A stretch of DNA of 64,000 bases from an uncultured Acidobacteriota bacterium (GTDB lineage: Bacteria > Acidobacteriota > Vicinamibacteria > Vicinamibacterales > UBA2999). The notes under the pieces were generated by a model that was not told where the DNA came from, did no database searches, and worked only from the letters and a program-made list of their open reading frames with translations. Shown here piece by piece: positions 1 to 64,000 of the stretch. The position numbers were made by a program, and so were the translations under genes. Within the stretch, counting starts at the first letter, position 1, and each line of letters begins with the position of its first letter. Location of the stretch: the NCBI GenBank assembly GCA_963779175.1, contig CAVZXA010000007.1, forward strand, positions 281,086 to 345,085. The letters are read 5' to 3'.

Positions 1-206
1 AGGCCGCGTGGGAAGGCGCCATCCAGCAGGTGCTGGCGGCGTGCAAAGCCAACAACATCGCCTGCGGCTTTCCGGCCAGCGCCACCGACATCGAAACGCG
101 CATGAAGCAGGGCTTCAACGTGTTCGTCATGAACTGGGGCGACGCCGGCTTCAAGACCGTCGAGGCCGGTCGCAAGATCGCTGGTCGCACCGACGCGACC
201 CGGTAG
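1..206 (+). CDS. C-terminal part of probable HpcH/HpaI aldolase-family protein (5' truncated by window)
   Basis: Frame from nt 3 reads AAWEGAIQQVLAACKANNIACGFPASATDIETRMKQGFNVFVMNWGDAG...TR*, resembling HpcH C-termini. Confidence 0.5.
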   Translation, partial: AAWEGAIQQVLAACKANNIACGFPASATDIETRMKQGFNVFVMNWGDAGFKTVEAGRKIAGRTDATR

Positions 207-310
207 CGCCACCTCTTCCCTCGCGACGAGGGCGTGCCTGCCACGGCGCGCCCTCGCCTCCCGTCGTTTGTGCCTTGCGCGCGGCGCCGCGGTACTGTTA
301 CCTTGGTACC

Positions 311-616
311 ATGACAACAAAGTCACAACAGCGGCAGAGGCCCCGCGAAGTGGCGGTCGAGCGCGTCCAGACCGGCCTGCGGCTCGAGAAGCGCCTGCTC
401 AAGGTCGCCAAGGCGCTGGCCGACTCCCTGGACCTCACGCTCGGCGATCTGGTGGAGGGCGTGCTGCTGCACGCCCTCGAAGGGAAGGCGCCGTTCAGTG
501 CGTCCACCCTGGCGCGCGCGGCGCAGTTGCGCGAGGTCTTCGGTCTCGACCTGCGTGCGGCCGACGCCCACCATCTCACCGAGCGGCCGGCCGTCGCAGC
601 GGGGAGGAAGTCATGA
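311..616 (+). CDS. Small hypothetical protein, possible ribbon-helix-helix DNA-binding fold
   Basis: MTTKSQ...ERVQTGLRLEKRLLKVAKALADSLDLTLGDLVEGVLLHALEG shows a strand-helix-helix pattern; stop overlaps next ATG (ATGA). Confidence 0.6.
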   Translation: MTTKSQQRQRPREVAVERVQTGLRLEKRLLKVAKALADSLDLTLGDLVEGVLLHALEGKAPFSASTLARAAQLREVFGLDLRAADAHHLTERPAVAAGRKS

Positions 617-1023
617 CGGCGCTCGACGACCACGCCTTCGTCGCCGCGTTTCGCGACGCGTCCCTGCCCACGAGCGCCTTCCATCACCGCGACCACGTGC
701 GTATGGCGTGGCTCTACGTCGGCGAGCACGGCGCGGTGGAGGCGGCGTCGCGCTTTGCCGCCGACCTGCAGACGTTCGCGCGCGCCAAGGGCGTGCCCGG
801 GCTGTATCACGCGACCATCACCGGCGCCTACATCGCGCTCATCGCCGAGCGACGGCTGCAGACGCCTGCCGGCACCTGGGACGACTTCGCGGCCGCGCAT
901 CCCGACCTGCTCACCTGGAAGCCGGGAGTGCTCGATCGCTACTACTCGGCCGAGCGGCTGTGGTGCGACACCGCACGGGCGCAGTTCCTGATGCCGGACC
1001 GGGCCGGACTCGCTGAACTCTGA
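613..1023 (+). CDS. Conserved hypothetical protein
   Basis: MTALDDHAFVAAFRDASLPTSAFHHRDHVRMAW...YHATIT...YYS...FLMPD; translationally coupled to upstream ORF. Confidence 0.7.
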   Translation: MTALDDHAFVAAFRDASLPTSAFHHRDHVRMAWLYVGEHGAVEAASRFAADLQTFARAKGVPGLYHATITGAYIALIAERRLQTPAGTWDDFAAAHPDLLTWKPGVLDRYYSAERLWCDTARAQFLMPDRAGLAEL

Positions 1024-1055
1024 TTGCTGGCGCGCGTTCACGCCTTGCTGAACAA

Positions 1056-1088
1056 TTCAAGGCCCGCCTTGAATGGGGTCTGACCCCA
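1056..1088. repeat. REP-like double hairpin TTCAAGGCCCGCCTTGAA + TGGGGTCTGACCCCA
   Basis: 1056-1087 is identical to 8312-8343; the GGGGTCWGACCCC core recurs at 29781, 34486 and 42082. Confidence 0.8.
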
Positions 1089-1247
1089 CCGCACGTCGAA
1101 TAGTGCGACGGCGAGCCTTGCGCGCATATAATCCCAGCCGCCGGCCACGCCCGCACGCTCACCACAACAAGAGAAACGGCTCGCGTCCAAACGGCGGCTG
1201 GTGCGATCGCCTCCTGGTTCCGGGGCTGGTTCTTCGAGGATGCGAAC

Positions 1248-4200
1248 ATGAGTCACCACCTTGTCCGTGTTGGTGTTCCCTGCGTCTGCGCGCTCCTTGT
1301 CGTCGTTGGTTGGGCGTACCGTGGGGAACCGGGCTCAGGGTCACGCCTGGCCCTGACGCCCGAGCAACGCGCCGCCATCGAGCGCGAAGGCCGACGGGCC
1401 GGCGAGCCCTTCGATGCGCCCGATGAGGCCCTCGCCTTCTACGTCAACAAGCGCACCGGACCGATCATCACGCGCGGAGACAATCCGACGCGCGGCATGC
1501 GCACCCTCGATGCGGCGGCCTACCTGCCGGCCTTGCGACACATGCGCGCGATGCCGCGCTACTCGACGGCGACGCGCACCGTGCTGCCGAGCTACAACGA
1601 CGATCCCGGTGTGATGGCGCCGCCTGGCGGCGCGCTCGGCACCTGGCGCAGTCTCGGGCCGGCCAATCAGGGCGGCCGCACGCGGGCGCTTCTCGTCGAC
1701 CCGAACGATCCCAACGTGATGTATGCCGGCGGCGTCGCCGGCGGTGTGTGGAAGTCGACCGATGCGGGTGCGAGCTGGACGCCGACGACCGACCTCCAGA
1801 TGCCGAACATCGCCATCGCCTCCCTGGTCTTCGATCCCGCGAACTCCAACATCATCTACGCCGGCACCGGCGAGGGGACGTTCAACAGCGACGCGGTGCG
1901 GGGCGCGGGCATCTTCGCGTCGACGGACGCGGGCGTCACGTGGACGCAGCTCCCCTCGACGGCCACGGCGGAGTTCCACTACGTCAACAGCCTGGTGGTC
2001 AGTCCCCGCAACACGCAGCGCCTCTTCGCCGCCACCCGCACGGGGCTGTATCGCTCGACCGACGGCGGAACGAGCTGGACCGAGCTGGTATCGGCCACGA
2101 GTGTGAACGGCTGCACACAAGTCGCGCTGCAGCTGCTGGGCGGCACGGGCTACGTGTTCGCCTCGTGCGGCAACTTCGCGCAGGGCACGATCTATCGGGC
2201 AGACGACGACGATACCTCCCCGTTCACCAGCGTGCTGAGCGTGACCGGGCAGGGGCGGAGCTCGATCGCAATCGCGCCGTCGAGTGAAAGTACCGTCTAC
2301 GTGATGGCGTCGTCGCTGACGTCGGGCGGCACGGGCCTCTACGGTCTGCATGCGGTGTACCGCTCAACCTCGAACGGGGACGCCGGGTCGTTCACGACCC
2401 GAACCGATGGGAAGGGCACGGGCACGACGCTCCCCGCACGCCTCGGCCGAGCGCTCCTCACGAACCCCGTGTACGCCTTTCTCTCCGATTGCAGCTTTGG
2501 GTCCACTTCGTTCTTCAATCAAGGGTGGTACGACAACGTGATCGCGGTCGACCCGGTGGATCCGGACCGCGTGTGGGCCGGCGGTATCGACCTCTTTCGA
2601 TCCGATGACGGCGGGTTGACGTGGGGCACCACGGGCTACTGGTGGTTCCCCAAGGGCAACCCGGACTACCACCACGCCGACCAGCACGCCGTCGTGTTCC
2701 ACCCGCACTACGATGGCACGACCAACACGGTCATGTTCTCGGCCAGCGACGGTGGCGTCGACCGCATCGACGACGCCCGGGCGGTCACGCACCAGTCGCT
2801 GCCGGCCATCTGCGGAACGCCGACCGTGGGGGCCGCTCCCTGGACCGATCGGAACGCGGGCTACGTCACGACGCAGTTCTACGACGGGACGTCGTACCCC
2901 GACGGCGCCACCTACTTCGGCGGCCTGCAGGACAACGGCACGCAGCGTGGGTCCACCGCCAGCCCCGACTGGTCGATCCTCACGGGCGGCGACGGTGGGT
3001 ACGTGGCCGTCAACACGCTCGGCGATGCCGTGCCCGGGAACGACGTGCTGTTCGCCGAGTTCACGGGCCTGTCGCTCCAGAGATCCATCAACGGCGGCAG
3101 CAGTTTCGTCAGCGCCACCACAGGTATCAATGACGGCGGCTTCCCGTTCATTGCGCCCTTCACGATGAACCAGGGGTTCAAGCAGCACCTGTGGATGGGC
3201 GGCTGGTACATCTGGCGCACGACCAACCAGGCGACCTCCTGGGTCCGGGCGTCGGCCATCACGGCCGGCAACGGGTCGATCTCCGCGGTCGCCGCGCATC
3301 CCGTGGATCCGAATCGCGTGCTCGTCGGAATGTCGGATGGGTACATTCACTGGAACACCGCCGCCCTGTCCGCTACGTCGGCGACGGCATGGCCGAATAC
3401 ACGGCCAAGTACCGGCTACATCTCGTCGGTGGCGTGGGATCCCACGAACGTGAACGTCGCCTACGCGACGGTGTCGGCGTTCGGTGTGCCGAATCTCTAC
3501 AAGTCGACTGACGGGGGGGCGACGTGGGTGCCGAGCGTCGGGATCGACGTGACGGCGCTACCGCAGATTCCCGCGCACAGCGTCGTCGTGAATCCCGACG
3601 ACAGTCAGCAGGTGTACGTAGGCACCGATTTGGGCGTCTTCACGACCGTGGATGGTGGCGCCAGCTGGTATGTGGAGAACACCGGCTTTTCGAACACGGT
3701 GGTCGAATCGCTGAAGATCAACGAGACGGCGCCGCACTACCTGTATGCGTTCACGCACGGGCGTGGCGCCTGGCGTGTCACCACGTCCGGCGGACCCACG
3801 GCGCCCATTGCCACCGACGACGCCGAGGCGACGCCCCTGGACACGCCGCTGACCGTCAGCACCCCCGGCGTGCTCAGCACCGACGACGAGAACGGCGGGG
3901 GAGCCATGACGGCAGTGCTCGAAGCCGGACCTGCCAGCGGCACGTTGTCGCTGGCCAGCGACGGCGGCTTCACGTTCACGCCGGCGACCGGATTCGCCGG
4001 GCCCATGACGTTCACGTATCGAGCGCTCAACAGCGGCGGACTCAGCAACATCGCCACGGTCACGGTGACGGTGGGCGGCGGCGGATCGGCGCCGACGAGC
4101 GTCGACGACACCTATCGCTACTTCTACGTGACGCCGCTGACCGTGGCGGCGCCAGGCGTGCTCGACAACGACGTGGACAACGGCGGCGGGACGATGACAG

Positions 4201-4658
4201 CCGTGCTCCTGTCGCAGCCCACGAACGGCACGGTGGCGTTGAACGACGACGGCAGTTTCACCTATTCGCCGACGGCGGACTTCGTGCAACCCGAGACGTT
4301 CACGTATCGCGCCGACAACGCCGCGGGCCAGGGGCCGGTGGCGACGGTCTCGTTGTACGTATCGCCCCCGATTCTGGCGGCCAACGACGATGCCTTCGCC
4401 ACGGCGAGGAACGCCAGGCTCGCCGTGCCCGGGCCGGGTGTGCTCGCCAACGACGCGGTGGGTGCTGGCGCGTCCGCCGTAAGGGTGACATCGCCGGCGC
4501 ATGGCGTACTGAGGCTGCGATCCAACGGCGGGTTCGCCTACGTCCCGCACCGCGGGTTCTCGGGGACTGACGCGTTCACCTACCGGATCACGAACGGTGC
4601 GACGTCGAGTCGTGCGGCGACCGTCACGATCTCGGTGGTCGCTCGGCGTGCGGGCTGA
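1248..4658 (+). CDS. Secreted BNR/Asp-box beta-propeller protein (glycosyl hydrolase/VPS10-like) with three C-terminal Ig-like (Big_9-type) repeats
   Basis: N-terminal hydrophobic segment; repeated S-T-D-x-G-x-[ST]-W boxes (KSTDAGASW, RSTDGGTSW, RSDDGGLTW); GLQDNGT; FTHGRGAW; tail repeats GVLxND...DGxFTY. Confidence 0.85.
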   Translation: MSHHLVRVGVPCVCALLVVVGWAYRGEPGSGSRLALTPEQRAAIEREGRRAGEPFDAPDEALAFYVNKRTGPIITRGDNPTRGMRTLDAAAYLPALRHMRAMPRYSTATRTVLPSYNDDPGVMAPPGGALGTWRSLGPANQGGRTRALLVDPNDPNVMYAGGVAGGVWKSTDAGASWTPTTDLQMPNIAIASLVFDPANSNIIYAGTGEGTFNSDAVRGAGIFASTDAGVTWTQLPSTATAEFHYVNSLVVSPRNTQRLFAATRTGLYRSTDGGTSWTELVSATSVNGCTQVALQLLGGTGYVFASCGNFAQGTIYRADDDDTSPFTSVLSVTGQGRSSIAIAPSSESTVYVMASSLTSGGTGLYGLHAVYRSTSNGDAGSFTTRTDGKGTGTTLPARLGRALLTNPVYAFLSDCSFGSTSFFNQGWYDNVIAVDPVDPDRVWAGGIDLFRSDDGGLTWGTTGYWWFPKGNPDYHHADQHAVVFHPHYDGTTNTVMFSASDGGVDRIDDARAVTHQSLPAICGTPTVGAAPWTDRNAGYVTTQFYDGTSYPDGATYFGGLQDNGTQRGSTASPDWSILTGGDGGYVAVNTLGDAVPGNDVLFAEFTGLSLQRSINGGSSFVSATTGINDGGFPFIAPFTMNQGFKQHLWMGGWYIWRTTNQATSWVRASAITAGNGSISAVAAHPVDPNRVLVGMSDGYIHWNTAALSATSATAWPNTRPSTGYISSVAWDPTNVNVAYATVSAFGVPNLYKSTDGGATWVPSVGIDVTALPQIPAHSVVVNPDDSQQVYVGTDLGVFTTVDGGASWYVENTGFSNTVVESLKINETAPHYLYAFTHGRGAWRVTTSGGPTAPIATDDAEATPLDTPLTVSTPGVLSTDDENGGGAMTAVLEAGPASGTLSLASDGGFTFTPATGFAGPMTFTYRALNSGGLSNIATVTVTVGGGGSAPTSVDDTYRYFYVTPLTVAAPGVLDNDVDNGGGTMTAVLLSQPTNGTVALNDDGSFTYSPTADFVQPETFTYRADNAAGQGPVATVSLYVSPPILAANDDAFATARNARLAVPGPGVLANDAVGAGASAVRVTSPAHGVLRLRSNGGFAYVPHRGFSGTDAFTYRITNGATSSRAATVTISVVARRAG

Positions 4659-4760
4659 CCCGCCTGGGAGCCGGCCACAACGTCATTCACACGTCACGGC
4701 CTTCGACTACGCTTGTCCCACCGGTACGCACGTTCTGCGTACACCGGGAGAGGATGCGTC

Positions 4761-7700
4761 ATGAGCCTGGGAACGAACATACGTCACGTGGCAGGATCTG
4801 CCACGGCCCTGATGGCGGCTATTGCGATCGGTGCGGCGGTGTTGCCGCTGCTCGCCGATGGCACTCCGCAGGCACTGCCCGTCACCCAGAGCTGGACCGA
4901 CACGTCGCTCATCTCGACCAACGACGTCTGGGCCGGCGTGCCCGGCATCGAAGGCTTCCGCGGCGATGCCCTCACCGCGGTGAACGACGTCGATGCGCGC
5001 ACGGTGCTCGCCGCCGACGATCCGGGCGTGCCCGACGTGAACGCCAACCAGACCGCCCCGAATACCTTCAGCACCGGCGGCGTCACCGAGTTCGAACTGG
5101 CGGATCCGGTCATCGCGCTCACCGGGTCCGGCACCGCCGATGCGCCCTACATCCGCGTCACCCTCACCACGGCGGGCGTGACTGGCGTGCGCGTGCGCTA
5201 CAACCTGCGCGATCTCGACGGCTCGGTCGACAACGCCCCGCAGCAGGTCGCGCTCCACTACCGCGTCGGCACCTCCGGCGCCTGGACGGATGTGCCGGCG
5301 GCCTACGTGGCCGACGCCACCACCGGCCCCAGCCTGGCGACGCTCGTCACGCCGGTCGACGTCACCCTGCCGGCCGCGGTCAACGACCAGCCGGTCGTGC
5401 AACTGCGAATCCTGACGACCAACGCCAGCGGCAACGACGAATGGGTCGGCATCGACGACCTGCGCATCGAGCCGGCCACCGCTCCGACGGCGCCGTCGAT
5501 CACGGCGGCCTCGGGCACCCCGAGCCCCGTCGAGTGGGGGCAGACGCTGGTCATCGCGGCCACCGTGGCGCCCGGCACCAATCCGCCGAGCGGGTCGCTG
5601 ACGGTCACGGCTGATGCCACCAGCGTGGGCGGCCCGGCCGCGATCTCGCTGCTCGACAACGGCGTCGCGCCGGATGTCAGCGCCGGAGACCTCGTGTTCA
5701 CCGGATCGACGGCGGTGGCCGCGTCGGCCGGCGTCGGTGCCCGCACGATCGGGCTGGCCGTCGTCGACGACCTGGCGCGCCTCGGCGCCGGCACCCTGAC
5801 GGTGCAGGTCACCCAGCCGGTTCAGGTCGTGACGATTCCGGAGATTCAGGGCAGCGGCGCGGCCTCGCCGCTTGCCGGCCAGGTCGTGCGCACGAGCGGC
5901 GTCGTCACGGCGCGCAAGTTCAACGGACTGTTCATCCAGAGCGAGCCGGGCACCGAAGACGGCAACCCGGCCACCTCCGACGGCGTCTTCGTGTTCACGA
6001 GCAGCGCGCCGAGCGCGGCGTTCCAGCCGGGCGATGTCGTGAGCGTGACGGGCACGGTGGTCGAGTTCATTCCGTCGGCCAATCCGGTGAGCCCGCCCCT
6101 GACCGAGCTCTCGTTTGCCGCCATCACCGAAACCGGCACCGCGCCACTGCCGGCGCCGGTGGCCATCACGCCGGGCGATGCGGATCCGAACGGCGGATTG
6201 CAGCAGCTCGAGCACCGCGAGGGCATGCTCGTCTCGGTGCCGTCGATAACGGCGGTGGCGCCCTCGGCCGGCAACGTCACCGAATCGACCAACACCGGCT
6301 CGAACACCGGCGTCTTCTTCGCCGTGCTGACCGGGACGCCGCGTCCGGTGCGGGAAGCCGGCATCGAGGCGATGAACCCGGTGCCTACGTGTGCGGCCGG
6401 CACCGGCTGCACCATCCCGGTGTTCGACCAGAACCCGGAACGCCTGCGTGTGGATGCCGACGCCATCCTCGGCGTCACGGCGCCGGTGGTCACGACCGGC
6501 GCGGTGATGACCGACGTCATCGCCGTCGTCGACTACGGCTTCCGCACCTACACGCTGCTGCCGACACAAACGTTGGTGCCGTCGAACGTGGCCACCGGCA
6601 CGGCCGCCAGGCCGCGTCAGGCCGGCGAGTTCACAGTGGCGTCCTTCAACCTGCAGCGGCTCTTCGACACGGTGAACGACCCGGCGATCGGCGACCCAAT
6701 CGTGACGCCAGTCGCCTACGCGAACCGCCTGACCAAGCTCTCGGCTGCAGTGCGCGACTACCTGCACACGCCCGACGTTCTCGGGGTGCAGGAAGCCGAG
6801 AACCTGCTGGTGCTGCAGGATCTGGCGGCGAAGATCGACCAGGAGGCGACGGCCAACGGCCAGGCGCCGCCCGGCTACACGGCGCACCTCCTCGAAGGGA
6901 ACGACATCGGCGGCATCGACGTCGGGTTCCTGGTGGCGGCCCGCGTGACCGTGCAGAGCGTCGTGCAGTTCGGCAAGGACGACCAGTACACGAATCCCCT
7001 CAACGGCCAGCTCGAACTGCTCAACGATCGGCCGTCGTTGGCACTGCGGGGCACGATCGCGGCCGAACCAGGCACGCTGCCGGCCGAGGTCATGGTCGTC
7101 GTGAACCATCTGCGGTCGCTCAACGGGGTCGATGATCCGATCGACGGTCCGCGGGTGCGCGCCAAGCGGCTCGCCCAGGGCGAGTACGTGGCCCGGCTGC
7201 TCGACAGCCTGCGCGGCAGCTACCCCGGCGTGCCGGTCGTCTCGGTGGGCGACTACAACGCCTTCGAGCTCAACGACGGCTACGTGGACGTGCTCGGCAT
7301 CGTCCGCGGCGTCCCGGCGCCGGCGTCGGACGTCGTGGCGTATGCCGGCGACCTGCTCACCCCCGACTTCCTGCTGGCGCCGGCGGTGGCCGGCACCGCG
7401 GCCGACCAGACCTACTCGTATTCGTTCGACGGCAACGCGCAGTCGCTCGACCACGTGCTGGTTTCGGCGGAGGCCGCAGGCGCGCTCACCGACTTCGACC
7501 ACGCGCGCGTGAACGCCGACTTCCCGGAGGTCTATCGCGGCGATGCGACGCGCGTCGAACGCACGTCAGACCACGACCCGGCGATCGCCTACTTCGCGTT
7601 CCCGCGCGACACCACGGCGCCGGTCGTGACCGTGCCGGCCAGCCAGCAGGTGCCGGCGCAGGGCCCGTTCGGCGCGGTGGTGACGTTTACGGCCACGGCG

Positions 7701-8282
7701 ACCGACGACATCGACGGCGCGGTGCCGGTCTCCTGCACGCCCGCCTCGGGCACGCTGTTTCCCTACGGCGCGACCGTCGTGACCTGCACCGCCACTGACG
7801 CGGTGGGGAACATCGGCGCGGCGTCGTTCACGGTGACGGTCGGGGATCCGACGAGCGCGGGACTGATGGCCGGGGCGACGCTGCGGGGGCTCGGCTCCGG
7901 GGGCACGCAGGTGGTCTTCAGCGCCGTGCGGACGACGGCCGGGGCGGCGGGGGCGAGCGTGCTGGCGATCGGCCGTGCCACCGGCGCCGCGCCGCGGCTC
8001 TTCGTGGCCACGCGCATCGACGGCGTCGGGTTCTTCGATGACCCGGCCTCATCGCCTGGCCGGTGGCCGGCCAGCGGCATCGACACGACGCGGGTGAGGG
8101 GCACCGGATGGCTCAACGGCGTGGCTGGCCATACCTTCGATCTGGTGGCGGTCGACCGCGGCGAACCCGGCCGCCGCCGTGACGTCGTCACGCTCACCGT
8201 GCGCGACGCGCAGGGCGCCGTGGTCCTGCAGACGAGTGGCGTCATCGACGCCGGCAACGTGGACTCGCTGCCGATCTGGTAG
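4761..8282 (+). CDS. Extracellular ExeM/NucH-like endonuclease (OB fold + EEP domain) with HYR domain
   Basis: Signal peptide; TIPEIQG..SPLAGQVVRTSGVVTA OB motif; EEP motifs VASFNLQRLFD, GVQEAEN, VVNHLRS, GDYNA, LDHVLVS, SDHDP; HYR-like TATDDIDG..VSCTPASGTLFPYG. Confidence 0.85.
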   Translation: MSLGTNIRHVAGSATALMAAIAIGAAVLPLLADGTPQALPVTQSWTDTSLISTNDVWAGVPGIEGFRGDALTAVNDVDARTVLAADDPGVPDVNANQTAPNTFSTGGVTEFELADPVIALTGSGTADAPYIRVTLTTAGVTGVRVRYNLRDLDGSVDNAPQQVALHYRVGTSGAWTDVPAAYVADATTGPSLATLVTPVDVTLPAAVNDQPVVQLRILTTNASGNDEWVGIDDLRIEPATAPTAPSITAASGTPSPVEWGQTLVIAATVAPGTNPPSGSLTVTADATSVGGPAAISLLDNGVAPDVSAGDLVFTGSTAVAASAGVGARTIGLAVVDDLARLGAGTLTVQVTQPVQVVTIPEIQGSGAASPLAGQVVRTSGVVTARKFNGLFIQSEPGTEDGNPATSDGVFVFTSSAPSAAFQPGDVVSVTGTVVEFIPSANPVSPPLTELSFAAITETGTAPLPAPVAITPGDADPNGGLQQLEHREGMLVSVPSITAVAPSAGNVTESTNTGSNTGVFFAVLTGTPRPVREAGIEAMNPVPTCAAGTGCTIPVFDQNPERLRVDADAILGVTAPVVTTGAVMTDVIAVVDYGFRTYTLLPTQTLVPSNVATGTAARPRQAGEFTVASFNLQRLFDTVNDPAIGDPIVTPVAYANRLTKLSAAVRDYLHTPDVLGVQEAENLLVLQDLAAKIDQEATANGQAPPGYTAHLLEGNDIGGIDVGFLVAARVTVQSVVQFGKDDQYTNPLNGQLELLNDRPSLALRGTIAAEPGTLPAEVMVVVNHLRSLNGVDDPIDGPRVRAKRLAQGEYVARLLDSLRGSYPGVPVVSVGDYNAFELNDGYVDVLGIVRGVPAPASDVVAYAGDLLTPDFLLAPAVAGTAADQTYSYSFDGNAQSLDHVLVSAEAAGALTDFDHARVNADFPEVYRGDATRVERTSDHDPAIAYFAFPRDTTAPVVTVPASQQVPAQGPFGAVVTFTATATDDIDGAVPVSCTPASGTLFPYGATVVTCTATDAVGNIGAASFTVTVGDPTSAGLMAGATLRGLGSGGTQVVFSAVRTTAGAAGASVLAIGRATGAAPRLFVATRIDGVGFFDDPASSPGRWPASGIDTTRVRGTGWLNGVAGHTFDLVAVDRGEPGRRRDVVTLTVRDAQGAVVLQTSGVIDAGNVDSLPIW

Positions 8283-8297
8283 GGCAGATCCTGCAAC

Positions 8298-8343
8298 GGG
8301 GTCAGACCCTGTTCAAGGCCCGCCTTGAATGGGGTCTGACCCC
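8298..8343. repeat. REP-like cluster between convergent genes (GGGGTCAGACCC, TTCAAGGC hairpin, GGGGTCTGACCCC)
   Basis: Two core palindromes flank the same hairpin seen at 1056. Confidence 0.8.
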
Positions 8344-8355
8344 GCTGGGTCGCCG

Positions 8356-9534
8356 CTATGCACCGCACATGCGGGCGATGGCGTCGTCGGTGTAGCCGAG
8401 CGCGGCGAGCACGACGCTGGTATGTTCGCCGAGCAGCGGCGCCCGCCGCGTCGGATCGAGCGGCGTCTCCGACATCTTGATCGGGGTGCCGATGGTGCGC
8501 ACGTGGCCGAGCACGGGATGCTCCACCGCGGTCGCCATTTCCCGGGCCTGCGCCTGCGGCTGGTCGAACGCCTCCGCGTAGTCGAGGATCGGCCCGCATG
8601 GAATCCCCGCCTCATCCAGGCGCGTGAGCCACGTGTCCCGCGTGGCCGTTGCCGTGACCTCTTCGATGGCGGCCGCGAGCGCCTCGCGATGGGCGACGCG
8701 GGTGGTGTCGGTCGCAAACCGCGGGTCGGCGATCCACTCGGGATGCCCGAGCACCTCGGCGACCCGCTCGAAGGTCCGCTGATTGGCGGCGCCGAGCGTG
8801 ATGTAGCCATCGGCGCAGCGCACGGCTTGATAGGGCGCGCTCATCCGGTGGGCGGAGCCGAGCGGCCCCGGCACGCCGCGTCCGCTGAAGTACTCCGTCG
8901 CCTCCCACACCGACAGCGCCAGCCCCGCATCACCGAGCGAGGTGTCGATGTGCTGGCCGCGGCCGGTGCGATCGCGGTAGTGCAGCGCCGCCAGGATGCC
9001 CGAGAGGGCGAAGAGGCCGGCGCCGAGATCCGTCACCGGGATGCCGGCCTTGACCGGCGGGCGTCCAGGCTCGCCGGTGACCGACATGATGCCCGACACC
9101 CCCTGCGCCACCAGATCGAAGCCGCCTTTGGCGGCCCACGGGCCGGTCTGGCCGTACCCGGAGATCGATGCGTAGACCAGATGCGGGTTCTCGACCGCCA
9201 GCGCGCGGTAGTCGAGGCCGAGCTTGGCCATCACGCCCGGGCGGAAGTTCTCGATGAGGATGTCGGCGGTCGAAGCCAGCCGCCGGAAGGCGTCGCGCGC
9301 GTCGTCGCGCCGCAGATCCAGCACCACGCCGAGCTTGCCGCGGTTGACGGCGTTGAAGGCGGCGCTCTCGGTGCCGATGGCGCCGGCCATGTGCCGGGTC
9401 GAGTCGCCGCGCGGCGGCTCCACTTTGATGACGCGGGCGCCCATGTCCGCCAGTAACATCGCGCAATAGGGCCCCGCCATCACCTGGGTGAGGTCGAGCA
9501 CCACTATGCCTTCGAGCAACGTAGTCTTGGACAT
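8356..9534 (-). CDS. CaiB/BaiF family III CoA-transferase
   Basis: MSKTTLLEGIVVLDLTQVMAGPYCAMLLADMGARVIKVEPP; NRGK; DILIENFRPG; SISGYGQTGP; GFDLVAQG; APLLGEHT. Confidence 0.93.
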   Translation of the reverse strand: MSKTTLLEGIVVLDLTQVMAGPYCAMLLADMGARVIKVEPPRGDSTRHMAGAIGTESAAFNAVNRGKLGVVLDLRRDDARDAFRRLASTADILIENFRPGVMAKLGLDYRALAVENPHLVYASISGYGQTGPWAAKGGFDLVAQGVSGIMSVTGEPGRPPVKAGIPVTDLGAGLFALSGILAALHYRDRTGRGQHIDTSLGDAGLALSVWEATEYFSGRGVPGPLGSAHRMSAPYQAVRCADGYITLGAANQRTFERVAEVLGHPEWIADPRFATDTTRVAHREALAAAIEEVTATATRDTWLTRLDEAGIPCGPILDYAEAFDQPQAQAREMATAVEHPVLGHVRTIGTPIKMSETPLDPTRRAPLLGEHTSVVLAALGYTDDAIARMCGA

Positions 9535-10279
9535 CGACGGACCTGTCGCCACCATCACGCTGGCGCGGACGGCGGCGAAGAATGCCCTGACGTGGGAGAT
9601 GTACGACGCCCTCGTCGAGGCCTGTGACGCCGTGCCCGGGTCGGGCGCGCGCGTGGTCATCATACGAGGTTCGGGCGGCGCCTTCTCGTCGGGCACCGAC
9701 ATCCGCCAGTTCGACGACCTCAGAACCGGCGCCGACGGCCTCGCCTACGAGCGGCGGATCGGCGCGGTCATCGATCGCGTCGAAGCGATCGAGGTGCCGA
9801 CCATCGCCTCGGTGGACGGGCCCGCGGTGGGCGGCGGCTGCGCGATTGCGGTGGCCTGCGACCTGCGCGTGGCGGCCGACTCGGCCACCTTCGGCGTGCC
9901 GGTCGCGCGCACGCTCGGCAACTGCCTCTCGGTCGAAAACCTGGCTCGCCTGGTCGATCTGGTCGGCCCCGGCCGCGCCACCGAGATGCTGTTCACCGGC
10001 CGGCTCGTGTCGGCCGATCAGGCGCTTGAATGGGGCCTCGTGACGAAGGTGCTGCCGGTGGCCGAGCTCGAGACCGAGACGCTGGCCCTGGCGCTCGAGC
10101 TGTCGCGCCGCGCGCCGAGCACGCTCACGGCCACCAAACTGATGCTGCGGCGGCTGCGCGCGCACCGGCGTCCGCCGGTCGGCGCCTGTGACGATCTCAT
10201 CGCCGCCTGCTACGGCAGCGCGGACTTCCGGGAAGGCGTCGCCGCCTTCGCCGCCCGTCGCAAACCGGCCTTCAGCTGA
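9506..10279 (+). CDS. Enoyl-CoA hydratase/isomerase family protein
   Basis: GPVATITLAR..KNALT; AFSSGTDI; PTIASVDGPAVGGGCAIAVACDLR; SADFREGVAAF. Confidence 0.92.
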   Translation: MPSSNVVLDIDGPVATITLARTAAKNALTWEMYDALVEACDAVPGSGARVVIIRGSGGAFSSGTDIRQFDDLRTGADGLAYERRIGAVIDRVEAIEVPTIASVDGPAVGGGCAIAVACDLRVAADSATFGVPVARTLGNCLSVENLARLVDLVGPGRATEMLFTGRLVSADQALEWGLVTKVLPVAELETETLALALELSRRAPSTLTATKLMLRRLRAHRRPPVGACDDLIAACYGSADFREGVAAFAARRKPAFS

Positions 10280-11537
10280 CCCCGGTCACCCGGTCGCCGC
10301 CCCGGCCCTTGCTGTCGTAGAGCCGTTCGTCGGCGCGGCGCAGCAGGTCGCGCAAGGTCGTGCCGTCGGCAGGGTAGGTGGCGATGCCGATGCTGACGGT
10401 GGCCGGCGCCCACGGCGGCATGGGCGTGCCGGCGCCGGCGTTGGTGCGCACGTTGTGCGCGAGGCGGTCGGCGAAGATACGCGCGGCGCCGCTGTCGGCG
10501 TTGGTGAGGACGACGGCGAACTCGTCGCCGCCGTAGCGGCAGCCGACATCCGAGGTCCGCACCATCTGTCGGATCTCGTCGGCGACTGCCCGCACCAGAT
10601 CGTCGCCGGCTTCGTGCCCGTACTGGTCGTTGGCGGCCTTCAGCCGATCGATGTCCACGAGCACCAGGCTCATCTCATGCCGCGCGCGGCTGGCGTGCGC
10701 GAGCTGCCGCGGCGCCACCTCGTCGAAGTAGCCACGGTTGTACAGGCCGGTGAGCGCGTCGCGCGCCATCAGCGTGCGCGCTTCCTCGTAGCGTTGCCGG
10801 TAGGTCAGCCACGAGAACACGTCGCCGCGCCGGTCGGGGCCGGCCGGGGCCGTCTGCGGTTGCTCGAAGGTGGTCACATACCACGCCATGAGCGCGGCGT
10901 AGAAGGTGGCGCCGGCCAGCCTGGCGACCAGGCCCGAGGCCAGGATGGTCCAGTAGCCCGGGCGCGGCGCGAAGGCCAGCGTCGTGAAGACGACGCTGTC
11001 GAGCAGCATCACGAGCGCGGCGGTGGTCCACAGCCGCAGGAAGAGGGTGCTGGTGACGCGCCGGCTGATCGCCTCGAAGATCACGATCGCGCCCACGAGG
11101 CTGGCGACGACGGCCAGCGAACTTGCCAGGATGATGCGTCCGGTCAGCACCTGCCCGGGCGTCACCCCCAACACGTTCACGTGGCCGGGGTAGCGCAGGT
11201 GCTGCCCGGTCATCGTCGTCACCGCATACAGCGTCAGATTGCAGATGACGATGCCGTACGCCAGCGACCGCGTGGCCCCGGCGTCGTCGTCGACGTAGGT
11301 CAGCAGCACGACCATGACCGTCAGCGGGAAGAGCACGGCAGTAGCCGGGCTGATCGCGAACCCCGGCATCACCTCGAGCCGGACCGACACCGCCAGGACG
11401 AACTGGGCGAACTGCAACGCGCCCAGGACCAGGTACAGCGGTCCCAGGCCGACGCGGCGGCGTTGGTGGAACAACGCCAGCAGGACGCCGCCACAGAAAG
11501 CGGCCTCGGTCACGAGGAGGGCGGCATGGTTGAGCAT
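10272..11537 (-). CDS. Diguanylate cyclase with multi-TM N-terminal domain resembling VUT/YhhQ transporters
   Basis: About 7 hydrophobic segments, then RDALTGLYNR, DIDRLKAANDQYGHEAGD, RTSD (RxxD I-site), RYGGDEF. Confidence 0.88.
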   Translation of the reverse strand: MLNHAALLVTEAAFCGGVLLALFHQRRRVGLGPLYLVLGALQFAQFVLAVSVRLEVMPGFAISPATAVLFPLTVMVVLLTYVDDDAGATRSLAYGIVICNLTLYAVTTMTGQHLRYPGHVNVLGVTPGQVLTGRIILASSLAVVASLVGAIVIFEAISRRVTSTLFLRLWTTAALVMLLDSVVFTTLAFAPRPGYWTILASGLVARLAGATFYAALMAWYVTTFEQPQTAPAGPDRRGDVFSWLTYRQRYEEARTLMARDALTGLYNRGYFDEVAPRQLAHASRARHEMSLVLVDIDRLKAANDQYGHEAGDDLVRAVADEIRQMVRTSDVGCRYGGDEFAVVLTNADSGAARIFADRLAHNVRTNAGAGTPMPPWAPATVSIGIATYPADGTTLRDLLRRADERLYDSKGRGGDRVTGVS

Positions 11538-11606
11538 GCGGTCGCTCCCCGTATTATCGGCCCGCGAACCTCGGCCCCGGGCGATCTCTTTGCGCGGTGT
11601 CAGAAA

Positions 11607-12851
11607 CTAGAAGAGCAGCCAGCAGGCCAGCGTCCCGACCACCGTCATCGACATCCCCCACGCCAGCAGGTGATTGAAGAGGGTGCGGGTGTCTTCGCTG
11701 TTGTTCCCCGGGAGGGCGGCGATGCACAGCGCGCCGATGGTGGAGAGCGGCGAGAGGTCCACGAGGTGGCCGCCGACGACCATCGACGAGGCAATCGCCA
11801 TCGCGTCACCGCCGCCGAGCCGCTCGACCAGGCCGGGTACGGTCGGCAGGAAGGCCGGCAGCACCACCCCGGAGGTGCTGCTGTAGACCGAGACGATGCC
11901 GGTCGCAAACGCCACCACCGCCGTGACGGTGGACGGCGACGACACGCTGGCCAGGATGTCGGTGAAGAGCGACATGCCCTGCGTCTTCTCGAGCACGCCG
12001 ATGAGCACCGTGACGCCGCACACCATCAGCACCACGCCCCACGGCATCCGCTTGATGGCTTCCTTCTCGTCACCGGCCTTGGCGAGCGAGAGCACGGTGG
12101 CGCCGGTCAGCGCCGCCATCCCCACCTGGAAGTCGAACAGGATGACGCCGAGCACCACCGAGGCGAGCACCCCGAGTGTGAGCCAGTGTTTCGACTCGAA
12201 CGGCTCGTGAGGCGCCAGCGCCGCGCCGTCGCCGCCCTTGTGGCCCGAGAACAGCTTCCAGCCGCCGAACAGGAAGTAGGCGATGAAGGTCACCACCACG
12301 TGGGCCAGCAGGTTGTTGCCGTAGAGCGTCCACTCATGGCCGGCGAGGCCGATCTTGCTCATCACGCCGTTGACGATGACGCCGGTCGGTGCAAACGGCG
12401 ACATCGCGCCGGCCTGCGCGCCGTTACCGAGCATGAGCGCGCTCAGGAACGGAGGAATGCCGGCCTGGGCGCCCACGGCCATGCCCATCGGCGCCAGCAG
12501 CGCCGCCGTGGCGATGTTGCCCGGGCCGATCGACGACAGCACGAGGGCCACCGCGAAGAACATCACCGGGATGATGCCGGCGTTGCCGCGGCAGATCGAC
12601 ACCGCGTGGTTGGCGAGCCGCTGCAGCGTGCCGTTCACGTTGGCCATGCCGAAGAGCAGCGTGACGCCGGCGAGGGTGATGAAGAGCGGCACGGGAAACG
12701 CGCTGATGACGTCGGCGTAGCGCATCCCGCCCAGGTAGACGCCGACGATCCAGGCCAGCGCCAGCGACACCACGCCGACGTTGACCTTGCTCACCATGCT
12801 CAGCACGACGGCCACGACCAGGGCGCCGAGCGAGATCCACGCGATGTTCAT
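11607..12851 (-). CDS. SLC13/CitM/ArsB (IT superfamily) carboxylate permease
   Basis: Highly hydrophobic, about 414 aa; NGAQAGAMSPFAPTG and DLSPLSTIGA motifs; GGAGG upstream of start. Confidence 0.8.
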   Translation of the reverse strand: MNIAWISLGALVVAVVLSMVSKVNVGVVSLALAWIVGVYLGGMRYADVISAFPVPLFITLAGVTLLFGMANVNGTLQRLANHAVSICRGNAGIIPVMFFAVALVLSSIGPGNIATAALLAPMGMAVGAQAGIPPFLSALMLGNGAQAGAMSPFAPTGVIVNGVMSKIGLAGHEWTLYGNNLLAHVVVTFIAYFLFGGWKLFSGHKGGDGAALAPHEPFESKHWLTLGVLASVVLGVILFDFQVGMAALTGATVLSLAKAGDEKEAIKRMPWGVVLMVCGVTVLIGVLEKTQGMSLFTDILASVSSPSTVTAVVAFATGIVSVYSSTSGVVLPAFLPTVPGLVERLGGGDAMAIASSMVVGGHLVDLSPLSTIGALCIAALPGNNSEDTRTLFNHLLAWGMSMTVVGTLACWLLF

Positions 12852-15729
12852 CGTTCCTCCATGAGGGAGCGCAACAGGACGGCCGGGTGCGTGGCGTGCA
12901 CCTGGGCGAAGTCGTGGACCTGGTGCCGGCACGAGGTGCCCGCCGCCACCAGCACGCCGCCGGCGCCAATGGCGCGGGCGGCCGGCAACAGCTTACGCTC
13001 GCCGATGGCGCGCGACACGTCGTAGTGCGCCGCGGCGTAGCCGAACGAGCCGGCCATGCCACAGCAGCCGGCATCGAGGTCGGTCACCGTGGCGCCGGGG
13101 ATGCGGCCGAGCAGCGCCGCCGCCGCCCCGGCCAGCCCCATCGCCCGCTGATGGCAATGCGGATGCAGGGCCACCGTGGCCGGGCCGGCGCCAAGCGGCA
13201 ACGTGGCCCTGCCGGCCTTCAGTTCGCCTTCGAGATACTCTTCGAAGAGCACGCTCTGGCGCGCCACCGTCTCGGCCCGCGCGCGCATGGCGCCGCGCAG
13301 CAGCGACGGCACGTCTTCACGCAGCGCCGACAGGCAGCTCGGCTCGACGAACACGATGTGCTCGCCGCGCGCCGCCGCGGCGTGCAGCGCCTCCACAGTC
13401 GCGCGCCCGACGATCCGCGCCTCATCCAGCAGGCCCTGCGAGATGAGCGGCCGGCCACAGCAGCCGTGCGGCAGCAGTCGCGTGCCGATGCCGGCGCGGT
13501 CGAGCACCTCGGCAGCCGCGACCCCGATCGCCGGGTCGCTGTGTTCGGTGAAGGTGTCGGCAAAAAGCACTGCGCGCACCGGCGAGGCCGGCTGCCAGTC
13601 GCGCATTCGCCGTGACAGCGTGCGGCTGGTCCACGCCGGCAGCGTGCGGCGGCGGTCCACGCCGAGCAGCGTCTCGTTCATCGCGCGGCCGAGACGGCTG
13701 GTCGTCACCGCGTTCACGAGCGGTGCGAAAAGGCTGCCAAACCTGGCGATGCTGCGCACGTTGCCAAAGGCCCGCACGCCGAGCGGCGCGCCATGCGCGT
13801 CCCACTGCGCGGCCAGCACCTCGCTCTTGATGCGCGCCATGTCGACGCTGGTCGGGCATTCACTCCTGCACGCACGGCACTCGAGACAGAGGTCGAGCGC
13901 CTCGTGAACGCCAGGGTGCATCGAGGCCCTCCGGACCGAGCTGCCCGCTCATCGCCAGGCGCAGCACGTTGGCGCGGCCGCGCGTGGTGTGGGTCTCGTC
14001 GCGGGTCGCCATGTACGACGGGCACATGGTGCCTTCGCGGGTCTTGCGGCACAGGCCGACGCCGCTGCAGTTCTCGACCGCCCGCCCGAGACCGCCCTCG
14101 GCGCCGAAGTCGAAGAAGGTCACCGGTTCGGCGGTGCGATACGTGGGGCCGAAGCGCAGGTGCGCGGTGATGGGCGGCGTGTCGACGATGCGCCCGGGGT
14201 TGAAGATCCCCTGCGGATCGAACGTCTGCTTCACCTGACGGAAGGCCTGGTACAGCGTCGAGCCGAACATCTGTTCGTTGAAGGCGCCGCGGACCAGGCC
14301 GTCGCCATGTTCGCCCGACAACGCGCCGCCGAACTCCAGCACCAGGTCGGCGACATCGCGGGCGATGGCCTCGAACTGCGCCAGGCCCTCGGCGGTCTTG
14401 AGGTTGATGACGGGCCGCACGTGCAGGCAACCCACCGAGGCGTGCGCGTAGACGCCGGCATGGGTGCCGCGCCGCGCCACCACCTGCTGGAAGCGCGCGA
14501 TGTAGTCGCGCAGCCGTTCCGGCGCGACGGCCGTGTCTTCGACGAACGAGATGGCCTTGGCGTCGCCCTTCATGCCCATCGACAGCCCGAGCGACGATTC
14601 CCGCACGTGCCACACGCGCGCCTGCGCGGCGGCGTCGGTGAGCTGGCGGGCCGTGCAGCGCAGGCCGGCGCGCACCACATCCCGCTCGAGCGCCTGCATG
14701 CGCGGCACGATCTCGTCGAGATGCGCGCCGTAGAATTCGATGCAGAGCAGCGTCGGCCGCGGGCCGGAGACGATCTGGCGCAGCGCGCCGTCGAGCGTCG
14801 GATGGCCCACGGCGTGCCCGAGGATGAAGTCGTCCATCACCTCGACGGCCGACGGCCCGTGCGCCAGCACCATCGGGGTGGCGCCGAGCGCGTCGAGCAG
14901 GTTGTCGAACTCGAGCGTCACCAGGGCCTTGGCGGCCGGCAGCGGCACCAGGCCCACGGTTGCCGCGGTGACGAATCCGAGCGTGCCTTCCGAGCCGACC
15001 ATGACGCGCGTGAGATCCACCGGCGCGCTCGCATCGACGAACGCATCGAGCGCGTAGCCGCCCACGCGGCGCATCACCTTCGGGAAGCGGGCGTCGATGT
15101 CGGCCGCATGGGCCACCGCCAGGGCCGGCACGTCACGGTAGGCGCGCGCCAGCAGCGAGTCGCCGGCGCGGGCCGCGTCGAGGGCGGCGCCGCTGAGCGG
15201 ACCGAGTTCGGCGGTCGTGCCGTCGGCCAGCACCACCTGCTGCGTGCGCACGTGATCGCCGGTCTTGCCGTAGAGCACCGAGCGGGCGCCGCTCGAGTTG
15301 TTGGCCATCATGCCGCCCACCGTGGCGCGGCTCGACGAACTCACGTCCGGGCGCGAAGCGCAGCCCGTGGGACTTCATGGCGGCGTTGAGGTCGTCGAGG
15401 ACGAGACCCGGTTCGACGCGGGCGGTTCTCTCGTCGGGATTCACGTCGAGCACCCGGTTCAGGTACTTCGAGGTGTCGAGCACGAGCCCGGCGCCGATCG
15501 ACTGGCCGGCCTGCGAGGTGCCGCCGCCGCGGGGCGTAATCGGCACGCCGTAGCGTGCGGCGATGGTCACGGCGGCTTCGACGTCGTCACGCGAGCGGGG
15601 CAGCACCACCCCGAGCGGTTCGATCTGATAGACGCTGGCGTCGGTGGAGTAGAGGGCGCGGGTGGCGCGGTCGAAGCGCACCTCCCCGGCAAGGGCCGTC
15701 CGCAGATCCTGTTCGAGCGCCGGCATCAT
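12848..15729 (-). CDS. FAD-binding and 4Fe-4S oxidoreductase (GlcD/GlcF-like fusion, YdiJ-like); frameshifts near 15350 and 13915
   Basis: Three consecutive ORFs: YSTDASVY, RGGGTSQAGQ; GGMMANNSSG, GSEGTLG, HASVGCLH, SGEHGDG, CSGVGLC, MCPSY; CLECRACRSECP, CCGRP, CCGMAGSFGY. Confidence 0.9.
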
Positions 15730-15738
15730 GCTGCCGGC

Positions 15739-16830
15739 CTACTGACTCTTGCCGCGCGCGGCAATCGCCCACACGGCCTCGACATCGTCGCCGCGCAGCG
15801 CATGGATCTCGTCGTGCAGATTCACGGTCGGATCGCAGTGCGGGGCGCGGAACTCGAGCCGGTCGCCCACGGCGAGGCGGCGGGTGGCGCCGCGCATGTC
15901 GAGGCGGCCATGTTCATCGCCGGCCCACGTGTAGGTGAGATCCGGACGATCCACGGCCCGCGGGGAAAACGGGCGATCGGTCGCAAAGGCTTTGTAGCCG
16001 CCATCGACGATCGCCTCGTCGCCGTGCACGCTGACCACGGTGGTCACCACCGAGAGCGCCGGGCGGAAGTCGTCGTAGGCCTCGCCGGCGTCGCCGCCGA
16101 TCTGCAGGTAGTCGGTGTCCATGAAGATGAAGCTGCCCGGCTGCAGTTCGGTCAGCCCGTCGATGGCGAGGTCGTAGCGGTAGCTGCCGGTCGAACCCGC
16201 CGACACCATCGGACAGGCGATCCCGTGCGCCTCGAGGAGCTGCCGCGTCGCCACGGCCTGCGCCATGGTGCCGGTCGTTCGGGCCCGGCGCGCTTCCACG
16301 CCGAAGGTATGCGAGGCCGTGGCGTCGTAGGCCTGCAGGCCGGCGAAGGTGAGATGCGGGGCCGCGGCGATGGCCTGTGCCACGGCGAGCGCCGGCTCGC
16401 CCGGCTCGACACCGGTGCGCCCGAAGTAGAGGTCCACAGCCACCCGCAGCGAGACCGCCGCGTCGCCGGCGGCGCGGTCGAGCACGGCGACCTGCGCGAT
16501 GTCATCTGCCACCACGATAGTGTCGGGCGCGCGTTGCGCGAGTGCCGCCGCCCGGGCCGCCTTCGCCGCCCCGACCACGGCCGTGGTCACCAGCAGGCCC
16601 CGGATGCCGTGTGCGGCGAACACCTCCGCCTCGCCGAGCTTGGCCGTGCAGGCACCGGCCGCGCCCGCCTGGACGAGCCGTCGAGCGATTTCGGGGCACT
16701 TGTGGGTCTTGCCGTGGGGCCGGAAGCCTTTGCCGTGCGCGGCGACCGTACCGGCCATCGCCGCGACGTTCGCCTCGAACGCATCGAGGTCGAGCAGCAG
16801 GGCCGGGGTCGGGATCTCGGCGCGCGTCAT
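15739..16830 (-). CDS. DSD1-family PLP enzyme (D-threonine aldolase / 3-hydroxy-D-aspartate aldolase-like)
   Basis: IPTPALLLDLD; RPHGKTHKC (PLP Lys); ELQPGSFIFMD; DGGYKA; GDEHG; HCDPTVNLHD. Confidence 0.9.
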   Translation of the reverse strand: MTRAEIPTPALLLDLDAFEANVAAMAGTVAAHGKGFRPHGKTHKCPEIARRLVQAGAAGACTAKLGEAEVFAAHGIRGLLVTTAVVGAAKAARAAALAQRAPDTIVVADDIAQVAVLDRAAGDAAVSLRVAVDLYFGRTGVEPGEPALAVAQAIAAAPHLTFAGLQAYDATASHTFGVEARRARTTGTMAQAVATRQLLEAHGIACPMVSAGSTGSYRYDLAIDGLTELQPGSFIFMDTDYLQIGGDAGEAYDDFRPALSVVTTVVSVHGDEAIVDGGYKAFATDRPFSPRAVDRPDLTYTWAGDEHGRLDMRGATRRLAVGDRLEFRAPHCDPTVNLHDEIHALRGDDVEAVWAIAARGKSQ

Positions 16831-16935
16831 CGTCGGCGCGATGCTAGCAGATGCCGCCGGAACGGCACAGCGGCCGGGCCGCCGCGGCCCGTGAAAGCTG
16901 TGGCACCTGCCATGCGCGAGGAGTATCCTCCGCGC

Positions 16936-18165
16936 ATGTCGCATCACCCCCGCGAACGGATCTCCCGCCGGCGCGTCCTCGCCGCCGGTACCGCCGGCGT
17001 CGTCGGCGCCGCGGCGGCGCTCACCGGCCACGCGCAAACCACCGACACCACCAGGGTGCAGGGACCGGGCACGACCGACGTCGGCGCGCGCTCGCCGTTT
17101 GTGACGCCGAAGCGTCAGTCGTTCAGCCCGCGCCGCACCGCCTCGACCACCCCGCTCCAGGATCTCGAGGGCATCATCACGCCGGCCGACCTGCACTTCG
17201 AGCGGCACCACGGTGGCGTGCCGGCCATCGACCCGGCCAGCTATTCGCTGCTCGTGCACGGCCTCGTCGATCGCCCCACGGTGTTTTCGCTCGACGACCT
17301 GAAGCGCTTCCCGGGCCGCTCGGTCATCCGCTTCCTCGAGTGTTCGGGCAACGGCAGCCGCAACTATCGGCCCGACCCGAAGGCTCCTGAGACCACGCCG
17401 CAGCAGCTCGACGGGCTGACCAGTTGCAGCGAGTGGACTGGCGTGCCGCTGGCCACCGTGCTCCGCGAGGTCGGCGCCTCGGCGAAGGCGACGTGGTTCC
17501 TGGCCGAGTCGATGGACGCGGCCGTGCTGGCGCGCAGCATCCCGATGGAGAAGGCGCTCGACGACGCGATGCTGGCCTACGCGCAGAACGGCGAGGCACT
17601 GCGGCCCGAGCAGGGCTTTCCGGTGCGCCTGTTCCTGCCGGGCTATGAAGGCTCGGCCAGCGTCAAGTGGTTGCGGCGCATCGAACTGGCGACCGAGCCG
17701 TTCATGATGCGCGAGGAGACGTCGAAGTACACCGACCCGCTGCCCGACGGCACCGCGCGGCAGTTCAGCCTGGTGATGGACGCCAAGTCGATCATCACCG
17801 AGCCGTCGTATCCCGAAAAGCTGGCAGGCCCGGGCTGGCGCGAGATCCGCGGCATCGCGTGGAGCGGCCGGGGCAAGATCGCGCAGGTCGACATCAGCGT
17901 CGACAACGGCCGGACGTGGCAGCGCGCCACGCTCGACGAGCCGGTGCTGCCCAAGTGCCACACCCGTTTCCGGTTCGCGTGGAACTGGACCGGCGCCGAG
18001 ACCATCGTCATGAGCCGCGCCACCGACGAGACCGGCTACGCGCAACCGACGCGTGCCGAACTGCTGGCCGTGCGCGGGCCCGGCACCCAGTACCATTTCA
18101 ACAACATCCGCGCGTGGAAGGTGGCCGCCGACGGCACCGTGACGCTCGCGACAGGTGCGGCATGA
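16936..18165 (+). CDS. soxC: Tat-exported molybdopterin sulfite dehydrogenase, SoxC-like
   Basis: SRRRVLAAG Tat motif; TPLQDLEGIITPADLHFERHHGGVP; FLECSGN; NGEALRPEQGFPVRL; REETSKYTD; SRATDETGY. Confidence 0.9.
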   Translation: MSHHPRERISRRRVLAAGTAGVVGAAAALTGHAQTTDTTRVQGPGTTDVGARSPFVTPKRQSFSPRRTASTTPLQDLEGIITPADLHFERHHGGVPAIDPASYSLLVHGLVDRPTVFSLDDLKRFPGRSVIRFLECSGNGSRNYRPDPKAPETTPQQLDGLTSCSEWTGVPLATVLREVGASAKATWFLAESMDAAVLARSIPMEKALDDAMLAYAQNGEALRPEQGFPVRLFLPGYEGSASVKWLRRIELATEPFMMREETSKYTDPLPDGTARQFSLVMDAKSIITEPSYPEKLAGPGWREIRGIAWSGRGKIAQVDISVDNGRTWQRATLDEPVLPKCHTRFRFAWNWTGAETIVMSRATDETGYAQPTRAELLAVRGPGTQYHFNNIRAWKVAADGTVTLATGAA

Positions 18166-18782
18166 GACGGGCGGTCACCCTGTGCCTCGCCGCGGCGGCG
18201 CTGGCCCTCGTCGCCACCGGCGTGCAGGCGCAGAGCGGCGCGGCCCGTCCGCGCGGCGCCGGCGCCAGCCCCGCGCGGGCGCCGCAATTGCCGGCGCGCT
18301 TCGGGCTCGGACGCGCCGCCACCGCCGACGAAATCCGACGTCTCGACATCGACGTGATGCCGAACGGACAGGGTTTGCCCGACGGCCGCGGCACCGTGGC
18401 CGACGGCGCGGCGACCTACGCGGCCAAGTGCGCCTCGTGTCACGGCAAGGGCGGGGAAGGCGCCGCCTTCGACCGCCTGGTCGGCACCGACGCCGGCGAC
18501 AACTTCGCCTTCGGCCGCGATCCGGGCCTCGTGCGCGCCATCGGCAACTACTGGCCGTATGCGACGACGCTGTTCGACTACACGGCCCGCAGCATGCCGT
18601 TTGCGCAGCCGGGGTCGCTCACGGCCAGCGAGGTCTACGGTCTGGTCGCCTACCTGCTGGCCGAGAACAAGATCGTCGCCGCCGACGCGGTCATGGACAA
18701 GACCACGCTGGCGAAGGTGGTGATGCCGGCGCGTGACCGCTTCGTGCGTGACAACCGCACCGGCGGCAAGGTCGTGAAATAG
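18162..18782 (+). CDS. soxD: Cytochrome c, SoxD-like
   Basis: Signal peptide; FGLGRAAT; CASCH; IGNYWPYATTLFDY; MPF..PGSLT; ATGA overlap with soxC. Confidence 0.85.
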   Translation: MRRAVTLCLAAAALALVATGVQAQSGAARPRGAGASPARAPQLPARFGLGRAATADEIRRLDIDVMPNGQGLPDGRGTVADGAATYAAKCASCHGKGGEGAAFDRLVGTDAGDNFAFGRDPGLVRAIGNYWPYATTLFDYTARSMPFAQPGSLTASEVYGLVAYLLAENKIVAADAVMDKTTLAKVVMPARDRFVRDNRTGGKVVK

Positions 18783-18801
18783 CGCCGGCGCGGCCCCTCG
18801 C

Positions 18802-19816
18802 TCACTTGATCGTGAACGGCGCCGGGAAGGCCGCCAGGTCGATCGTCCGCAGCGGCCCGGCCAGCATCGGCGCATCCCAGCCCGAGCCGGCTGCGGTCTG
18901 GCACTGCTCGGGGTGGCCGAGCGGCGACACCGCGAGGAAGGCGCGGAACTCCATCGGGTTGCCGGCGTAGTAGCCGGTAGCGTCGCCGACCGCGGCGGTC
19001 TGCAGCAGGCGGTAGAACGGCGCCGGATTGCTGTCGAGCGGCACAAACGGCGTGGTCGCGCAAGCGGCGTCGCCGTAGAGCGCCAGGTAGCTCGCGGGCT
19101 GGATGCCGTCGGGCGTAATCGCCGCCACCAGCCACACACCCTGAGCCTGCACCCCGACCAGCGTCGCGCTGCCGGGCTGGAAGCTCAACACGGTGCCGAG
19201 GGGCGCGCCGTTGGCGGCGACCACCTGACTGCCGGTGGGCGTGGTGCCGGCCGGTCCCTGCGGACCCTGGGCACCCTGCGGACCTGCCGGTCCCATCGGG
19301 CCCGCGGGGCCCATGGCGCCGTGGCGCTGACCGGGCCGGCGACGCCCGCCGGGCCCTGCGCGCCGGCGGGGCCCATGGCGCCGGCGCCCAGCCGCACCTG
19401 CCGGGCCTGGCGCGCCGGTCGACCGGCCAGCCCTTGGGCCCTGGGGTCCCATCGGTCCCATCGGTCCCATCGGTCCGGTCGGTCCCGGAACACCGTTGCC
19501 TGCCCGGCGCCATCACGGTCAGCATGAAGCGCTGCGAGGGCCCGCGCCGCTGATCGATGACCACGCGATACGTGCCCGGCTCGAGCGCCGGCAGCTTCGC
19601 GCGCATCTCGGCACTTGTGACCTTGACGTTGGGCAGCGCGCCGCCGTTGAGGACGATGCGCATGTCGGACCGGAAGCCCGAGCCGACGAGCACGACCTGG
19701 CTGGCGGCGGCGTCGTGACGGGCGCTGAACACCACGAACTCATCCGCGAAGGCCGGTGCCGACGTGAGCACCACCAGAGCGGAGAGGGCGGAGACGACGC
19801 GAGAGAGTGGTTGCAT
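18802..19816 (-). CDS. Secreted collagen-like protein (N-terminal beta domain, Gly-X-Y stalk, C-terminal head); frameshifts within the repeat
   Basis: Signal [24 protein letters not shown]; [11 protein letters not shown] / [16 protein letters not shown] repeats; Cys-containing C-terminal domain in ORF 18802..19470. Confidence 0.78.
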
Positions 19817-19844
19817 ACCGGGGGGACTCCTGTCCCCGGCGATC

Positions 19845-19860
19845 AGCAAAGCCACTGCCA
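19845..19860 (-). promoter_or_regulatory. Putative sigma-54 promoter for the collagen-like gene
   Basis: Minus strand TGGCAGTGGCTTTGCT = GG-N10-GC, ending 28 nt upstream of the ATG at 19816. Confidence 0.65.
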
Positions 19861-19891
19861 GACCACGCGGAATGGCGTCAAATCATTGGAA

Positions 19892-19904
19892 AATCAGGGG
19901 TTTG
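19892..19904 (+). promoter_or_regulatory. Putative IHF site
   Basis: AATCAGGGGTTTG fits WATCARNNNNTTR, in an AT-rich patch just upstream of the sigma-54 motif. Confidence 0.5.
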
Positions 19905-20028
19905 GCGAGGCGAGCGGCAGCAGCACACTGCACGGCGCACGGCCCGCCAGTGCGCCGTTGTTGAACAGCGCGTTCCAGAGTGGCACCGGTCCGGCGTGCC
20001 ACGGCGTGCAGCCCGCCTGGCGGCCGGA

Positions 20029-20463
20029 TTACTTCGGGACCGCCGCGCAGGCGGTCGACACCATGGTGACCGACGTCACGTTCACGCGGCTCACGGGAGC
20101 AGCCTTGATGAACAGGCCCTTGATGAGCACCGTGTGGCCCTTGTGCGCCGGCAGATCGAACTCCGACACCCCGATCAGCCGGTAAGAGGCCTTCCCCGAG
20201 GTCGGGCCCTTGATGGCTTCGCCGGCCGGCGGGCCGTTGGCGATGCTCGGCACCGGGTCGGTCGCGCTCGTCAGCATCCAGTTGGCGCCCTGCTCGGCCA
20301 GGCAGCCCGTGACGGCGACGACCGGCACCTTGTTCCCGGAGGCCGGCGTGGGCGCCTGCGCGTCGGCGCGGCCGGCGCCCGTCGTGAGGGCGACGGCGAG
20401 GGCCGCCGTGAGAGAAAGAGCCCCGAGACCCGGGACCCGAGCCCCGGCACGATCACGCGTCAT
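20029..20463 (-). CDS. Secreted hypothetical protein
   Basis: Signal peptide ending ADA-QAP; VTGCL...YRLIG...HKGHTVLIKG...MVSTAC; ATGA-coupled to upstream gene. Confidence 0.7.
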   Translation of the reverse strand: MTRDRAGARVPGLGALSLTAALAVALTTGAGRADAQAPTPASGNKVPVVAVTGCLAEQGANWMLTSATDPVPSIANGPPAGEAIKGPTSGKASYRLIGVSEFDLPAHKGHTVLIKGLFIKAAPVSRVNVTSVTMVSTACAAVPK

Positions 20464-21086
20464 TTCGACGACTCCTTGCGCCACCACGGATTGCCGTGGT
20501 TGACAAACGGCCCGCCATCCACCGAGAGGGTGTACTGCGTGCGGTAGTTGAGGGGGGAAAGCAGCCGCATCACGCTGTTCACGCGGACCGACTGCCCCTT
20601 GTGGGTGAACGGCGCGCCGTCGAGGCGGATGGTGAACTGGCCGCCGAGATCGCCGTTGACCGTGCCCTTCTGCGTGTACGCGAAGCCGCGGCTGTCGGTC
20701 ACGGTGCGGGTGAGCGCGTGCGCGTCGCGGTCGTAGTCGAAGACTTCGGTGATGGTGAACGCGCCACCCGTGTGCTCCGCTGTGGTGGTGGCCGCGAACG
20801 TGGTGGGGCTGGTCTGGGTGTAGACCGTCGTGCCGCTCAGCACGTCGGCGGGGCCGAGCGGGCTTTCAGGATAGTCCCACGTCACGTTCCACGCGCCCTT
20901 GAAGTAAGCCCAGAAGTCGAGCAGCGGCGCCGGATCGTCGGGCTTGGTGGGCCGGCCGAGGGTCGGCACCTGGCTTTTCGGGAGCTCCGGCTGTGGCGTC
21001 TGCGCGGCCGCCGGCTGCCAGGTGCTGCACAGGACGAGGGCAGCCGCAGCCGCCCTCGCGACAAGGTGTCTCAATCGCGTCGGCAT
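20460..21086 (-). CDS. Secreted hypothetical beta-rich protein (DUF1579-like)
   Basis: Signal MPTRLRHLVARAAAAALVLCSTWQPAAA; FKGAWNVTW...ESPLGP; SVDGGPF. Confidence 0.65.
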   Translation of the reverse strand: MPTRLRHLVARAAAAALVLCSTWQPAAAQTPQPELPKSQVPTLGRPTKPDDPAPLLDFWAYFKGAWNVTWDYPESPLGPADVLSGTTVYTQTSPTTFAATTTAEHTGGAFTITEVFDYDRDAHALTRTVTDSRGFAYTQKGTVNGDLGGQFTIRLDGAPFTHKGQSVRVNSVMRLLSPLNYRTQYTLSVDGGPFVNHGNPWWRKESSK

Positions 21087-21118
21087 ATCCGAGGTGTGGT
21101 CCGGAGAAGTCAGGCGCG

Positions 21119-22556
21119 CTACTGGCGCTGGCGCGGCTGCTCGCTGGTCGGCCGCCGGACGGCCTTGGTCAAATCCTGGCTGTCGACCGAGAACTGCGTG
21201 GTCGGCTGGTACATCTCGTCCCAGCTCTGTTCCGACCAGTACACTTCCTTCTCGGGCGCCGGGTTCCACTTGTTGTTCACCGAGTTGTCGTAGATGGCGA
21301 CGTTGGTGATCTTGCTGCCGGCCGGCACCTTCAGCGGCGCCGCGAGCTGGTACTGGATCTGCCAGTTGAAGTCGAAGTTCGGCACGTCGAGGATGACTTC
21401 TTCGCGGCCGTCGGGATAGGTCACCCACCACTTCATGCTCTTGCCGCGCAGGTGCATGTGCGGGGTCAGCGCGTAGAGCGTGATCGGCTCGTTGACCGGC
21501 GTGATGCCCATCATCTTGTAGTCGCCGACGTAGGGCGGAATGGTCGGCGTCTTGCCGCGCCGTCCGGTCGTGTCGTCAGACTCGTAGAGCACTTCCTTGC
21601 CCTGCGCGAAATAGAGTCCGCGGTTGCCGCTGCCGGGCACGGGATCGCCAGCCTGCAGGTTCAGCACCTCCTGCCGCACCGGACCCTTGGCCCACCACAG
21701 CCCCAGCTTGCTCTTGTCCACTTCGGGCTGTCCGGTGGGGTTGTAGTGCATGACCCAGCGCACGTACTTGCCGGCCGGCACGCGCTTGGCGTAGCCCTCG
21801 GGATAGCGCTCGTAACCGCGCCCCGGCACGTAGGAGATGATCTTGTCGGCGCCGGCGAGGCCGTCGCCGCCCAGCGCCTTCTTGCCCATCGGCACGCTCG
21901 GCGGCACCTGCTTGCCGTCGGCGTCGTAGAGGTAGCCGTCTTTCACCGTGTAGCCGTCGGGGATGTCGATGATGTAGACGCCCGAGTGGTGCACGACGCT
22001 GAAGTTGCTGGGCCGGATCTCGACGCCGGTGGCGAACTTGTCTTCGCTGAACGGAATCTTCTCGTAGAAGTACAGGTACGGTTCCTGGGCGTCGGGCTTC
22101 ACCGTCCAGGCGACCGGCTGCTCGAAGACGAAGTCGGGTTCGCCGAGCTGCCAGCCGGGGGCGAAGGTGGGCGCGGGCGGCAGGTCGGCCGGGTTGCCGC
22201 GCGGCGCGCCGGCCCCGGCCCACGCCACCAGCGTGTCGATGTCGGCCTGCGACAGGCTGCGGTCGTTGCCCATCTTCATGCTGTGGCGCCGGGTCGGCCG
22301 CCCACGGCGGCATCTCGCGCTTGACGACCTTGTCTTTGATCGAGCGCGCCCACGGCCGCGTCGACTCGTAGCTCAGGAACGACATCGGCCCGATCTCGCC
22401 GGGCCGATGGCAGCTCACGCAGTTCTTGTTGAGGATCGGCGCGACGTCTTTCGTGAACGTCGGCCCCGCCCCGGCCGGGGTCTGCGCGGCGGCGCCCGAC
22501 GCGGCACCGAGCATGAGCAGACCCGCACCCGCCACCATGAACAGCGCACGCTTCAT
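21119..22556 (-). CDS. Exported cytochrome c + copper monooxygenase (PHM/DBM)-like protein; frameshift near 22285
   Basis: Signal; [27 protein letters not shown]; REMPPW; VVHH; PHMHLRGK; NFDFNWQ; YDNS; EQSWDEM. Confidence 0.8.
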
Positions 22557-22653
22557 CTGAGGCTCCTTCCGGTCAACGGCCTAGAGTCTCCATTTCCACA
22601 GCGAATGGCAAGCGAAAATCGGGCGCATGGATGGCCGTCCACGGGCCGTGCGG

Positions 22654-22929
22654 CTACTTGGTCAGCTTCCTGATCCCGCCGCCGCCAAACTCGACCTCGA
22701 CCCACTCGCCGTTGACCTTCACCACCGGCACGACCACCGGCACCTCGCCGCGCATGCCGTCCACGCGGAAGCCGATGTCCACGCCGGCGTAGACCTTCGG
22801 GGTGGTCAGCCGCTGCCCCGGCGACAGTTGAGCCGGCGCTGTCTGCGCCAGCAGCCACGTCGAGGTGCCGAGCGTGCCTGCCAGCAGACCGAGTCCCATC
22901 CACATCGCCGGGGTCATCCGTGTCGTCAT
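22654..22929 (-). CDS. Small secreted hypothetical protein
   Basis: Signal-like N-terminus; GVDIGFRVDG...VVKVNGEWVEV; GGAGG upstream. Confidence 0.65.
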   Translation of the reverse strand: MTTRMTPAMWMGLGLLAGTLGTSTWLLAQTAPAQLSPGQRLTTPKVYAGVDIGFRVDGMRGEVPVVVPVVKVNGEWVEVEFGGGGIRKLTK

Positions 22930-23001
22930 CGTCGTGTCCCTCCGGTAGGTTTGGACGCGTCGGCGGGGCTGCCGGCCGGTGCGCGGAATGGCCCACTCGC
23001 C

Positions 23002-23037
23002 TTGACAGGGTGAACTAAATGAACGACCATTAATTTA
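23002..23037 (+). promoter_or_regulatory. TTGACA -35 element and TetR-type inverted-repeat operator
   Basis: TTGACA at 23002-23007; TAAATGAA-N6-TTAATTTA (7/8 inverted) at 23016-23037, ending 5 nt before the tetR ATG, with no obvious SD. Confidence 0.65.
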
Positions 23038-23042
23038 CTTCC

Positions 23043-23735
23043 ATGGCCCGCCCCCGTAACGCCGATGGTCAGCGCACCCGCCAGGCCATCCTCGACGCCG
23101 CCCTCGACCTGTTCTCGGAGAAGGGCTACTTCGGCACCAGTCTGCGTGACGTGGCCGGCGCCGTCGGCGTGCGGGAAAGCGCGCTCTACAACTACTTCGC
23201 CGGCAAAGACGCGTTGTTCGAAGCGCTGCTGACCGCACATCAGCACAGCAAGATCGAGCGCCTGGCGCCGCTGGCCGAGGGCCCGATCGTGAATGGCCGC
23301 GCGCTGCTCGAACAGCTGGCGCTCGCCAACCTCGAGGCGTTCGTCGAGCCGCAGGAGCAGAAGCTCCACCGCATCCTGATGTCCGACGGCATCCGCCTGG
23401 CGCGGGTCGGCCGCATCAACCTCTACGAACGCATGAGCGGCGGCCGCGATCAGCTCAACGAGCTGCTGCGGCGGCTCATCCGCGAGGGGTGGCTGCGCCG
23501 CGCCGACGTGTCGGTGCTCGGCCTGGCGTTCTTCAGCCCGCTCTTCATGTGGCGGCAACTGCATGCCATCGACGCCGACCTGCCGATGATCCGCAATCCC
23601 AGGGCGTTCGTCCGCCAGCACGTCGAGCAGTTCCTGAACGGTGCGGCCGGTGCGGCCGCCAGCGCGCCACGCATGCGGCGTCTCTCCCCTCCGTCGTCAC
23701 CCCGCACGGTCGCGGCACGCCGCGCCGCCTCATAG
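23043..23735 (+). CDS. TetR/AcrR family transcriptional regulator
   Basis: TRQAILDAALDLFSEKGYFGTSLRDVAGAVGVRESALYNYFAGKDALF HTH. Confidence 0.93.
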   Translation: MARPRNADGQRTRQAILDAALDLFSEKGYFGTSLRDVAGAVGVRESALYNYFAGKDALFEALLTAHQHSKIERLAPLAEGPIVNGRALLEQLALANLEAFVEPQEQKLHRILMSDGIRLARVGRINLYERMSGGRDQLNELLRRLIREGWLRRADVSVLGLAFFSPLFMWRQLHAIDADLPMIRNPRAFVRQHVEQFLNGAAGAAASAPRMRRLSPPSSPRTVAARRAAS

Positions 23736-23744
23736 AGTCCTGGA

Positions 23745-24938
23745 GTGTCCCCTGTGTTCCGCCCGACTTGTGTCGCTCTTCTCGCCGCCCTGACGGCTGC
23801 AGGCTGCCGCGCCGACGCCACCGCTGAACGTACGGGCACCACCGAGGTCGCCGCCGTCAGCGTTTCGGCCACCGCGGTCGTCGAGACGCCGATCGCGCGC
23901 TTCATCGAGGTGACCGGCACGCTCACCGCGCAGGAATCCGCCGAGGTCGCCGCCGAGATCGCCGGACGCGTGGTGGCGACGCCGGTCGAACGGGGCAGTC
24001 GCGTCGGCACCGGCGTGGAGCTGGTGCGCATCGCGTCGGCCGAAGTGGATGCGCAGGCGCGCGAGGCCGAGGCGAACGCGGCGCAGATCGAGGCCCGCCT
24101 CGGCATCGCCGGCGGCAAGCCGTTCGAGGTCGCCCGCGTGCCCGAAGTGGCAAGCGCCAACGCCGCCCGGGCCCTGGCGCGCACCGACTTCGAGCGGGCG
24201 CGCACGCTGCACGCCGCCAAGCTCATCTCCCAGGCCGAGTTCGAACAGCGCAGCGCCCAGCTCGAGTCAGCCGAGCGGCAGTACGACGTCGCCAGCAACG
24301 GCGCCGAGCAGCAGTATCAGTCGCTGCTGGCCGCTCGCGCGCGGGTGACCGTGGCGCAGAAGGCCGCCGCCGACACCGTCGTGCGGGCGCCGTTTGGCGG
24401 CGTGGTGGGCGAGCGCTTCGTCTCGGTGGGCGACTACGTCACGCGCGGCACCAAGGTGGCGTCGGTGATGCGGGTCGATCCGCTGCGCGTCGAGCTCACG
24501 GTGCCGGAGCAATACGTGGCGGCCGTGGCCTCCGGACGCGAGGTGACCTTCACCGTGGACGCCTACCCGGGCCAGACCTTCACCGGGCAGGTGCGTTACG
24601 TCTCGCCGTCGGTGACCGCCGAGACCCGCGCGCTGGTCGTCGAGGCGATCGTGCCCAACGCCGCCGGTCAGCTCAAGCCCGGGTTCTTCGCCACCGCGCG
24701 CATCGCGCAGGTGTCATCGGCGCCGGCGCTGCTGGTGCCGGCAGTGGCCGTGCGCACCGTGGCCGGTACCGCGCGCGTGTTCGTCGTGAGCGGCGACCGC
24801 GTGGAAGAGCGCGTGGTGATGGTAGGCCAGAGCGTGGACGACCGGATCGAGGTGACCGACGGCCTGAAGGCCGGTGAACGCGTCGCCACCAGTGGCGTCT
24901 CGACGCTGGCCGACGGCGTCCGCGTGGCGGTGCGCTAG
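23745..24938 (+). CDS. RND efflux periplasmic adaptor (MFP) lipoprotein
   Basis: Lipobox-like TAAGC; AEIAGRVV; VRAPFGGVV; LKPGFFA; GLKAGERV. Confidence 0.92.
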   Translation: MSPVFRPTCVALLAALTAAGCRADATAERTGTTEVAAVSVSATAVVETPIARFIEVTGTLTAQESAEVAAEIAGRVVATPVERGSRVGTGVELVRIASAEVDAQAREAEANAAQIEARLGIAGGKPFEVARVPEVASANAARALARTDFERARTLHAAKLISQAEFEQRSAQLESAERQYDVASNGAEQQYQSLLAARARVTVAQKAAADTVVRAPFGGVVGERFVSVGDYVTRGTKVASVMRVDPLRVELTVPEQYVAAVASGREVTFTVDAYPGQTFTGQVRYVSPSVTAETRALVVEAIVPNAAGQLKPGFFATARIAQVSSAPALLVPAVAVRTVAGTARVFVVSGDRVEERVVMVGQSVDDRIEVTDGLKAGERVATSGVSTLADGVRVAVR

Positions 24939-24940
24939 CC

Positions 24941-27900
24941 ATGCAGTGGCTCGCTGAGATCTGCGTCCGGCGCCCGGTCTTTGCCTGGGTGCTCGTCCTC
25001 TCGCTGACGGTGGTCGGGCTCTTCGCCTTCGGCCGCCTCGGCGTCGACCGCTTCCCCAACGTGGACATCCCGACCATCGTCGTGACCACGCGACTGCTCG
25101 GCGCGGCGCCTGAACAGATCGAGACCGAGGTCACCGACAAGGTCGAAGAAGCCGTCAACACCATCAGCGCCATCGACACACTGAGCTCGACCTCGTCCGA
25201 AGGCATCTCGCAGGTGGTGGTGTCGTTCAAGCTCGAGAAGGACGCCGACGTCGCCGCTCAGGAGGTGCGTGACCGCGTCAACCGCATCCTGCCGCTGCTG
25301 CCGCGCACCGCCCTTCAGCCCACGGTCGAGAAACTCGACCCGACGGCCTCGCCGGTCATCACCGTGGCCGTCACCGCCGACAAGCCCGTGCGCGACATCA
25401 CCGAGTTCGCCGACAAGGTGCTGCGGCGCCGCCTCGAGAGCTCCGACGGCGTCGGCCAGGTGCTGGTGATCGGCGGCCGCAAGCGCCAGGTGAACGTGTG
25501 GCTCGACGCCACGCTGCTGCGCGCGCAGGGGCTGTCGGTCAACGACGTGTCGCGGGCGCTGACGTCGCAGAACGCCGACGTGCCCGGCGGGCGGCTCGAT
25601 CAGGGCGCGCAGACGGTGACGCTGCGCACGCGCGGCCGCCTCGAGTCGGTGGACGCCTTCGGCGACGTGGTGCTGCGCGAGGTGGCGGGGCATCCCGTGC
25701 GCCTGCGCGACGTGGCGCGCGTCGAAGACGGCATGGCCGAGCCCGCCACCCAGGCCAGCGTGAACGGCGTGGCCACCGTGCTGCTCCAGATCCGCAAGCA
25801 GTCGGGCACCAACACCGTGGAAGTGGCCGACAACATCAAGCAGCGCCTGGCCGACCTGCAGCCGACGCTGCCGGCCGGCTATTCGCTGCGCATCGTGCGC
25901 GACGAAGCGCAGTTCATCGAGGCGTCGATTGCCAGCGTGCAGGAGCACCTCATCGTCGGCTCGATTCTGGCCGCCATCGTGGTCTTCCTGTTCCTCGGCA
26001 ACTGGCGCTCGACGGTGATTGCCGCCATCGCCATCCCGACCTCGATCGTCGCCACCTTCGCGCTGGTCTGGTACATGGGCTTCACGCTCAACATGCTGAC
26101 GATGCTGGCGCTGACGCTCTCGGTCGGCATCGTCATCGACGACGCCATCGTGGTGCTCGAGAACATCTTCCGCTTCATCGAGGAAAAGGGCATGGCGCCG
26201 ATGGAAGCGGCGGTCGAGGCGACCAAAGAAATCGGCCTCGCCGTGATGGCCACCACCTTCTCGCTGGTGGCGATCTTCGCGCCGGTCGGCTTCATGAGCG
26301 GCATGGTCGGCCGCTTCATGCAGAGCTTCGGCCTCACCATGGCGTTTGCGGTGCTGGTGTCGCTCTTTGTCAGCTTCACGCTCACGCCGATGATGTCGGC
26401 CTACTGGCTGAAGCCCGCCGCCGAAGGACCACAGCCGCGACTCGAAACACAATCGCCTCTTCGACCCGCTCGACCGCGGCTATACCCGCCTGCTCGAGTG
26501 GGCGATGGCGCATCGCGGCCTGGTGGCCGTGGGCACGGTGCTGGTGCTGCTCTCGAGCATTCCGCTCTTCCAGGTCACGGCCGTGAACTTCACGCCGGAG
26601 GACGACCAGTCGCAGTTCGACGTCACCCTGCGGGCGCCGGAAGGCACCAGCCTCGCGGCCATGGACGTGCTCGCCAACCGCCTCGGCGCGGCCATCCGCC
26701 GGATTCCCGAGGTCGACTTCACGCTCATCACCGTGGCCGGCGACACCGCCGGCACGCAGAACACGGCGTCGATGCTGGTGCGCCTCCACCCCATCGAGGC
26801 CCGCGACCGCGACCAGTTCGCGATCATGGGTGAGGTGCGCGACACGATGCTGCCGGCGTTCCGTGAGGCCGGCATCCGCACCGCCGTGCAGAGCGGTGGC
26901 GGCCCGGGCGGCGGCGGGGGCGGTATCCAGTTCATGGTGCAGGGCCCCGATCTGAAGAAGCTCGAGGCGTTCAGCGAGGCGCTGCGCGAGAAGGCGCTGG
27001 CGATTCCCGGCCTGGTGGACGTCGATACCACGCTCAATGCCGGCAAGCCCGAGATGTCGGTCTATCTCGATCGGCCCAAGGCGTCGGATCTGGGCGTGCA
27101 GGTGGCCGATGCCGCCGAGGCGCTGCGGCTGCTGGTGGCCGGCGATCAGGTGACGACCTACAACGAAGCCGGCGAGCAGTACGAAGTGCATCTGCGCGCG
27201 CAGGAGTCGAACCGCAACACCCAGGCGGCGCTGGCGGCATTGCCGGTGCCCTCATCGCGGCTCGGCATCGTGTCGCTCGACAACATCGCGACCTTCGCCC
27301 GCGGCGACGCGCCGGCCACCATCAACCGCATGGGACGCCAGCGGCAGGTCACCCTGACCGCCAACATGTTGCCCGGCACCTCGCAGGGCACGGCACAGGA
27401 GCAGATCGCGGCGGCGGCCGCGTCACTGCAGTTCGGGCCCGAATATCGCGCCGACTTCGCCGGCCGCTCGCGCGAGCTGAACCGCACGGCCACCGCGTTT
27501 CTCACCGCCATCGGCCTGTCGTTCGTGTTCATGTATCTGATTCTGGCGGCGCAGTTCGAGTCGTGGCTGCACCCGGTCACCATCCTGCTGTCGCTGCCGC
27601 TGACGCTGCCGTTCGCGCTGCTGTCGCTCATCATCTTCCAGCAGTCGCTCAACATCTTCTCGGGCCTGGGCCTGCTGGTGCTGTTCGGCGTCGTGAAGAA
27701 GAACTCGATCCTGCAGATCGATCACGCCAACCAGCTGCGCGACAGCGGCATGAACACCCACGACGCGGTGATCCAGGCCAGCCGCGATCGCCTGCGGCCG
27801 ATCCTGATGACCACGCTGGCGTTCGTCGCCGGCATGGTGCCGCTGGTGGTGTCGCAGGGCGTCGGCTCGGCCACCAATCACGCGATCGGCTGGGTGGTCA

Positions 27901-28052
27901 TCGGCGGCCAGACGATGGTGCTCCTCGTGACGCTGGTGGTCACGCCGGTCGCGTATTCGCTCTTCGACCAGATGCAGCAGGTCGGCCTCGCCGGGCTCGT
28001 GGGGCGTCTGCGCCGGCGGCTGCCGACGCCCGACGTGGTCACGCCGCTCTAA
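24941..28052 (+). CDS. RND efflux permease (AcrB/MdtB-like); frameshift near 26440
   Basis: RRPVFA; DRFPNVDIP; GIVIDDAIVVLEN; second ORF LAAQFES, KKNSILQID, RLRPILMTT. Confidence 0.92.
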
Positions 28053-28099
28053 CCCGGGGCCCGCAACCGGGGCGACGGGTTGGGTATCATGCCGGCACC

Positions 28100-29538
28100 A
28101 TGACCCGACGTGCGATCGCGTTCGCCCTTGTCCTGCTGTCGGCTGCCTGCGGCGGCACCACCCAGACGCCCACGGCCCCGGCGCCGGCTCCCGCCGCGGC
28201 GCCGACACTTCAGTCGCTGTCGGTGGCCGATCTCGACGCCTTCATCAGCGCGACGGTGGCCGCACAACAGGCCATCGGCGTCACCGTTGGCGTGATGCGC
28301 GAGGGGCAGGTCGTCTTCGCCAAGGGCTACGGCCTGGCGCGCGTGGCCGACAAGACGCCGGTCGCCACCGAAACGCTCTTCGCCGTGGGGTCGGTCACCA
28401 AGCAGTTCACCTGTGCGGTGGCGCTGCAGCTCGAGCAGGAGCAGAAGCTGTCGTTCGACGATCGCATCGCCCGTTACGAGCCGGGGCTCACTCGCGCCGG
28501 GGACATCACCGTGCGCGACATCGGCGGCATGGTGTCGGGCTACCGCGACTACTATCCGCTCGATTTCGTGGATCGGCCGATGGCGGCTCCGCGCGCCAGT
28601 CTCGACATCGTGCGCGACTTCGCGTCGCGCCCGCTCGACTTCGAGCCGCGTGCCCGCTATTCCTACAGCAACACCGGCTACCTGCTGCTTGGCGCCATTG
28701 CCGAACGCGCCGGCCGCGAGCCCTTTGCCACGCAGCTCGATCGGCGTCTGTTCACGCCGCTCGGCCTGCGTCACACCCGCTACGAGCCCAGGCGCGGCGG
28801 CCCGGGCATGGCCGAGGGCTACACCCCGCTCGGCCTCGGCGAGGTCGAACCGGCGGTGCCTGAAGGCGAGGGCTGGATTGGCGCCGCCGGCGGCATCTGG
28901 TCCACGCCGACGGATCTGCTGACGTGGGATCTCGCGCTGATGGACGGCAAAGTGCTCGGGCCGGTGGCGTGGACCACGATGACGAGACCGCGCACGCTGA
29001 CCGACGGCCGCACCAGCGGCTATGGCTGCGGACAGTCGATCCGCGACCGCGGGCCGGCACTGGTGCTGCAGCACGGCGGCGCAGTGAGCGGCTTCGGCGC
29101 CAGAAACGCCATGGTGCCGTCGTCGCGCTCGGCGGTGGTCGTGATGGCCAACGCCGACTGGGCGGGCGGCGTGCTCGACACCATCGAGAGCGCGGTGCTG
29201 GCGAAGCTGATGCCGGTGGCCGATGCGCCGACGGTCAGCGGCCGCCGGCCCGCGAGGTGGCGCTCGACCTGCTGGCGCAGATCCGCCGGGGCGAGGTCAA
29301 CCGCGCGCTCCTCGGCGACGAATACAGCGCCTTCCTCACCCCGGCACGCCTGGCCGTGATGTCGAAGTCACTGGTCGAGGCCGGCGAAGTGAGCGACGTG
29401 CAGCCGGGCGCCATCCGCGAACGCGGCGGCATGGAAGTGTCGTCGCTGGCGCTGAAGGTGGGCGCCACTGGCGCGAGCACGCTGATGTATCGCACGCCCG
29501 ACGGCAAGGTGCAGGAGTTCCTCTTCAGCCGCCGATGA
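28100..29538 (+). CDS. Serine hydrolase (class C beta-lactamase-like) lipoprotein; frameshift near 29245
   Basis: Lipobox LSAAC; GSVTKQF (SxxK); YSYSNTGY (YxN); HGG triad. Confidence 0.88.
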
Positions 29539-29776
29539 TCGATTGCGTCGCGCGCCGTCAGGCCGCACGACGACCAGGTCGCTGCGAGCACACTAGGCTC
29601 GCGGCGACCGGTGCTACTGCCGCCTCGCGGCGAGTGTCGCGGCGGCACCACGGAGCGGACGACGCTCGGCCTCACGCTGCCGGGAATCGCACGTCGCGGT
29701 AGCGGCGCTCTACCACTGTCGACCATTCCAGGTGGAGCCTGACAAATCGCAGTTACCGTACATCTGGTCATGGCCA

Positions 29777-29794
29777 GAATGGGGTCTGACCCCA
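29777..29794. repeat. REP-like palindrome GAATGGGGTCTGACCCCA
   Basis: Identical to 1071-1088; abuts the mscS stop codon. Confidence 0.75.
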
Positions 29795-30910
29795 CTATGC
29801 AGACGGCGCGGGCGGCGGCAGCTGCGCGAAGCTGGCGCCGCTGTCTTCCACGACCCGCATCACGCCGAGCAGGACGTCCTGCCGCGCGGCGCGGAAGGTC
29901 TCGTACTCCGTCGTTTCGAACCAGCACAGGATCTCGACGTCGATGGCGGCCGGACCCAACTTCGCCAGGCGCGCCACGATGACCTCCGGCCAGACCAGCG
30001 GATGCCCGCGCAGCACCCCGTCGATGCCGGTGAGCACCTGGCGCACCTGCGCCTCGCTGGCGCCGTAGCCGAGCGTGATGGTCGTCGCCAGGTGGATGCG
30101 GTCGCGCACCGCATACGACTCGATGCGGGAGTCGGCGAGGCGCCCGTTCGGAATCGTGACCAGCGTGCGGTCGGCCGTGCGGATGCGGGTCGATCGCGCG
30201 CCGATGTATTCCACCTGGCCCACCACGTCCTCGACCTTCACGGTGTCGCCGACCCGGCAGGGCTGATCGGCGGCCAGCGCGATCGAGCCGAAGAGGTTCT
30301 CGACCGTCTTCTGTGCGCCGAAGGCGAAGGCGATGCCGCCGATGCCGAGCCCGGCGACGACGGTAGTCACGGGATAGCCGAAGGTGGCCGCCGTCGTGAT
30401 GGCGCCCATGACCATCACCGCGGCCTTGAGCAGGTTGCCGCCCACCAGCAGCATCGAGCGCGCCGACGGATCGCCGCCCGCCCACGAACGCTCGACCAGC
30501 ATCTCGAGCAGCGCGTCCACCGAACGCCACAGCGTCCAGAAGATGGCGATGACGCCGCCCGCGGTCAGCACGGCCGAGACGAAGCGGGCGGCCGATGGCG
30601 GCAGTTCGAGCCACGGCAGCGCCACGGCAGCCACGACGATCGCCCAGGCCACTGTGAGTGCCGGCGCGACCCGCGCCAGCCAGCGCTCGTCCCACGACGA
30701 CGCCGTGCGGCGCGCCACCCGCAGCAGCAGGCCGCGCGTCACGGCGCCGAGCAGCCGGCCGACGATGAGGGCGCCGACGACCAGCGCCGGGAGCGCCAGC
30801 CATTGCCACCACGCCAGGCCCTGCGGCCCGATCGCGCCGAGCGCGCGGGGCAGGGCATTGGTGGCGGGGGCTTGCAGGAGGGCGACGATGCTCACGCTCG
30901 GACTCGGCAC
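29795..30910 (-). CDS. mscS: Small-conductance mechanosensitive channel family protein
   Basis: AGLGIGGIAFAFGAQKTVENLFGS; CRVGD; GQVEYIGARSTRIRT..TLVTIPN. Confidence 0.92.
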   Translation of the reverse strand: MPSPSVSIVALLQAPATNALPRALGAIGPQGLAWWQWLALPALVVGALIVGRLLGAVTRGLLLRVARRTASSWDERWLARVAPALTVAWAIVVAAVALPWLELPPSAARFVSAVLTAGGVIAIFWTLWRSVDALLEMLVERSWAGGDPSARSMLLVGGNLLKAAVMVMGAITTAATFGYPVTTVVAGLGIGGIAFAFGAQKTVENLFGSIALAADQPCRVGDTVKVEDVVGQVEYIGARSTRIRTADRTLVTIPNGRLADSRIESYAVRDRIHLATTITLGYGASEAQVRQVLTGIDGVLRGHPLVWPEVIVARLAKLGPAAIDVEILCWFETTEYETFRAARQDVLLGVMRVVEDSGASFAQLPPPAPSA

Positions 30911-31008
30911 GGGCTTCAGTCTACCGCCGGCGGCGAACGCTCGGTCCGGCCCCTATAATCGCGACGTCCGCGGCGATGTGCGCGGACGTGGAGTGTGGAG
31001 GGCGAAGC

Positions 31009-34002
<2,994 letters not shown>

Positions 34003-34048
34003 CAGCGGCCCCTTGGCGCGCGGCGGCGGCAGCGGTAGACTCGCGGTG

Positions 34049-34471
34049 ATGCGTCCGCTGCTCTGTGCGCTTGCCTTCGTGGCTGTTCTGGTGCCGTCCG
34101 GTCACGCCGCGCAGCCGGCGCCGTCTGCCGTCTCCGCCTGGGTGGCGGTGCCAGCGGCCGGCGCCACGACCACCGCTGCCTACGTCGAAATCGCCAATCC
34201 GACGATGTACGAGATCTACATCACGGCGGCCACGAGCGACGTCGCGCCAAAGGTCGAGTTGCGGGCAGCGGCAAGCGGTGGCGCCGAGCCGGCCGTGGTG
34301 GCCGAGTTCCCGGTGCCAGCCTACGGCGGCACGGCCGCCGCGGCCACGGCGCCGCATCTGGCGCTCGTGGGCCTGACACGACCGCTGACGGCGGGCGACA
34401 CGGTGCAGCTGACGCTCACCACCGACGGCGGCGCGACGCTGAAGATCGCCGCGCAAGTCCGTCAGCCCTGA
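34049..34471 (+). CDS. PCu(A)C copper-chaperone-like protein with degenerate metal site
   Basis: Signal; SAWV..AAYVEIAN..AATSDVAPKVEL..HLALVGLTRPLTAGDTVQLTLT. Confidence 0.75.
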   Translation: MRPLLCALAFVAVLVPSGHAAQPAPSAVSAWVAVPAAGATTTAAYVEIANPTMYEIYITAATSDVAPKVELRAAASGGAEPAVVAEFPVPAYGGTAAAATAPHLALVGLTRPLTAGDTVQLTLTTDGGATLKIAAQVRQP

Positions 34472-34485
34472 CGCGCCGCCGGCGC

Positions 34486-34498
34486 GGGGTCAGACCCC
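34486..34498. repeat. REP-like palindrome GGGGTCAGACCCC
   Basis: Perfect core copy just after a stop codon; variant GGGACCCGTCCC follows at about 34514. Confidence 0.7.
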
Positions 34499-34664
34499 TC
34501 TCGGAAACCGCAAGGGACCCGTCCCCAGACCGGGTAATTGACGCAGAATAAGGACCGTCGCCGGGACACCCCGGGGTCGCCGTCTGGTGGCCCGCCCGGC
34601 CATGGAGACGTCTGCCGGCCGGGGTGCCGGCCGTCCGTCGATCAATCCAGAGGAGTTACAGCGC

Positions 34665-35585
34665 ATGAAGAAGTTGATGTTCGCTCTCGCGACCGTGGTC
34701 GTGGCGGCCGGGGCCTTCACGACGGCCCAGCAGGGACAGCGGCGCGCGCCGGACCCGCGCTCGATGGGCGGCGGCGATTGCCGCGACAATCCCTACAACT
34801 GCGCCGACGCGCCCAACCCGCTCCCCAAAGCCGACACCGTGTGGCTCGAAGAGATGACGTGGATGGACGTGCGCGACGCCCTCAAGGCGGGCAAGACCAC
34901 CGCCATCATCTCGACTGGCGGCATCGAGCCGAACGGGCCGTGGCTGGTGACCGGCAAGCACAACTACGTGCTGCACGCCAACTGCGACGCCATCGCCCGC
35001 AAGCTCGGCAACGCCATCTGCGCGCCGATCGTGAAGTACGTGCCCGAGGGCGACATCGAGAAGAAGACCGGCCACATGGCCAGCCCCGGCACCATCACGA
35101 TGCGTGAAGAAACGTTCCAGGCGGTGCTGACCGACGTGGCCGAGAGCCTGCAGGCGCACGGCTTCAAGACCATCGTCTTCATCGGCGACAGCGGCGGCAA
35201 CCAGAAGGGCCAGCAGACCGTGGCCGACACGCTCACCACCAAGTGGGCCGGCAAGGCGATCGCCCTGCACATTCCCGAGTACTACACCTACAACGTCGTG
35301 ACCAAACACTTCGAGGATCAGGGCCTGCTGCCGAAGGATCGCAAGAGCGACGGCATGCACGACGACCCGATCATCACGCTCAACATGTTCATCGACGATC
35401 CGAAGTCGGTGCGCTACGACGAGCGGGTAAAGGCGGGTAAGGCCTCGATCGACAGCGTCTCGATTGCCGACCGCGCCAAGGCCAGCGATCTGGCGAAGAA
35501 GATCGTGGCGTTCCGCGCCGACTACACCATCGCCGCCATCAACAAGGGCATTGCCGCCAGGGGCAAAGCCACGATGGCGCAGTAA
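34665..35585 (+). CDS. Exported creatininase-family amidohydrolase
   Basis: Signal; WLEEMTWMDVRD; TGGIEPNGPWLVTGKHN; PGTIT; GDSGGNQ; GAGGAG SD. Confidence 0.85.
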   Translation: MKKLMFALATVVVAAGAFTTAQQGQRRAPDPRSMGGGDCRDNPYNCADAPNPLPKADTVWLEEMTWMDVRDALKAGKTTAIISTGGIEPNGPWLVTGKHNYVLHANCDAIARKLGNAICAPIVKYVPEGDIEKKTGHMASPGTITMREETFQAVLTDVAESLQAHGFKTIVFIGDSGGNQKGQQTVADTLTTKWAGKAIALHIPEYYTYNVVTKHFEDQGLLPKDRKSDGMHDDPIITLNMFIDDPKSVRYDERVKAGKASIDSVSIADRAKASDLAKKIVAFRADYTIAAINKGIAARGKATMAQ

Positions 35586-35696
35586 CGGCGCGACTGCAGG
35601 CGCTGCCCTGACCATCCGCGTGCGGACCGCCGGAGCCCGGCTCCGGCGTCCGCCGCGCCTTCGAAGCCCTCTCCCTCTGCTCGAGGTGCTGCCGCC

Positions 35697-38214
35697 GTGA
35701 TCGGCACGACCATCGGTCCGTATCGAATCCTGCGCGAACTCGGGCAGGGCGGCATGGGCACGGTCGTGCTCGCCGAAGACACGCGCCTGGGCCGTCACGT
35801 CGCCCTCAAGACCGTCTCGGGGGCACAGGCCGGCACCTCCGGCGGCCGCGCGCAACTACTCGACGAAGCTCGCGCCGCTGCCGCGCTCTCGCACCCGGCC
35901 ATCGCCGCCGTGCACGACGTCATCGAACACGACGGCAACATCGCCATCGTCTTCGAGCTGGTCGAAGGCGAAACCCTCGCCGCGCGCCTCGCCAAGGGGC
36001 CGCTCCCCGAAGAACAGGCCGTCGCCATCGCCGTGCAGATCGCCGACGCGCTGGCCGTCGCGCACGGCGCGCGGGTGCTGCACCGGGATCTCAAGCCCTC
36101 GAACATCATGCTGGCGCCCGGCGGCGTCGTGAAGATCCTCGACTTCGGCATCGCGCGCTTCCGGCCGGTCGGGCATCAGGCGCCGGCCGACAGCCACGGC
36201 GACGAGGGCTTCATGGGCACGCCCGGCTACGTCGCGCCCGAACAGTGGACCGGCAAGGCCGTGGACGAACGGGCCGATCTCTACGCGCTCGGGGTGGTGC
36301 TGTTCGAGATGCTGACGGGGAAGCGCCCGTTCCCGGAGCGCGAGCCGTTCACGCTGGCGCTGGCCGCCATCGACCGCATCGCCCGCCGCGTGTCGTCACT
36401 GCGGCCCGGCGTCGCGCCGGCGCTCGACAAGCTGGTGGCGCGGTTGCTGGCCGCCGATCCGGCGCTGCGTCCGCCGCGGGCGCGCGTGGTCGCCGACGAG
36501 TTGCGGCAGTTGCAGACGCCGCCGCTGCCGCCTCCGCCTCCGCCGTGGAAGGGGTGGGCCGCACTGGCCGCGCTGGTGGTGGCCGCAGGCGCCGGCGGGC
36601 TGTGGTGGTTCCTGCGGCCGGTGCGGCTCGACGTCAGCAATCCGGTGATCGCCGTGCTGCCGCTGGCCAACCAGACCGGCGACGCCTCGAACGACTACCT
36701 GGCGGCTGGTGTCGCCGACAGCCTGGTCACGAGCCTGGCGTCGTTTCCGGCCGTGACGACGCTGTCGCGGGCGATGGTCGCCGAAGCGCGTGGCCGCCTG
36801 TCGACGCCGAGTGCCATCGCGCGCGACCTCGGCGCGACGCTGGTCGTCGATGGCGCGGTGCAGCGGCAGAACGACCAGTTGCGCATCTCGCTCAGCCTCA
36901 TCTGGCCGGATGGCCGCATCGCCTGGGCCGAAGCGGCGGAAGGGCCGGCCCGCGACGTGTTCGCGATTCAGGCGCGGCTCGCCAGCGCCCTCGGCAGCGC
37001 GCTCAGCGTGCAGATGTCGGCCGACGACGAGACGCGTCTTGAGACGCCGCCCACCTCCAACGCCAACGCCCTCGATGCGTTCTGGCGCGGCCGCGCGCTG
37101 CTCGAGCGGCGCGACACGCCCGGCAACCTCCAGCTCGCCGAGGTGGCGTTCAAGGAGGCGCTGCGTCTCGATGCCCGCTTCGTCGATGCGCACGCCGCGC
37201 TCGGCGAGACTTACTGGGAGCTCTACAACACGACGCGGGACGCCGCGTTCGTGCCTCAGGCGCAGCGGGCCAGCGCCGCGGCGCTGGCGCTGGCGCCCGA
37301 TGTCGCGGCCGTGCGGCTGGCGCTGGGCATCACGCTCACGAGCAGCGGGCGCAACGCCGAAGCCGTGCAGGAGCTGCAGCGCGCCCTGGCGATGCGGCCC
37401 AACGACGACGAGGCGCGACGCTACCTCGGGAAAGCCCTGGCCGCACTCGGCCGCATCGACGAGGCGGTGGCGGAATGGCGCAAGGCGCTCACCATCCGTC
37501 CCAACAACTGGCAGGCATTGAGCGACATGGGACGGGCGCTGTTCGTGGCGCGCCGACTGCCCGAGGCCGAGGCGGTGTACCGCCAGCTCATCGAGCTGCG
37601 GCCCGACAACGTCATCGGCCACCAGGGACTAGGCACCGTGTTGCAGGCGCTCGACCGCATCCCCGAGGCGCTCGAGTCGTACCGAGCGCGCCACCGCGAT
37701 TACCCCCGCCGGGCAGACCCTGTCGAACATGGGCACGCTCTATTACCAGCGGCGCGAATATGCCCGGGCGGTCGACGCCTACCGCCGGGCGATCGCGCTG
37801 CGGCCGAACTCGGCCCCGACGCACCGCAATCTGGGCGACCTGCTGACGCAGATGGGGCGCCGGGACGAGGCACTGGCGTCGTATCAGCGGGCGCTCGATC
37901 TGGCCGAAGCCGCCCATCAGGTGAACCCGGCCGACGCGCAGAACCTGGCGGAACTGGCGGTCTACGCGGTGAAGACCGGGCGCATCCAGCGTGCCGTGGA
38001 GCAGGCCACCGAAGCCACGCGCCTGACGCCGAACGCCCAGGGGGTCTGGTGGCTCGCCTCGCACGTCCACGCCCTGGCCGGCAACCGCGCGGCGGCGCTC
38101 GAGGCACTGACGCGGGCGCTGGCGCTGGGCCGGTCGAAGGCGGACGCGGCCGCGGCCGAGGAACTGGCCTCGCTGCGCGACGATCCGGCCTTCCGGCGCC
38201 TCATCGCCGGCTGA
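35697..38214 (+). CDS. Membrane Ser/Thr protein kinase with TolB-N-like and TPR domains; frameshift near 37690
   Basis: GQGGMG, VALK, HRDLKPSN, DFG, GTPGYVAPE; TM helix; IAVLPLAN; TPRs continue in ORF 37729..38214. Confidence 0.9.
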
Positions 38215-38297
38215 GGGCGCGAGGCCGTCCGGGGCGTTTCGTCGCCTTCCCGTGGTGTATCGTTATGCCGCCGCCTTGCGGCAAGGAGCCGTTCACC

Positions 38298-38627
38298 ATG
38301 TCCCGACCCCGAGTGCGCTACGCGACGATCTTCGTCTTCCCACCGCCCGCCAAGGGCAAGGCGCCGGTTGTCAGCACCTCGCCCGAACGCCTGACCGTCC
38401 GCGCCGGCGAATCCGTCGAGTGGACCATCGTCAACGCCACCGGCACTCCGGGGCGGCTCTCGATCGGCTGGGAGAAGCGCAATCCGCTCAAAGGCGAATC
38501 CGGCAGCCCGTTCGAGCGCCGCACACGCGACGTCGTCCGCGCGAAGGCCGAGCCGGGCATCTACAAGTACAACGTGCTGCTCGACGGCAAGGTCGTGTTC
38601 GACCCCGAACTCGAGATCATGAGCTAG
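38298..38627 (+). CDS. Small beta-sandwich hypothetical protein
   Basis: AAGGAG SD; MSRPRVRYATIFV...PERLTVRAGESVEW...GIYKYNVLLDGKVVFDPELEIMS. Confidence 0.7.
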   Translation: MSRPRVRYATIFVFPPPAKGKAPVVSTSPERLTVRAGESVEWTIVNATGTPGRLSIGWEKRNPLKGESGSPFERRTRDVVRAKAEPGIYKYNVLLDGKVVFDPELEIMS

Positions 38628-38690
38628 CGCCTGCCGGGCGACCGCTGGGCGATTGACGCCGGTTCCTGATCCCGCTACCCTCATTTTCTG

Positions 38691-39152
38691 ATGTCCCTCG
38701 TGCGTCGGCACCTGCGTCGCGGCGTCACCACGTGGCTCCTGTGCCACGCGCTGACGTTCACGGCGCTCGTGCCGCGTGACTGCTGCGCCGCGCACTCCCA
38801 CGGAACGCATGACGCGGCCGTGCCCGCCGCCGCCGACGGAGAGGCGCCCTGTCACGAGGTGGCCGTGCCCGCCCCGGCCCCCGGCGCCCACTGCGAGATG
38901 GCGGCTGAAGATGGTGCCGCCTGCCCGATGCATGCCTCGCCAGCGTCGCCGCTCTCCGCGGCCGATTGCGCGCTGAGTGGCTCATGCCAGGCGCCGGCCG
39001 CGGCGCTTGCCGCGGTGCTGATGCAGGCCGCGGTGCTGTCGCCCTCCTCGCTCCACACGCCGCACCTGGTCCCCGAGGCGGTGTCGCGGCCGCCCGACGT
39101 CTCCCCGCGATCCCTCGCCAGCCCGCCCGACGCGCCGCCACCGCGCGCCTGA
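38691..39152 (+). CDS. Cys/His-rich leader protein with Pro-rich C-terminus (CutF/CruR/DUF2946-like)
   Basis: Basic-hydrophobic N-terminus; CCAAHSH, PCHE, HCEM, CPMH, CALSGSC; ends PPDAPPPRA directly upstream of a TonB receptor. Confidence 0.7.
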   Translation: MSLVRRHLRRGVTTWLLCHALTFTALVPRDCCAAHSHGTHDAAVPAAADGEAPCHEVAVPAPAPGAHCEMAAEDGAACPMHASPASPLSAADCALSGSCQAPAAALAAVLMQAAVLSPSSLHTPHLVPEAVSRPPDVSPRSLASPPDAPPPRA

Positions 39153-39228
39153 ACCCCGCTCCAGATCCGTTCGTTGCGGAAACGCCCGTCGTGGGCCTCC
39201 GCGTGGAGTGACGTGTTCAGGCGAGGTG
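39139..39228 (+). promoter_or_regulatory. Predicted SD-sequestering RNA helix between leader ORF end and TonB receptor RBS
   Basis: CGCCTGAAC (39146-39154) is the exact reverse complement of GTTCAGGCG (39215-39223); CACC (39139-39142) can pair with GGTG (39225-39228) of SD GAGGTG. Confidence 0.6.
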
Positions 39229-39232
39229 TCCC

Positions 39233-42067
39233 ATGTTCGGATATGCAGGAGCGCTGGCGGCGTGTGCCGTCGCGCTGGTCGTGGCCGTGCCGGTCGCGGC
39301 TCAGGAATCAATCAATCACGCCAGCGTGAGTGGGCGCGTCACTGACGCGCAGGGCGCGGTCGTGCCCGGTGCCACGGTCACGGCCCGGCAGGTCGAAACG
39401 GATGTCTCGGCGTCGGGCGTCACCGACGAGGGCGGCCGCTTCCGGTTCCCGTATCTGCGGGTCGGCACCTACGACCTCAGCGTCCAGCTCGCCGGGTTCG
39501 CCGAGGCCCGCCGCCGCATCGCCCTGTCGGTCGGGGCCGCGTTCGAGATCCCGTTCGTGCTCGCCGTGGAAGGCGTGGCCGCGAGCGTCGATCGTCGCCG
39601 CCGAGGCGCCGGTGCTCGAATCGGCCCGCAGTCAGATCGCGACCACCGTGTCGGTGGCGGAGGTGCAGGCCCTGCCGCTCAACGGCCGCAACTTCCTCGA
39701 CATCGCGCTGCTGGCGCCGGGCGTCGCGCCGCCGAACATCAACAGCACGCAGCTCTTCGCCGAGACCTCCGCCGTGCAGGGCGTCGGGTCTGTCGGTGGG
39801 CAGCCAGCGCAACCTGTCGAACAGCTTCATCGTGGACGGGCTGTCGGCCAACGACGATGCCGCGGGCCTGAGCGGATTGCCGTACGGCGTCGATGCGGTC
39901 GAGCAGTTCCAGGTCGTCAGCTCCGGCGGCCAGGCCGAACTGGGCCGCGCGCTCGGCGGCTACGTGAACGTCGTGACGCGCAGCGGCACCAACCAGCTGC
40001 GCGGCACCGCCTACGGGTTCTTCCGCGACGATGCGCTCAATGCGCCGAACGCGCTGTCGGGCACCACGCTGCCGATGGCGCAGCAGCAGTACGGCGCCAG
40101 CGTCGGCGGCCCGATCCGCCGCGGGCGCACGTTCTACTTCGTGAACGCCGAGCAGCGTCGGCTCGACCAGTCGGGCTTTGCCACCATCAGCGCCGCCAAC
40201 CTGGCCACCGTGAACGCGCGGCTGGCGGCCACCGGCTACCCGGGGCAGGCGATTGCGACCGGCATCTTCGAGACGCCGATCGACAGCGTCCATCTGCTGG
40301 GAAAGATCGACCACGCCTTCACCGGCCGCGACCAGCTCAGCGTGCGCTACAGCCTCTACGACGTCGCCTCAGAGAACTCGCGCGGCGCCGGCGGGCTGAG
40401 TGCGCCGTCGGCGTCGGCCGGGATCGACAACCGCGACCAGGCGGTGTCGGTGAGCAACACGCTGACGCTCGGCGCCCGCACGGTCAACGAGACGCGCGCG
40501 CAGTTCACTTACAGCGACCTGCTGGCGCTGCCGGCCGATCCGTTCGGTCCGGCCGTCAACATCGCCGGCGTGGCGTCGTTCGGGACGTTTCCGTCGAGTC
40601 CGCAGGGCCGCCTGAACACGATGGTCCAGGTGGTGAACACGGTCGCCCAGCAGCGCGGCGCGCATGCGCTGCGCGCCGGCGTCGATGTGATCCACAACGA
40701 CGACACCATCACCTTTCCCCGAGCCGTCCGCGGGTCCTACGCGTTCTCGTCGCTGGCGAACTTCCTGGCCGGCACCTACAACAACGCCGGCTTCACGCAG
40801 ACCTTCGGCGACACCGTGGTGCAGCAGGGCAGCACCAGCCTCGGCCTCTACGCGCAGGACGAGTGGAGCGCCACGCCGCGTCTCACGCTCAACCTCGGCC
40901 TGCGCTACGACCTGCAGCAGCTCGAGACCGTCGACACCGACACCAACAACGTCTCGCCGCGGGCGGGCTTCGCGTGGACGCCGTTCGACTCGCGCGAGCT
41001 GGTCGTGCGCGGCAGCGCCGGCCTCTACTTCGATCGGGTGCCGCTGCGGGCGCTTGCCAACGCGCTGCTGTCGGCCGACAACACCACCGACCTGGCGAAG
41101 CTGCGCCAGCGCAACATCGCGCTCACGCCCGGCCAGGCGGGCGCGCCGGTGTTCCCGGGTATCCTGCCGGCCCCCGTGCCATCGGTGACGCTCTTCACTC
41201 TGACGACGATGCAGCGCGACCTGCAGAACGCCTATTCGCGTCAGGCCAGTCTCGAGGTCGAGCGGCAGATCGGCCGCTTCGGCACGGCCAGCGCCGGCTA
41301 TTCGTATCTGCAGCGGGCGCAACCTGATGATGCAGATCAACCAGAACGTGCCGTCGTGCGTGGCCGCCGGCACCAACAACGGCTGCCGGCCGATTGCCGA
41401 CTACGCCAACAACAACCAGTACCGGTCGGCGGGCGAGCTCGACCTACCACGCGCTGCTGCTGTCGTTTGCGCGGCGGCCCGGCGCGCGTGGGGCTACTAC
41501 CGGGCCAGCTACACGCTGTCGAAGGCCGAGAACAACGTCGGCGAGTTCTTCTTCAGCGGGCCCATCGATCCGTTCGATCTCGACAAGGACTGGAGCCGCG
41601 CCGACAACGATCGCCGGCACACGTTCGTGTTCTCGGCCGGGCTCAACTCGCCGATGACGCCGGCCACGACGGTGTGGCAGCACCTCACGCACGGCTTCCA
41701 GGTGAGCACGCTGCTGCAGGCCTATTCGGCGGCGCCGTTCAACATCACCTCCGGCGCTGACCACCGTGCAGGGCACGGCCGGCCGGCCGATCGTGAACGG
41801 CGAGTTCATCCCGCGCAACTCCGGCGTGGGCGACGAGTTCTTCTCGCTGGGCCTGCGGGCGAGCCGGGCCTTCCGCGTCGCCGACACGGTCACGGTCGAA
41901 GCGCGTGGCCGAGGTCTTCAATCTCACCGAACGCGGTGAACGAAATCGCGCGCAACGCCAACTTCGGCGCCGGCGCCTATCCGACGACGCCGTCGGCGAC
42001 CTACAACCAGGTCACCGCGGTGGGCGATCCGCGCGCCTGGCAACTGGCGCTGCGCGTGCGCTTTTAG
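39233..42067 (+). CDS. TonB-dependent receptor (carboxypeptidase-regulatory N-domain, Oar-like); several frameshifts
   Basis: Signal; SGRVTDAQGAVVPGATV; LPLNGRNFLDIALLAPG; NVVTRSGTN; YAQDEW..LTLNLGLRYD; C-terminal PRAWQLALRVRF. Confidence 0.9.
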
Positions 42068-42080
42068 CGATCGTTGTCTT

Positions 42081-42095
42081 TGGGGTCAGACCCCA
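42081..42095. repeat. REP-like palindrome TGGGGTCAGACCCCA
   Basis: Intergenic, just after the TonB receptor stop. Confidence 0.72.
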
Positions 42096-42128
42096 TGCTG
42101 GGCGGGGCCAGACTTTCAGGAGTGCCGT

Positions 42129-43465
42129 ATGACGGATTTGCGCAAGTGGCAGATAGGACTGACGTCGATGGTCGTGCTGACGTGCGCGATGGCGCCGGCC
42201 GCCAGGCAGGCGCCGACGGGCGTCGACTCCGGCGTCACCCTGGCCGTGGCCGGACGTCACAACGCCGCGCCGTGGGTGGCGTCGTCGGGACGGTTCGTCG
42301 CCGTCACGTGGGGCGCCGGCCTCGACAGCGCGTGGGACATCTACGTGGCGACAAGCGCGGACGAGGGCCGGACCTTCTCCGCGCCGGTGCGCGTCAACGC
42401 CGTGGCCGGCGATGGCCGCGTGAGCGGCGAGATTCCGCCGCGCGTGGCGCTCCATCAGCCGGCGGGCGCCGCCGCAGCCCGAGGTGGTCGTGGCCTGGAA
42501 CGCGAAGGACCAGGGCACCGAGATCAAGATCGCGCGCAGCCGCGACTTCGGCCGGACGTTCGCACCGCCGGCGTCGCTGCAGGCACCAGGCGCCGCCGGC
42601 GACCGCGGCTGGCACGCGCTCACGCTCGACAGTCGCGGCGTCGCGCACGTGGTGTGGCTCGATCACCGCGGCCTCGCCGAAGCATCGGCGCGCGCCGACG
42701 CGAAGGCGGGCGCGGGCGGCCACGGCAGCGGGGATCACGACGGCGTGGCGATGGCCCAGAAGTCGCGGCTGCACTACGCGACGTTCGGCGATCGGGCGGC
42801 GCCCGAGCAGAAGCTCGCCCCGGGCGTGTGTTATTGCTGCAAGACGGCGCTCGTGGCCACGCGCGGCGGCATCCTCGCGGCGTGGCGCCACGTGTACGAC
42901 GGCAACATGCGCGACATGGCGTTTGCGATTCTGGGCACGCCTGGTGCGGCTCGCCAATCCCGCCCGGCTCAGCACCGACGGCTGGGCCATCAACGGGTGT
43001 CCCGACGACGGCCCGGCGCTCGCCGTGGATGCCGGCGATCGTGTGCATGCCATCTGGCCCACGGTGATTCCGGGCGACCAGCCGATCGGCGCGCTTTTCT
43101 ACGCCTCGAAGGCCGGGACGGCGCCCGCGTTCGGCGCCCGCCAGCGGGTGGCCACGCTCGGCGCCCCCAAGCCGTCGCATCCCCAGGTGGCGGTCGATGG
43201 CACCGGCCATCTGTTCGTGGCGTGGGACGAGATCCTGAGCGGCGTCCGCGTCGCGGCGTACGCTGAGGGCACGAGCGGGCCTGAGGGCAGCCTGCGCCTC
43301 GCTGCGCCGACGCGGATCGCGCCCACCGGCCCGACGCAGTATCCGGTGATGGCGCCGCTGGCCCGCGGCGTCGTTGCCGCCTGGGTGAGCGGGCCCCAGG
43401 GCACGGCGGTGATTCGCGTGCGACACCTGGTCGCAGGCAACGCGGCCGCGACGGCCGCACGATAG
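42129..43465 (+). CDS. Exported BNR/sialidase-like protein with Cys motifs; frameshifts near 42478 and 42945
   Basis: SADEGRTFS and SRDFGRTF Asp-boxes; VWLDHR; GVCYCCKT; WRHVY..NMRD; GWAINGCPDDGP. Confidence 0.8.
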
Positions 43466-43474
43466 GAGACAGCC

Positions 43475-44158
43475 ATGACACGACTCCACATTGCAGGTGC
43501 ACTGCTCTTCGCCGCCGGCCTCCTCGCCGGCCCCGCCCGAGCGCAGGAACACGCGGGCCAGAAGCCAGCGGCCATGGGCCACATGGACCACAAGTTCGAC
43601 GACCCCGAACGCTACGCGAAGTCGTTCGACGATCCGGCGCGTGACGCCTGGCAGATGCCGGCGCGCGTCATCGAGGCGCTGGCACTGAAGCCCGGGCAGA
43701 CGGTGGCGGACATCGGCGCCGGTACCGGCTACTTCAGCGTGCGCCTGGCGCGGGCCGCGGCGGCGCCGAAGGTCTTCGCGGTGGATCTCGAGCCGAAGAT
43801 GGTCGAGCACCTCACGAAGCGGGCGGCAGCCGAAGGCCTGAAGAACATCACCGCCGTGCAGGCCTCGGCGGCCAGCCCCAACCTGCCGGAGCCGGTCGAT
43901 GTCGTGCTCGTCATCGACACCTATCACCACATCGCCGACCGGCCGGCCTATTTCGCGGCCCTGAAGTCGAAGCTCACGCCCGGCGGACGGCTCGCCATCG
44001 TGGACTTCAGGAAGGGCGGTGGCGGCGACGGCCCGCCCGACGCGTTCCGGTTCACGCCTGAACAGATCAGCGGCGAATTGGCGCAGGCGGGATATGTGCT
44101 CGACCGCTCGCACGACTTCCTGCCGCGCCAGCACTATCTCGTCTATCGCACCAAGTAA
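43475..44158 (+). CDS. Class I SAM-dependent methyltransferase with signal peptide
   Basis: Signal ending ARA-QEH; RDAWQMP; VADIGAGTGYF; DTYHH; GGRLAIVDF. Confidence 0.88.
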   Translation: MTRLHIAGALLFAAGLLAGPARAQEHAGQKPAAMGHMDHKFDDPERYAKSFDDPARDAWQMPARVIEALALKPGQTVADIGAGTGYFSVRLARAAAAPKVFAVDLEPKMVEHLTKRAAAEGLKNITAVQASAASPNLPEPVDVVLVIDTYHHIADRPAYFAALKSKLTPGGRLAIVDFRKGGGGDGPPDAFRFTPEQISGELAQAGYVLDRSHDFLPRQHYLVYRTK

Positions 44159-44173
44159 GCGCCCGGAGGCTTC

Positions 44174-45050
44174 ATGACCCGTTCGTCGCTCGCGCTCCTG
44201 TTCTCTCCTGGCTCCTGGCCGCGCCGGCCGCCGCGCAGGCGCCCACAGCCGGTGACGATCCGCTTTGCGATGACCGCCGGGGCGATCGCCGCGTGACCTG
44301 CGCCTCGAGTGTCACCGGCGTGGGCACGACGAAGTCCGACGGTCAGCATCATCGACGCCCGCCTGTACGTGTCGCGGGTGCGGCTCGTCAAGGCCGACGG
44401 CGGCGAAGTGCCGGTCACGCTGACGCAGGACGGCCTGTGGCAGCTCGACGACGTGGCGCTGCTCGACTTCGAGAATGCCACGGGCAGCTTGCGCCAACGG
44501 CACCGAGCAGACCCGCGATGTCATCGAGGGCACGGCGCCGGCCGGGGACTACACCGGCGTGCGCTTCGAGGTCGGCCTGCCGTTCGAGAAGAACCACCGC
44601 GAGTCAGACGCTGCAGCCGTCGCCGCTCAACCTGAGCCGGCTGTTCTGGAGCTGGAACGCCGGCTACAAGTTCATGCGGCTCGACATCAAGCAGCACCGG
44701 GCAGCCGCGCGGCTGGCTGGTGCACCTGGGCAGCACCGCCTGCACGCCCGACCGGCAGCCCGCTCGATCGGTGCCGGTGTCGTGCGCGAACCGCAACGTG
44801 GTCGACGGTGGATCTGCCCGCGTTCTCGGCGACGCGCGACGTGGTCGAACTCGACTTGCCTCGCGCTCTTCGCGGCGAGCAACGTCGACACCAACACCGA
44901 CAAGACCGCGCTCGGCTGCATGTCGGGCCGGCAGCGACCCCGAGTGCGCACGGCCTGTTCGGGCAGCTCGGGCTGGCGCATCGCCGACAAGGCCGGCCGG
45001 TCCGCAGCAGGTCTTCCGCGTGAAGGCCGGCCGCCACGCTGGCGCGCTAG
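44174..45050 (+). CDS. mbnP: MbnP-family copper-binding protein; multiple frameshifts
   Basis: Pieced across frames: [59 protein letters not shown] (WxW), HLGSTAC, CANRN, GCMSG..DPEC. Confidence 0.82.
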
Positions 45051-45060
45051 GAGTCCGATC

Positions 45061-46583
<1,523 letters not shown>

Positions 46584-46585
46584 CC

Positions 46586-47060
46586 ATGGCGGGCACCATC
46601 CGACACCTGCTGCTGGTGGCGTCGATTGTCTGTGGCGTGGCGGCGATCGCTGAGGCGCGGCAGACGCCAGCGCATCAGCAGGCCGCCGATCTCGCGCACC
46701 AGCTCATGAGCCCGTTCTGTCCGGGCAAGCTGCTGGCCGATTGCACCTCGCCGAACGCGGGGGAGCTGCGCCAGGCGATTGAAGGCCGGCTCACCACCGG
46801 CGAAAGCGTGGATGCGATCAGGGCCGACCTCGTGCAGCAATACGGCCCGGAGATCCTCGGCGCGCCGCCGGCCCGCGGCGTGGGCCTGCTGGCGTGGCTG
46901 GTGCCGGCGCTGCTCGGTCTGGCCTCGGCCGCGGGCATCGGCTGGAAAGTGGCCCAGGCCGTGCGCGCGCCGGCCGCGGCGCCGGTCGCGCTGGCGGCGG
47001 CCGGGGCGAGATGCCGGCGCGCTGGCGCAGCTCGAGGACGAGCTGCGCGACCTCGACTGA
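46586..47060 (+). CDS. ccmH: CcmH/NrfF-like cytochrome c biogenesis protein; frameshift near 47010
   Basis: Signal; LMSPFCPGKLLADCTSPNA..LRQAI..GES..YGPEILGAPPARG..LLAWLVP; ends LEDELRDLD. Confidence 0.75.
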
Positions 47061-47091
47061 CGCGCGCGGCGCTTCGCGCTATCCTGATTCG

Positions 47092-48022
47092 GTGATCCTG
47101 CCCGACGACGACCTCGACGCCATCGCGCGGCGGGTCGAGACGCGGCTCGCGATCCTGCTGCCGCCGGCCTACCGCGAGACCTACCAGGACGTGCAGCCGG
47201 TGTCGATGGGCTCGGCCCCGCTGCGCCGTGGTGACGACGGGCTCGTCGCGTGGGACCAGATGTGGGACACCTTCTGCGACCTGGCGATGGCCGGCGGACC
47301 GCCGCACAAGGGGCGGTGGCTCGCGCCCGGCAGCGCCGCGGAGGTGGCCGCCGACCCGGAGCGCTACGACGAGGTGGTGCAGGAGATTCGCCGCGGTCTG
47401 GGCCTCGTCACCGGCCTCGACATCCGGCCCTCGAGCGATCCGGGCTGGGTGCCGGTGGTGTGTTTCGGTGAGGCGATGGCCGGCTGGCTGACGCGCGCGA
47501 TCGTGATGGAGAACGTGGCCGTGCGGCTGCGCCGCGCCGTCGATCGACCTGCCGGCGGCGCCCGACTTCCGCGTCGAGCGCGAAATCAAGAACGTGGTCA
47601 CCGTGCTGGCCAAGACCTGCCACTACTGGATCGACCACATGCCGTACAGCCAGCAGGCGCAGATCACGGCGCTGCTGTGGGCGATGGACCGCGAGGCCCC
47701 GCTCGTCATGCCGCCGCACGCGGGCGCCGACGGTGCCGCGACCGACGCGGCGGCACCGATGGCCGAGGCCCTCACTCGCGCCACCGGCCTCGCGTCGGCG
47801 CCGGCCACGGTGCCGGGGTGGGTCGGCGTGGAGTGCGCGTCGGTCGCGCGTGCCGTGTGGCTGATGCGCGCGCTGGTCACCGAGAACCTCGGCGCGCGTC
47901 GCGAAGACACGACGGTGCTGGTGGCGGTGAATCCGGCGGTCGATCCGGGCGGGCAGCGGGTGGTGGCGGCGGTGGGCGCGCTGCACCGGTTGGCGGCCGC
48001 GGCCGGGGGCGCGATACCATAG
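47092..48022 (+). CDS. Conserved hypothetical protein with internal domain duplication; frameshift near 47540
   Basis: ILLPPAY..VQPVSMGSAPL..WDQMWDTFCDLAMAGGPPHKG; ENVAVR; EIKNVVTVLAKTCHYWIDH. Confidence 0.7.
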
Positions 48023-48034
48023 GAAGTTCCGCCC

Positions 48035-49673
<1,639 letters not shown>

Positions 49674-49680
49674 CAGCGCG

Positions 49681-50670
49681 CTACTGCGACACGTCGAACG
49701 CGCCGTCCGTCACCGTGCGCGTCGGCGGCATCAGCCCCTGGGTGAGCGTCGTGGCCGTGAAGGCGAACGTGCCGGCGACGCGGGTCGGTGTGGCGGTGGT
49801 GAGGGTCAAGGTGCCGCTGCTCCCGGGGCCAAATGGGTTCACGCCCCACGACGGGCCGAAGCCCTGAAGTAGCGTGAAGAAGACGGGCGCGGAGCCGCCG
49901 GCCGCGTGCGTTCCGAGAGCCAGCGGTCCGGTGATGGACAGCGAAATTCCGTCGCCGACGGACGAGGCAGTCAGTGTCATGAGCTGCACTCCTGCGGCAG
50001 TCGACATGCCGCTGCTGGCCAGCGGGCTCGCCGACTCCCACCGCGTCCCGTCCACGGTGGCGCGGACGGTCCCCCGCGTCAGCATGGTGATGCCGACGGA
50101 TCCCGAGGGCAGGCTCGGCAGCGACGGGCTCGTGGGGGTGTTCCTGCCGCCGCAGGCGACGGTCAGGGCAGCAACGGCAGCAAGCGCGAAGAGCGGACGG
50201 GGACTGACGCCCGGCCCCGAGACGGCCGTGAACGAGAACACGCCAGCTACGCGCGTGGGCGTATGGGTCGTCACGGTGACCGTGCAGGTACTTCCGGTCT
50301 CGAAAGGGCTGGCCAACCAAAAGCGGGTCGCGAGGTTCTCCGAGACGGAACAGCTCACCAACGAGGCGAGGTTCAGGGTGTGCGTGCCCACTGCCCCAGG
50401 CAGAATGAGAGAGATGCGCAGGCCGCCGAGTGACGCCGAGCCCGAGAGTGAGGTGAGGCCGGCAAGGCCGCCGAGCAGGGCCGTCGGCGTTGTTGCTTCC
50501 CAGCTTATGCCATCCACTACAGCGCTCATCGTGCCCCGGCTCAGCGAGGTCCCGGGCGCGGTCGGAGTTGGTGGTGCAAGCCCCGCGGGACCAGGACTCG
50601 TGGGGGTGTTGCCGCCGCCGCAGGCGACGGTCAGGGCAGCAACGGCAGCAAGCGCGAAGAGCGGACGCAT
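49681..50670 (-). CDS. Lipoprotein made of two tandem homologous units, each with a signal/lipobox
   Basis: MRPLFALAAVAALTVAC recurs internally; both units have RGT[MV]xAxVDGxxWE and TPTRVAGxFxFTA. Confidence 0.75.
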   Translation of the reverse strand: MRPLFALAAVAALTVACGGGNTPTSPGPAGLAPPTPTAPGTSLSRGTMSAVVDGISWEATTPTALLGGLAGLTSLSGSASLGGLRISLILPGAVGTHTLNLASLVSCSVSENLATRFWLASPFETGSTCTVTVTTHTPTRVAGVFSFTAVSGPGVSPRPLFALAAVAALTVACGGRNTPTSPSLPSLPSGSVGITMLTRGTVRATVDGTRWESASPLASSGMSTAAGVQLMTLTASSVGDGISLSITGPLALGTHAAGGSAPVFFTLLQGFGPSWGVNPFGPGSSGTLTLTTATPTRVAGTFAFTATTLTQGLMPPTRTVTDGAFDVSQ

Positions 50671-50789
50671 CGACGACTCCCTGAGGGTGGAGGCGCCGTC
50701 AGCCTAACATGCCGCAAAGCGCGCGCACAGCGTGTGGTTGTGCCACCTGGTGCCCAACGGATCGCGCTCATTGCGGCGCAGCAGATTCG

Positions 50790-50820
50790 GTCCGACGGCG
50801 GCGCATGGCCACCGTCGGAC
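50790..50820. terminator. GC-rich hairpin downstream of repeat protein A
   Basis: GTCCGACGG...CCGTCGGAC inverted repeat; no clear U-tract. Confidence 0.4.
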
Positions 50821-50846
50821 GCATCGTTAGGTATGTTGACGCTAGC

Positions 50847-53800
50847 CTAGGGCACGACCACCGTCTGCGCCGCCGTCGGCGCACTGGCGCCGCAGGGATT
50901 CACGGCGCTGAGGGTGAAGGTGTAGGCGCCAGGTGGCACGGCGGCGGACAGCCCGCGCGTGGGCAGCGGGAACGTGCCGTTGAAGGCCCCGGAGACGTTG
51001 AGCACGAAACCGGTCGTGGCGGGGCCGCTCGCGGCCGGAATCCCACAACAGATACAGGGTGTTCCCGACGTTATACGTCAGGAAGTTCTCGGGCGCCGAG
51101 GGCGCACCCGAACAGGGCCCGGGAACGTGAGCGTTACCGGATTCGACGACGGGCTCGAGCCCGAGCCATTCGCGGCGCGGACGGAGAACGTGTAGGTGCC
51201 CCCGGGGACGCCGTTGAAGGTGAAGCTGTCCGTAAGTCCAAGGGGCAGCGACGCTGACAGCGTGCCACTGACGTCGAGGATGACGCCGCTCGGCGTGCCC
51301 CCCCCGAACGTGTTCCGCCACGAGAGCGCGACCTGCTGACCGTTGACGAGGCCGGCGAGACCGGTGGGCGCCGACGGGGCGACCGGCTGGTTGACGAAGA
51401 CGCGAATCTCGTTCGAGGCGGCGCTTGTCTGCCCGCCGGCCAAGGTTGTGATCCGAAGATAGAACGCTCCGTTGGGGGCGCCGAAGGTGAACACCGGCAT
51501 CGCACTACCGGTGGGGATGGCCGCCAGCACCTGGCCGGGGGCGACGCCGCCCTCCATCACGTAACTCGTAGGTGCCGGCCCGGTCGTGGGCGGGGTCCAC
51601 GTGAGTGTCACGGTGTTGCCGCTGACGACGCGAGCCAGCAGGTTGGTCGGCGGCTGGGGCACGATGAGCGCAGCGCCGACGGTGATCGTCACCGTGGTCA
51701 CGTTGCTCTGGCCGTTGAGGTTGCTGGCGCGGTAACTGAACACGTCGGTGCCGCTGAAGCCCCCGTTGGGCGTGTAGACGAAGCTGCCGTTGCTGGTGAG
51801 CGTCACGCCGCCATGGCTCGTGGGTGCTATCAGGGTGGCCTGCAGCGCCAATCCGCCGGGCGACACGTCGTTGCCCAGCACGCCAGGCGCATTCACACTG
51901 AGCGTCGTCGCGAAGGGCGTCGAGTAGGCATCAGCCACCGCCGTCGGCGCGTTGGGCGCCTGCACGGTGATGCTGACGGTGGCCACGTTGCCCGGCCCCC
52001 CGCTATTCGACGCGCGATAGGTGAACGTGACCTGGCCGGAGAAGCCGGACGCCGGCGTATAGGAGAAGCTGCCGTTCGTGTTGAGCGTGAGGCTGCCGGT
52101 GGCGGGTCCGCTGTTGACGGAGGCGCTCATGCTGCCGCCGCCATTTGACGAGTCATTGGCGAGCAGCCCTGGCACGGCGACCGTCAGTGTCGTCGCGTGC
52201 GGCGTCGTGTAGACGTCGTCGACGCTCGTCGGGGGCAGGACGGGTGCACACGAGCCGGTGACCCGCACGCGGTAGTCGCCTATGGCGTCGAGACCGCTGT
52301 CAGCAGTGCCGACGACGACCGTGTATGCGCCGGACGCTGGCGCGGTGAATGTGGTGGTCACGCTGGGGGCATTCCAGGTGTGGGTAACGAGCTGGCCGCC
52401 CGGTCCGTAGATGCGAATCCACGGCAGGAACGAAGGATCCGTTGTCGACGGCAGGGTCGCGGCGGTCAGCGACACTGTGCCGCCAGTGCAGGCGGAGAAC
52501 GTCCAAGGGTCCAGATCGCCGAGCGCGATGGCGCCGAAGCTATCGACGTTCTCCACCAACGCACCACCCTGATCGCCCGGGCTCTGGAAGTAGCCGCTCG
52601 GGATGCGTAGGGGCGTGAGGGTGTAGTCGTAGATGGCGTCGAGGCCGCTGTCGTTGGTGCCGACGACGACCGTGTAGGTGCCGGGACTCACCGCCGTCAC
52701 CTCGACCTGGGCAGCGAGGACGTTCCACGAATGGTCGAGCAGTGCGCCGGTGGGACCATACACCCGGATCCAGGGGTAGGCGGAGGGGTCGGGGCTGGTG
52801 CCGAGTTCGCCAATGGCGAAGATCAACCGTTTGTTGGGTGCGGTGGTGGTGATGGTCCAGGGGTCGAGGTCGCCGAGGGCGATCCGCCCGGTGTGGTTGC
52901 CGCCGTTGGTGAGGGTGCCGCCTTCGTCGTTGGCGGGCACGGTGAACGACGCGGGCATCCGGACGACCGTGAGGGTGTAGTCGTAGACGGCGTCGAGGCC
53001 GCTGTCGTTGGTGCCGACGACGACCGTGTAGGTGCCGGACTCACCGCCGTCACCTCGACCTGGGCAGCAAGGACGTTCCACGAATGGTCGAGTAGCGCGC
53101 CGGTGGGACCATAGACCCGGATCCAGGGGTAGGCGGAGGCGTCGGGGCTGGTGCCGAGTTCGCCGATGTCGAAAATCAGCCGCTCGTTGGGCGCGGTGGT
53201 GGTGATGGTCCAGGGGTCGAGGTCGCCGATGGTGATGCGTCCGGTGTGGTTGCCGCCGTTGGTGAGGGTGCCGCCTTCGTCGTTGGCGGGCACGGTGAAC
53301 GTTGCGGGGATCCGAACGACCGTGAGGGTGTAGTCGTAGATGGCGTCGAGGCCGCTGTCGTTGGTGCCGACGACGACCGTGTAGGTGCCGGGACTCACCG
53401 CCGTCACCTCGACCTGGGCGGCAAGGACGTTCCACGAATGGTCGAGTAGCGCGCCGGTGGGACCATAGACCCGGATCGCAGGGGTAGGCGGAGGCGTCGG
53501 GGCTGGTGCCGAGTTCGCCGATGTTGAAGATCAGCCGCTCGTTGGGTGCGGTGGTGGTGATGGTCCAGGGGTCGAGGTCGCCGAGGGCAATCCGCCCGGT
53601 GTGGTTGCCGCCGTTGGTGAGGGTGCCGCCTTCGTCGTTGGCGGGCACGGTGAACGACGCGGGCATCCGGACGACCGTGAGGGTGTAGTCGTAGACGGCG
53701 TCGAGGCCGCTGTCGTTGGTGCCGACGACGACCGTGTAGGTGCCGGGACTCACCGCCGTCACCTCGACCTCGGCAGCAAGGACGTTCCACGAATGGTCGA

Positions 53801-54777
53801 GTAGCGCGCCGGTGGGACCATAGACGCGGATCCAGGGGGTAGGCGGAGGCGTCGGGGCTGGTGCCGAGTTCGCCGATGTTGAAGATCAGCCGCTCGTTGG
53901 GCGCGGTGGTGGTGATGGTCCAGGGGTCGAGGTCACCGATGGTGATGCGTCCGGTGTGGTTGCCGCCGTTGGTGAGGGTGCCGCCTTCGTCGTTGGCGGG
54001 CACGGTGAACGTTGCGGGGATCCGAACGACCGTGAGGGTGTAGTCGTAGATGGCGTCGAGGCCGCTGTCGTTGGTGCCGACGACGACCGTGTAGGTGCCG
54101 GGACTCACCGCCGTCACCTCGACCTGGGAAGCAAGAACGTTCCACGAATGGTCGAGTAGCGCGCCGGTGGGACCATAGACCCGGATCCAGGGGTAGGCGG
54201 AGGCGTCGGGGCTGGTGCCGAGTTCGCCGATGTCGAAGATCAGCCGCTCGTTGGGCGCGGTGGTGGTGATGGTCCAGGGGTCGAGGTCGCCGAGGGCAAT
54301 CCGCCCGGTGTGATTGCCGCCGATGGTGAGGGTGCCGCCTTCGTCGCCGCCGCTCACCGCGAGCCCGCCGCCTGGAATCCTGATGGCCGTCACCACGTAA
54401 CTGCCCAGGTCGTTCTGGCCAGAATCGTTGGTAGAGACCCACACCGAGTAGGTGCCGGCTGCAGCCGCGGTGATCTCGACCTGGGCGGCGGCGACGTTCC
54501 ACGCCTGTGTGAGGAGCGTGCCGTTGGGAGCAAACAGGCGGATCCACGGCGTGAACGTCGGGTCGGGTGTCCCCGTTTCGCCTAGGTCGACCAGCAGCCG
54601 CTCGTTGGGCGCGGTGGTGGTGATGGTCCACACATCCACTTCGCCCGCAGAGCTGATGGTGCCAGCGTGATTGCCCCCGTTCGTCAGCGCGCCCTGCGCC
54701 GCCGCGAGGCCCGGGAGCCCCAGCGCCGCTGCCATCACCATCCACACTCGAATCACCGCTGATTTAACGTCGGTCAT
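50847..54777 (-). CDS. Secreted repeat protein A: 7 PPC-like beta domains, 2 Big_9-type Ig domains, 3 FN3 domains; several frameshifts
   Basis: Signal ending AAA-QGALTNGGNH; ~118-aa units (GDLDPW..PWIRVYGPTG..GTYTVVV); GLLAND/NGSFSY; PQPPTNL..VTLTW; ends VVP*. Confidence 0.85.
52574..54344 (-). repeat. Five near-identical ~354-bp intragenic tandem repeats
   Basis: gtcgaggccgctgtcgttggtgccgacgacgaccgtgtaggtgccgg recurs about every 354 nt. Confidence 0.9.
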
Positions 54778-54830
54778 GTGCCCTCGCGCAGGCCGTTCGC
54801 CGCCAACGGCTGAATTGATCCCGTACGCCA

Positions 54831-54864
54831 TCCTATTGCGCAGCGCGGACCCGAACCCTATCAC
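54831..54864 (-). promoter_or_regulatory. Putative ECF promoter of repeat protein A
   Basis: Minus strand GTGATAGG-gttcgggtccgcgc-TGCGCAATAGGA; same blocks and spacing as 58035-58068. Confidence 0.7.
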
Positions 54865-54972
54865 TCGCGCAGAAACTCTCTCGCGCGGGCGCCCACAGGC
54901 CCTCGAGGCGTGCCTGGCGAGGTAGAAAGGCTGCGCGGAGCTGGACTTGCGGGGTGTTGGAGCGGACGTGGG

Positions 54973-57464
54973 TCATGGCGCGAGAGCTGCCAGGTCCTCG
55001 CGCGCGGCGATCAGATACGGCGACGGCGCGCCCGGCTGCTTCTCGAGCACGCGCACGGCGTCCTCCAGCATGGGCCTGGCGGCTGCGGGGCGCTTCTGGC
55101 GATGCAGCACGCGGCCCAGTAGCGACTTGGCAATGCCGACGTTGACATGGTCGGCTGCCAACACCTCCGCGTAGATCCCCAGCGCCTGACGCAGCGTCTG
55201 CTCGGCGGCCGTCAGGTCGTTGCGGATCAGGTGCAGGCGGCCCAGATTCGCCATCACCACGCCTTCCTGGAAGTGGGTGCCGGCCGAGGCGCCGTAGCCG
55301 GCAATGGCGCGACGGAAGGCCGTCTCGGCGGCCGCGAAGTCGTTCCGGCGCAGGGCGTTCAGGCCGATCGCGTTGAGCACGAACGCCGTGCGCCGATGAG
55401 TGGGGCCGTAGGTCCGTTCCTGCGTCGCGAGGGCCTGACGCAGCAGCGGTGCGCCTTCCTCGTGTTTGTCCTGACGGGCGAGCACCTGGGCCAGGGTGGT
55501 CTGGGCGGACGCCGTTTCCGGATGCGCGTCGCCGTACCGCTGCAGGAAGATCGCCAGAGCCTCCCGGTCCACCGTCTCGGCCTCGGCGAACCGGCCCCGC
55601 GACGACAGGATGGCGCCTTGATTGATCAGCAGGTGACCGATGTCAGGATGGGTCGGGCCGCGGGCCTCGCGCGTCACGGCCAGCGCGCGCTGGTTGACGG
55701 CCTCGGCGGCATCCATGTCGTCCATGTAGAAGCGTGTTTCGGCCAACGCGGCCATTGCCTGGGCGCGTTCGCCAATCGCCGCCGGCAGCGCCTCGTAGCG
55801 GCGGACCGCGTCTTCGAGACTGGCCGCGGCCGTGGCGTATTCGCCTTTCTCGCGCTGGACGCGGCCGAGCACGGTCAGGGCGTTGACGAGTACCGGGTGA
55901 TCCGCTGCCCCGGCGCGTTCGACGGCGCCACGAGCGTCGTGCACAAGGGTCTCGGCCTCGGGCAGGCGCGCCTGATCGAGCCGCAGCGAGGCCAGCGCCA
56001 CCATGCTGGTGGCCACATCGACGTGGGCCGGGCCAAGATGGGCGCGCCGCGCGTCGAGGGCGTCGTTGAGCAGACGGTCGGCCAAGTCGAGCGCCCCGAG
56101 TTCGTGGTGGATGCCGCCCAGGGTGTGGAACAACTCGGCCTGCACCAGCGGGTCGGCCGACAGACCGCGCGCTTCCTGCACGCCGCGCTCGAGCAGCGTC
56201 ATCACGCGCAGCTCGTTCGGCGGGGCCGAGCCGTTCTCGCCGCCGCTGAAGACGCCGAGCACGAAGCGCAGCAGCCGGGCGCTGCGTGCCGCTTCAGCCT
56301 GAGTCTGTGCTCGCGAGACGGCCAGGCGTTCGGCGTAGAACCAGCCGCTGCCCGCGGCCATCATGATGGCCACAGCGGCCGCCGCGAGGGCGCGCCGCTG
56401 GCGGCCGACGAACTTGCGCGCGCGGTACACCGCCGAATCCGGGCGCGCCGCCAGCGGGCGACCGACGAGCAGTGCCTCGAGGTCACGCCGCATCGCGCCC
56501 GCCGTCGCGTAGCGGCGTTCGGGGTCGGGATGTGTCGCGGTGTCGCACAGGACGACGAGGTCGGCGGCGCCGGCCGGCCCCGCGCAGTCGCGCCGAACCA
56601 GGGCTGCCGGGCGCTGCCATCGGTGTCGGCTGCCAGCAGTTCGCGGAGCACGACCCCCAGTGAGTAGACATCGGTCTGCACGCCCGACGGGGCGCCGGCC
56701 AGCTCCTCGGGCGCCGCGTAGCCGGGGCTCAGGAAGCGCAGCGGTCCGGTGTGAGGGCTGAGGGCATCCAGGCTCTCGAGCTGGCGGGCGATGCCAAAAT
56801 CGAGGAGCTTCGGCGTGCCGTCGGCGGTGACCAGGATGTTCGACGGCTTGATGTCGCGATGCACGACCAGGCGTCCGTGCGCGTACTGCACCGCGGCGCA
56901 GATCTGTCCGACCAGTCGCAGGCGTCCGGGAATGTCGGTGCCCTGGGTGCGGCAGTGCTCGTCGAGCGTGCGGCCCGCGACGTACTCCATCGCAAACCAC
57001 GGCGTGCCGCCCTCGAGCGTGCCGGCGTCGATGATGCTGGCGATGGCCGGATGATGCAGTTGCGCCAGCGTGCGCTGTTCGCGCCAGAAGCGCTCGCGCC
57101 GATCGGGCGACACCCAGGCATCGCGCAACAGCTTGATGGCGACGCGGCTTCCGATGTCGTCGCGCTCGGCGAGATGCACCACGCCGGAGCCGCCTTCCCC
57201 GAGCCGCGCGGTGAGCCGATAGGGGCCGATGCGCGCGCCCACGCCGGCCGAGTCGGTGCCGTCGAAGAGGTCACGCGCGACATCGGCGGTCGACGTGTCG
57301 AGCACCGAGTCTTCCCGGTCTCCGGCGATGAGGGCCTGCACGTGCGCCAGCAGGTCGGCGTCGCCGGCGCAGGCCTTGGCGACGTAGGCGGCGCGCTCGC
57401 CCGGCGGCAGGTCGACGGCGGCGTGGAAGATCTGCTGAACGTGGTCCCAGCGGGCGGCGTCCAT
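54973..57464 (-). CDS. ECF-associated membrane Ser/Thr kinase with extracytoplasmic TPRs; frameshift near 56570
   Basis: MDAARWDHVQQIFHAAV..ER N-terminus; GEGGSG, VAIK, HRDIKPSN, DFG, YAAPE; YRARKFVGR + TM; TPRs with LGPAH/GDAHP motifs. Confidence 0.9.
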
Positions 57465-57476
57465 CGATTCCCCTGG

Positions 57477-58025
57477 TCAGCGGCGGCTGAGCTCGGAGTT
57501 CAACCAGGCGCGCGCCACTCGCCAGTCGCGTAACACCGTCACCTCGGAGACGCCCACGACCTCGGCGATCTCGCCCATGCTCAGGCCACCGAAGAAGCGG
57601 GCTTCGACCACCTGCGCCTGGCGCGGACTGACGTGGGCCAGTTCGACCAGCGCGTCGTCGAGCGCCAGGACCCGCGACGGGGTGGGCGGGCCGAAGATCT
57701 CGTCGTCGAATTCGACCAGCGCGGCGTCGGCACCGGCGGGGCGTTTGAGCGCGTTGCGGCGGCGAGCCGCCTCGACCAGGACCTGCCGCATGGCGCGTGC
57801 CGCGATCCGCTTGAAGTGCAACGGCGATGTCGATTCGAAGTCTGGCGAGCGCGCCAGCTTGAGCCACGCTTCGTGCACGAGTACCGTCGGACTCATCGTG
57901 CGGTCGGCCGGGCCGCGCCCGACGCGCGACGCCAGACGGCGCAACTCTTCGTAGGCGGCGACGTAGTGCGCGTCGAGCGTGTCGCGAGCGGACTCGGCGT
58001 CGGGGGCGGGGTGCGAACGATCCAT
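57477..58025 (-). CDS. ECF sigma factor, TIGR02999 / kinase-associated type
   Basis: YEELRRLA; RTMSPTVLVHEAWLKL; ARAMRQVLVEAARRRNALKR; VVEARFFGGLS..EIAEVVGVSEVTVLRDWRVARAWL. Confidence 0.93.
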   Translation of the reverse strand: MDRSHPAPDAESARDTLDAHYVAAYEELRRLASRVGRGPADRTMSPTVLVHEAWLKLARSPDFESTSPLHFKRIAARAMRQVLVEAARRRNALKRPAGADAALVEFDDEIFGPPTPSRVLALDDALVELAHVSPRQAQVVEARFFGGLSMGEIAEVVGVSEVTVLRDWRVARAWLNSELSRR

Positions 58026-58034
58026 CGGCGTAGG

Positions 58035-58068
58035 GTGATAGGTCTCGGACGGCTTTTGCGCAATAGGA
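58035..58068 (+). promoter_or_regulatory. Putative ECF promoter of repeat protein B
   Basis: GTGATAGG-tctcggacggcttt-TGCGCAATAGGA; matches the 54831-54864 motif. Confidence 0.7.
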
Positions 58069-58165
58069 GTCTAGAGCAAGACGCGGCCGGCCAGCGCAGG
58101 AAGTCTGCGGCGCCACGAGGTCGTGTCTTGGGGCTTTTTGTTCTGCCCCCACCTGGAGTTCTGAG

Positions 58166-61100
58166 ATGCACATTCGCTCCTTCGTCGTGACGATGTTGGC
58201 CGGGTTGGCGGTGTTGTTGTCGGTGCCGGGGAACGCCCGAGCCCAGGGCGCCATCACCAATGGCGAAAATCACACCGGCACCATCGCCGTCAGCGGCGGA
58301 ATCGACCAGTGGACGTTTTCGGCCAACCAGGGCGATTCGATTGTGCTCAATCTCGGCGAGGTGCTGCGGGTGCCCGATTCGGGGTTCTCTCCGTGGATTC
58401 GGCTGTATGGTCCGACGGGCGCGCAGATTGGCGGCGACTCCTTCTACGGGGCGCTGGTGGCGCAGATTGCCACGGTTGCTCCGCTCACCGGCACCTACAC
58501 GGTGCGCGTGGCGGCCGGCTATCCGGGGTACACAGCGGTGGGCGACTACCGGCTCATCCTTGCGCGCGTGCCCGGCCAGCCCGTGGTTCCCGGTGGCGAT
58601 CAAGGCGGCCCGATGACCAACGGGGTGAATCACGTCGGCCGGATCGAACTCGGGGACCTGGACCAGTGGACCTTCACGGCCAATCAAGGCGAGAGCCTGG
58701 TCGTGGAGATCGGCGAAATCGCCGTCGGTTCGGGCGTGCCCGACCCGAACTTCTACCCGTGGATTCGCCTCTACGGCCCGACTGGTGTCCAGATCGGCGG
58801 CGACAGTTTCTACGGTGCGGCCGTGGCGCAAGTGGCCACCACGGCGCCGCTCACCGGCACCTATACGGTGCTCGTGGCTGCCGGCTACCCGAACTACGCG
58901 GCCGCCGGCGACTATCGTCTCGTGCTGGCGCAGGTGCCGGGCACACCCGTCGTCGACGAGGGCGACCATGGCGGGCGCCTGGCCAACGGGGTCAATCACG
59001 ACGGCCGCATCGAGGTCGGCGACCTCGACCAGTGGACGTTCACGGCCAATCAAGGCGAGAGCCTGGTCGTGAGCGTCGGCGAACGGGTGGTGGGACCGGG
59101 TGTGCCCGACCCGGGGTTCTATCCGTGGATCCGTCTCTATGGTCCGACGGGCGCGCAGATTGGCGGCGACTCCTTCTACGGGGCGCTGGTGGCGCAGGCC
59201 GTGACCGTCGCCCCCCTGACCGGCACCTACACGGTGCTGGTGTCGGCCGGCTACCCGAACTACGCGGCCGCCGGCGACTATCGCCTGATCCTGGCGCAGA
59301 TGCCGAGCCGACCCGTGATCGAGACCGATGACGACAACGATCACGATGGCCCAATGGCCAACGGGGTGAATCACGTCGGCCGGGATCGAACTCGGGGACC
59401 TGGACCAGTGGACCTTCACGGCCAATCAAGGCGAGAGCCTGGTCGTGGAGATCGGCGAAATCGCCGTCGGTTCGGGCGTGCCCGATCCGAACTTCTACCC
59501 GTGGATTCGCCTCTACGGCCCGACTGGTGTCCAGATCGGCGGCGACAGTTTCTACGGTGCGGCCGTGGCGCAAGTGGCCACCACGGCGCCGCTCACCGGC
59601 ACCTATACGGTGCTCGTGGCGGCCGGCTACCCGAACTACGCGGCCGCCGGCGACTATCACCTCGTGCTGGCGCAGATGCCGGGCGACCCGGCCGTGGGCG
59701 AAGGCGACCACGGTGGACGGATGACCAACGGAGGCAATCACGACGGCCGCATTGAGGTCGGCGACCTCGACCAGTGGACGTTCACGGCCAATCAGGGCGA
59801 ACGCCTGGTCGTGAACATCGGCGAACGGGTGGTGGGACCGGGTGTGCCCGACCCGGGGTTCTATCCGTGGATCCGCCTCTATGGTCCGACGGGCGCGCAG
59901 ATTGGCGGCGACTCCTTCTACGGGGCGCTGGTGGCGCAGGCCGTGACCGTCGCCCCCCTGACCGGCACCTACACGGTGCTGGTGTCGGCCGGCTACCCGA
60001 GCTACGCGGCCGCCGGCGACTATCGCCTGATCCTGGCGCAGATGCCGGGAAGCCCGGTCGTCGACGCGGGCAATCATGGCGGCCCCATGGCCACCGCCAC
60101 CGACTATCCCGGCCGGATCGAACTCGGGGACCTCGATCCGTGGACCTTCTCGGCCAACCAGGGTTCGGCGCTCACCGTGACCATCACCGAGGTGCCGGTC
60201 GGCCCCGGCGTGCCGGATCCGGCGTTCTATCCGTGGATTCGTCTCTACGGCCCGAACGGCGTGCAAATCGGCGGCGACAGCTTCTACGGAGCCTCGGGTG
60301 CGCAAATCATCACCACGGCGTCGTTGACCGGCACCTACACGGTGCTCGTGTCGGCCGGCTACCCGAACTATCCGGCGGCGGGCGACTATCGGCTGCGGGT
60401 GCTGGGCGCCGCTGCACCGCCGACGCCACCCAACAGCACTGACGACGTCTACGCGACGCCGCAGGGCAAGGCGCTCGCCGTCGCGGCCCCGGGCGTGGTG
60501 GCCAACGACAACCTGGCGGGGGGCGCCACGGTGGCCCTGGTGACGGGCCCGGCGCGCGGCACGGTGACGCTGAATGGCGATGGCAGCTTCACGTACGTGC
60601 CCAACGGCAATGCCGGAGGGGTCGACGCGTTCACCTATCGCGCTGCCAACGCGTCTGGTCCCGGCAACATCGCCACCGTCCGGATCACGGTTGGCGAGAC
60701 CACGCCGGGGGCACCGAGCGGGTTGGCGGCCGCGCTCATTGCCGGCAATGACGTGACCTTGCGCTGGCTGCCGCCGGTTGACGTCGCCACGCCCACCGGC
60801 TATGTCCTCGAGGCCGGGGTGACCCCGGGCGAGGTGCTGGCCTCGGTGCCGACTGGCAGCGCGCTGCCCGTCTTCAGCTTCCCGGCGCCGACCGGCGTGT
60901 TCTGGGTCCGAGTCCGCGCGATCGTGGACGGTGAACTCACCGCACCCTCGAACGACGTCCGCGTGCACGCGAACGTGGTGGCACCGCCGTCGGTTCCGGC
61001 CAACCTGCTCGGGGCCGTGGACGGTTCGGGCCTGGCTCTGGGCTGGCGAAACACCTACGACGGGGGCGCGCCGACGGGGCTGGTCGTGGATGTGGCCGGC

Positions 61101-61517
61101 CCGGTCGCCGGGTCCGTGGCCGTCGCCCTCGACGAGCGGTTCACGTTCGCCGGGGTGCCAGCGGGCACCTATACGTTCACCGTCCGCGCCACCAACGCGG
61201 GTGGCGTGAGCGCCGCCTCCAACCCCGTGACGCTCACATTCCCCAACGGGTGCAGCGGCGCGCCGCAACCGCCGGAACGGTTCCTGGCGCAGGCTGTCGG
61301 GAGCACCGTGCAGCTGCTTTGGGATCCGCCCAGCGCCGGTCCAGCGGCCACCAGTTACCTGTTGACCGCCTCGGGTACTGTCGCCGGGACGATGCCGACG
61401 ACGAGCCGGATGCTGCGGCGCGACGTGGCCCCCGGCACCTACACGCTGTTTGTGACAGCGGTCAACGCGTGCGGGGCCAGCGCCCCGACACCGCCGGTCA
61501 CCGTCGTGGTGCCATGA
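58166..61517 (+). CDS. Secreted repeat protein B: 6 PPC-like domains, 1 Big_9-type Ig domain, 3 FN3 domains; frameshift near 59385
   Basis: Signal ending ARA-QGAITNGENH; ~122-aa units (GDLDQW..PWIRLYGPTG..GTYTVLV); tail colinear with protein A, ending VVVP*. Confidence 0.87.
58606..60080 (+). repeat. Four ~366-bp intragenic tandem repeats in ABAB order
   Basis: Units 2/4 contain EIGEIAVGSGVPDPNFYP; units 3/5 contain GERVVGPGVPDPGFYP, nearly identical at DNA level. Confidence 0.88.
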
Positions 61518-61683
61518 CCTGGTTTCCCGGAATTTTACGCATAGGTCAGGTAAGGAGAGCCGACCGCCGGTTCCGGTGGGCTCTGGCGGCCCCAGACCGA
61601 TACTCTCCGTAGACCTGTTGTGCGAAAATACGACCGCGCCGGTGCCTCCCGCAGCCGCGCCGCGTAGTTTGGAAGGAGTCGAG

Positions 61684-62898
61684 ATGTCCTTTTGGCGTAA
61701 TCGAGTGTCGATCGGAATGCTGCCGCTGCTGGCGGCTGGTATCACGTTCGTGGTGGCGCCTCGGAGCGCCGTCGCGCAATCGGATTCGAAGGCGAAGGAC
61801 GCGGTGGAGACCTGCCCGATGCCCTTCGGCACGATCGCCATCAACGAGCCGCACGAACAGTCGTGGGTCTGGCTGCGTTCGTATCAGCTTGGCTCGCCAT
61901 CATCGCTGCTGCGCACGTTCGCGCAGCGATCGAACTGCTTCGTCGTCGTCGAACGCGGCGTCGGCATGCAGAACATGAAGCAGGAACGTGAACTCGCGGC
62001 AGCTGGCGAGGTTCAGGAAGGCCAGAACATCGGCAAGGGCCAGATGGTGGCCGCCGACTACATGCTGACGCCAGCCATCCAGGGCACCGACAACAACGCC
62101 GGCGGTGTGGGCGGTGGAGCGCGGCTCCCCGGGCGTCTCGGCGGCATCATCGGCGGCGTCAAGAAGAAGGAAGCGCAGACCAGCATCACGGTCGCGTCGG
62201 TCCGTACGGGTGTGCAGGTCGCTGCGGCAGAGGGCGCGGCGACCAAGCGCGACTTCGCCATCGGCGGAATCGGCCTGGGCGTTGGCGCTGGCGGCTACAC
62301 CAGCACATCGGAAGGCAAGATGGTGGCGGCCAGCTTGCTCGACAACTTCAACAACGTCATTCAGTCGCTGAAGACCAATCCCAATGTCAGGCCGATGACG
62401 GCCGACCGGCTGGCGCGCATCACCTCTGGCGAGCCCGAGGCGGGGGGCAACTTCGAAAAGGGCGCAATGGTTGAGGTGAAGATGAATGGCACCAAGCTGC
62501 TGTCGTCGTCCAACGCCACCTCGGTCGCGCTGGCGACGATGCGCGCCGGCGAGACCATGATGTACATGGGCGAGCGGCAGGGCGACTTCCTGCGCGTGCA
62601 GCGCGGCAGCGCGCAGGGCTGGGTGGAGCAGGTGCTGGTGACGCAGTCCAGCGCCAAGGTCGCCAGCTCCGGTGGCGCCACCGCCGGCGGCGTGATGAAC
62701 GAAGGCGATGTCATGGCCCCCAAGATCGACGGCGTGAAGGTGCTGCGGACGGCATCCGACGCCGCGGCGGTGGTCGCGACACTCAAGCGCGGCGAAGACG
62801 TCGTCTACCTCGGCGAAGAGAACGGCACCTTCATCAAGGTGCAGGCGTCCGGGGGCGAAGGCTGGGTGAAGAAGGCCCTGATGGCTTCGAAGCAGTAG
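61684..62898 (+). CDS. CsgG/HfaB-family exported protein with two C-terminal SH3b-like domains
   Basis: Signal; SNCFVVVERG..MKQERELA..GQMVAADY; QVAAAEG; LLDNFNN; repeated tail ..GEDVVYLGEENGTFIKV..GWV. Confidence 0.8.
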   Translation: MSFWRNRVSIGMLPLLAAGITFVVAPRSAVAQSDSKAKDAVETCPMPFGTIAINEPHEQSWVWLRSYQLGSPSSLLRTFAQRSNCFVVVERGVGMQNMKQERELAAAGEVQEGQNIGKGQMVAADYMLTPAIQGTDNNAGGVGGGARLPGRLGGIIGGVKKKEAQTSITVASVRTGVQVAAAEGAATKRDFAIGGIGLGVGAGGYTSTSEGKMVAASLLDNFNNVIQSLKTNPNVRPMTADRLARITSGEPEAGGNFEKGAMVEVKMNGTKLLSSSNATSVALATMRAGETMMYMGERQGDFLRVQRGSAQGWVEQVLVTQSSAKVASSGGATAGGVMNEGDVMAPKIDGVKVLRTASDAAAVVATLKRGEDVVYLGEENGTFIKVQASGGEGWVKKALMASKQ

Positions 62899-62921
62899 CC
62901 CGCCCCGGCCGGAAACCATCC

Positions 62922-62952
62922 ACGGCGGCCCCGCCTCGGCGGGCGCCGCCGT
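62922..62952. terminator. GC-rich hairpin between convergent genes
   Basis: ACGGCGGC...GCCGCCGT inverted repeat. Confidence 0.4.
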
Positions 62953-62964
62953 CGTCGTGTACGA

Positions 62965-64000
62965 CTACTGCTGCCGGCCCGACAGGGTCGCCGAGAGCGC
63001 CTCCACCGCGACGCGCAGCCGCGCCAGCTCTGCGTCCTGCGCGCTCAGCCGCGCGTCGAGCGAGACGCGGTCGCGCTCGAGCCGCTGCACTTCGGCCAGC
63101 AGCAGGGGCGGCAGCAGGTGGTAGCGCACCGTCTGGGGCTGCCCGTCGGCATCGCGCACGAGCAGCTCCGGGAACCGTTCGGCCACGTCTTCGGCAATCA
63201 GGCCGTACTGGACGAGCTGCGACCCGTCGTCGAACTCGGGTTTGTAGACGAAGCTCACCGGCGTGAGGGCCAGCAGTTTCGCGCGGGTCGTATCGCCGAG
63301 CGGCGTGATGGCGTCCTTGAAGCGCGCCGACGACGTGGTGGTGCCCAGGCGGCCTGCACCGTTGACGAGCACGGGGATGCCGCCCGACGCCGTGGCGCCG
63401 CTGATGCCCGAGATGTAGGCCGCCGTCTGGCCCGACCCGATGCGGATCGTGCTCGCCTCGGAGCCGCTGCTGGCAAGACCGCCCACGTAGATGTTGCCCG
63501 AGCCGGTCGTCAGGCCGAGGCCGGCGTTGAACCCGATGCCGATGTTGTCGGTGCCCGTCGTCACCTCGGTGAGAGCGGCCGGTCCGACCGCCGTGTTGAA
63601 GCCGGCGATGGTGGCGGTGTCGAGCGCTCCGACGCCGATGGCCACATTGTTGGAACCCGTGGTGTTGACATTGAGGGCGTGGCGTCCCAGGGCGGTGTTG
63701 GCCGAGCCCGTGGTCGTCTGCTGCATGGCCATCCAGCCCACGGCGGTGTTGTTGTTGCCGGCGTGAGTGTTGAACATCGCGCCGCGCCCGACGGCCGTGT
63801 TGAAACTCCCGGTGTCGCTCGCCACCATCGCGCCGTAGCCGATCGCGGTGTTCTCGCTGCCGGAGTCGTTGAACGACAGCGCCTCGCGTCCGACCGCCGT
63901 ATTGCTCTCGCCCGTGACGTTCAGCTCCATCGCGTAGCGGCCGATTGCCGTGTTCGACGAGGCCGTCGTGTTCGAGCGGAGTGCGAACTCGCCCATGGCC
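62965..64000 (-). CDS. Tail-fibre-like beta-helix protein with C-terminal Peptidase_S74 intramolecular chaperone (5' end outside window)
   Basis: 14-aa NTA[VI]G..A[LM] repeats; TSSARFKDAI..PVSFVYK..YGLIAEDV..FPEL..VRY; coiled-coil tail. Confidence 0.85.
   Translation of the reverse strand, partial: AMGEFALRSNTTASSNTAIGRYAMELNVTGESNTAVGREALSFNDSGSENTAIGYGAMVASDTGSFNTAVGRGAMFNTHAGNNNTAVGWMAMQQTTTGSANTALGRHALNVNTTGSNNVAIGVGALDTATIAGFNTAVGPAALTEVTTGTDNIGIGFNAGLGLTTGSGNIYVGGLASSGSEASTIRIGSGQTAAYISGISGATASGGIPVLVNGAGRLGTTTSSARFKDAITPLGDTTRAKLLALTPVSFVYKPEFDDGSQLVQYGLIAEDVAERFPELLVRDADGQPQTVRYHLLPPLLLAEVQRLERDRVSLDARLSAQDAELARLRVAVEALSATLSGRQQ

Follow-up and report, generated by a model that had tools for sequence, protein, structure and literature searches.

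A conserved leader ORF with a polyproline end as a candidate copper-responsive regulator of a TonB-dependent receptor operon in Vicinamibacterales (Acidobacteriota)

Does the small open reading frame ahead of a TonB-dependent receptor gene in an uncultured Acidobacteriota bacterium encode a nascent peptide that senses metal and controls the genes behind it? To our knowledge, the first nascent leader peptides to exert post-transcriptional copper control were described in 2022, and all those described are DUF2946 proteins, mainly from Proteobacteria. An earlier, sequence-only reading of the window (the whole 64,000-nucleotide stretch of DNA analyzed here) had reported a 153-aa ORF with Cys/His/Met clusters and a terminal PPDAPPPRA, all of which our reading and translation bear out, and had proposed that a ribosome paused at this end opens an anti-SD helix and so licenses translation of the receptor. 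The leader and its immediate surroundings comprise the following features:

38653..38681, forward strand: promoter-like TTGACG (38653-38658), 17-nt spacer and TACCCT (38676-38681), from sequence
38691..39152, forward strand: leader ORF P0001, 153 aa, ATG at 38691 and TGA at 39150-39152, of an unannotated family
38694..38768, forward strand: Arg-rich start and hydrophobic helix, residues 2-26, an AlphaFold2 helix with pLDDT ~95
38778..38987, forward strand: Cys/His/Met cluster, residues 30-99 (DCCAAH, PCHE, HCEM, CPMH, C-x5-C), from motif counts
38967-38987, forward strand: C-x5-C, residues 93-99, a motif within that cluster
39112..39119, forward strand: CCCTCGCC, codons S-L-A, complementary to the SD flank GGCGAGG and an alternative partner for it
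39123..39152, forward strand: codons for PPDAPPPRA and stop, a candidate ribosome-arrest motif, from conservation, spacing and codon bias
39139..39154, forward strand: 5' arm of the candidate helix (CACC, 3-nt bulge, CGCCTGAAC), spanning the last four sense codons and the stop
39157..39210, forward strand: G+C-rich stem-loop in the spacer with no T-run after it, from fold z-scores
39215..39235, forward strand: 3' arm of the candidate helix (GTTCAGGCG A GGTG), with the SD GAGGTG at 39223-39228 and the receptor ATG at 39233, from sequence and fold

The leader ORF is a real, conserved gene, judging by its relatives. Within the genus, 13 of 18 other genomes have full-length orthologues, as does a second genus (84-42% identity), and homologues make up at least 593 sequence clusters (E<=0.01), 0 of which have a Pfam domain and none of which is annotated. 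Among the genomes sampled, these relatives are confined to one acidobacterial order, Vicinamibacterales; a phylum-wide sample contained the family in 6 of 301 genomes, 6/6 of them within this order. The leader mRNA is probably leaderless or nearly so, because the promoter-like pattern ends 9 nt before the leader ATG with no SD between them. A comparable -35/-10 pattern lies 7-12 nt ahead of the ATG in 18 of the 26 loci with an assigned start, and a generic sigma-70 scan at the locus called no promoter.

The protein begins MSLVRRHLRRGVTTWLLCHALTFTALV, ends PPDAPPPRA and carries the Cys/His/Met clusters DCC, PCHE, HCEM, CPMH and C-x5-C. Its residues 2-26 could be either a signal peptide or an N-in membrane anchor, and W15, L16 and C18 are invariant across 15 orthologues; beyond residue 30, AlphaFold2 predicts a mostly unstructured chain with no globular fold (pLDDT 50-70). 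CPMH is found in 120 of 121 family members, C-x5-C in 119, DCC in 115, PCH in 66 and HC.M in 54, and the cluster is presumably the metal-binding part of the leader. A sensor would seem to need fewer than five metal-type motifs, and this number also fits a mature metal-binding protein.

The end of the protein is nearly invariant. PPP[RK]x-stop terminates 119 of 120 leader homologues among the matches listed, with the consensus [x][ASLNP]PPP[RK]x-stop likewise found in 119/120 of the homologues listed. The second Cys of C-x5-C lies 49 residues from the first Pro of PPP, and this distance is identical in 119/119 members having C-x5-C, with a linker of variable sequence and despite total lengths that range from 116 to 182 aa. 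Codon choice is also unusual here: the rare codons CCA and CCT account for 39 of 81 PPP codons (48%; 27 loci) versus 9% of the downstream genes' 928 Pro codons, and the final Leu codon of the leader is CTC in 12 of 13 loci versus a 39% background. By these features of sequence, the leader C-terminus presumably behaves like an arrest motif.

Alternatively, the ORF could encode an ordinary metal-binding protein, exported or anchored in the membrane, that acts in trans as a chaperone or receptor partner. This would explain the export-type N-terminal helix and the five conserved Cys/His/Met motifs; the Pro end would then be a feature of the protein, and the helix ordinary translational coupling, in which any finishing ribosome opens the SD. 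Consistent with such a protein, CPMH weakly resembles a heavy-metal-binding domain (PF19335, a weak match in 3 of 99 members), the nearest named protein-atlas cluster is CzcI (score 0.93, in an atlas that flags such matches as often due to chance), and ORF ends that pair with the SD of the next gene commonly serve for coupling, according to the accessible text of PMC12548453. We nevertheless consider this explanation unlikely: a PPP motif exactly two residues before the stop in 119/120 listed homologues, a linker of invariant length and variable sequence, and a five-fold excess of rare Pro codons on exactly the three PPP codons all match arrest leaders and are difficult to attribute to the function of a mature protein. 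The lack of a predicted globular fold (pLDDT 50-70 past residue 30) and the probably leaderless mRNA also speak against it. That the ORF encodes a cis-acting regulatory leader peptide, and not mainly a structural protein, has in our judgment about an even chance of being right.

The complementarity described by the sequence-only reading is present in the window, where CGCCTGAAC (39146-39154) is the exact reverse complement of GTTCAGGCG (39215-39223); its further suggestion that CACC extends the pairing also holds, as CACC at 39139-39142 can pair with GGTG at 39225-39228 of the SD GAGGTG (39223-39228). Folding recovered the pairing but gave it ordinary stability: exactly this helix is part of the minimum-free-energy fold of 39120-39260, whose z-score, however, is -1.48, with 15 of 200 shuffles folding equally well. 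Of 173 control windows of 40 nt taken from this locus, 8.7% equal or surpass the ORF end in binding the SD window, and when the last 14 codons are recoded synonymously, 33% of the recoded versions hide the SD equally well in this window. Taken alone, the helix in this window is unremarkable and within chance for G+C-rich DNA. What argues for it comes only from the comparison of orthologous loci. In nine loci, TCAGGCGAGGT is found again ahead of the start. The spacer stem-loop has a z-score of -1.46 in the window, and across 27 loci the mean is -2.16, with z<0 in 25/27 and z<-2 in 12/27.

Across these loci, predictions pair the SD with the ORF end at P>=0.4 in 21 of 27. Duplexes between an ORF end and its own SD window average -20.97 kcal/mol versus -17.94 for non-cognate combinations (27 loci; difference -3.0), an advantage reached by 0 of 20,000 permutations, although the loci are related and p-values therefore overstate independence. 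The effect was absent from 14 control windows in the same loci, including the adjacent 34 nt of the ORF (differences -0.56 to +1.01, smallest p 0.12). A duplex-rank test was modest (median 0.147; 8 of 27 loci <=0.05). Codon choice points the same way, with a probability of SD pairing with the last 14 codons of 0.73 for native sequences versus 0.43 after synonymous recoding, the native value exceeding the recoded mean in 22 of 24 loci. The proposed check for covariation in orthologs thus gave a divided answer: the cognate fit stands out, with 0/20,000 permutations and 14 null controls, but RNAalifold predicted zero consensus pairs for 24 aligned leaders. Column covariation is not scorable because the pairing register differs between lineages. 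On the strength of the cognate fit, the ORF end and its own SD flank appear to co-vary between loci.

A more skeptical explanation holds that the complementarity is a by-product, in that CCN Pro codons are inherently complementary to GGAGG-type SDs, and that the helix has no function. A helix within chance in this window and no predicted consensus structure would both fit, as would three loci (L023, L024, L034) in which the predicted partner of the SD lies upstream of the ORF's final 27 nt instead of in the ORF end, this partner being, in our reading of the models, the S-L-A segment. A by-product, however, would not be expected to be locus-specific and absent from the 14 control windows, among them the neighboring 34 nt of the ORF, or to weaken in 22/24 loci when the same amino acids are recoded. 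Locus L016 is an example: its ORF ends CGA ATC TGA and, on our reading of the sequences, its SD flank has GATTGAGG in place of CAGGCGAGG. We hold a by-product to be the least likely of the explanations weighed here, and quite improbable.

The proposed opening of the helix by a paused ribosome did not carry over to the folding model. With the ribosome footprint masked at PPP, mean predicted SD pairing fell only from 0.85 to 0.72, and with it masked at the stop, from 0.85 to 0.71; in this window it rose from 0.69 to 0.82. Pairing persists under the mask because other C-rich segments can take over, and the CCCTCGCC segment sits behind the position of a ribosome stalled at PPP. These results can also be accommodated by a metal-sensing arrest leader with a transcriptional output, in which the paused ribosome would block Rho at the C-rich ORF end and spacer start, release would lead to termination before the receptor, and the anti-SD pairing would be secondary. 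CruR, the sole characterized leader before a TonB receptor, works in this way as far as the available text describes it (PMC9426467); in the loci listed, C is abundant and G scarce over the final 45 nt of the ORF and the 15-20 nt that follow the stop; and a scan of the locus for terminator-like sites found no intrinsic terminator. The spacer, however, is short (69-101 nt in 24 of 27 loci, compared with the 162 nt given for CruR) and strongly structured, and a Rho-based output leaves unexplained both the locus-specific fit of ORF end and SD flank and the codon choice that favors it. For these reasons we regard a Rho-based output as improbable.

Behind the leader lie the following genes:

39233..42067, forward strand: TonB-dependent receptor with CarboxypepD_reg and OMP_b-brl_4 domains, intact with 941 aa in relatives
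42075..43465, forward strand: secreted protein of ~455 aa with Asp-box-like (BNR-like) motifs and two frame changes
43475..44158, forward strand: SAM-dependent methyltransferase, 227 aa
44174..45047, forward strand: MbnP-family copper-binding protein (PF20243), with one frame change in the window
45068..46571, forward strand: MbnH-family di-haem peroxidase, with a frame change near 46150
After MbnH and up to 47095, forward strand: CcmH-like segment

By its gene content, the locus is an operon that opens with the leader and continues with TonB receptor, BNR-like protein, methyltransferase, MbnP and MbnH, a copper-related context. Of the gene products, MbnP is 44% identical to the protein of a related locus (L050) that scores 274 bits on TIGR04052 (cut-off 140), and the MbnH protein of L050 scores 501.6 bits on TIGR04039 (cut-off 362.85); a relative's operon (L049) additionally contains CopD. 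"BNR-like" is our own name from reading the sequence, as this protein had no match in Pfam or NCBIfam; its gene follows directly behind a short form of the leader in five loci, and among the 27 loci, 22 have the TonB receptor gene next behind the leader and 5 the BNR-like gene. The receptor gene of the window is broken into three frames by single extra bases, the relatives' copy being intact at 941 aa, so the sequence-only reading needs correction in that the receptor is not one open frame here; three further operon genes are also out of frame in this assembly. TonB receptor, MbnPH-type and CopD genes have also been reported behind DUF2946 leaders (PMC9426467, in the text available). The operon is a probable copper-regulated uptake unit.

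In the reading that we prefer, a leader translated from a leaderless or nearly leaderless mRNA would be taken to the membrane by its N-terminal helix. Once the ribosome reached D-A-P-P-P-R-A, the entire Cys/His/Met cluster would already be outside, with C-x5-C fixed 49 residues behind the first Pro, and the polyproline end would slow or arrest elongation. The metal state (most likely copper) of the emerged domain would then set how long the ribosome stays on the last codons and stop, the segment complementary to the receptor's SD flank. A long pause would hold the helix open and allow translation of the receptor; after a fast run-through the helix would re-form and the receptor would be off. 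Effects on the BNR-like, MbnP and MbnH genes are assumed. Because the operon looks like an uptake system, the polarity would be expected to be that of CruR, with a pause without copper and release with copper, and the output would be expected to be of the CutF/SecM type, with the SD unmasked.

The leader family appears, by sequence, to belong to no described family, yet it has features of a CruR/CutF-like metal-sensing stalling peptide. It may represent an independent invention of nascent-chain metal sensing, or a divergence beyond recognition, that combines a leaderless ORF, a polyproline arrest site, a strict 49-residue ruler and a multi-site Cys/His/Met domain with an anti-SD inside the arrest codons, such that one mRNA stretch would encode both pause and switch; we see this as possible rather than probable. 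If it is true, metal-gated arrest peptides have come to control metal uptake more than once in evolution and do so far more widely than DUF2946 or RAPP searches show, and similar unrecognized leaders would be expected before TonB receptors in other poorly studied phyla. The family, with its different set of motifs, would bring nascent-peptide copper control to the Acidobacteria abundant in soil and sediment, and would mark the operon as a probable copper-regulated uptake unit in rarely cultured organisms. It would also offer a natural comparison of what is essential (ruler length and kind of arrest motif), of SD pairing versus Rho as output, and of copper releasing versus inducing the pause. 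Searches keyed to PF11162 or RAPP miss such leaders; a usable rule for finding them is to look ahead of TonB receptor genes for ORFs with a polyproline close to the end and a Cys motif at a constant distance from it.

Comparison with known systems begins with CruR and CutF, whose description as copper-responsive upstream ORFs with Pro-rich arrest motifs in the sequence-only reading agrees with the literature in the portions available (PMC9426467; PMC9973294; bioRxiv 10.1101/2025.02.05.636593). Both proteins are reported to be quickly degraded or not detected at all. CruR (Bp2923 of Bordetella pertussis; DUF2946/PF11162), with its paused ribosome and Rho mechanism, is the only characterized leader ahead of a TonB receptor in that text, which lists DUF2946 in Proteobacteria, a few Planctomycetes, Firmicutes and Deinococcus, and in which Acidobacteria are not listed (PMC9426467). 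P0001 had no Pfam match at E<=1, 0 of 99 family members matched PF11162 at E<=10, and a six-frame PF11162 scan of 41 genomes gave no match at the leader loci and none above the cut-off. Kinship with DUF2946 found no support in hhalign either, where 99 members aligned against 48 acidobacterial leaders with a probability of 12.5% over 23 columns of the N-terminal helix only; the 48 were taken from 53 acidobacterial HCxxC...R[ASG]PP leaders found, of which 5/53 carry PF11162. The leader is thus not a demonstrable DUF2946 member, because neither the Pfam model nor profile-profile comparison finds a relationship.

The accessible account of CruR nevertheless shares much with the leader studied here: a small first ORF before a TonB-dependent transporter, an N-terminal export signal (putative here), a poorly structured prediction, MbnPH-type genes, and a Cys motif at a constant distance from a near-terminal Pro motif, at 45 residues within 1-2 in CruR (PMC9426467) compared with 49 here. 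CruR differs in having CXXC where the acidobacterial leader has C-x5-C and four further Cys/His/Met motifs, in ending RAPP plus three residues instead of D[AS]PPP[RK]x, in its 162-nt spacer compared with ~77 nt, and in its output via Rho, the acidobacterial sequence evidence pointing to SD pairing. The CXXC of CruR and the CxxxC of CutF were rejected as metal motif of the family, the motif being C-x5-C in 119 of 121 members, and CxxC occurs in 5/121.

In CutF (Rhodobacter capsulatus, cutFOG), an mRNA stem-loop shields the next SD and is proposed to be melted by a stalled ribosome (bioRxiv 10.1101/2025.02.05.636593; PMC9973294). As far as these sources describe it, CutF resembles the leader in its signal sequence (putative in the leader), Cys motif and C-terminal PPP repeat, the leader's end being of the CutF (polyproline) kind. 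Unlike the leader, CutF is a DUF2946 member with CxxxC, its anti-SD lies in a spacer stem-loop and not in the leader's own last codons, and its target is a detoxifying multicopper oxidase switched on by copper; opposite polarity would be expected here because the target is an uptake-type operon.

The RAPP/RGPP uORFs encode small exported proteins before TonB-dependent receptor or copper genes in many Gram-negative phyla, and in a cell-free system CruR arrests when its two RAPP Pro codons occupy the P and A sites, by the available text of Fujiwara et al. (EMBO J 2025; PMC12992588). They are similar in their near-C-terminal motif (arrest being only predicted for the acidobacterial leader) and in their position before TonB-receptor genes. 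A RAPP-like core (R-[AG]-P-P, R-A-G-P) was rejected for the family, with 0 of 120 listed homologues containing one; the last seven residues are D[AS]PPPR[LAS] and variants, with D/A at the R position. The family therefore lies outside that survey, which as described is defined by RAPP or RGPP. True RAPP/RSPP/RGPP leaders also occur in Vicinamibacterales, even in the same genus (L017-L021, P0125-P0177), and are a separate family from the PPP leaders by profile comparison.

In SecM-secA, VemP and MifM, according to the available part of bioRxiv 10.1101/2025.02.05.636593, C-terminal arrest of an exported leader opens a helix hiding the next SD. These systems would share with the acidobacterial locus an exported leader, its arrest and a helix over the SD of the next gene, each of them only putative here, and differ in sensing secretion activity and not metal, in their arrest motifs and in their unrelated sequence. 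Collectively, the suggestion that this ORF is an acidobacterial version of CruR/CutF loses DUF2946 homology and, in the folding model, SD release, but keeps the PPP end, the spacing, the rare codons, the hydrophobic N-terminal helix, the operon and the co-variation; by these features the leader is well supported as an acidobacterial counterpart of the CruR/CutF copper-responsive leader ORFs.

The short open reading frame ahead of the TonB receptor gene, here called the leader, is a real, conserved gene whose family is unannotated. Each element that the sequence-only reading had described for it is present in the sequence and its translation where it had been placed, and the features are as follows.

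38691-39152 (+): leader ORF (protein P0001), 153 aa, Arg-rich and then hydrophobic at its start, with Cys/His/Met clusters and the end PPDAPPPRA
38653-38658 and 38676-38681: promoter-like boxes of the leader, predicted from sequence, ending 9 nt before its ATG
39139-39142: CACC, able to pair with the GGTG inside the Shine-Dalgarno (SD) sequence GAGGTG at 39223-39228, 5 nt before the receptor ATG at 39233
39146-39154: 5' helix arm CGCCTGAAC, overlapping the last two codons of the leader and its TGA
39215-39223: 3' helix arm GTTCAGGCG, perfectly complementary to CGCCTGAAC

A six-frame search across 41 related genomes recovered full-length relatives of the leader, from 84% down to 42% identical; they come from 13 of the genus's 18 other genomes and from a single genome of another genus. 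Fifteen leader sequences are alignable end to end, and the profile built from them matched at least 593 proteins at E<=0.01; all 120 homologues among the matches listed are hypothetical or unnamed proteins without a Pfam domain. P0001 itself has no relevant Pfam match and no NCBIfam match, and Pfam gave only weak matches across the 99 aligned members (TEDC1 in 6/99, HMBD in 3/99). In the protein atlas the leader lies closest to unnamed acidobacterial clusters; among named ones DUF6769 and CzcI (0.93) come nearest, matches of a kind that the atlas flags as often due to chance, and CzcI is kept only as a lead because one study groups it with CutF-like proteins (PMC9973294). By the titles of their records, 25 family loci are labelled Acidobacteriota, mostly Vicinamibacterales, the two exceptions being a locus labelled Bifidobacteriaceae and one labelled Solibacteraceae. 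In an even sample of the phylum (301 genomes, 185 genera) the family profile matched six genomes, all in the order of the window, and had no match in the remaining ones, a result that describes the genomes searched and is no proof of absence. Some genomes hold at least two family copies, including G016 (C3 and C12) and G009 (6 matches), and a long form, found with the receptor, and a short form, found with a BNR-like gene, may coexist in one genome.

Downstream of the leader, the receptor gene is spread over three frames, with single extra bases near 39590, 39786 and 41312 and further local shifts, and the BNR-like, MbnP-like and MbnH-like genes of the window are frame-shifted too. Over the roughly 7.4 kb of 39233-46571 at least seven frame changes affect these four operon genes, each a single base inserted in comparison with orthologues. 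Two long genes lying immediately upstream (30976-34002 and 35697-38627) are intact, orthologues of the operon genes have intact frames, and contigs from four DNA runs, which come from related strains and inform on the frames of those strains only, do not have the additional bases at or close to 39785/39789, 41314, 41435, 41482, 41756, 42475 and 46149. The genome of the window comprises 10 contigs at 84% completeness. The frame breaks are probably assembly errors, while real decay or pseudogenisation of this operon copy is a lesser, still conceivable, explanation. Near-identical contigs, with one difference over 39016-39308 and none over 38950-39103 and 39171-39338, provide independent confirmation of the leader end, the spacer and the receptor start.

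The C-terminus reads x-[A/S/L/N/P]-P-P-P-[R/K]-x-stop in 119/120 homologues among the matches listed, the single exception continuing beyond the usual end, and a C-x5-C motif occurs in 119/121 members. From the second Cys of this motif to the residue before PPP there are 48 residues in all 119 of 119 cases, along a linker that is variable in sequence and fixed in length; the range of family lengths (116-182 aa) stems from indels in the N-terminal half. The triplets PPD, APP and PPP rank with the most potent at causing EF-P-dependent stalling, and an arrest can be relieved when the chain folds close to the tunnel exit. Rare Pro codons are enriched at this end: CCA or CCT encodes Pro in 39/81 cases within PPP (27 non-redundant loci), against 9% among 928 Pro codons of the downstream genes and 12% among 397 elsewhere in the leaders, and the final Leu codon is CTC in 12/13 loci against a background of 39%. 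AlphaFold2, run with the 99-sequence alignment, predicted a confident helix over residues 2-26 and little else, and the model was unfit for a fold search because its mean pLDDT (65.5) and pTM (0.32) were too poor.

In 22/27 loci the gene after the leader encodes a 941-aa TonB-dependent receptor (CarboxypepD_reg and OMP_b-brl_4 domains), and in 5 loci a shorter leader, without the PCHE and HCEM segment, lies directly ahead of a secreted BNR-like protein. The gene order in the window is leader, receptor, BNR-like protein, SAM methyltransferase, MbnP-like protein, MbnH-like protein and a CcmH-like segment; in relatives with unbroken frames, MbnP and MbnH score 274 bits on TIGR04052 (cut-off 140) and 501.6 bits on TIGR04039 (cut-off 362.85), respectively, and CopD is also found in the operon of one relative. 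TonB receptors, MbnPH and copper chaperones are reported behind DUF2946 leaders (PMC9426467), and RAPP/RGPP leaders upstream of TonB-dependent receptor genes and copper-related genes (PMC12992588). Because the operon holds the same kinds of genes, and given the Cys/His/Met chemistry of the leader, copper is most likely its ligand. The BNR-like secreted protein (~455 aa; window 42075-43465, locus L048 8042-9409 (-), locus L050 about 540-1906) is conserved and carries Asp-box-like motifs (DIYVATSxDxGxTF), with no Pfam or NCBIfam match, and is followed by the SAM methyltransferase gene in the three operons examined (window, L048 and L050).

At the 5' side, 18 of the 26 loci with an assigned start have a TTGAC-type -35 element and, after a spacer of 17-18 nt, a TAnnnT box ending 7-12 nt before the ATG, usually with no SD before the leader ATG, a layout suggesting that the leader mRNA is probably leaderless. 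A generic promoter and terminator scan found none, and the same scan missed the -35/-10 pattern of the leader; Rfam, searched over 38300-39600, returned only a sub-threshold snoRNA match that we took as noise. Just upstream lies a gene for a 976-aa Ser/Thr protein kinase (35697-38627 (+), ending in PELEIMS) with TPR repeats and a C-terminal domain without assignment, and at seven or more further loci the leader is preceded by the same kinase gene end; in L028 and L029, both of the short form, only 5 nt separate the kinase stop from the leader ATG and there is no promoter pattern.

The complementarity between 39146-39154 and 39215-39223 proposed from the sequence proved exact, and the helix is present in the minimum-free-energy fold of 39120-39260. 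By itself, the window helix does not stand out against such G+C-rich DNA: its fold has z = -1.48, with 15/200 shuffles folding equally well, 8.7% of the 173 control windows taken at this locus show equal or stronger binding to the SD window, and one in three synonymous recodings sequesters the SD to the same degree. Directly 3' of the stop (39153-39175), here and at most loci, lies a C-rich, G-poor tract (CCTCGCC, CCCTTCGCC or CCCCGCTCC) that has two possible pairing partners, a GGTGAAGG-like segment within the first spacer hairpin and the SD flank GGCGAGG, which would allow alternative structures of the attenuator kind.

Across loci, the leader-receptor spacer measures 69-101 nt in 24/27 cases and 151-240 nt in three (L031, L033 and L035), where tandem palindromic repeats with units containing GTAGGGCGGAGCTTCAGCTCCGCC and GGCTCTGAAGAGCC have been inserted and the conserved SD flank GTTCAGGCGAGGTG is kept unchanged right before the start codon. 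The spacer folds better than shuffles in 25/27 loci (mean z -2.16; window -1.46), and pairing of the SD with the ORF end is predicted at P>=0.4 in 21/27. The mean probability that the SD is paired with the last 14 codons is 0.73 for native sequences versus 0.43 for synonymous recodings with local codon usage, and native pairing lies above the recoded mean in 22/24 loci. When the ORF end (-30 to +4 around the stop) was paired with its own or with other loci's SD window, cognate duplexes averaged -20.97 versus -17.94 kcal/mol for non-cognate ones, and 0 of 20,000 permutations reached the cognate value; the loci are related, and such permutation p-values overstate independence. We still give this result weight because 14 control windows sharing that relatedness (six elsewhere in the leader, eight in the downstream gene) gave cognate-minus-non-cognate differences of only -0.56 to +1.01, with no p below 0.12. 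Ranked against local control windows, the true duplex does only modestly well (median rank 0.147; <=0.05 in 8/27 loci). RNAalifold returned zero consensus pairs on a MAFFT alignment of 24 leaders, and column-wise covariation is not scorable because the pairing register shifts between lineages.

Collectively, these sequence data suggest that a metal-gated translational pause at D-A-P-P-P-R-A most likely controls the operon behind the leader, with its output most likely through the SD helix and, by analogy with CruR, a polarity in which the pause most likely occurs when copper is scarce. With Pro150 in the P site, the fixed ruler would set C99 at a distance of ~51 residues from the peptidyl-transferase centre. 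This position lies just outside the exit tunnel or, if the chain is exported, on the far side of the translocon, and there the arrested chain could come under tension from binding or folding. A ribosome with its P site on Pro150 (39138-39140) would cover roughly to 39150-39153, which is the 5' helix arm. The further proposal that such a ribosome opens the helix and frees the SD found little backing in the fold model: masking the footprint at PPP or at the stop lowered mean SD pairing from 0.85 to only 0.72 or 0.71, and in the window pairing rose from 0.69 to 0.82, other C-rich segments being able to replace the masked arm (e.g., CCCTCGCC in the S-L-A codons, 39112-39119). Rho-dependent termination as in CruR, an output other than the SD helix, is a serious alternative. 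So is plain translational coupling, with the leader an ordinary exported metal-binding protein; its CPMH motif weakly resembles a heavy-metal-binding domain (3/99 members, best E 0.12), and the features that favour the preferred reading, a metal-gated pause, are the fixed Cys-to-PPP distance, the near-invariant PPP[R/K]x-stop end, the rare Pro codons, the lack of a predicted fold and the probably leaderless mRNA.

The suggestion that this is an acidobacterial version of CruR and CutF holds for architecture and gene context but not for sequence. PF11162 (DUF2946) has no match to P0001 (E<=1) or to the 99 members (E<=10), and a genome scan with it gave no match at leader loci and only sub-threshold ones elsewhere, five of which are genuine RAPP/RSPP/RGPP leaders of a different family. 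These classical leaders (loci L017-L021; genomes G034, G030, G033, G012 and G010; proteins P0125-P0177) occur within the order of the window, its own genus included, are 93-127 aa long with an N-terminal helix and HCxxC[HQC], end in R[A/S/G]PP plus 1-3 residues, and lie upstream of CarboxypepD_reg-type TonB receptors or a gene for a porin-like, coiled-coil outer-membrane protein; they all fall below the Pfam cut-off in the genome scan, and 5/53 retrieved proteins carry PF11162. A common family with them was rejected (hhalign against 48 acidobacterial ones, 12.5% probability), and by these profile comparisons two separate leader families coexist in the lineage. The TonB receptors behind L018 and L019 are only 28-30% identical to the window receptor over ~235 residues, so that synteny does not speak for a shared ancestry of the leaders. 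We did not find the P0001 family described in the literature on DUF2946, CruR/CutF and acidobacterial arrest peptides, although it, or Acidobacteria, might appear in Table S1 of PMC9426467, on taxa with DUF2946, or in the supplementary similarity networks of PMC9973294.

CruR of Bordetella pertussis has a CXXC motif, an export signal and a RAPP three residues before its end, at a 45-residue spacing conserved to within 1-2, and acts through Rho (PMC9426467), and CutF of Rhodobacter capsulatus combines CxxxC with a PPP repeat and is proposed to melt an SD-shielding stem-loop upon copper-induced stalling (PMC9973294; bioRxiv 10.1101/2025.02.05.636593). Although the sequence tests fail, the P0001 family has its architecture and gene context in common with both.

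Follow-up and report, generated by a model that had tools for sequence, protein, structure and literature searches.

A candidate ECF43-type sigma factor and kinase module linked to secreted PPC-repeat proteins in an uncultured acidobacterium

Two described systems couple an ECF sigma factor to a neighboring Ser/Thr kinase. In Xanthomonas citri, the TIGR02999-type sigma factor EcfK has no anti-sigma factor and is encoded directly next to its kinase, PknS, in the account of PMC13147305; the output given for this pair is a type VI secretion system. PknS, a protein of 833 aa whose structure is PDB entry 9EED (PMC13147305), is described as a Hanks domain preceded by an N-terminal extension of 80 aa and followed by a single membrane helix and extracytoplasmic TPRs. 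In Vibrio parahaemolyticus, the ECF43 sigma factor EcfP lacks the acidic DAED motif and carries STTA instead (PMC8999054, PMC7826278). The adjacent Ser/Thr kinase, PknT, is its presumed activator, and its regulon leads to polymyxin resistance (Iyer et al. 2020, as cited in PMC8999054 and PMC7826278). The phospho-Thr motif of region 2.2 is quoted as QTTA/STTA in PMC13147305 and PMC8999054.

We describe a related locus in a soil/freshwater member of the Vicinamibacterales (Acidobacteriota), a host phylogenetically remote from X. citri in that it belongs to another phylum, and whose pair is known from sequence alone. Many ECF43/kinase pairs exist in Acidobacteriota, about 15 of them in the present genome, and to our knowledge almost nothing has been learned of what they control. 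Within a 64,000-nucleotide window, the stretch of DNA analyzed here, an ECF43-type sigma factor gene and a PknS-like kinase gene lie between two paralogous PPC-repeat genes and are followed by a CsgG/SH3 gene (Table 1). Pfam and NCBIfam searches bore out these genes and domain layouts, which an earlier note had read from the DNA. Our main reading, to which we give a probability of roughly two in three by analogy with the described pairs, is that the sigma factor and kinase drive both neighboring paralogs, which encode secreted PPC-repeat proteins that are not enzymes. Where the X. citri pair acts on a secretion system, the candidate output here would be these two proteins.

Table 1. Features of the locus, in window coordinates
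Feature	Position	Strand	Description
Left paralog	50847..54777	-	signal peptide, 7 PPC-fold repeats, 2 Big_9, 3 FN3-like segments; 5 frame breaks
Left-paralog stop codon TAG	50847-50849	-	
Candidate ECF-dependent promoter, left paralog	54831..54863	-	TGATAGG-N14-TGCGCAATAGGA
PknS-like receptor Ser/Thr kinase	54973..57464	-	~830 aa; 1 frame break
ECF43-type sigma factor	57477..58025	-	TIGR02999, PF07638; 182 aa, intact
Candidate ECF-dependent promoter, right paralog	58036..58068	+	TGATAGG-N14-TGCGCAATAGGA
Right paralog	58166..61517	+	signal peptide, 6 PPC-fold repeats, 1 Big_9, 3 FN3-like segments; 1 frame break
CsgG-family + SH3 gene	61576..62898	+	3' of right paralog; likely start ATG 61681

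The sigma factor belongs to the same family as EcfK. It scores 160 bits against TIGR02999 (cut-off 126.15) in a family-model search and matches PF07638 at 1.8e-38 (Pfam), and it is one of about 15 TIGR02999 genes in the whole genome. Its region 2.2, TMSPTVLVHEAW, aligns with LQ[PTA]TALVHEAY of 21 other TIGR02999 sigmas. In this alignment, the four DAED-motif positions carry no D or E, as in EcfP, and the sequence SPTV falls in the QxTA column. SPTV stands where EcfP has STTA and corresponds to the QTTA/STTA phospho-Thr motif, compared through the published consensus rather than the EcfK and EcfP sequences themselves; the Thr kept at this position in the EcfK/PknS system, as described, is kept here. 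The Thr/Ser residues of RTMSPT that the earlier note had singled out are present in the translation. In a Pfam scan of the neighbors, no anti-sigma gene lies between or beside the sigma factor and kinase genes. The kinase starts 12 nt past the sigma factor stop on the same strand, and the other neighbor of the sigma gene is the divergent PPC gene.

The kinase resembles PknS throughout. It matches Pkinase at 5.8e-38 and, in its TPR_12 region, reaches 4e-54 (Pfam). Its translation contains the Hanks motifs VAIK, HRDIKPSN, DFG and SPGYAAPE, an 80-aa extension ahead of the Hanks domain and, by eye, a single hydrophobic membrane helix, ALAAAAVAIMMAAGSGWFYA. The best solved relative is PknS itself (9eed_A, E 3.3e-35), and this alignment runs from kinase residue 3, N-terminal extension included, whereas alignments to other kinases begin only near residue 80. 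The kinase thus shares the plan described for PknS and nearly its length (~830 versus 833 aa; PMC13147305), although its TPR repeats span ~440 aa where three repeats are stated for PknS (PMC13147305). Together, these features support assignment to the ECF43/Hanks-kinase type, a known kind of signaling pair exemplified by EcfK/PknS and EcfP/PknT. The locus leaves the ECF43 activation mechanism as known unaltered; its novelty, judging from sequence, lies in a cargo family not described before and in a putative promoter.

Both paralogs have the common layout that the earlier note had described: a Sec signal peptide, seven (left) or six (right) PPC-fold repeats, Big_9 and three FN3 segments. Five of the seven left repeats are ~94% alike as DNA. 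Pfam PPC (PF04151) scores here are 27.5 and 29 bits, barely over the 25.9 cut-off, against 83 bits in the related locus L086, and the G.I..GD.D.W.F and GTY.V motifs of the repeats follow the PPC pattern. Structure prediction of one repeat, a check that the earlier note had proposed, confirmed the fold apart from Pfam. The model (pLDDT 87) is a PPC-like beta-sandwich, the fold of ColG/ColH and other PPC domains, and it matches the ColG/ColH collagen-binding domains and the PPC domain 5sv5 with TM 0.60–0.70 and Foldseek E ~1e-4, at 14–18% identity.

Two features set these proteins apart from their structural relatives. First, clostridial ColG/ColH/PPC proteins carry a peptidase in the same protein, whereas profile searches with Pfam and NCBIfam identified no peptidase or other catalytic family in either paralog, as the earlier note had stated, and profile searches found none in the homologue from the related genome G017. 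Second, PPC domains elsewhere occur in 1–3 copies at the C-terminus, but here 6–7 stand in tandem. Each paralog is an array of 6–7 beta-sandwiches resembling collagen-binding domains, with Ig-like and FN3 domains after them, and therefore most likely binds a polymer or surface instead of catalyzing a reaction. This domain content would fit a display or adhesin role. Collagen is not an expected ligand in the habitat of this host.

The coding sequences of the locus contain seven reading-frame breaks in 12 kb: five in the left paralog (near 53835, 53478, 53036, 51115 and 51040), one in the right paralog (near 59370, GGG where other repeats read GG) and one in the kinase (near 56577, in a coding-strand G run). 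Four of the seven (53835, 53036, 59370 and 56577) are changes in the length of G or C runs, and the break at 51115 lies in CCCGGGCCC. Most of the breaks are probably assembly errors, because essential genes elsewhere in the assembly are also split: valS and a second class-I tRNA synthetase fall into two and three frames. Alternatively, the locus may be decaying in the host strain: if some or all breaks are real, at least the left paralog would be a pseudogene, the kinase might be one too, and the module would be a relic. We regard this as unlikely. The density of breaks in the left paralog, five in 3.9 kb, exceeds that elsewhere and could mark a real pseudogene; those at 53478 and 51040 go beyond simple homopolymer changes; and in run X1 a frame-restoring base at 56577 is carried by 3.48 of the 7.58 depth and missing from roughly the other half. 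Yet contigs from runs X1 and X4, 98–99% identical to the window, carry one extra base at that position that restores the kinase frame. Decay also sits poorly with the zero in-frame stops in the segments between breaks, with their steady third-position GC (0.83–0.85), and with the unbroken frames of the paralogs' homologues in G013 (1008 aa) and G017 (1114 aa). The assembly itself splits 2 of 15 ECF genes and is 84% complete in only 10 contigs, and repeats 94% alike are hard to polish.

Is the association of the parts of the locus conserved? Seven further loci place an ECF of the same clade divergently from a PPC-repeat gene, so the linkage is no accident of one genome. A single split, supported at 100/99, separates all eight ECFs so arranged from 14 other TIGR02999 sigmas. 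Sigma factor and kinase together are divergent from a PPC gene in G013, G017, L024, L086 and L085, the last with a cargo ORF that starts ~115 nt from the ECF start and places PKD/Calx-beta domains before its PPC repeats. L023 has a divergent ECF at a contig edge, L025 an ECF with no kinase beside it, and L031 an ECF 2.8 kb away, also without an adjacent kinase. The flanks are otherwise unlike between G000 and G017. Within the genus, ECFs at least 70% identical occur in only 2 of 18 genomes, those with the PPC gene.

The linkage proposed in the earlier note therefore holds for this clade, while the wider family is often unlinked: no ECF lay near a PPC-repeat gene in ~20 long-flank loci, mostly from other phyla. 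Most PPC-repeat genes of other phyla lack a nearby ECF, as do two acidobacterial ones, L027 and L029, whose upstream flanks exceed 9 kb. Its two-paralog layout did not extend to relatives, as the second paralog is specific to the host genome and only a single PPC gene is present in G013 and in G017. Accessory domains vary from Big_9/FN3 here to Laminin_G_3 in L086 and PKD/Calx-beta in L085, leaving PPC repeats as the only feature common to all cargo proteins of this ECF clade. The earlier note knew of no description of the combination; the cargo family is undescribed, but the locus is one of many ECF43-plus-secreted-cargo modules. The term "outward-pointing" also needs qualifying; the right paralog is divergent, but the left one shares the strand of the sigma factor and kinase genes and lies downstream of both.

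A two-box, promoter-like motif precedes both paralogs. The sequence TGATAGG-N14-TGCGCAATAGGA occurs exactly twice in 5,585,140 bases, each time upstream of a paralog and in gene orientation, where base composition predicts about 5e-6 copies; the core TGATAG-N17-CGCAA is also found exactly twice in the genome (0.68 expected). Both boxes are identical between the copies, while the spacers agree at only 4 of 14 bases. The left copy starts ~110 nt 3' of the kinase stop and ends ~50 nt 5' of ATG 54777. The right copy, on the strand opposite the ECF gene, runs from 10 nt past the ECF start codon to ~100 nt 5' of ATG 58166. In the form TGAYRG-N17-CGCAA, the core recurs in the ECF-to-cargo spacer, beside the ECF start, of G017, G013, L023, L085, L086 and G012. 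The motif follows the sigma factor rather than the cargo, because G012 keeps the ECF, the kinase-TPR and the motif with an unrelated 245-aa lipoprotein as cargo. At the same place, a sister subclade (L024, L025 and L031) has its own TGTCCRT-N16-CGAAT, and these three sites are its only matches in the 656 kb of loci compared. The common motif suggests that the ECF/kinase pair controls both paralogs.

We also considered adjacency without control, whereby the two-box element is a housekeeping promoter or the site of a different regulator and the targets of the ECF/kinase pair lie elsewhere. The boxes are indeed unlike the AAC/CGT of textbook ECF promoters, and our search found no published ECF43 promoter for comparison. 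In L036 the motif stands ahead of a PPC lipoprotein with no ECF within 8.6 kb, and a palindrome, TTGCGCAA, present in four motif sites might be bound by a dimeric repressor. The other four sites, however, depart from the palindrome, reading CTGCGCAA, TCTCGCAA, TGGCGCAA and TTCCGCAA, and all that is conserved is an asymmetric half with a fixed spacing of 17 nt. That the motif switches with the ECF subclade, stays with the ECF after the change of cargo in G012 and appears nowhere else in the host genome makes this explanation improbable.

Under the main reading, control by the sigma factor and kinase, the steps of phosphorylation, promoter use and induction can be sketched by analogy with EcfK/PknS and EcfP/PknT. 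A cue would reach the extracytoplasmic TPR domain of the kinase, and the kinase would phosphorylate the conserved SPTV Thr in sigma factor region 2.2. The phospho-Thr would supply the negative charge that canonical ECFs have in this region. The holoenzyme could then start transcription at the TGATAG-N17-CGCAAT promoters upstream of both paralogs, and the PPC-repeat products would be exported by Sec. An alternative, in which the PPC-repeat protein is a third extracytoplasmic sensor component that presents captured ligand to the kinase TPR, so that the module regulates its own co-receptor, is improbable too: TPR domains usually bind proteins and PPC repeats are the one constant of cargo with variable accessory domains, but G012 retains the signaling genes and motif beside its lipoprotein, and in L025 and L031 the ECF and PPC gene persist with no kinase next to the ECF.

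More tentatively, the comparisons raise the possibility that one Acidobacteriota ECF43 clade, in Vicinamibacterales and relatives, co-diversified with secreted PPC arrays and uses a promoter code of its own, which reads TGAYRG-N17-CGCAAT in one subclade and TGTCCRT-N16-CGAAT in its sister. On that reading, the module would be a dedicated, inducible one that deploys binding proteins, and would provide a first experimentally approachable regulon and promoter for an abundant, unstudied regulator class of uncultured soil bacteria; the PPC array may also feed back on the TPR sensor. The locus offers a small testable prediction (two promoters, one sigma factor, one kinase and one cargo family) as well as a case of promoter change with sigma subclade. 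Confirmation would allow regulons of this ECF clade to be assigned in metagenomes by a promoter rule, and would mark out the PPC-repeat proteins as regulated surface or matrix binders.

The CsgG/SH3 gene, which the earlier note had listed as following the two paralogs, lies outside the conserved part of the module; used as a query, it matched nothing in any related locus. No csgA, csgB, csgE or csgF was recognized among the neighboring genes scanned with Pfam. The gene matches CsgG (PF03783) at 1.2e-13 and 51 bits over positions 41–193 of 210 and also matches SH3_3, with two SH3 domains fused at the C-terminus. By eye, its signal peptide ends ...APRSAVAQSDS, with no lipobox cysteine. The CsgG curli channel has a lipobox cysteine and no SH3 fusion, and the gene here is the reverse on both counts.

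The module consists of a TIGR02999-type (ECF43) sigma factor and a Ser/Thr kinase lying between two genes for secreted repeat proteins, the left and right paralogs, which share 41–48% protein identity (table). PPC-type repeats like those of the paralogs occur nowhere else in the source genome (G000) in a whole-genome search. Between the right paralog and the CsgG/SH3 gene there is a stem-loop and nothing more, and the two genes may lie on one transcript. The CsgG/SH3 gene, which the earlier note listed after the paralogs, we reject as a module member: tblastn finds the gene itself alone in G000 and no counterpart in any of the related loci (3, 26 and 41 in successive sets). Transcripts of the sigma-kinase operon that run on into the left paralog, which follows the kinase on the same strand, could supplement expression from its own candidate promoter. 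Rfam gave no matches on 50000–64000, a sigma-70 consensus scan of the locus found no sites, and the three terminator-like sites on 50600–63100 are not above the number in shuffles. No RNA run is listed as containing 54900–58200.

Features of the locus and its surroundings, in window positions; X1, X3 and X4 are sequencing runs
Feature	Position	Strand	Description
Outer-membrane barrel cluster	39330-47095	+	Outer-membrane barrel (OMP_b-brl_4 / TonB-dependent receptor), MbnP-like piece, one ORF with CCP_MauG and CcmH matches
Overlapping ORFs	49681-50707	both	Weak DUF6252 match (4.2e-6) in a minus-strand frame
Repeat-bearing frame	49874-50707	+	Internal repeat ...PPQATVRAATAASAKSGR..., no family match
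Left paralog	50847-54777	-	Signal peptide, 7 repeats of ~118 aa, 2 Big_9, 3 FN3-like segments
Break, left paralog	~51040		Frame change
Break, left paralog	~51115		Inside CCCGGGCCC
Break, left paralog	~53036		GG instead of GGG
Break, left paralog	~53478		Additional C within TGG
Break, left paralog	~53835		C5, against C4 in other repeats
Two-box motif, left	54831-54863	-	TGATAGG-N14-TGCGCAATAGGA
Kinase	54973-57464	-	Ser/Thr kinase with TPR domain
Break, kinase	~56577		In G run
Sigma-kinase spacer	57465-57476		12 nt, ECF stop to kinase start; 4 additional bases (TCC and G) in related-strain contigs of X1 and X4
ECF sigma	57477-58025	-	TIGR02999 type
Two-box motif, right	58036-58068	+	TGATAGG-N14-TGCGCAATAGGA
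Site in divergent spacer	58132		Downstream of motif; one additional C in X1 and X3 contigs
Right paralog	58166-61517	+	Signal peptide, 6 repeats of ~122 aa, 1 Big_9, 3 FN3-like segments
Break, right paralog	~59370		GGG instead of GG
Stem-loop	61556-61584		
CsgG/SH3 gene	61576-62898	+	CsgG family fused to SH3
S74 gene	62965-64000	-	Runs past window end; N-terminal NTA.G-type repeats, C-terminal Peptidase_S74 intramolecular-chaperone domain (4e-8)

Sigma factor, kinase and PPC gene are conserved as a unit in other genomes. Searching 60 relatives with three right-paralog repeats recovered the repeat protein in two of 18 same-genus genomes (G013 and G017), plus a weak match in one other genus. G013 and G017 each have a single PPC gene, with an ECF (69% identity) and a kinase (59–60%) divergent from it; a second paralog and the CsgG gene are absent. 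The other flanks are unlike those of G000, and in G017 comprise an NHL protein, a macro-methyltransferase and a MacB-type permease. Wider scans added 26 loci from one genome per species and 41 from metagenomes. Three of these loci have an ECF and a kinase-TPR gene divergent from a PPC gene (L020, on the contig of G017; L024; L086). In L085 an ECF and a kinase diverge from the cargo, the kinase leaving the contig with its TPR region unscanned; L023 has an ECF at the contig edge, and L025 an ECF alone, without an adjacent kinase. The ECF of L031 lies 2.8 kb from the PPC repeats, a distance that probably overstates the gap to the cargo start, since the cargo protein has additional N-terminal domains.

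The linkage expected by the earlier note thus recurs at other loci, but it does not extend to the repeat family as a whole. Three loci (L022, L056, L057) have an unlike ECF, downstream and on the same strand. About 20 PPC loci with several kilobases of upstream flank have no ECF (L027, L029, L028, L034–L036, L038, L039, L041, L043, L044, L060, L063–L065, L069, L074, L075, L081); these are mainly from Verrucomicrobiota, Gemmatimonadota and metagenome contigs. ECF linkage is therefore confined to one branch of the repeat family.

The linked sigma factors form a clade of their own. In a tree of 22 TIGR02999 sigmas, which omits the two frame-split ECFs of G000, a branch with 100/99 support separates all eight ECFs divergent from a PPC gene from 11 G000 paralogs, L025b, L022 and L057. 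The G013 and G017 sequences are almost the same, which leaves about six independent lineages. Within the genus, only G013 and G017 have ECFs of at least 70% identity. A relative at 57% accompanies a kinase-TPR gene in G012, and the remaining same-genus ECFs are at 53% or below.

A two-box motif accompanies this clade. When the spacer between the ECF and the right paralog is aligned with its counterparts in G017 and G013, the three share a block, TGATAG-N15-TTGCGCAA. The left paralog is preceded by the same element, TGATAGG-N14-TGCGCAATAGGA, in gene orientation. These two sites are its only ones in the whole genome, and the 11-mer TGCGCAATAGG likewise occurs just twice. The core TGATAG-N17-CGCAA, expected 0.68 times by composition, is observed twice, and all 19 specified bases have 5e-6 expected occurrences. 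The boxes are identical and their spacers agree at only 4 of 14 bases, which argues for selection on the boxes rather than residual similarity from the duplication. Among 13 other ECF43 genes of G000, a search of 400 nt upstream with up to two mismatches gave two weak matches, one of them at C6:92552 with one mismatch, and none like the focal sites.

Related motifs occupy the same position elsewhere. TGAYRG-N17-CGCAA(T) lies beside the ECF start codon, directed at the cargo, in L023, L085, L086 and G012. The cargo of G012 is a 245-aa Thr/Ser-rich lipoprotein unrelated to PPC proteins, so the motif travels with the sigma. That locus (L097; G012:C374, 3786–5240) holds the same-clade ECF, the kinase-TPR gene, TGACGG-N17-CGCAAT and the divergent lipoprotein, which has no Pfam-like features. 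In the sister subclade, a different element, TGTCCRT-N16-CGAATTGTCT, stands beside the ECF start (L024 4265, L025 8648, L031 6182).

We took a census of both patterns on both strands of 71 fetched loci (656 kb). The first gave 12 matches, seven of them at ECF-cargo spacers (L017 and L020 being one site). One lies upstream of a PPC gene in L036, another inside an open frame that runs into PPC repeats in L026, and the three remaining matches appear to be chance. The second gave exactly three matches, all at the expected spacers, and none in G000. The L036 site, on a Gemmatimonadaceae contig (8660–8687), reads TGACAGG-N16-CGCAA. The gene for a PPC-repeat lipoprotein follows ~75 nt downstream, and the 8.6 kb upstream contain no ECF; the site may reflect a sigma acting in trans or a chance match. 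The palindrome TTGCGCAA is present at four sites and lost at the other four, which favors a promoter with asymmetric -35 and -10 boxes over a site bound by a dimer.

The sigma factor scores 160 bits against TIGR02999 (cut-off 126.15). Its region 2.2, TMSPTVLVHEAW, aligns with LQ[P/T/A]TALVHEAY of 21 other TIGR02999 sigmas, and in this alignment the four motif positions hold no acidic residue. According to PMC13147305 and PMC8999054, the ECF43 consensus is QTTA (STTA in EcfP), and its second Thr is the phospho-acceptor, in place of the acidic DAED motif. The earlier note had pointed to Thr/Ser residues kept in RTMSPT, and alignment to the 21 sigmas and the published consensus agrees: SPTV retains the Thr at the phospho-acceptor position. 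The ECF query has no match among PDB sequences, and this position is placed by the TIGR02999 alignment rather than by a solved ECF43.

The kinase resembles a known ECF43 partner. Its two pieces match Pkinase (5.8e-38) and TPR_12 (4e-54), and the motifs VAIK, HRDIKPSN, DFG and SPGYAAPE are present. The closest solved structure is 9eed_A (E 3.3e-35), which PMC13147305 identifies as PknS. The 80-aa N-terminal extension is included in this alignment, which runs from residue 3; with PknB, StkP and other solved kinases the alignment starts only at about residue 80. Like PknS (833 aa), the kinase (~830 aa, ~440 aa of TPRs) has the N-terminal extension, one membrane helix and TPRs.

The genes and their conserved grouping, the clade of the sigma, and the rarity and position of the motif are observed; the mechanism that we infer follows by analogy with EcfK/PknS of Xanthomonas citri and EcfP/PknT of Vibrio parahaemolyticus. 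The TPR domain would receive a cue, the kinase would phosphorylate the sigma, and the sigma would initiate transcription at the two motifs. Modeled as a complex with two PPC repeats, the TPR domain of the kinase scored 0.00, which speaks neither for nor against contact.

This type of signaling is already known. What the locus adds is a predicted two-gene regulon, a candidate promoter motif that varies with the sigma subclade, and a PPC-array cargo family. Literature searches on ECF43 and kinases, on TIGR02999, and on ECF sigma factors and protein kinases in Acidobacteria, judged from listings and passages, turned up no account of the module, of the PPC cargo family or of a promoter for this ECF clade; they did not extend to the original EcfP publication or the supplementary data of PMC13147305. 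PMC3174227 notes paralog expansion.

The cargo proteins look like binders. As the earlier note held, neither paralog has a recognizable catalytic domain: Pfam and NCBIfam match no catalytic family in either. The structure prediction it proposed for a single repeat yields a PPC-type fold, with a model from 19 aligned repeats showing eight strands (pLDDT 87). The closest PDB folds (E ~1e-4, TM 0.60–0.70) are the Tk-SP subtilisin C-terminal domain, the ColG and ColH collagen-binding domains, the Bacillus collagenase PPC domain (5sv5) and PliG. The PPC array is common to the clade's cargo and the extras differ, comprising Big_9 and FN3 in G000 and G017, Laminin_G_3 in L086, and eight PKD with Calx-beta in L085. 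All of these domains, the PPC repeats included, are binding-type beta-sandwiches and none is catalytic. The natural reading of this domain content is that the cargo would bind multivalently, either secreted or exposed on the cell surface. Neither an anchor nor a signal for outer-membrane export was recognized.

Among ten scanned neighbors of other ECF43/kinase pairs in G000, five are of extracytoplasmic type (FN3+FG-GAP, propeller+FN3+PKD, NHL, S74/YadA and an M61 peptidase). Another four divide into a DUF420 protein and housekeeping enzymes, and the tenth matches no Pfam family. Coordinates for these neighbors include G000:C9:116120-118168, C2:92041-94380, C3:1566243-1567589 and C9:682851-684398. 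The G017 module likewise adjoins its NHL protein.

Three genes of the locus, the left paralog, the kinase and the right paralog, are not single frames in the G000 assembly, a point absent from the earlier note. Most of these breaks are probably assembly errors. Distances between repeats of the left paralog (354, 355, 355, 353 and 354 nt) fit three single-base indels, and homologous repeat proteins are single-frame in G017 (1114 aa) and G013 (1008 aa). The independent check is limited to the kinase break, which Logan contigs from two freshwater-metagenome runs (X1 and X4) span over 581 and 290 nt, with 11 and 4 base differences from the window. Both have one additional base behind 56577 that restores the kinase frame, at 3.48 of 7.58 depth in X1 and 3.31 of 3.31 in X4; runs X2 and X3 gave no contig with that base. 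An intact kinase thus exists in very close relatives, which is no proof of an error in the source strain itself.

Indel errors are present and scattered through the G000 assembly (70% G+C in the window; 10 contigs, 5.59 Mb), and will touch other findings made from it. The essential valS (C3:803434-805363) scores below its cut-off and is spread over two frames, another class-I aminoacyl-tRNA synthetase (C5:582401-584953) over three, and two of ~15 ECF43 genes are split (C5:76596-77142 and C5:382115-382652). Completeness is 84% despite just 10 contigs; rpoB, rpoC and secA are unbroken. With five breaks in 3.9 kb, the left paralog is the gene most doubtful as to intactness, and five of its repeats, 94% alike as DNA, would have hampered polishing.

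Two neighboring regions bear mention. The outer-membrane barrel cluster looks like a copper-related cluster of MbnT/MbnP/MbnH type, interrupted by frame changes. The S74 gene carries an intramolecular-chaperone domain found in phage tail fibers and endosialidases, and an S74 paralog with a YadA-head repeat (G000:C2:87293-88858) is divergent from another ECF43 gene.

Follow-up and report, generated by a model that had tools for sequence, protein, structure and literature searches.

Genes and features of the locus

The window, by which is meant the whole 64,000-nucleotide stretch of DNA that was analysed, contains an operon encoding an ECF sigma factor and a Ser/Thr kinase-TPR protein. This operon is flanked by two promoter-like sites, each directed at one of two old paralogous genes for secreted PPC/Big-repeat proteins. 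The features are as follows.

57477-58025, minus strand: ECF sigma factor gene, 182 amino acids (PF07638, TIGR02999)
54973-57464, minus strand: Ser/Thr kinase-TPR gene, in two overlapping frames (57464-56361 and 57000-54973)
58166-61517, plus strand: right predicted target gene, with a signal peptide, PPC repeats and Big_9/cadherin-like/fn3 domains, in two overlapping frames
51078-54777, minus strand: left predicted target gene, a paralogue of the right one, with a signal peptide, PPC repeats and Big_9/cadherin-like/fn3 domains
58035-58068, plus strand: right promoter-like site (exact match, conserved core, orthologous position)
58036-58041, plus strand: TGATAG, the -35-like block of the right site
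58059-58064, plus strand: CGCAAT, the -10-like core of the right site, within TGCGCAATAGGA at 58057-58068
54831-54864, minus strand: left promoter-like site (exact match; a second-site arrangement also found at loci L110 and L111)
54863-54858, minus strand: TGATAG of the left site
54840-54835, minus strand: CGCAAT of the left site

The sigma factor matches PF07638 at 1.8e-38 and TIGR02999 with 160 bits (cut-off 126.15). In the translation its sigma-2.2 segment is S45-P46-T47-V48, without an acidic motif, and in the family alignment almost every homologue has (S/N/T)PT(A/T/V)LV there. The sequence of the sigma-4 helix is VSEVTVLRDWRVARAWL. The kinase domain begins 13 nt past the sigma stop codon, and the kinase motifs GEGGSG, VAIK, HRDIKPSN, DFG and APE are intact. 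A Pfam scan of the ECF neighbours returned no anti-sigma domain.

The kinase-TPR orthologue of genome G017 is a single continuous frame, and the short-read contigs X1 and X4 carry one extra C behind 56577, which by frame arithmetic is the shift that joins the two kinase-TPR frames. The right target gene is read in the window as 58166-59755 and 59445-61517. Its orthologues are single ORFs (1098 amino acids in G017, 992 in G013), and contig X1 joins 58879 to 59622, which by the same arithmetic fuses both frames. The left target gene consists of the overlapping frames 54777-53404 and 53762-51078. The short-read contigs suggest that the frameshifts in the kinase gene and both target genes are due to assembly error or strain variation. 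The two target proteins are 43% identical (133/307), with 57% identity over the aligned codons.

A unique, conserved and oriented element linked to sigma/kinase genes and envelope-protein genes

The bipartite motif GTGATAGG-N14-TGCGCAATAGGA was recovered twice in a pattern search of the window that allowed up to 3 mismatches, at 54864-54831 (minus) and 58035-58068 (plus), with 0 mismatches at both. As the sequence-only reading had reported, an 8-mer and a 12-mer are thus shared exactly at a 14-nt spacing. The left site reads GTGATAGG GTTCGGGTCCGCGC TGCGCAATAGGA and the right site GTGATAGG TCTCGGACGGCTTT TGCGCAATAGGA. In 100 dinucleotide-preserving shuffles of the sequence the motif gave no match. 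Across the whole genome of 5,585,140 bases, scanned with spacers of 12-16 and up to 5 mismatches, the pair in the window are the only sites with 0-3 mismatches, and the best of the remaining sites shows 4 mismatches with a spacer of 15 nt.

The left site falls in the stretch bounded by the kinase-TPR stop codon (54973) and the start codon of the left PPC gene. An anchored, ungapped comparison of the two sites gives 20/20 identical bases in the blocks, 4/14 in the spacer (TCGG) and 24/34 over the whole motif, while the upstream flanks agree at 21/60 and the downstream flanks at 16/53 positions (chance level 0.29). From the end of the motif to the ATG there are 53 nt on the left (54777, minus) and 97 nt on the right (58166). 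The earlier description of the spacer, of the two leader lengths and of the divergence of the leaders and the rest of the spacer is reproduced by these figures. As the blocks are fully identical while spacer and flanks stand at chance and the paralogous coding DNA at 57%, the blocks appear to be under selection. A direct repeat, ATAGG...ATAGG, inside the motif was set aside, as it is not kept in the orthologues (G013, G017). Leader RNA structure downstream of the sites showed nothing notable (z-scores -1.49, -0.57 and -0.14), and Rfam gave 0 matches in 53000-60000 at E up to 1.

The site was then followed across 164 ECF loci (the window, 4 relatives, 79 species genomes and 80 metagenome contigs) with the pattern TGA[CT][AG][GA]-N17-CGCA[AT][TG], placed no more than 400 nt from the ECF start. 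It is present and directed away from the ECF gene in 82/164 loci, which come from several phyla, and directed towards the ECF gene in 1/164; by the pattern used, 82/164 loci have no site. A kinase gene directly follows the ECF gene in 147 of the 164, with 11 loci too short to judge and 6 without it. The invariant core over the homologous loci is TGAYRG-N17-CGCA(A/T)(T/G).

The closest orthologous loci share the place and orientation of the right site. In G017 and G013, whose ECF proteins are 71% and 70% identical to that of the window, the site is cTGATAGc-N14-TGCGCAAG(T/G)GGA, 10 nt from the ECF ATG, and is directed at a single orthologous PPC-Big gene. In G012 and G024 it is TGACGG-N15-TGCGCA(A/T), and the genes it points to encode a lipoprotein and a DUF5362 membrane protein. 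In a set of 41 relatives, ECF-adjacent sites occur in the five genomes with the closest ECF orthologues (G000, G013, G017, G012 and G024). Around the seven further ECF paralogues listed for the window genome, no site lies within 5 kb.

A logo of 39 distinct sites is asymmetric, with a T-tract after block 1 and an invariant CGCA followed by A-T-G, and a purine stands 37 nt after the first T in 38 of the 39. The variants of block 2 (TACGCA, GGCGCA, TCCGCA, TTCGCA and CGCGCA) all retain CGCA(A/T) and lose the preceding TG, from which it follows that the TGCGCA palindrome is incidental.

Sites also occur away from the ECF start. In 80 genome loci covering 911,485 bases there are 29 matches, 26 of them at the ECF start and 3 elsewhere. 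Loci L110 and L111 have an extra site behind the kinase gene, like the left site of the window; a same-strand ATG with a Shine-Dalgarno sequence follows 33-34 nt downstream. A genome-wide scan of the genomes of these two loci, both Myxococcota, yielded further intergenic sites (L118, L123, L124, L132, L133 and L144) with no ECF gene within 1.5 kb, L118 adjoining the apparent end of a same-strand gene as read from its flank only. At these stand-alone sites, and likewise at the second sites, a start codon that has a Shine-Dalgarno sequence lies 21-55 nt past the end of TGCGCA, a point 6 nt before the end of the GTGATAGG-N14-TGCGCAATAGGA motif. The proteins downstream carry signal peptides or lipoboxes and include Adhesin_E, Bor and outer-membrane beta-barrel proteins, and DUF5362 is found downstream of both a stand-alone and an ECF-adjacent site. 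Downstream genes were called by a crude GC3 heuristic with unreliable starts, which was used for the presence of ORFs only.

The scan for TGATAG-N17-CGCAATA that the sequence-only reading had put forward held in part: its core agrees with the cross-locus invariant, but the short core proved unspecific. TGATAG-N17-CGCAA gave 8 matches in 19 genomes of the genus against 15 for a reversed-pattern control, and 3 of the 8 (in G012, G014 and G005) are an unrelated element; the short core alone is not specific in these GC-rich genomes. TGAYRG-N17-CGCAWTG gave 30 matches in the 41 relatives against 6 for the control, with an ECF gene within 1.5 kb at only two of the 30, both beside ECF orthologues.

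The candidate promoters and alternative explanations

The conserved core, its orientation, the position of the purine and the ECF43-like hallmarks of the sigma factor support the earlier proposal of a promoter for the adjacent ECF factor, and both sites are quite likely to be -35/-10 promoters for the ECF sigma factor whose gene lies between them. TGATAG would then be the -35 element, contacted by region 4 of the sigma factor, and CGCAAT, after a spacing of 17 nt, the -10 element, contacted by region 2. Transcription is predicted to start approximately 8-9 nt after CGCAAT, near 58073 (plus) and 54826 (minus), which fits the purine at 37 nt in the distinct sites. The resulting mRNAs would have leaders of about 93 nt (right) and 49 nt (left) and would encode the two paralogous secreted PPC/Big-repeat surface proteins. 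As the sigma factor is without the acidic sigma-2.2 motif for core polymerase binding and has T47, it is probably inactive until phosphorylated by the kinase-TPR protein; this co-transcribed membrane protein would phosphorylate the sigma factor and thereby activate it. We infer the recognition by the ECF factor, the start sites and the phosphorylation control from these sequence comparisons.

Covariation was tested between residue x in the sigma-4 sequence S-E-x-T and positions 4-5 of the -35 block, with the following counts.

x = A: CG 48, CA 22, TA 1, TG 1, none 71
x = V: TA 3 (one lineage), CA 1, none 2
x = I: TA 1
x = E: CA 4
x = S: CG 1, none 4
x = T, P or unread: none 5

The TGATAG variant of the -35 block (as opposed to TGACGG) occurs with the window-type sigma-4 sequence in one lineage only. 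The 82 ECF proteins with a site were placed in a quick tree, on which an independent-pairs test had no power (p = 1), with 1 pair on supported branches and 5 on all branches; the counts are given no weight as evidence.

The motif could instead be the operator of some other DNA-binding regulator that merely travels with the loci. The tie between sigma factor and DNA is one that we infer, block 2 is often the palindrome TGCGCA, and some Terriglobia-type loci (such as L053, L097 and L037) have a second (T)GCGC(A) 8-9 nt upstream, which could suit a dimer. An operator is nevertheless improbable: the 164 loci have no gene in common other than the ECF gene, joined in 147 by the kinase gene; it is CGCA(A/T) that is conserved and not the palindrome; and the asymmetric blocks, the fixed 17-nt spacing, the direction towards a gene and the 21-55 nt to the starts at stand-alone sites amount to promoter geometry. 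A housekeeping sigma factor might also drive the surface-protein genes from these sites, given that TGAC is the centre of TTGACA in most relatives, that CGCAAT has the AAT of TATAAT and that a spacing of 17-18 nt fits. We regard this as very improbable, for a scan of 54700-58300 on both strands found 0 sigma-70-type sites (at least 9/12 bases of TTGACA/TATAAT, the -10 having A as its second and T as its sixth base), a G stands where the essential -11 A would be, and the conserved GG of block 1 and CGC of block 2 are outside the housekeeping consensus; moreover the element is restricted to the surroundings or the regulon of a single ECF subfamily, with two sites in 5.59 Mb. Finally, as the downstream genes are paralogous, the shared upstream stretch could have been inherited as a functionless relic of the duplication behind the two repeat-protein genes, which the sequence-only reading had associated with a lack of block conservation in orthologues. 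The blocks are kept in G017 and G013, the core extends across phyla and is also found at genes that are not paralogous to the window targets, and within the window the blocks agree at every base amid surroundings at chance identity, so that a relic is scarcely credible. Contamination by one sequence behind the cross-phylum matches is excluded by the differing spacers.

The strand of the element has to be argued from context, because its reverse complement, TGCGCA-N16-CGTC in most relatives, resembles a textbook ECF promoter and precedes the ECF gene. On the minus strand, the right site would be an autoregulatory promoter of the ECF-kinase operon (-35 TGCGCA, 16 nt, -10 CTATC/CGTC) and the left site a decaying copy. 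In 26/80 genome loci TGCGCA-N15-C(C/T)(A/G)TCA does immediately precede the ECF gene on the coding strand of that gene, CGTC is the -10 classically seen in ECF promoters, and autoregulation is described as usual for ECF genes in PMC7826278. The autoregulatory promoter (TGCGCA-N16-CGTC) was nevertheless rejected and is extremely unlikely, since at 41/82 sites the in-frame open ECF ATG takes in the final base of the putative -10 (...TC-ATG) and is only 10 nt away in the window, G017 and G013, which leaves no room for a start site upstream of the ECF start codon. No gene lies on that side at the left site, at the second sites of L110 and L111 or at the stand-alone sites; the gene on the side proposed by the sequence-only reading is the only one there, which upholds its orientation, and at L118 a minus-strand promoter would face back into the apparent end of the preceding gene. 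The left copy is perfect although its flanks are randomised, and the conservation past TGCGCA (A-T-G and the purine at +37) would fall upstream of the -35. A strand-blind or same-strand search upstream of sigma genes could mistake the element for such a TGCGCA/CGTC promoter.

Possible feedback and comparison with known systems

If the sites are promoters of the ECF factor, the predicted target promoter is interlocked with the sigma gene, whose ATG extends into the -35 box at half of the loci with a site (41/82). The T-tract/CC beside the -35 box reads GGAAAAAC on the other strand, likely the ribosome-binding site of the sigma gene. It follows that the sigma-kinase operon would be transcribed through, and antisense to, the promoter that it activates. 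One could imagine that holoenzyme on the target promoter throttles the production of sigma factor and kinase, a built-in negative feedback in place of the usual positive autoregulation of ECF factors, although we consider this rather unlikely.

Kinase-activated ECF sigma factors are widespread in rarely cultured soil and freshwater phyla. The main texts searched name only two studied examples, both proteobacterial. The oriented motif TGAYRG-N17-CGCAAT makes the regulons of this ECF subfamily predictable from sequence and supplies reporter constructs for probing phosphorylation control. The regulon predicted so far comprises adhesin-like repeat proteins, lipoproteins, small DUF5362 membrane proteins and outer-membrane barrels.

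In ECF43 factors, according to PMC8999054 and PMC13147305, the acidic motif is replaced by uncharged residues and a phospho-acceptor Thr. Activation by a co-encoded Ser/Thr kinase is described for EcfP/PknT of Vibrio parahaemolyticus and EcfK/PknS of Xanthomonas citri (PMC8999054, PMC8103513, PMC13147305). The window sigma factor appears ECF43-like by its hallmarks only: a Hanks-type kinase gene comes directly after its gene and no anti-sigma gene adjoins it, its putative sigma-2.2 region (S45-P46-T47-V48) has a conserved Thr and no acidic motif, and its predicted targets have envelope functions. Matched by position in the family alignment, the SPTV segment would fit the STTA/QTTA given in PMC8999054 and PMC13147305. 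In contrast to EcfP/EcfK, the window system comes from a different phylum (an Acidobacteriota-like genome), its kinase has a C-terminal TPR region, and its predicted targets are PPC/Big-repeat surface proteins instead of polymyxin resistance or a type VI secretion system. The main texts searched, among them PMC7826278, PMC8999054, PMC8103513, PMC13147305 and PMC9993120, yielded no promoter consensus for ECF43.

Canonical ECF promoters, such as those of sigma-E and sigma-W, have a -35 of GGAAC/TGAAAC, then a T-tract, 16-17 nt and a CGT-type -10. The window element likewise has two parts, short blocks with a constant spacing of 17 nt, and in most relatives a T-rich stretch right after the -35 block; the small predicted regulon clustered beside the sigma gene is a further likeness. 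However, the blocks TGAYRG and CGCAAT are without the AAC core in the -35 and the CGT core in the -10, and the sigma-adjacent promoter would here drive the divergent neighbour and not the sigma gene.

The arrangement also resembles the non-autoregulated ECF groups, such as the ECF32/HrpL type, that PMC7826278 discusses, in that no same-strand target motif lies upstream of the sigma gene and another layer would control activity. Unlike in those groups, the window-type sigma gene is adjoined by a conserved predicted target promoter on the opposite strand.

The two motif sites and their surroundings

The bipartite motif GTGATAGG-N14-TGCGCAATAGGA is present in two exact copies in the window, as found by sequence reading and a pattern search with up to three mismatches, and none of 100 shuffled windows contains a match. 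Every other site in the genome has at least four mismatches (scan of 5,585,140 bases in 10 contigs, approximately 70% G+C; spacers of 12–16, up to five mismatches). Between the two sites lie the genes for an extracytoplasmic-function (ECF) sigma factor and a kinase.

54864-54831, minus strand: left motif site
58035-58068, plus strand: right motif site
58025-57477, minus strand: ECF sigma factor gene (PF07638, 1.8e-38; TIGR02999, 160 bits against a cut-off of 126)
From 13 nt after the ECF gene to 54973, minus strand: Ser/Thr kinase gene with intact GEGGSG, VAIK, HRDIKPSN, DFG and APE motifs

Each site faces outward, and the gene it faces encodes a protein with a signal peptide, PPC repeats and then Big_9, cadherin-like and fn3 domains. 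These two targets are old paralogues (protein 43% identical, aligned codons 57%). Anchored on the motif, the blocks are identical at 20/20 positions, against 21/60 upstream, 4/14 in the spacer and 16/53 downstream, where chance level is 0.29; with flanks and spacer near chance, the notion that the shared motif is a duplication relic was rejected. A recount agrees with the sequence-only reading on the spacer, on the overall identity (24 of 34 positions) and on the leaders of 53 nt (ATG 54777, minus) and 97 nt (ATG 58166, plus).

The kinase gene is split into overlapping frames (56361-57464 and 54973-57000, minus strand) with a break near 56577, the transmembrane-plus-TPR part being its continuation in another frame as far as 54973. 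Its orthologue in the related genome G017 is one frame, and contigs of two short-read runs carry one extra C behind 56577 (X1, depth 3.48 of 7.58; X4, 3.31 of 3.31), by which, from frame arithmetic, the kinase frames join. An assembly error or strain variation, not a dead gene, is the probable cause of the break. The two repeat-protein genes likewise read as pairs of overlapping frames (58166-59755 and 59445-61517, plus; 53404-54777 and 51078-53762, minus), whereas the orthologue is one uninterrupted ORF in G017 (1098 aa) and in a second relative, G013 (992 aa). One X1 contig links 58879 to 59622, skipping 742 nt, a junction that by the same arithmetic turns the right-hand pair of frames into one and leaves out about two PPC repeats, which points to a varying repeat number or to mis-assembly of the tandem repeats. 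Summed contig depth over four DNA runs is 206–402 at 56664-57017, the catalytic-loop/DFG part of the kinase, and below 10 elsewhere, most likely reflecting kinase contigs of many other organisms placed at 90% likeness and not copy number.

Conservation of the element beside sigma/kinase pairs

Among 41 related genomes, ECF orthologues are found in G017 (71%), G013 (70%), G024 (61%) and G012 (57%), the next matches reaching at most 53%. The operon is the same in G017 and G013, each with one divergent PPC-Big gene, and cTGATAGc-N14-TGCGCAAG(T/G)GGA stands there at a distance of 10 nt from the start codon of the ECF gene, spaced as in the window. G012 and G024 have TGACGG-N15-TGCGCA(A/T), which faces a lipoprotein gene in G012 and the gene for a DUF5362 membrane protein in G024. 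Since the core is kept beside unrelated neighbours, it is tied to the sigma/kinase pair and not to the PPC genes. The promoter interpretation had been made to depend on conservation of the blocks in orthologues; the blocks are conserved in G017 and G013, and the core in G012 and G024. The ECF frame of G024 (locus L033, 9306-9920, minus) is open, yet none of ATG, GTG and TTG occurs over about the first 100 residues of the conserved protein; the start codon may be unusual, the sequence may contain an error or the gene may be damaged.

The wider set of 164 ECF loci was made up of 80 metagenome contigs, 79 species genomes of several phyla, four relatives and the window itself. The kinase gene directly follows the ECF gene in 147 of them, 11 are too short to judge and 6 have no kinase. 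Within 400 nt of the ECF start, TGA[CT][AG][GA]-N17-CGCA[AT][TG] faces away from the ECF gene in 82/164 loci and towards it in one; half of the loci have no site under this pattern. In the 54 genome loci that lack a strict site, a version with up to two mismatches faces away in 33 and towards in 6. No such site occurs within 5 kb of seven other ECF paralogues of the window's genome (those listed, 43–46% identical). Within the genus the short core gives 8 matches against 15 in the control, so that it is not specific alone. Three loci (G012, G014 and G005) share another conserved element between genes, in which TATAGTCCG occurs twice at a distance of about 45 nt; no ECF is nearby, and its match to the short core is a chance one.

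Proteins encoded downstream of the sites have signal peptides or lipoboxes and include DUF5362, Adhesin_E, Bor, outer-membrane barrel and glycine-rich lipoprotein families, with the two PPC/Big-repeat proteins as the window's targets. DUF5362 occurs both beside the ECF gene in L033 and at a stand-alone site, L123. An ECF sigma factor would be expected to control a set of genes of this sort.

Orientation and alternative readings

The element is shown to be conserved, oriented and bipartite, to have promoter geometry, and to be associated with a single sigma/kinase subfamily and with genes for envelope proteins. Its strand was nevertheless doubted, as the ECF-strand sequence (TGCGCA, 16 nt, CGTC) resembles a textbook autoregulatory ECF promoter, and 26 of the 29 matches to TGCGCA-N15-C(C/T)(A/G)TCA in 911,485 bases (80 species-genome loci) lie directly upstream of, and on the strand of, the ECF gene. 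That the motif is the sigma gene's own promoter is nonetheless very improbable, and the idea was dropped on five lines of evidence. At three sites away from an ECF start, a gene lies only on the side originally proposed: in L110 and L111 the site follows the kinase gene and stands 33–34 nt before an ATG on the same strand that has a Shine-Dalgarno sequence, arranged like the left site of the window, and in L083 it precedes an outer-membrane barrel protein gene. Six sites in the L110 and L111 genomes (L118, L123, L124, L132, L133 and L144) are intergenic, with no ECF within 1.5 kb and a start codon 21–55 nt downstream; judged from its flank, L118 appears to abut the end of a same-strand gene. 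Five genomes searched throughout gave 37 matches against 4 in the reversed control. In 41 of the 82 ECF-adjacent sites the block's final base falls within an in-frame, open ATG of the ECF gene, and in the window that ATG is 10 nt from the block, so that the block cannot be the −10 of that gene. An asymmetric logo emerges from 39 distinct sites: TGACGG and a T-tract are followed by invariant CGCA and next by A, T and G, with a purine at +37 in 38/39. Weaker versions (TACGCA, GGCGCA, TCCGCA, TTCGCA, CGCGCA) keep CGCA(A/T) and lose the preceding TG. This makes the TGCGCA palindrome incidental and leaves TGAYRG-N17-CGCAAT as the core, in essence the TGATAG-N17-CGCAATA put forward by the sequence-only reading, whose orientation is upheld.

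Binding of the sites by another regulator is unlikely, there being no other DNA-binding gene common to the loci. A sigma-70-type promoter was sought in 54700-58300 and none was found, and Rfam gave no match. Several Terriglobia-type loci (L037, L039, L053, L076, L097 and L100) have another copy of (T)GCGC(A) in the spacer, 8–9 nt upstream of the −10-like block (in one case TGCGCctttTGCGCA), which forms a direct as well as an inverted repeat; the window has no such copy.

Promoter reading and comparison with ECF43 factors

On sequence grounds, the two sites are likely to be target promoters of the kinase-coupled ECF sigma factor, and the promoter interpretation first offered gains support from the conserved, oriented core and the envelope-protein genes downstream. 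Region 4 of the sigma factor would read TGATAG and region 2 CGCAAT, with transcription predicted to start near 58073 (plus) and 54826 (minus). A sigma-4 S-E-x-T residue is V in the window's lineage and A in most others, the −35 variants being TA versus CG; this covariation is suggestive in the raw table, without statistical support once relatedness is counted.

The −35 box of the predicted target promoter coincides with the start of the sigma gene or lies no more than 10 nt from it (58025-58041 in the window), so that the sigma-kinase operon must be transcribed across this promoter from the opposite side. Where the two overlap, the start codon shares the first base of the −35 block (...CAT|GACGG), and the T-tract plus CC beside that block, read on the ECF strand, is GGAAAAAC, at ribosome-binding-site distance; these bases may do double duty, in the target promoter and in translating the sigma gene.

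ECF43 factors are described as having, in place of the acidic core-binding motif, uncharged residues together with a threonine that accepts the phosphate (PMC8999054; PMC8103513; PMC13147305). The sigma-2.2 segment of the window, S45-P46-T47-V48, found as (S/N/T)PT(A/T/V) in nearly all homologues, fits this pattern as judged by its position in the family alignment; because of this fit, the kinase would be expected to switch the sigma factor on. The main texts searched, including PMC7826278, give no promoter consensus for the ECF43-type group. Target promoters of a kinase-coupled ECF sigma factor are the best reading of the two sites.
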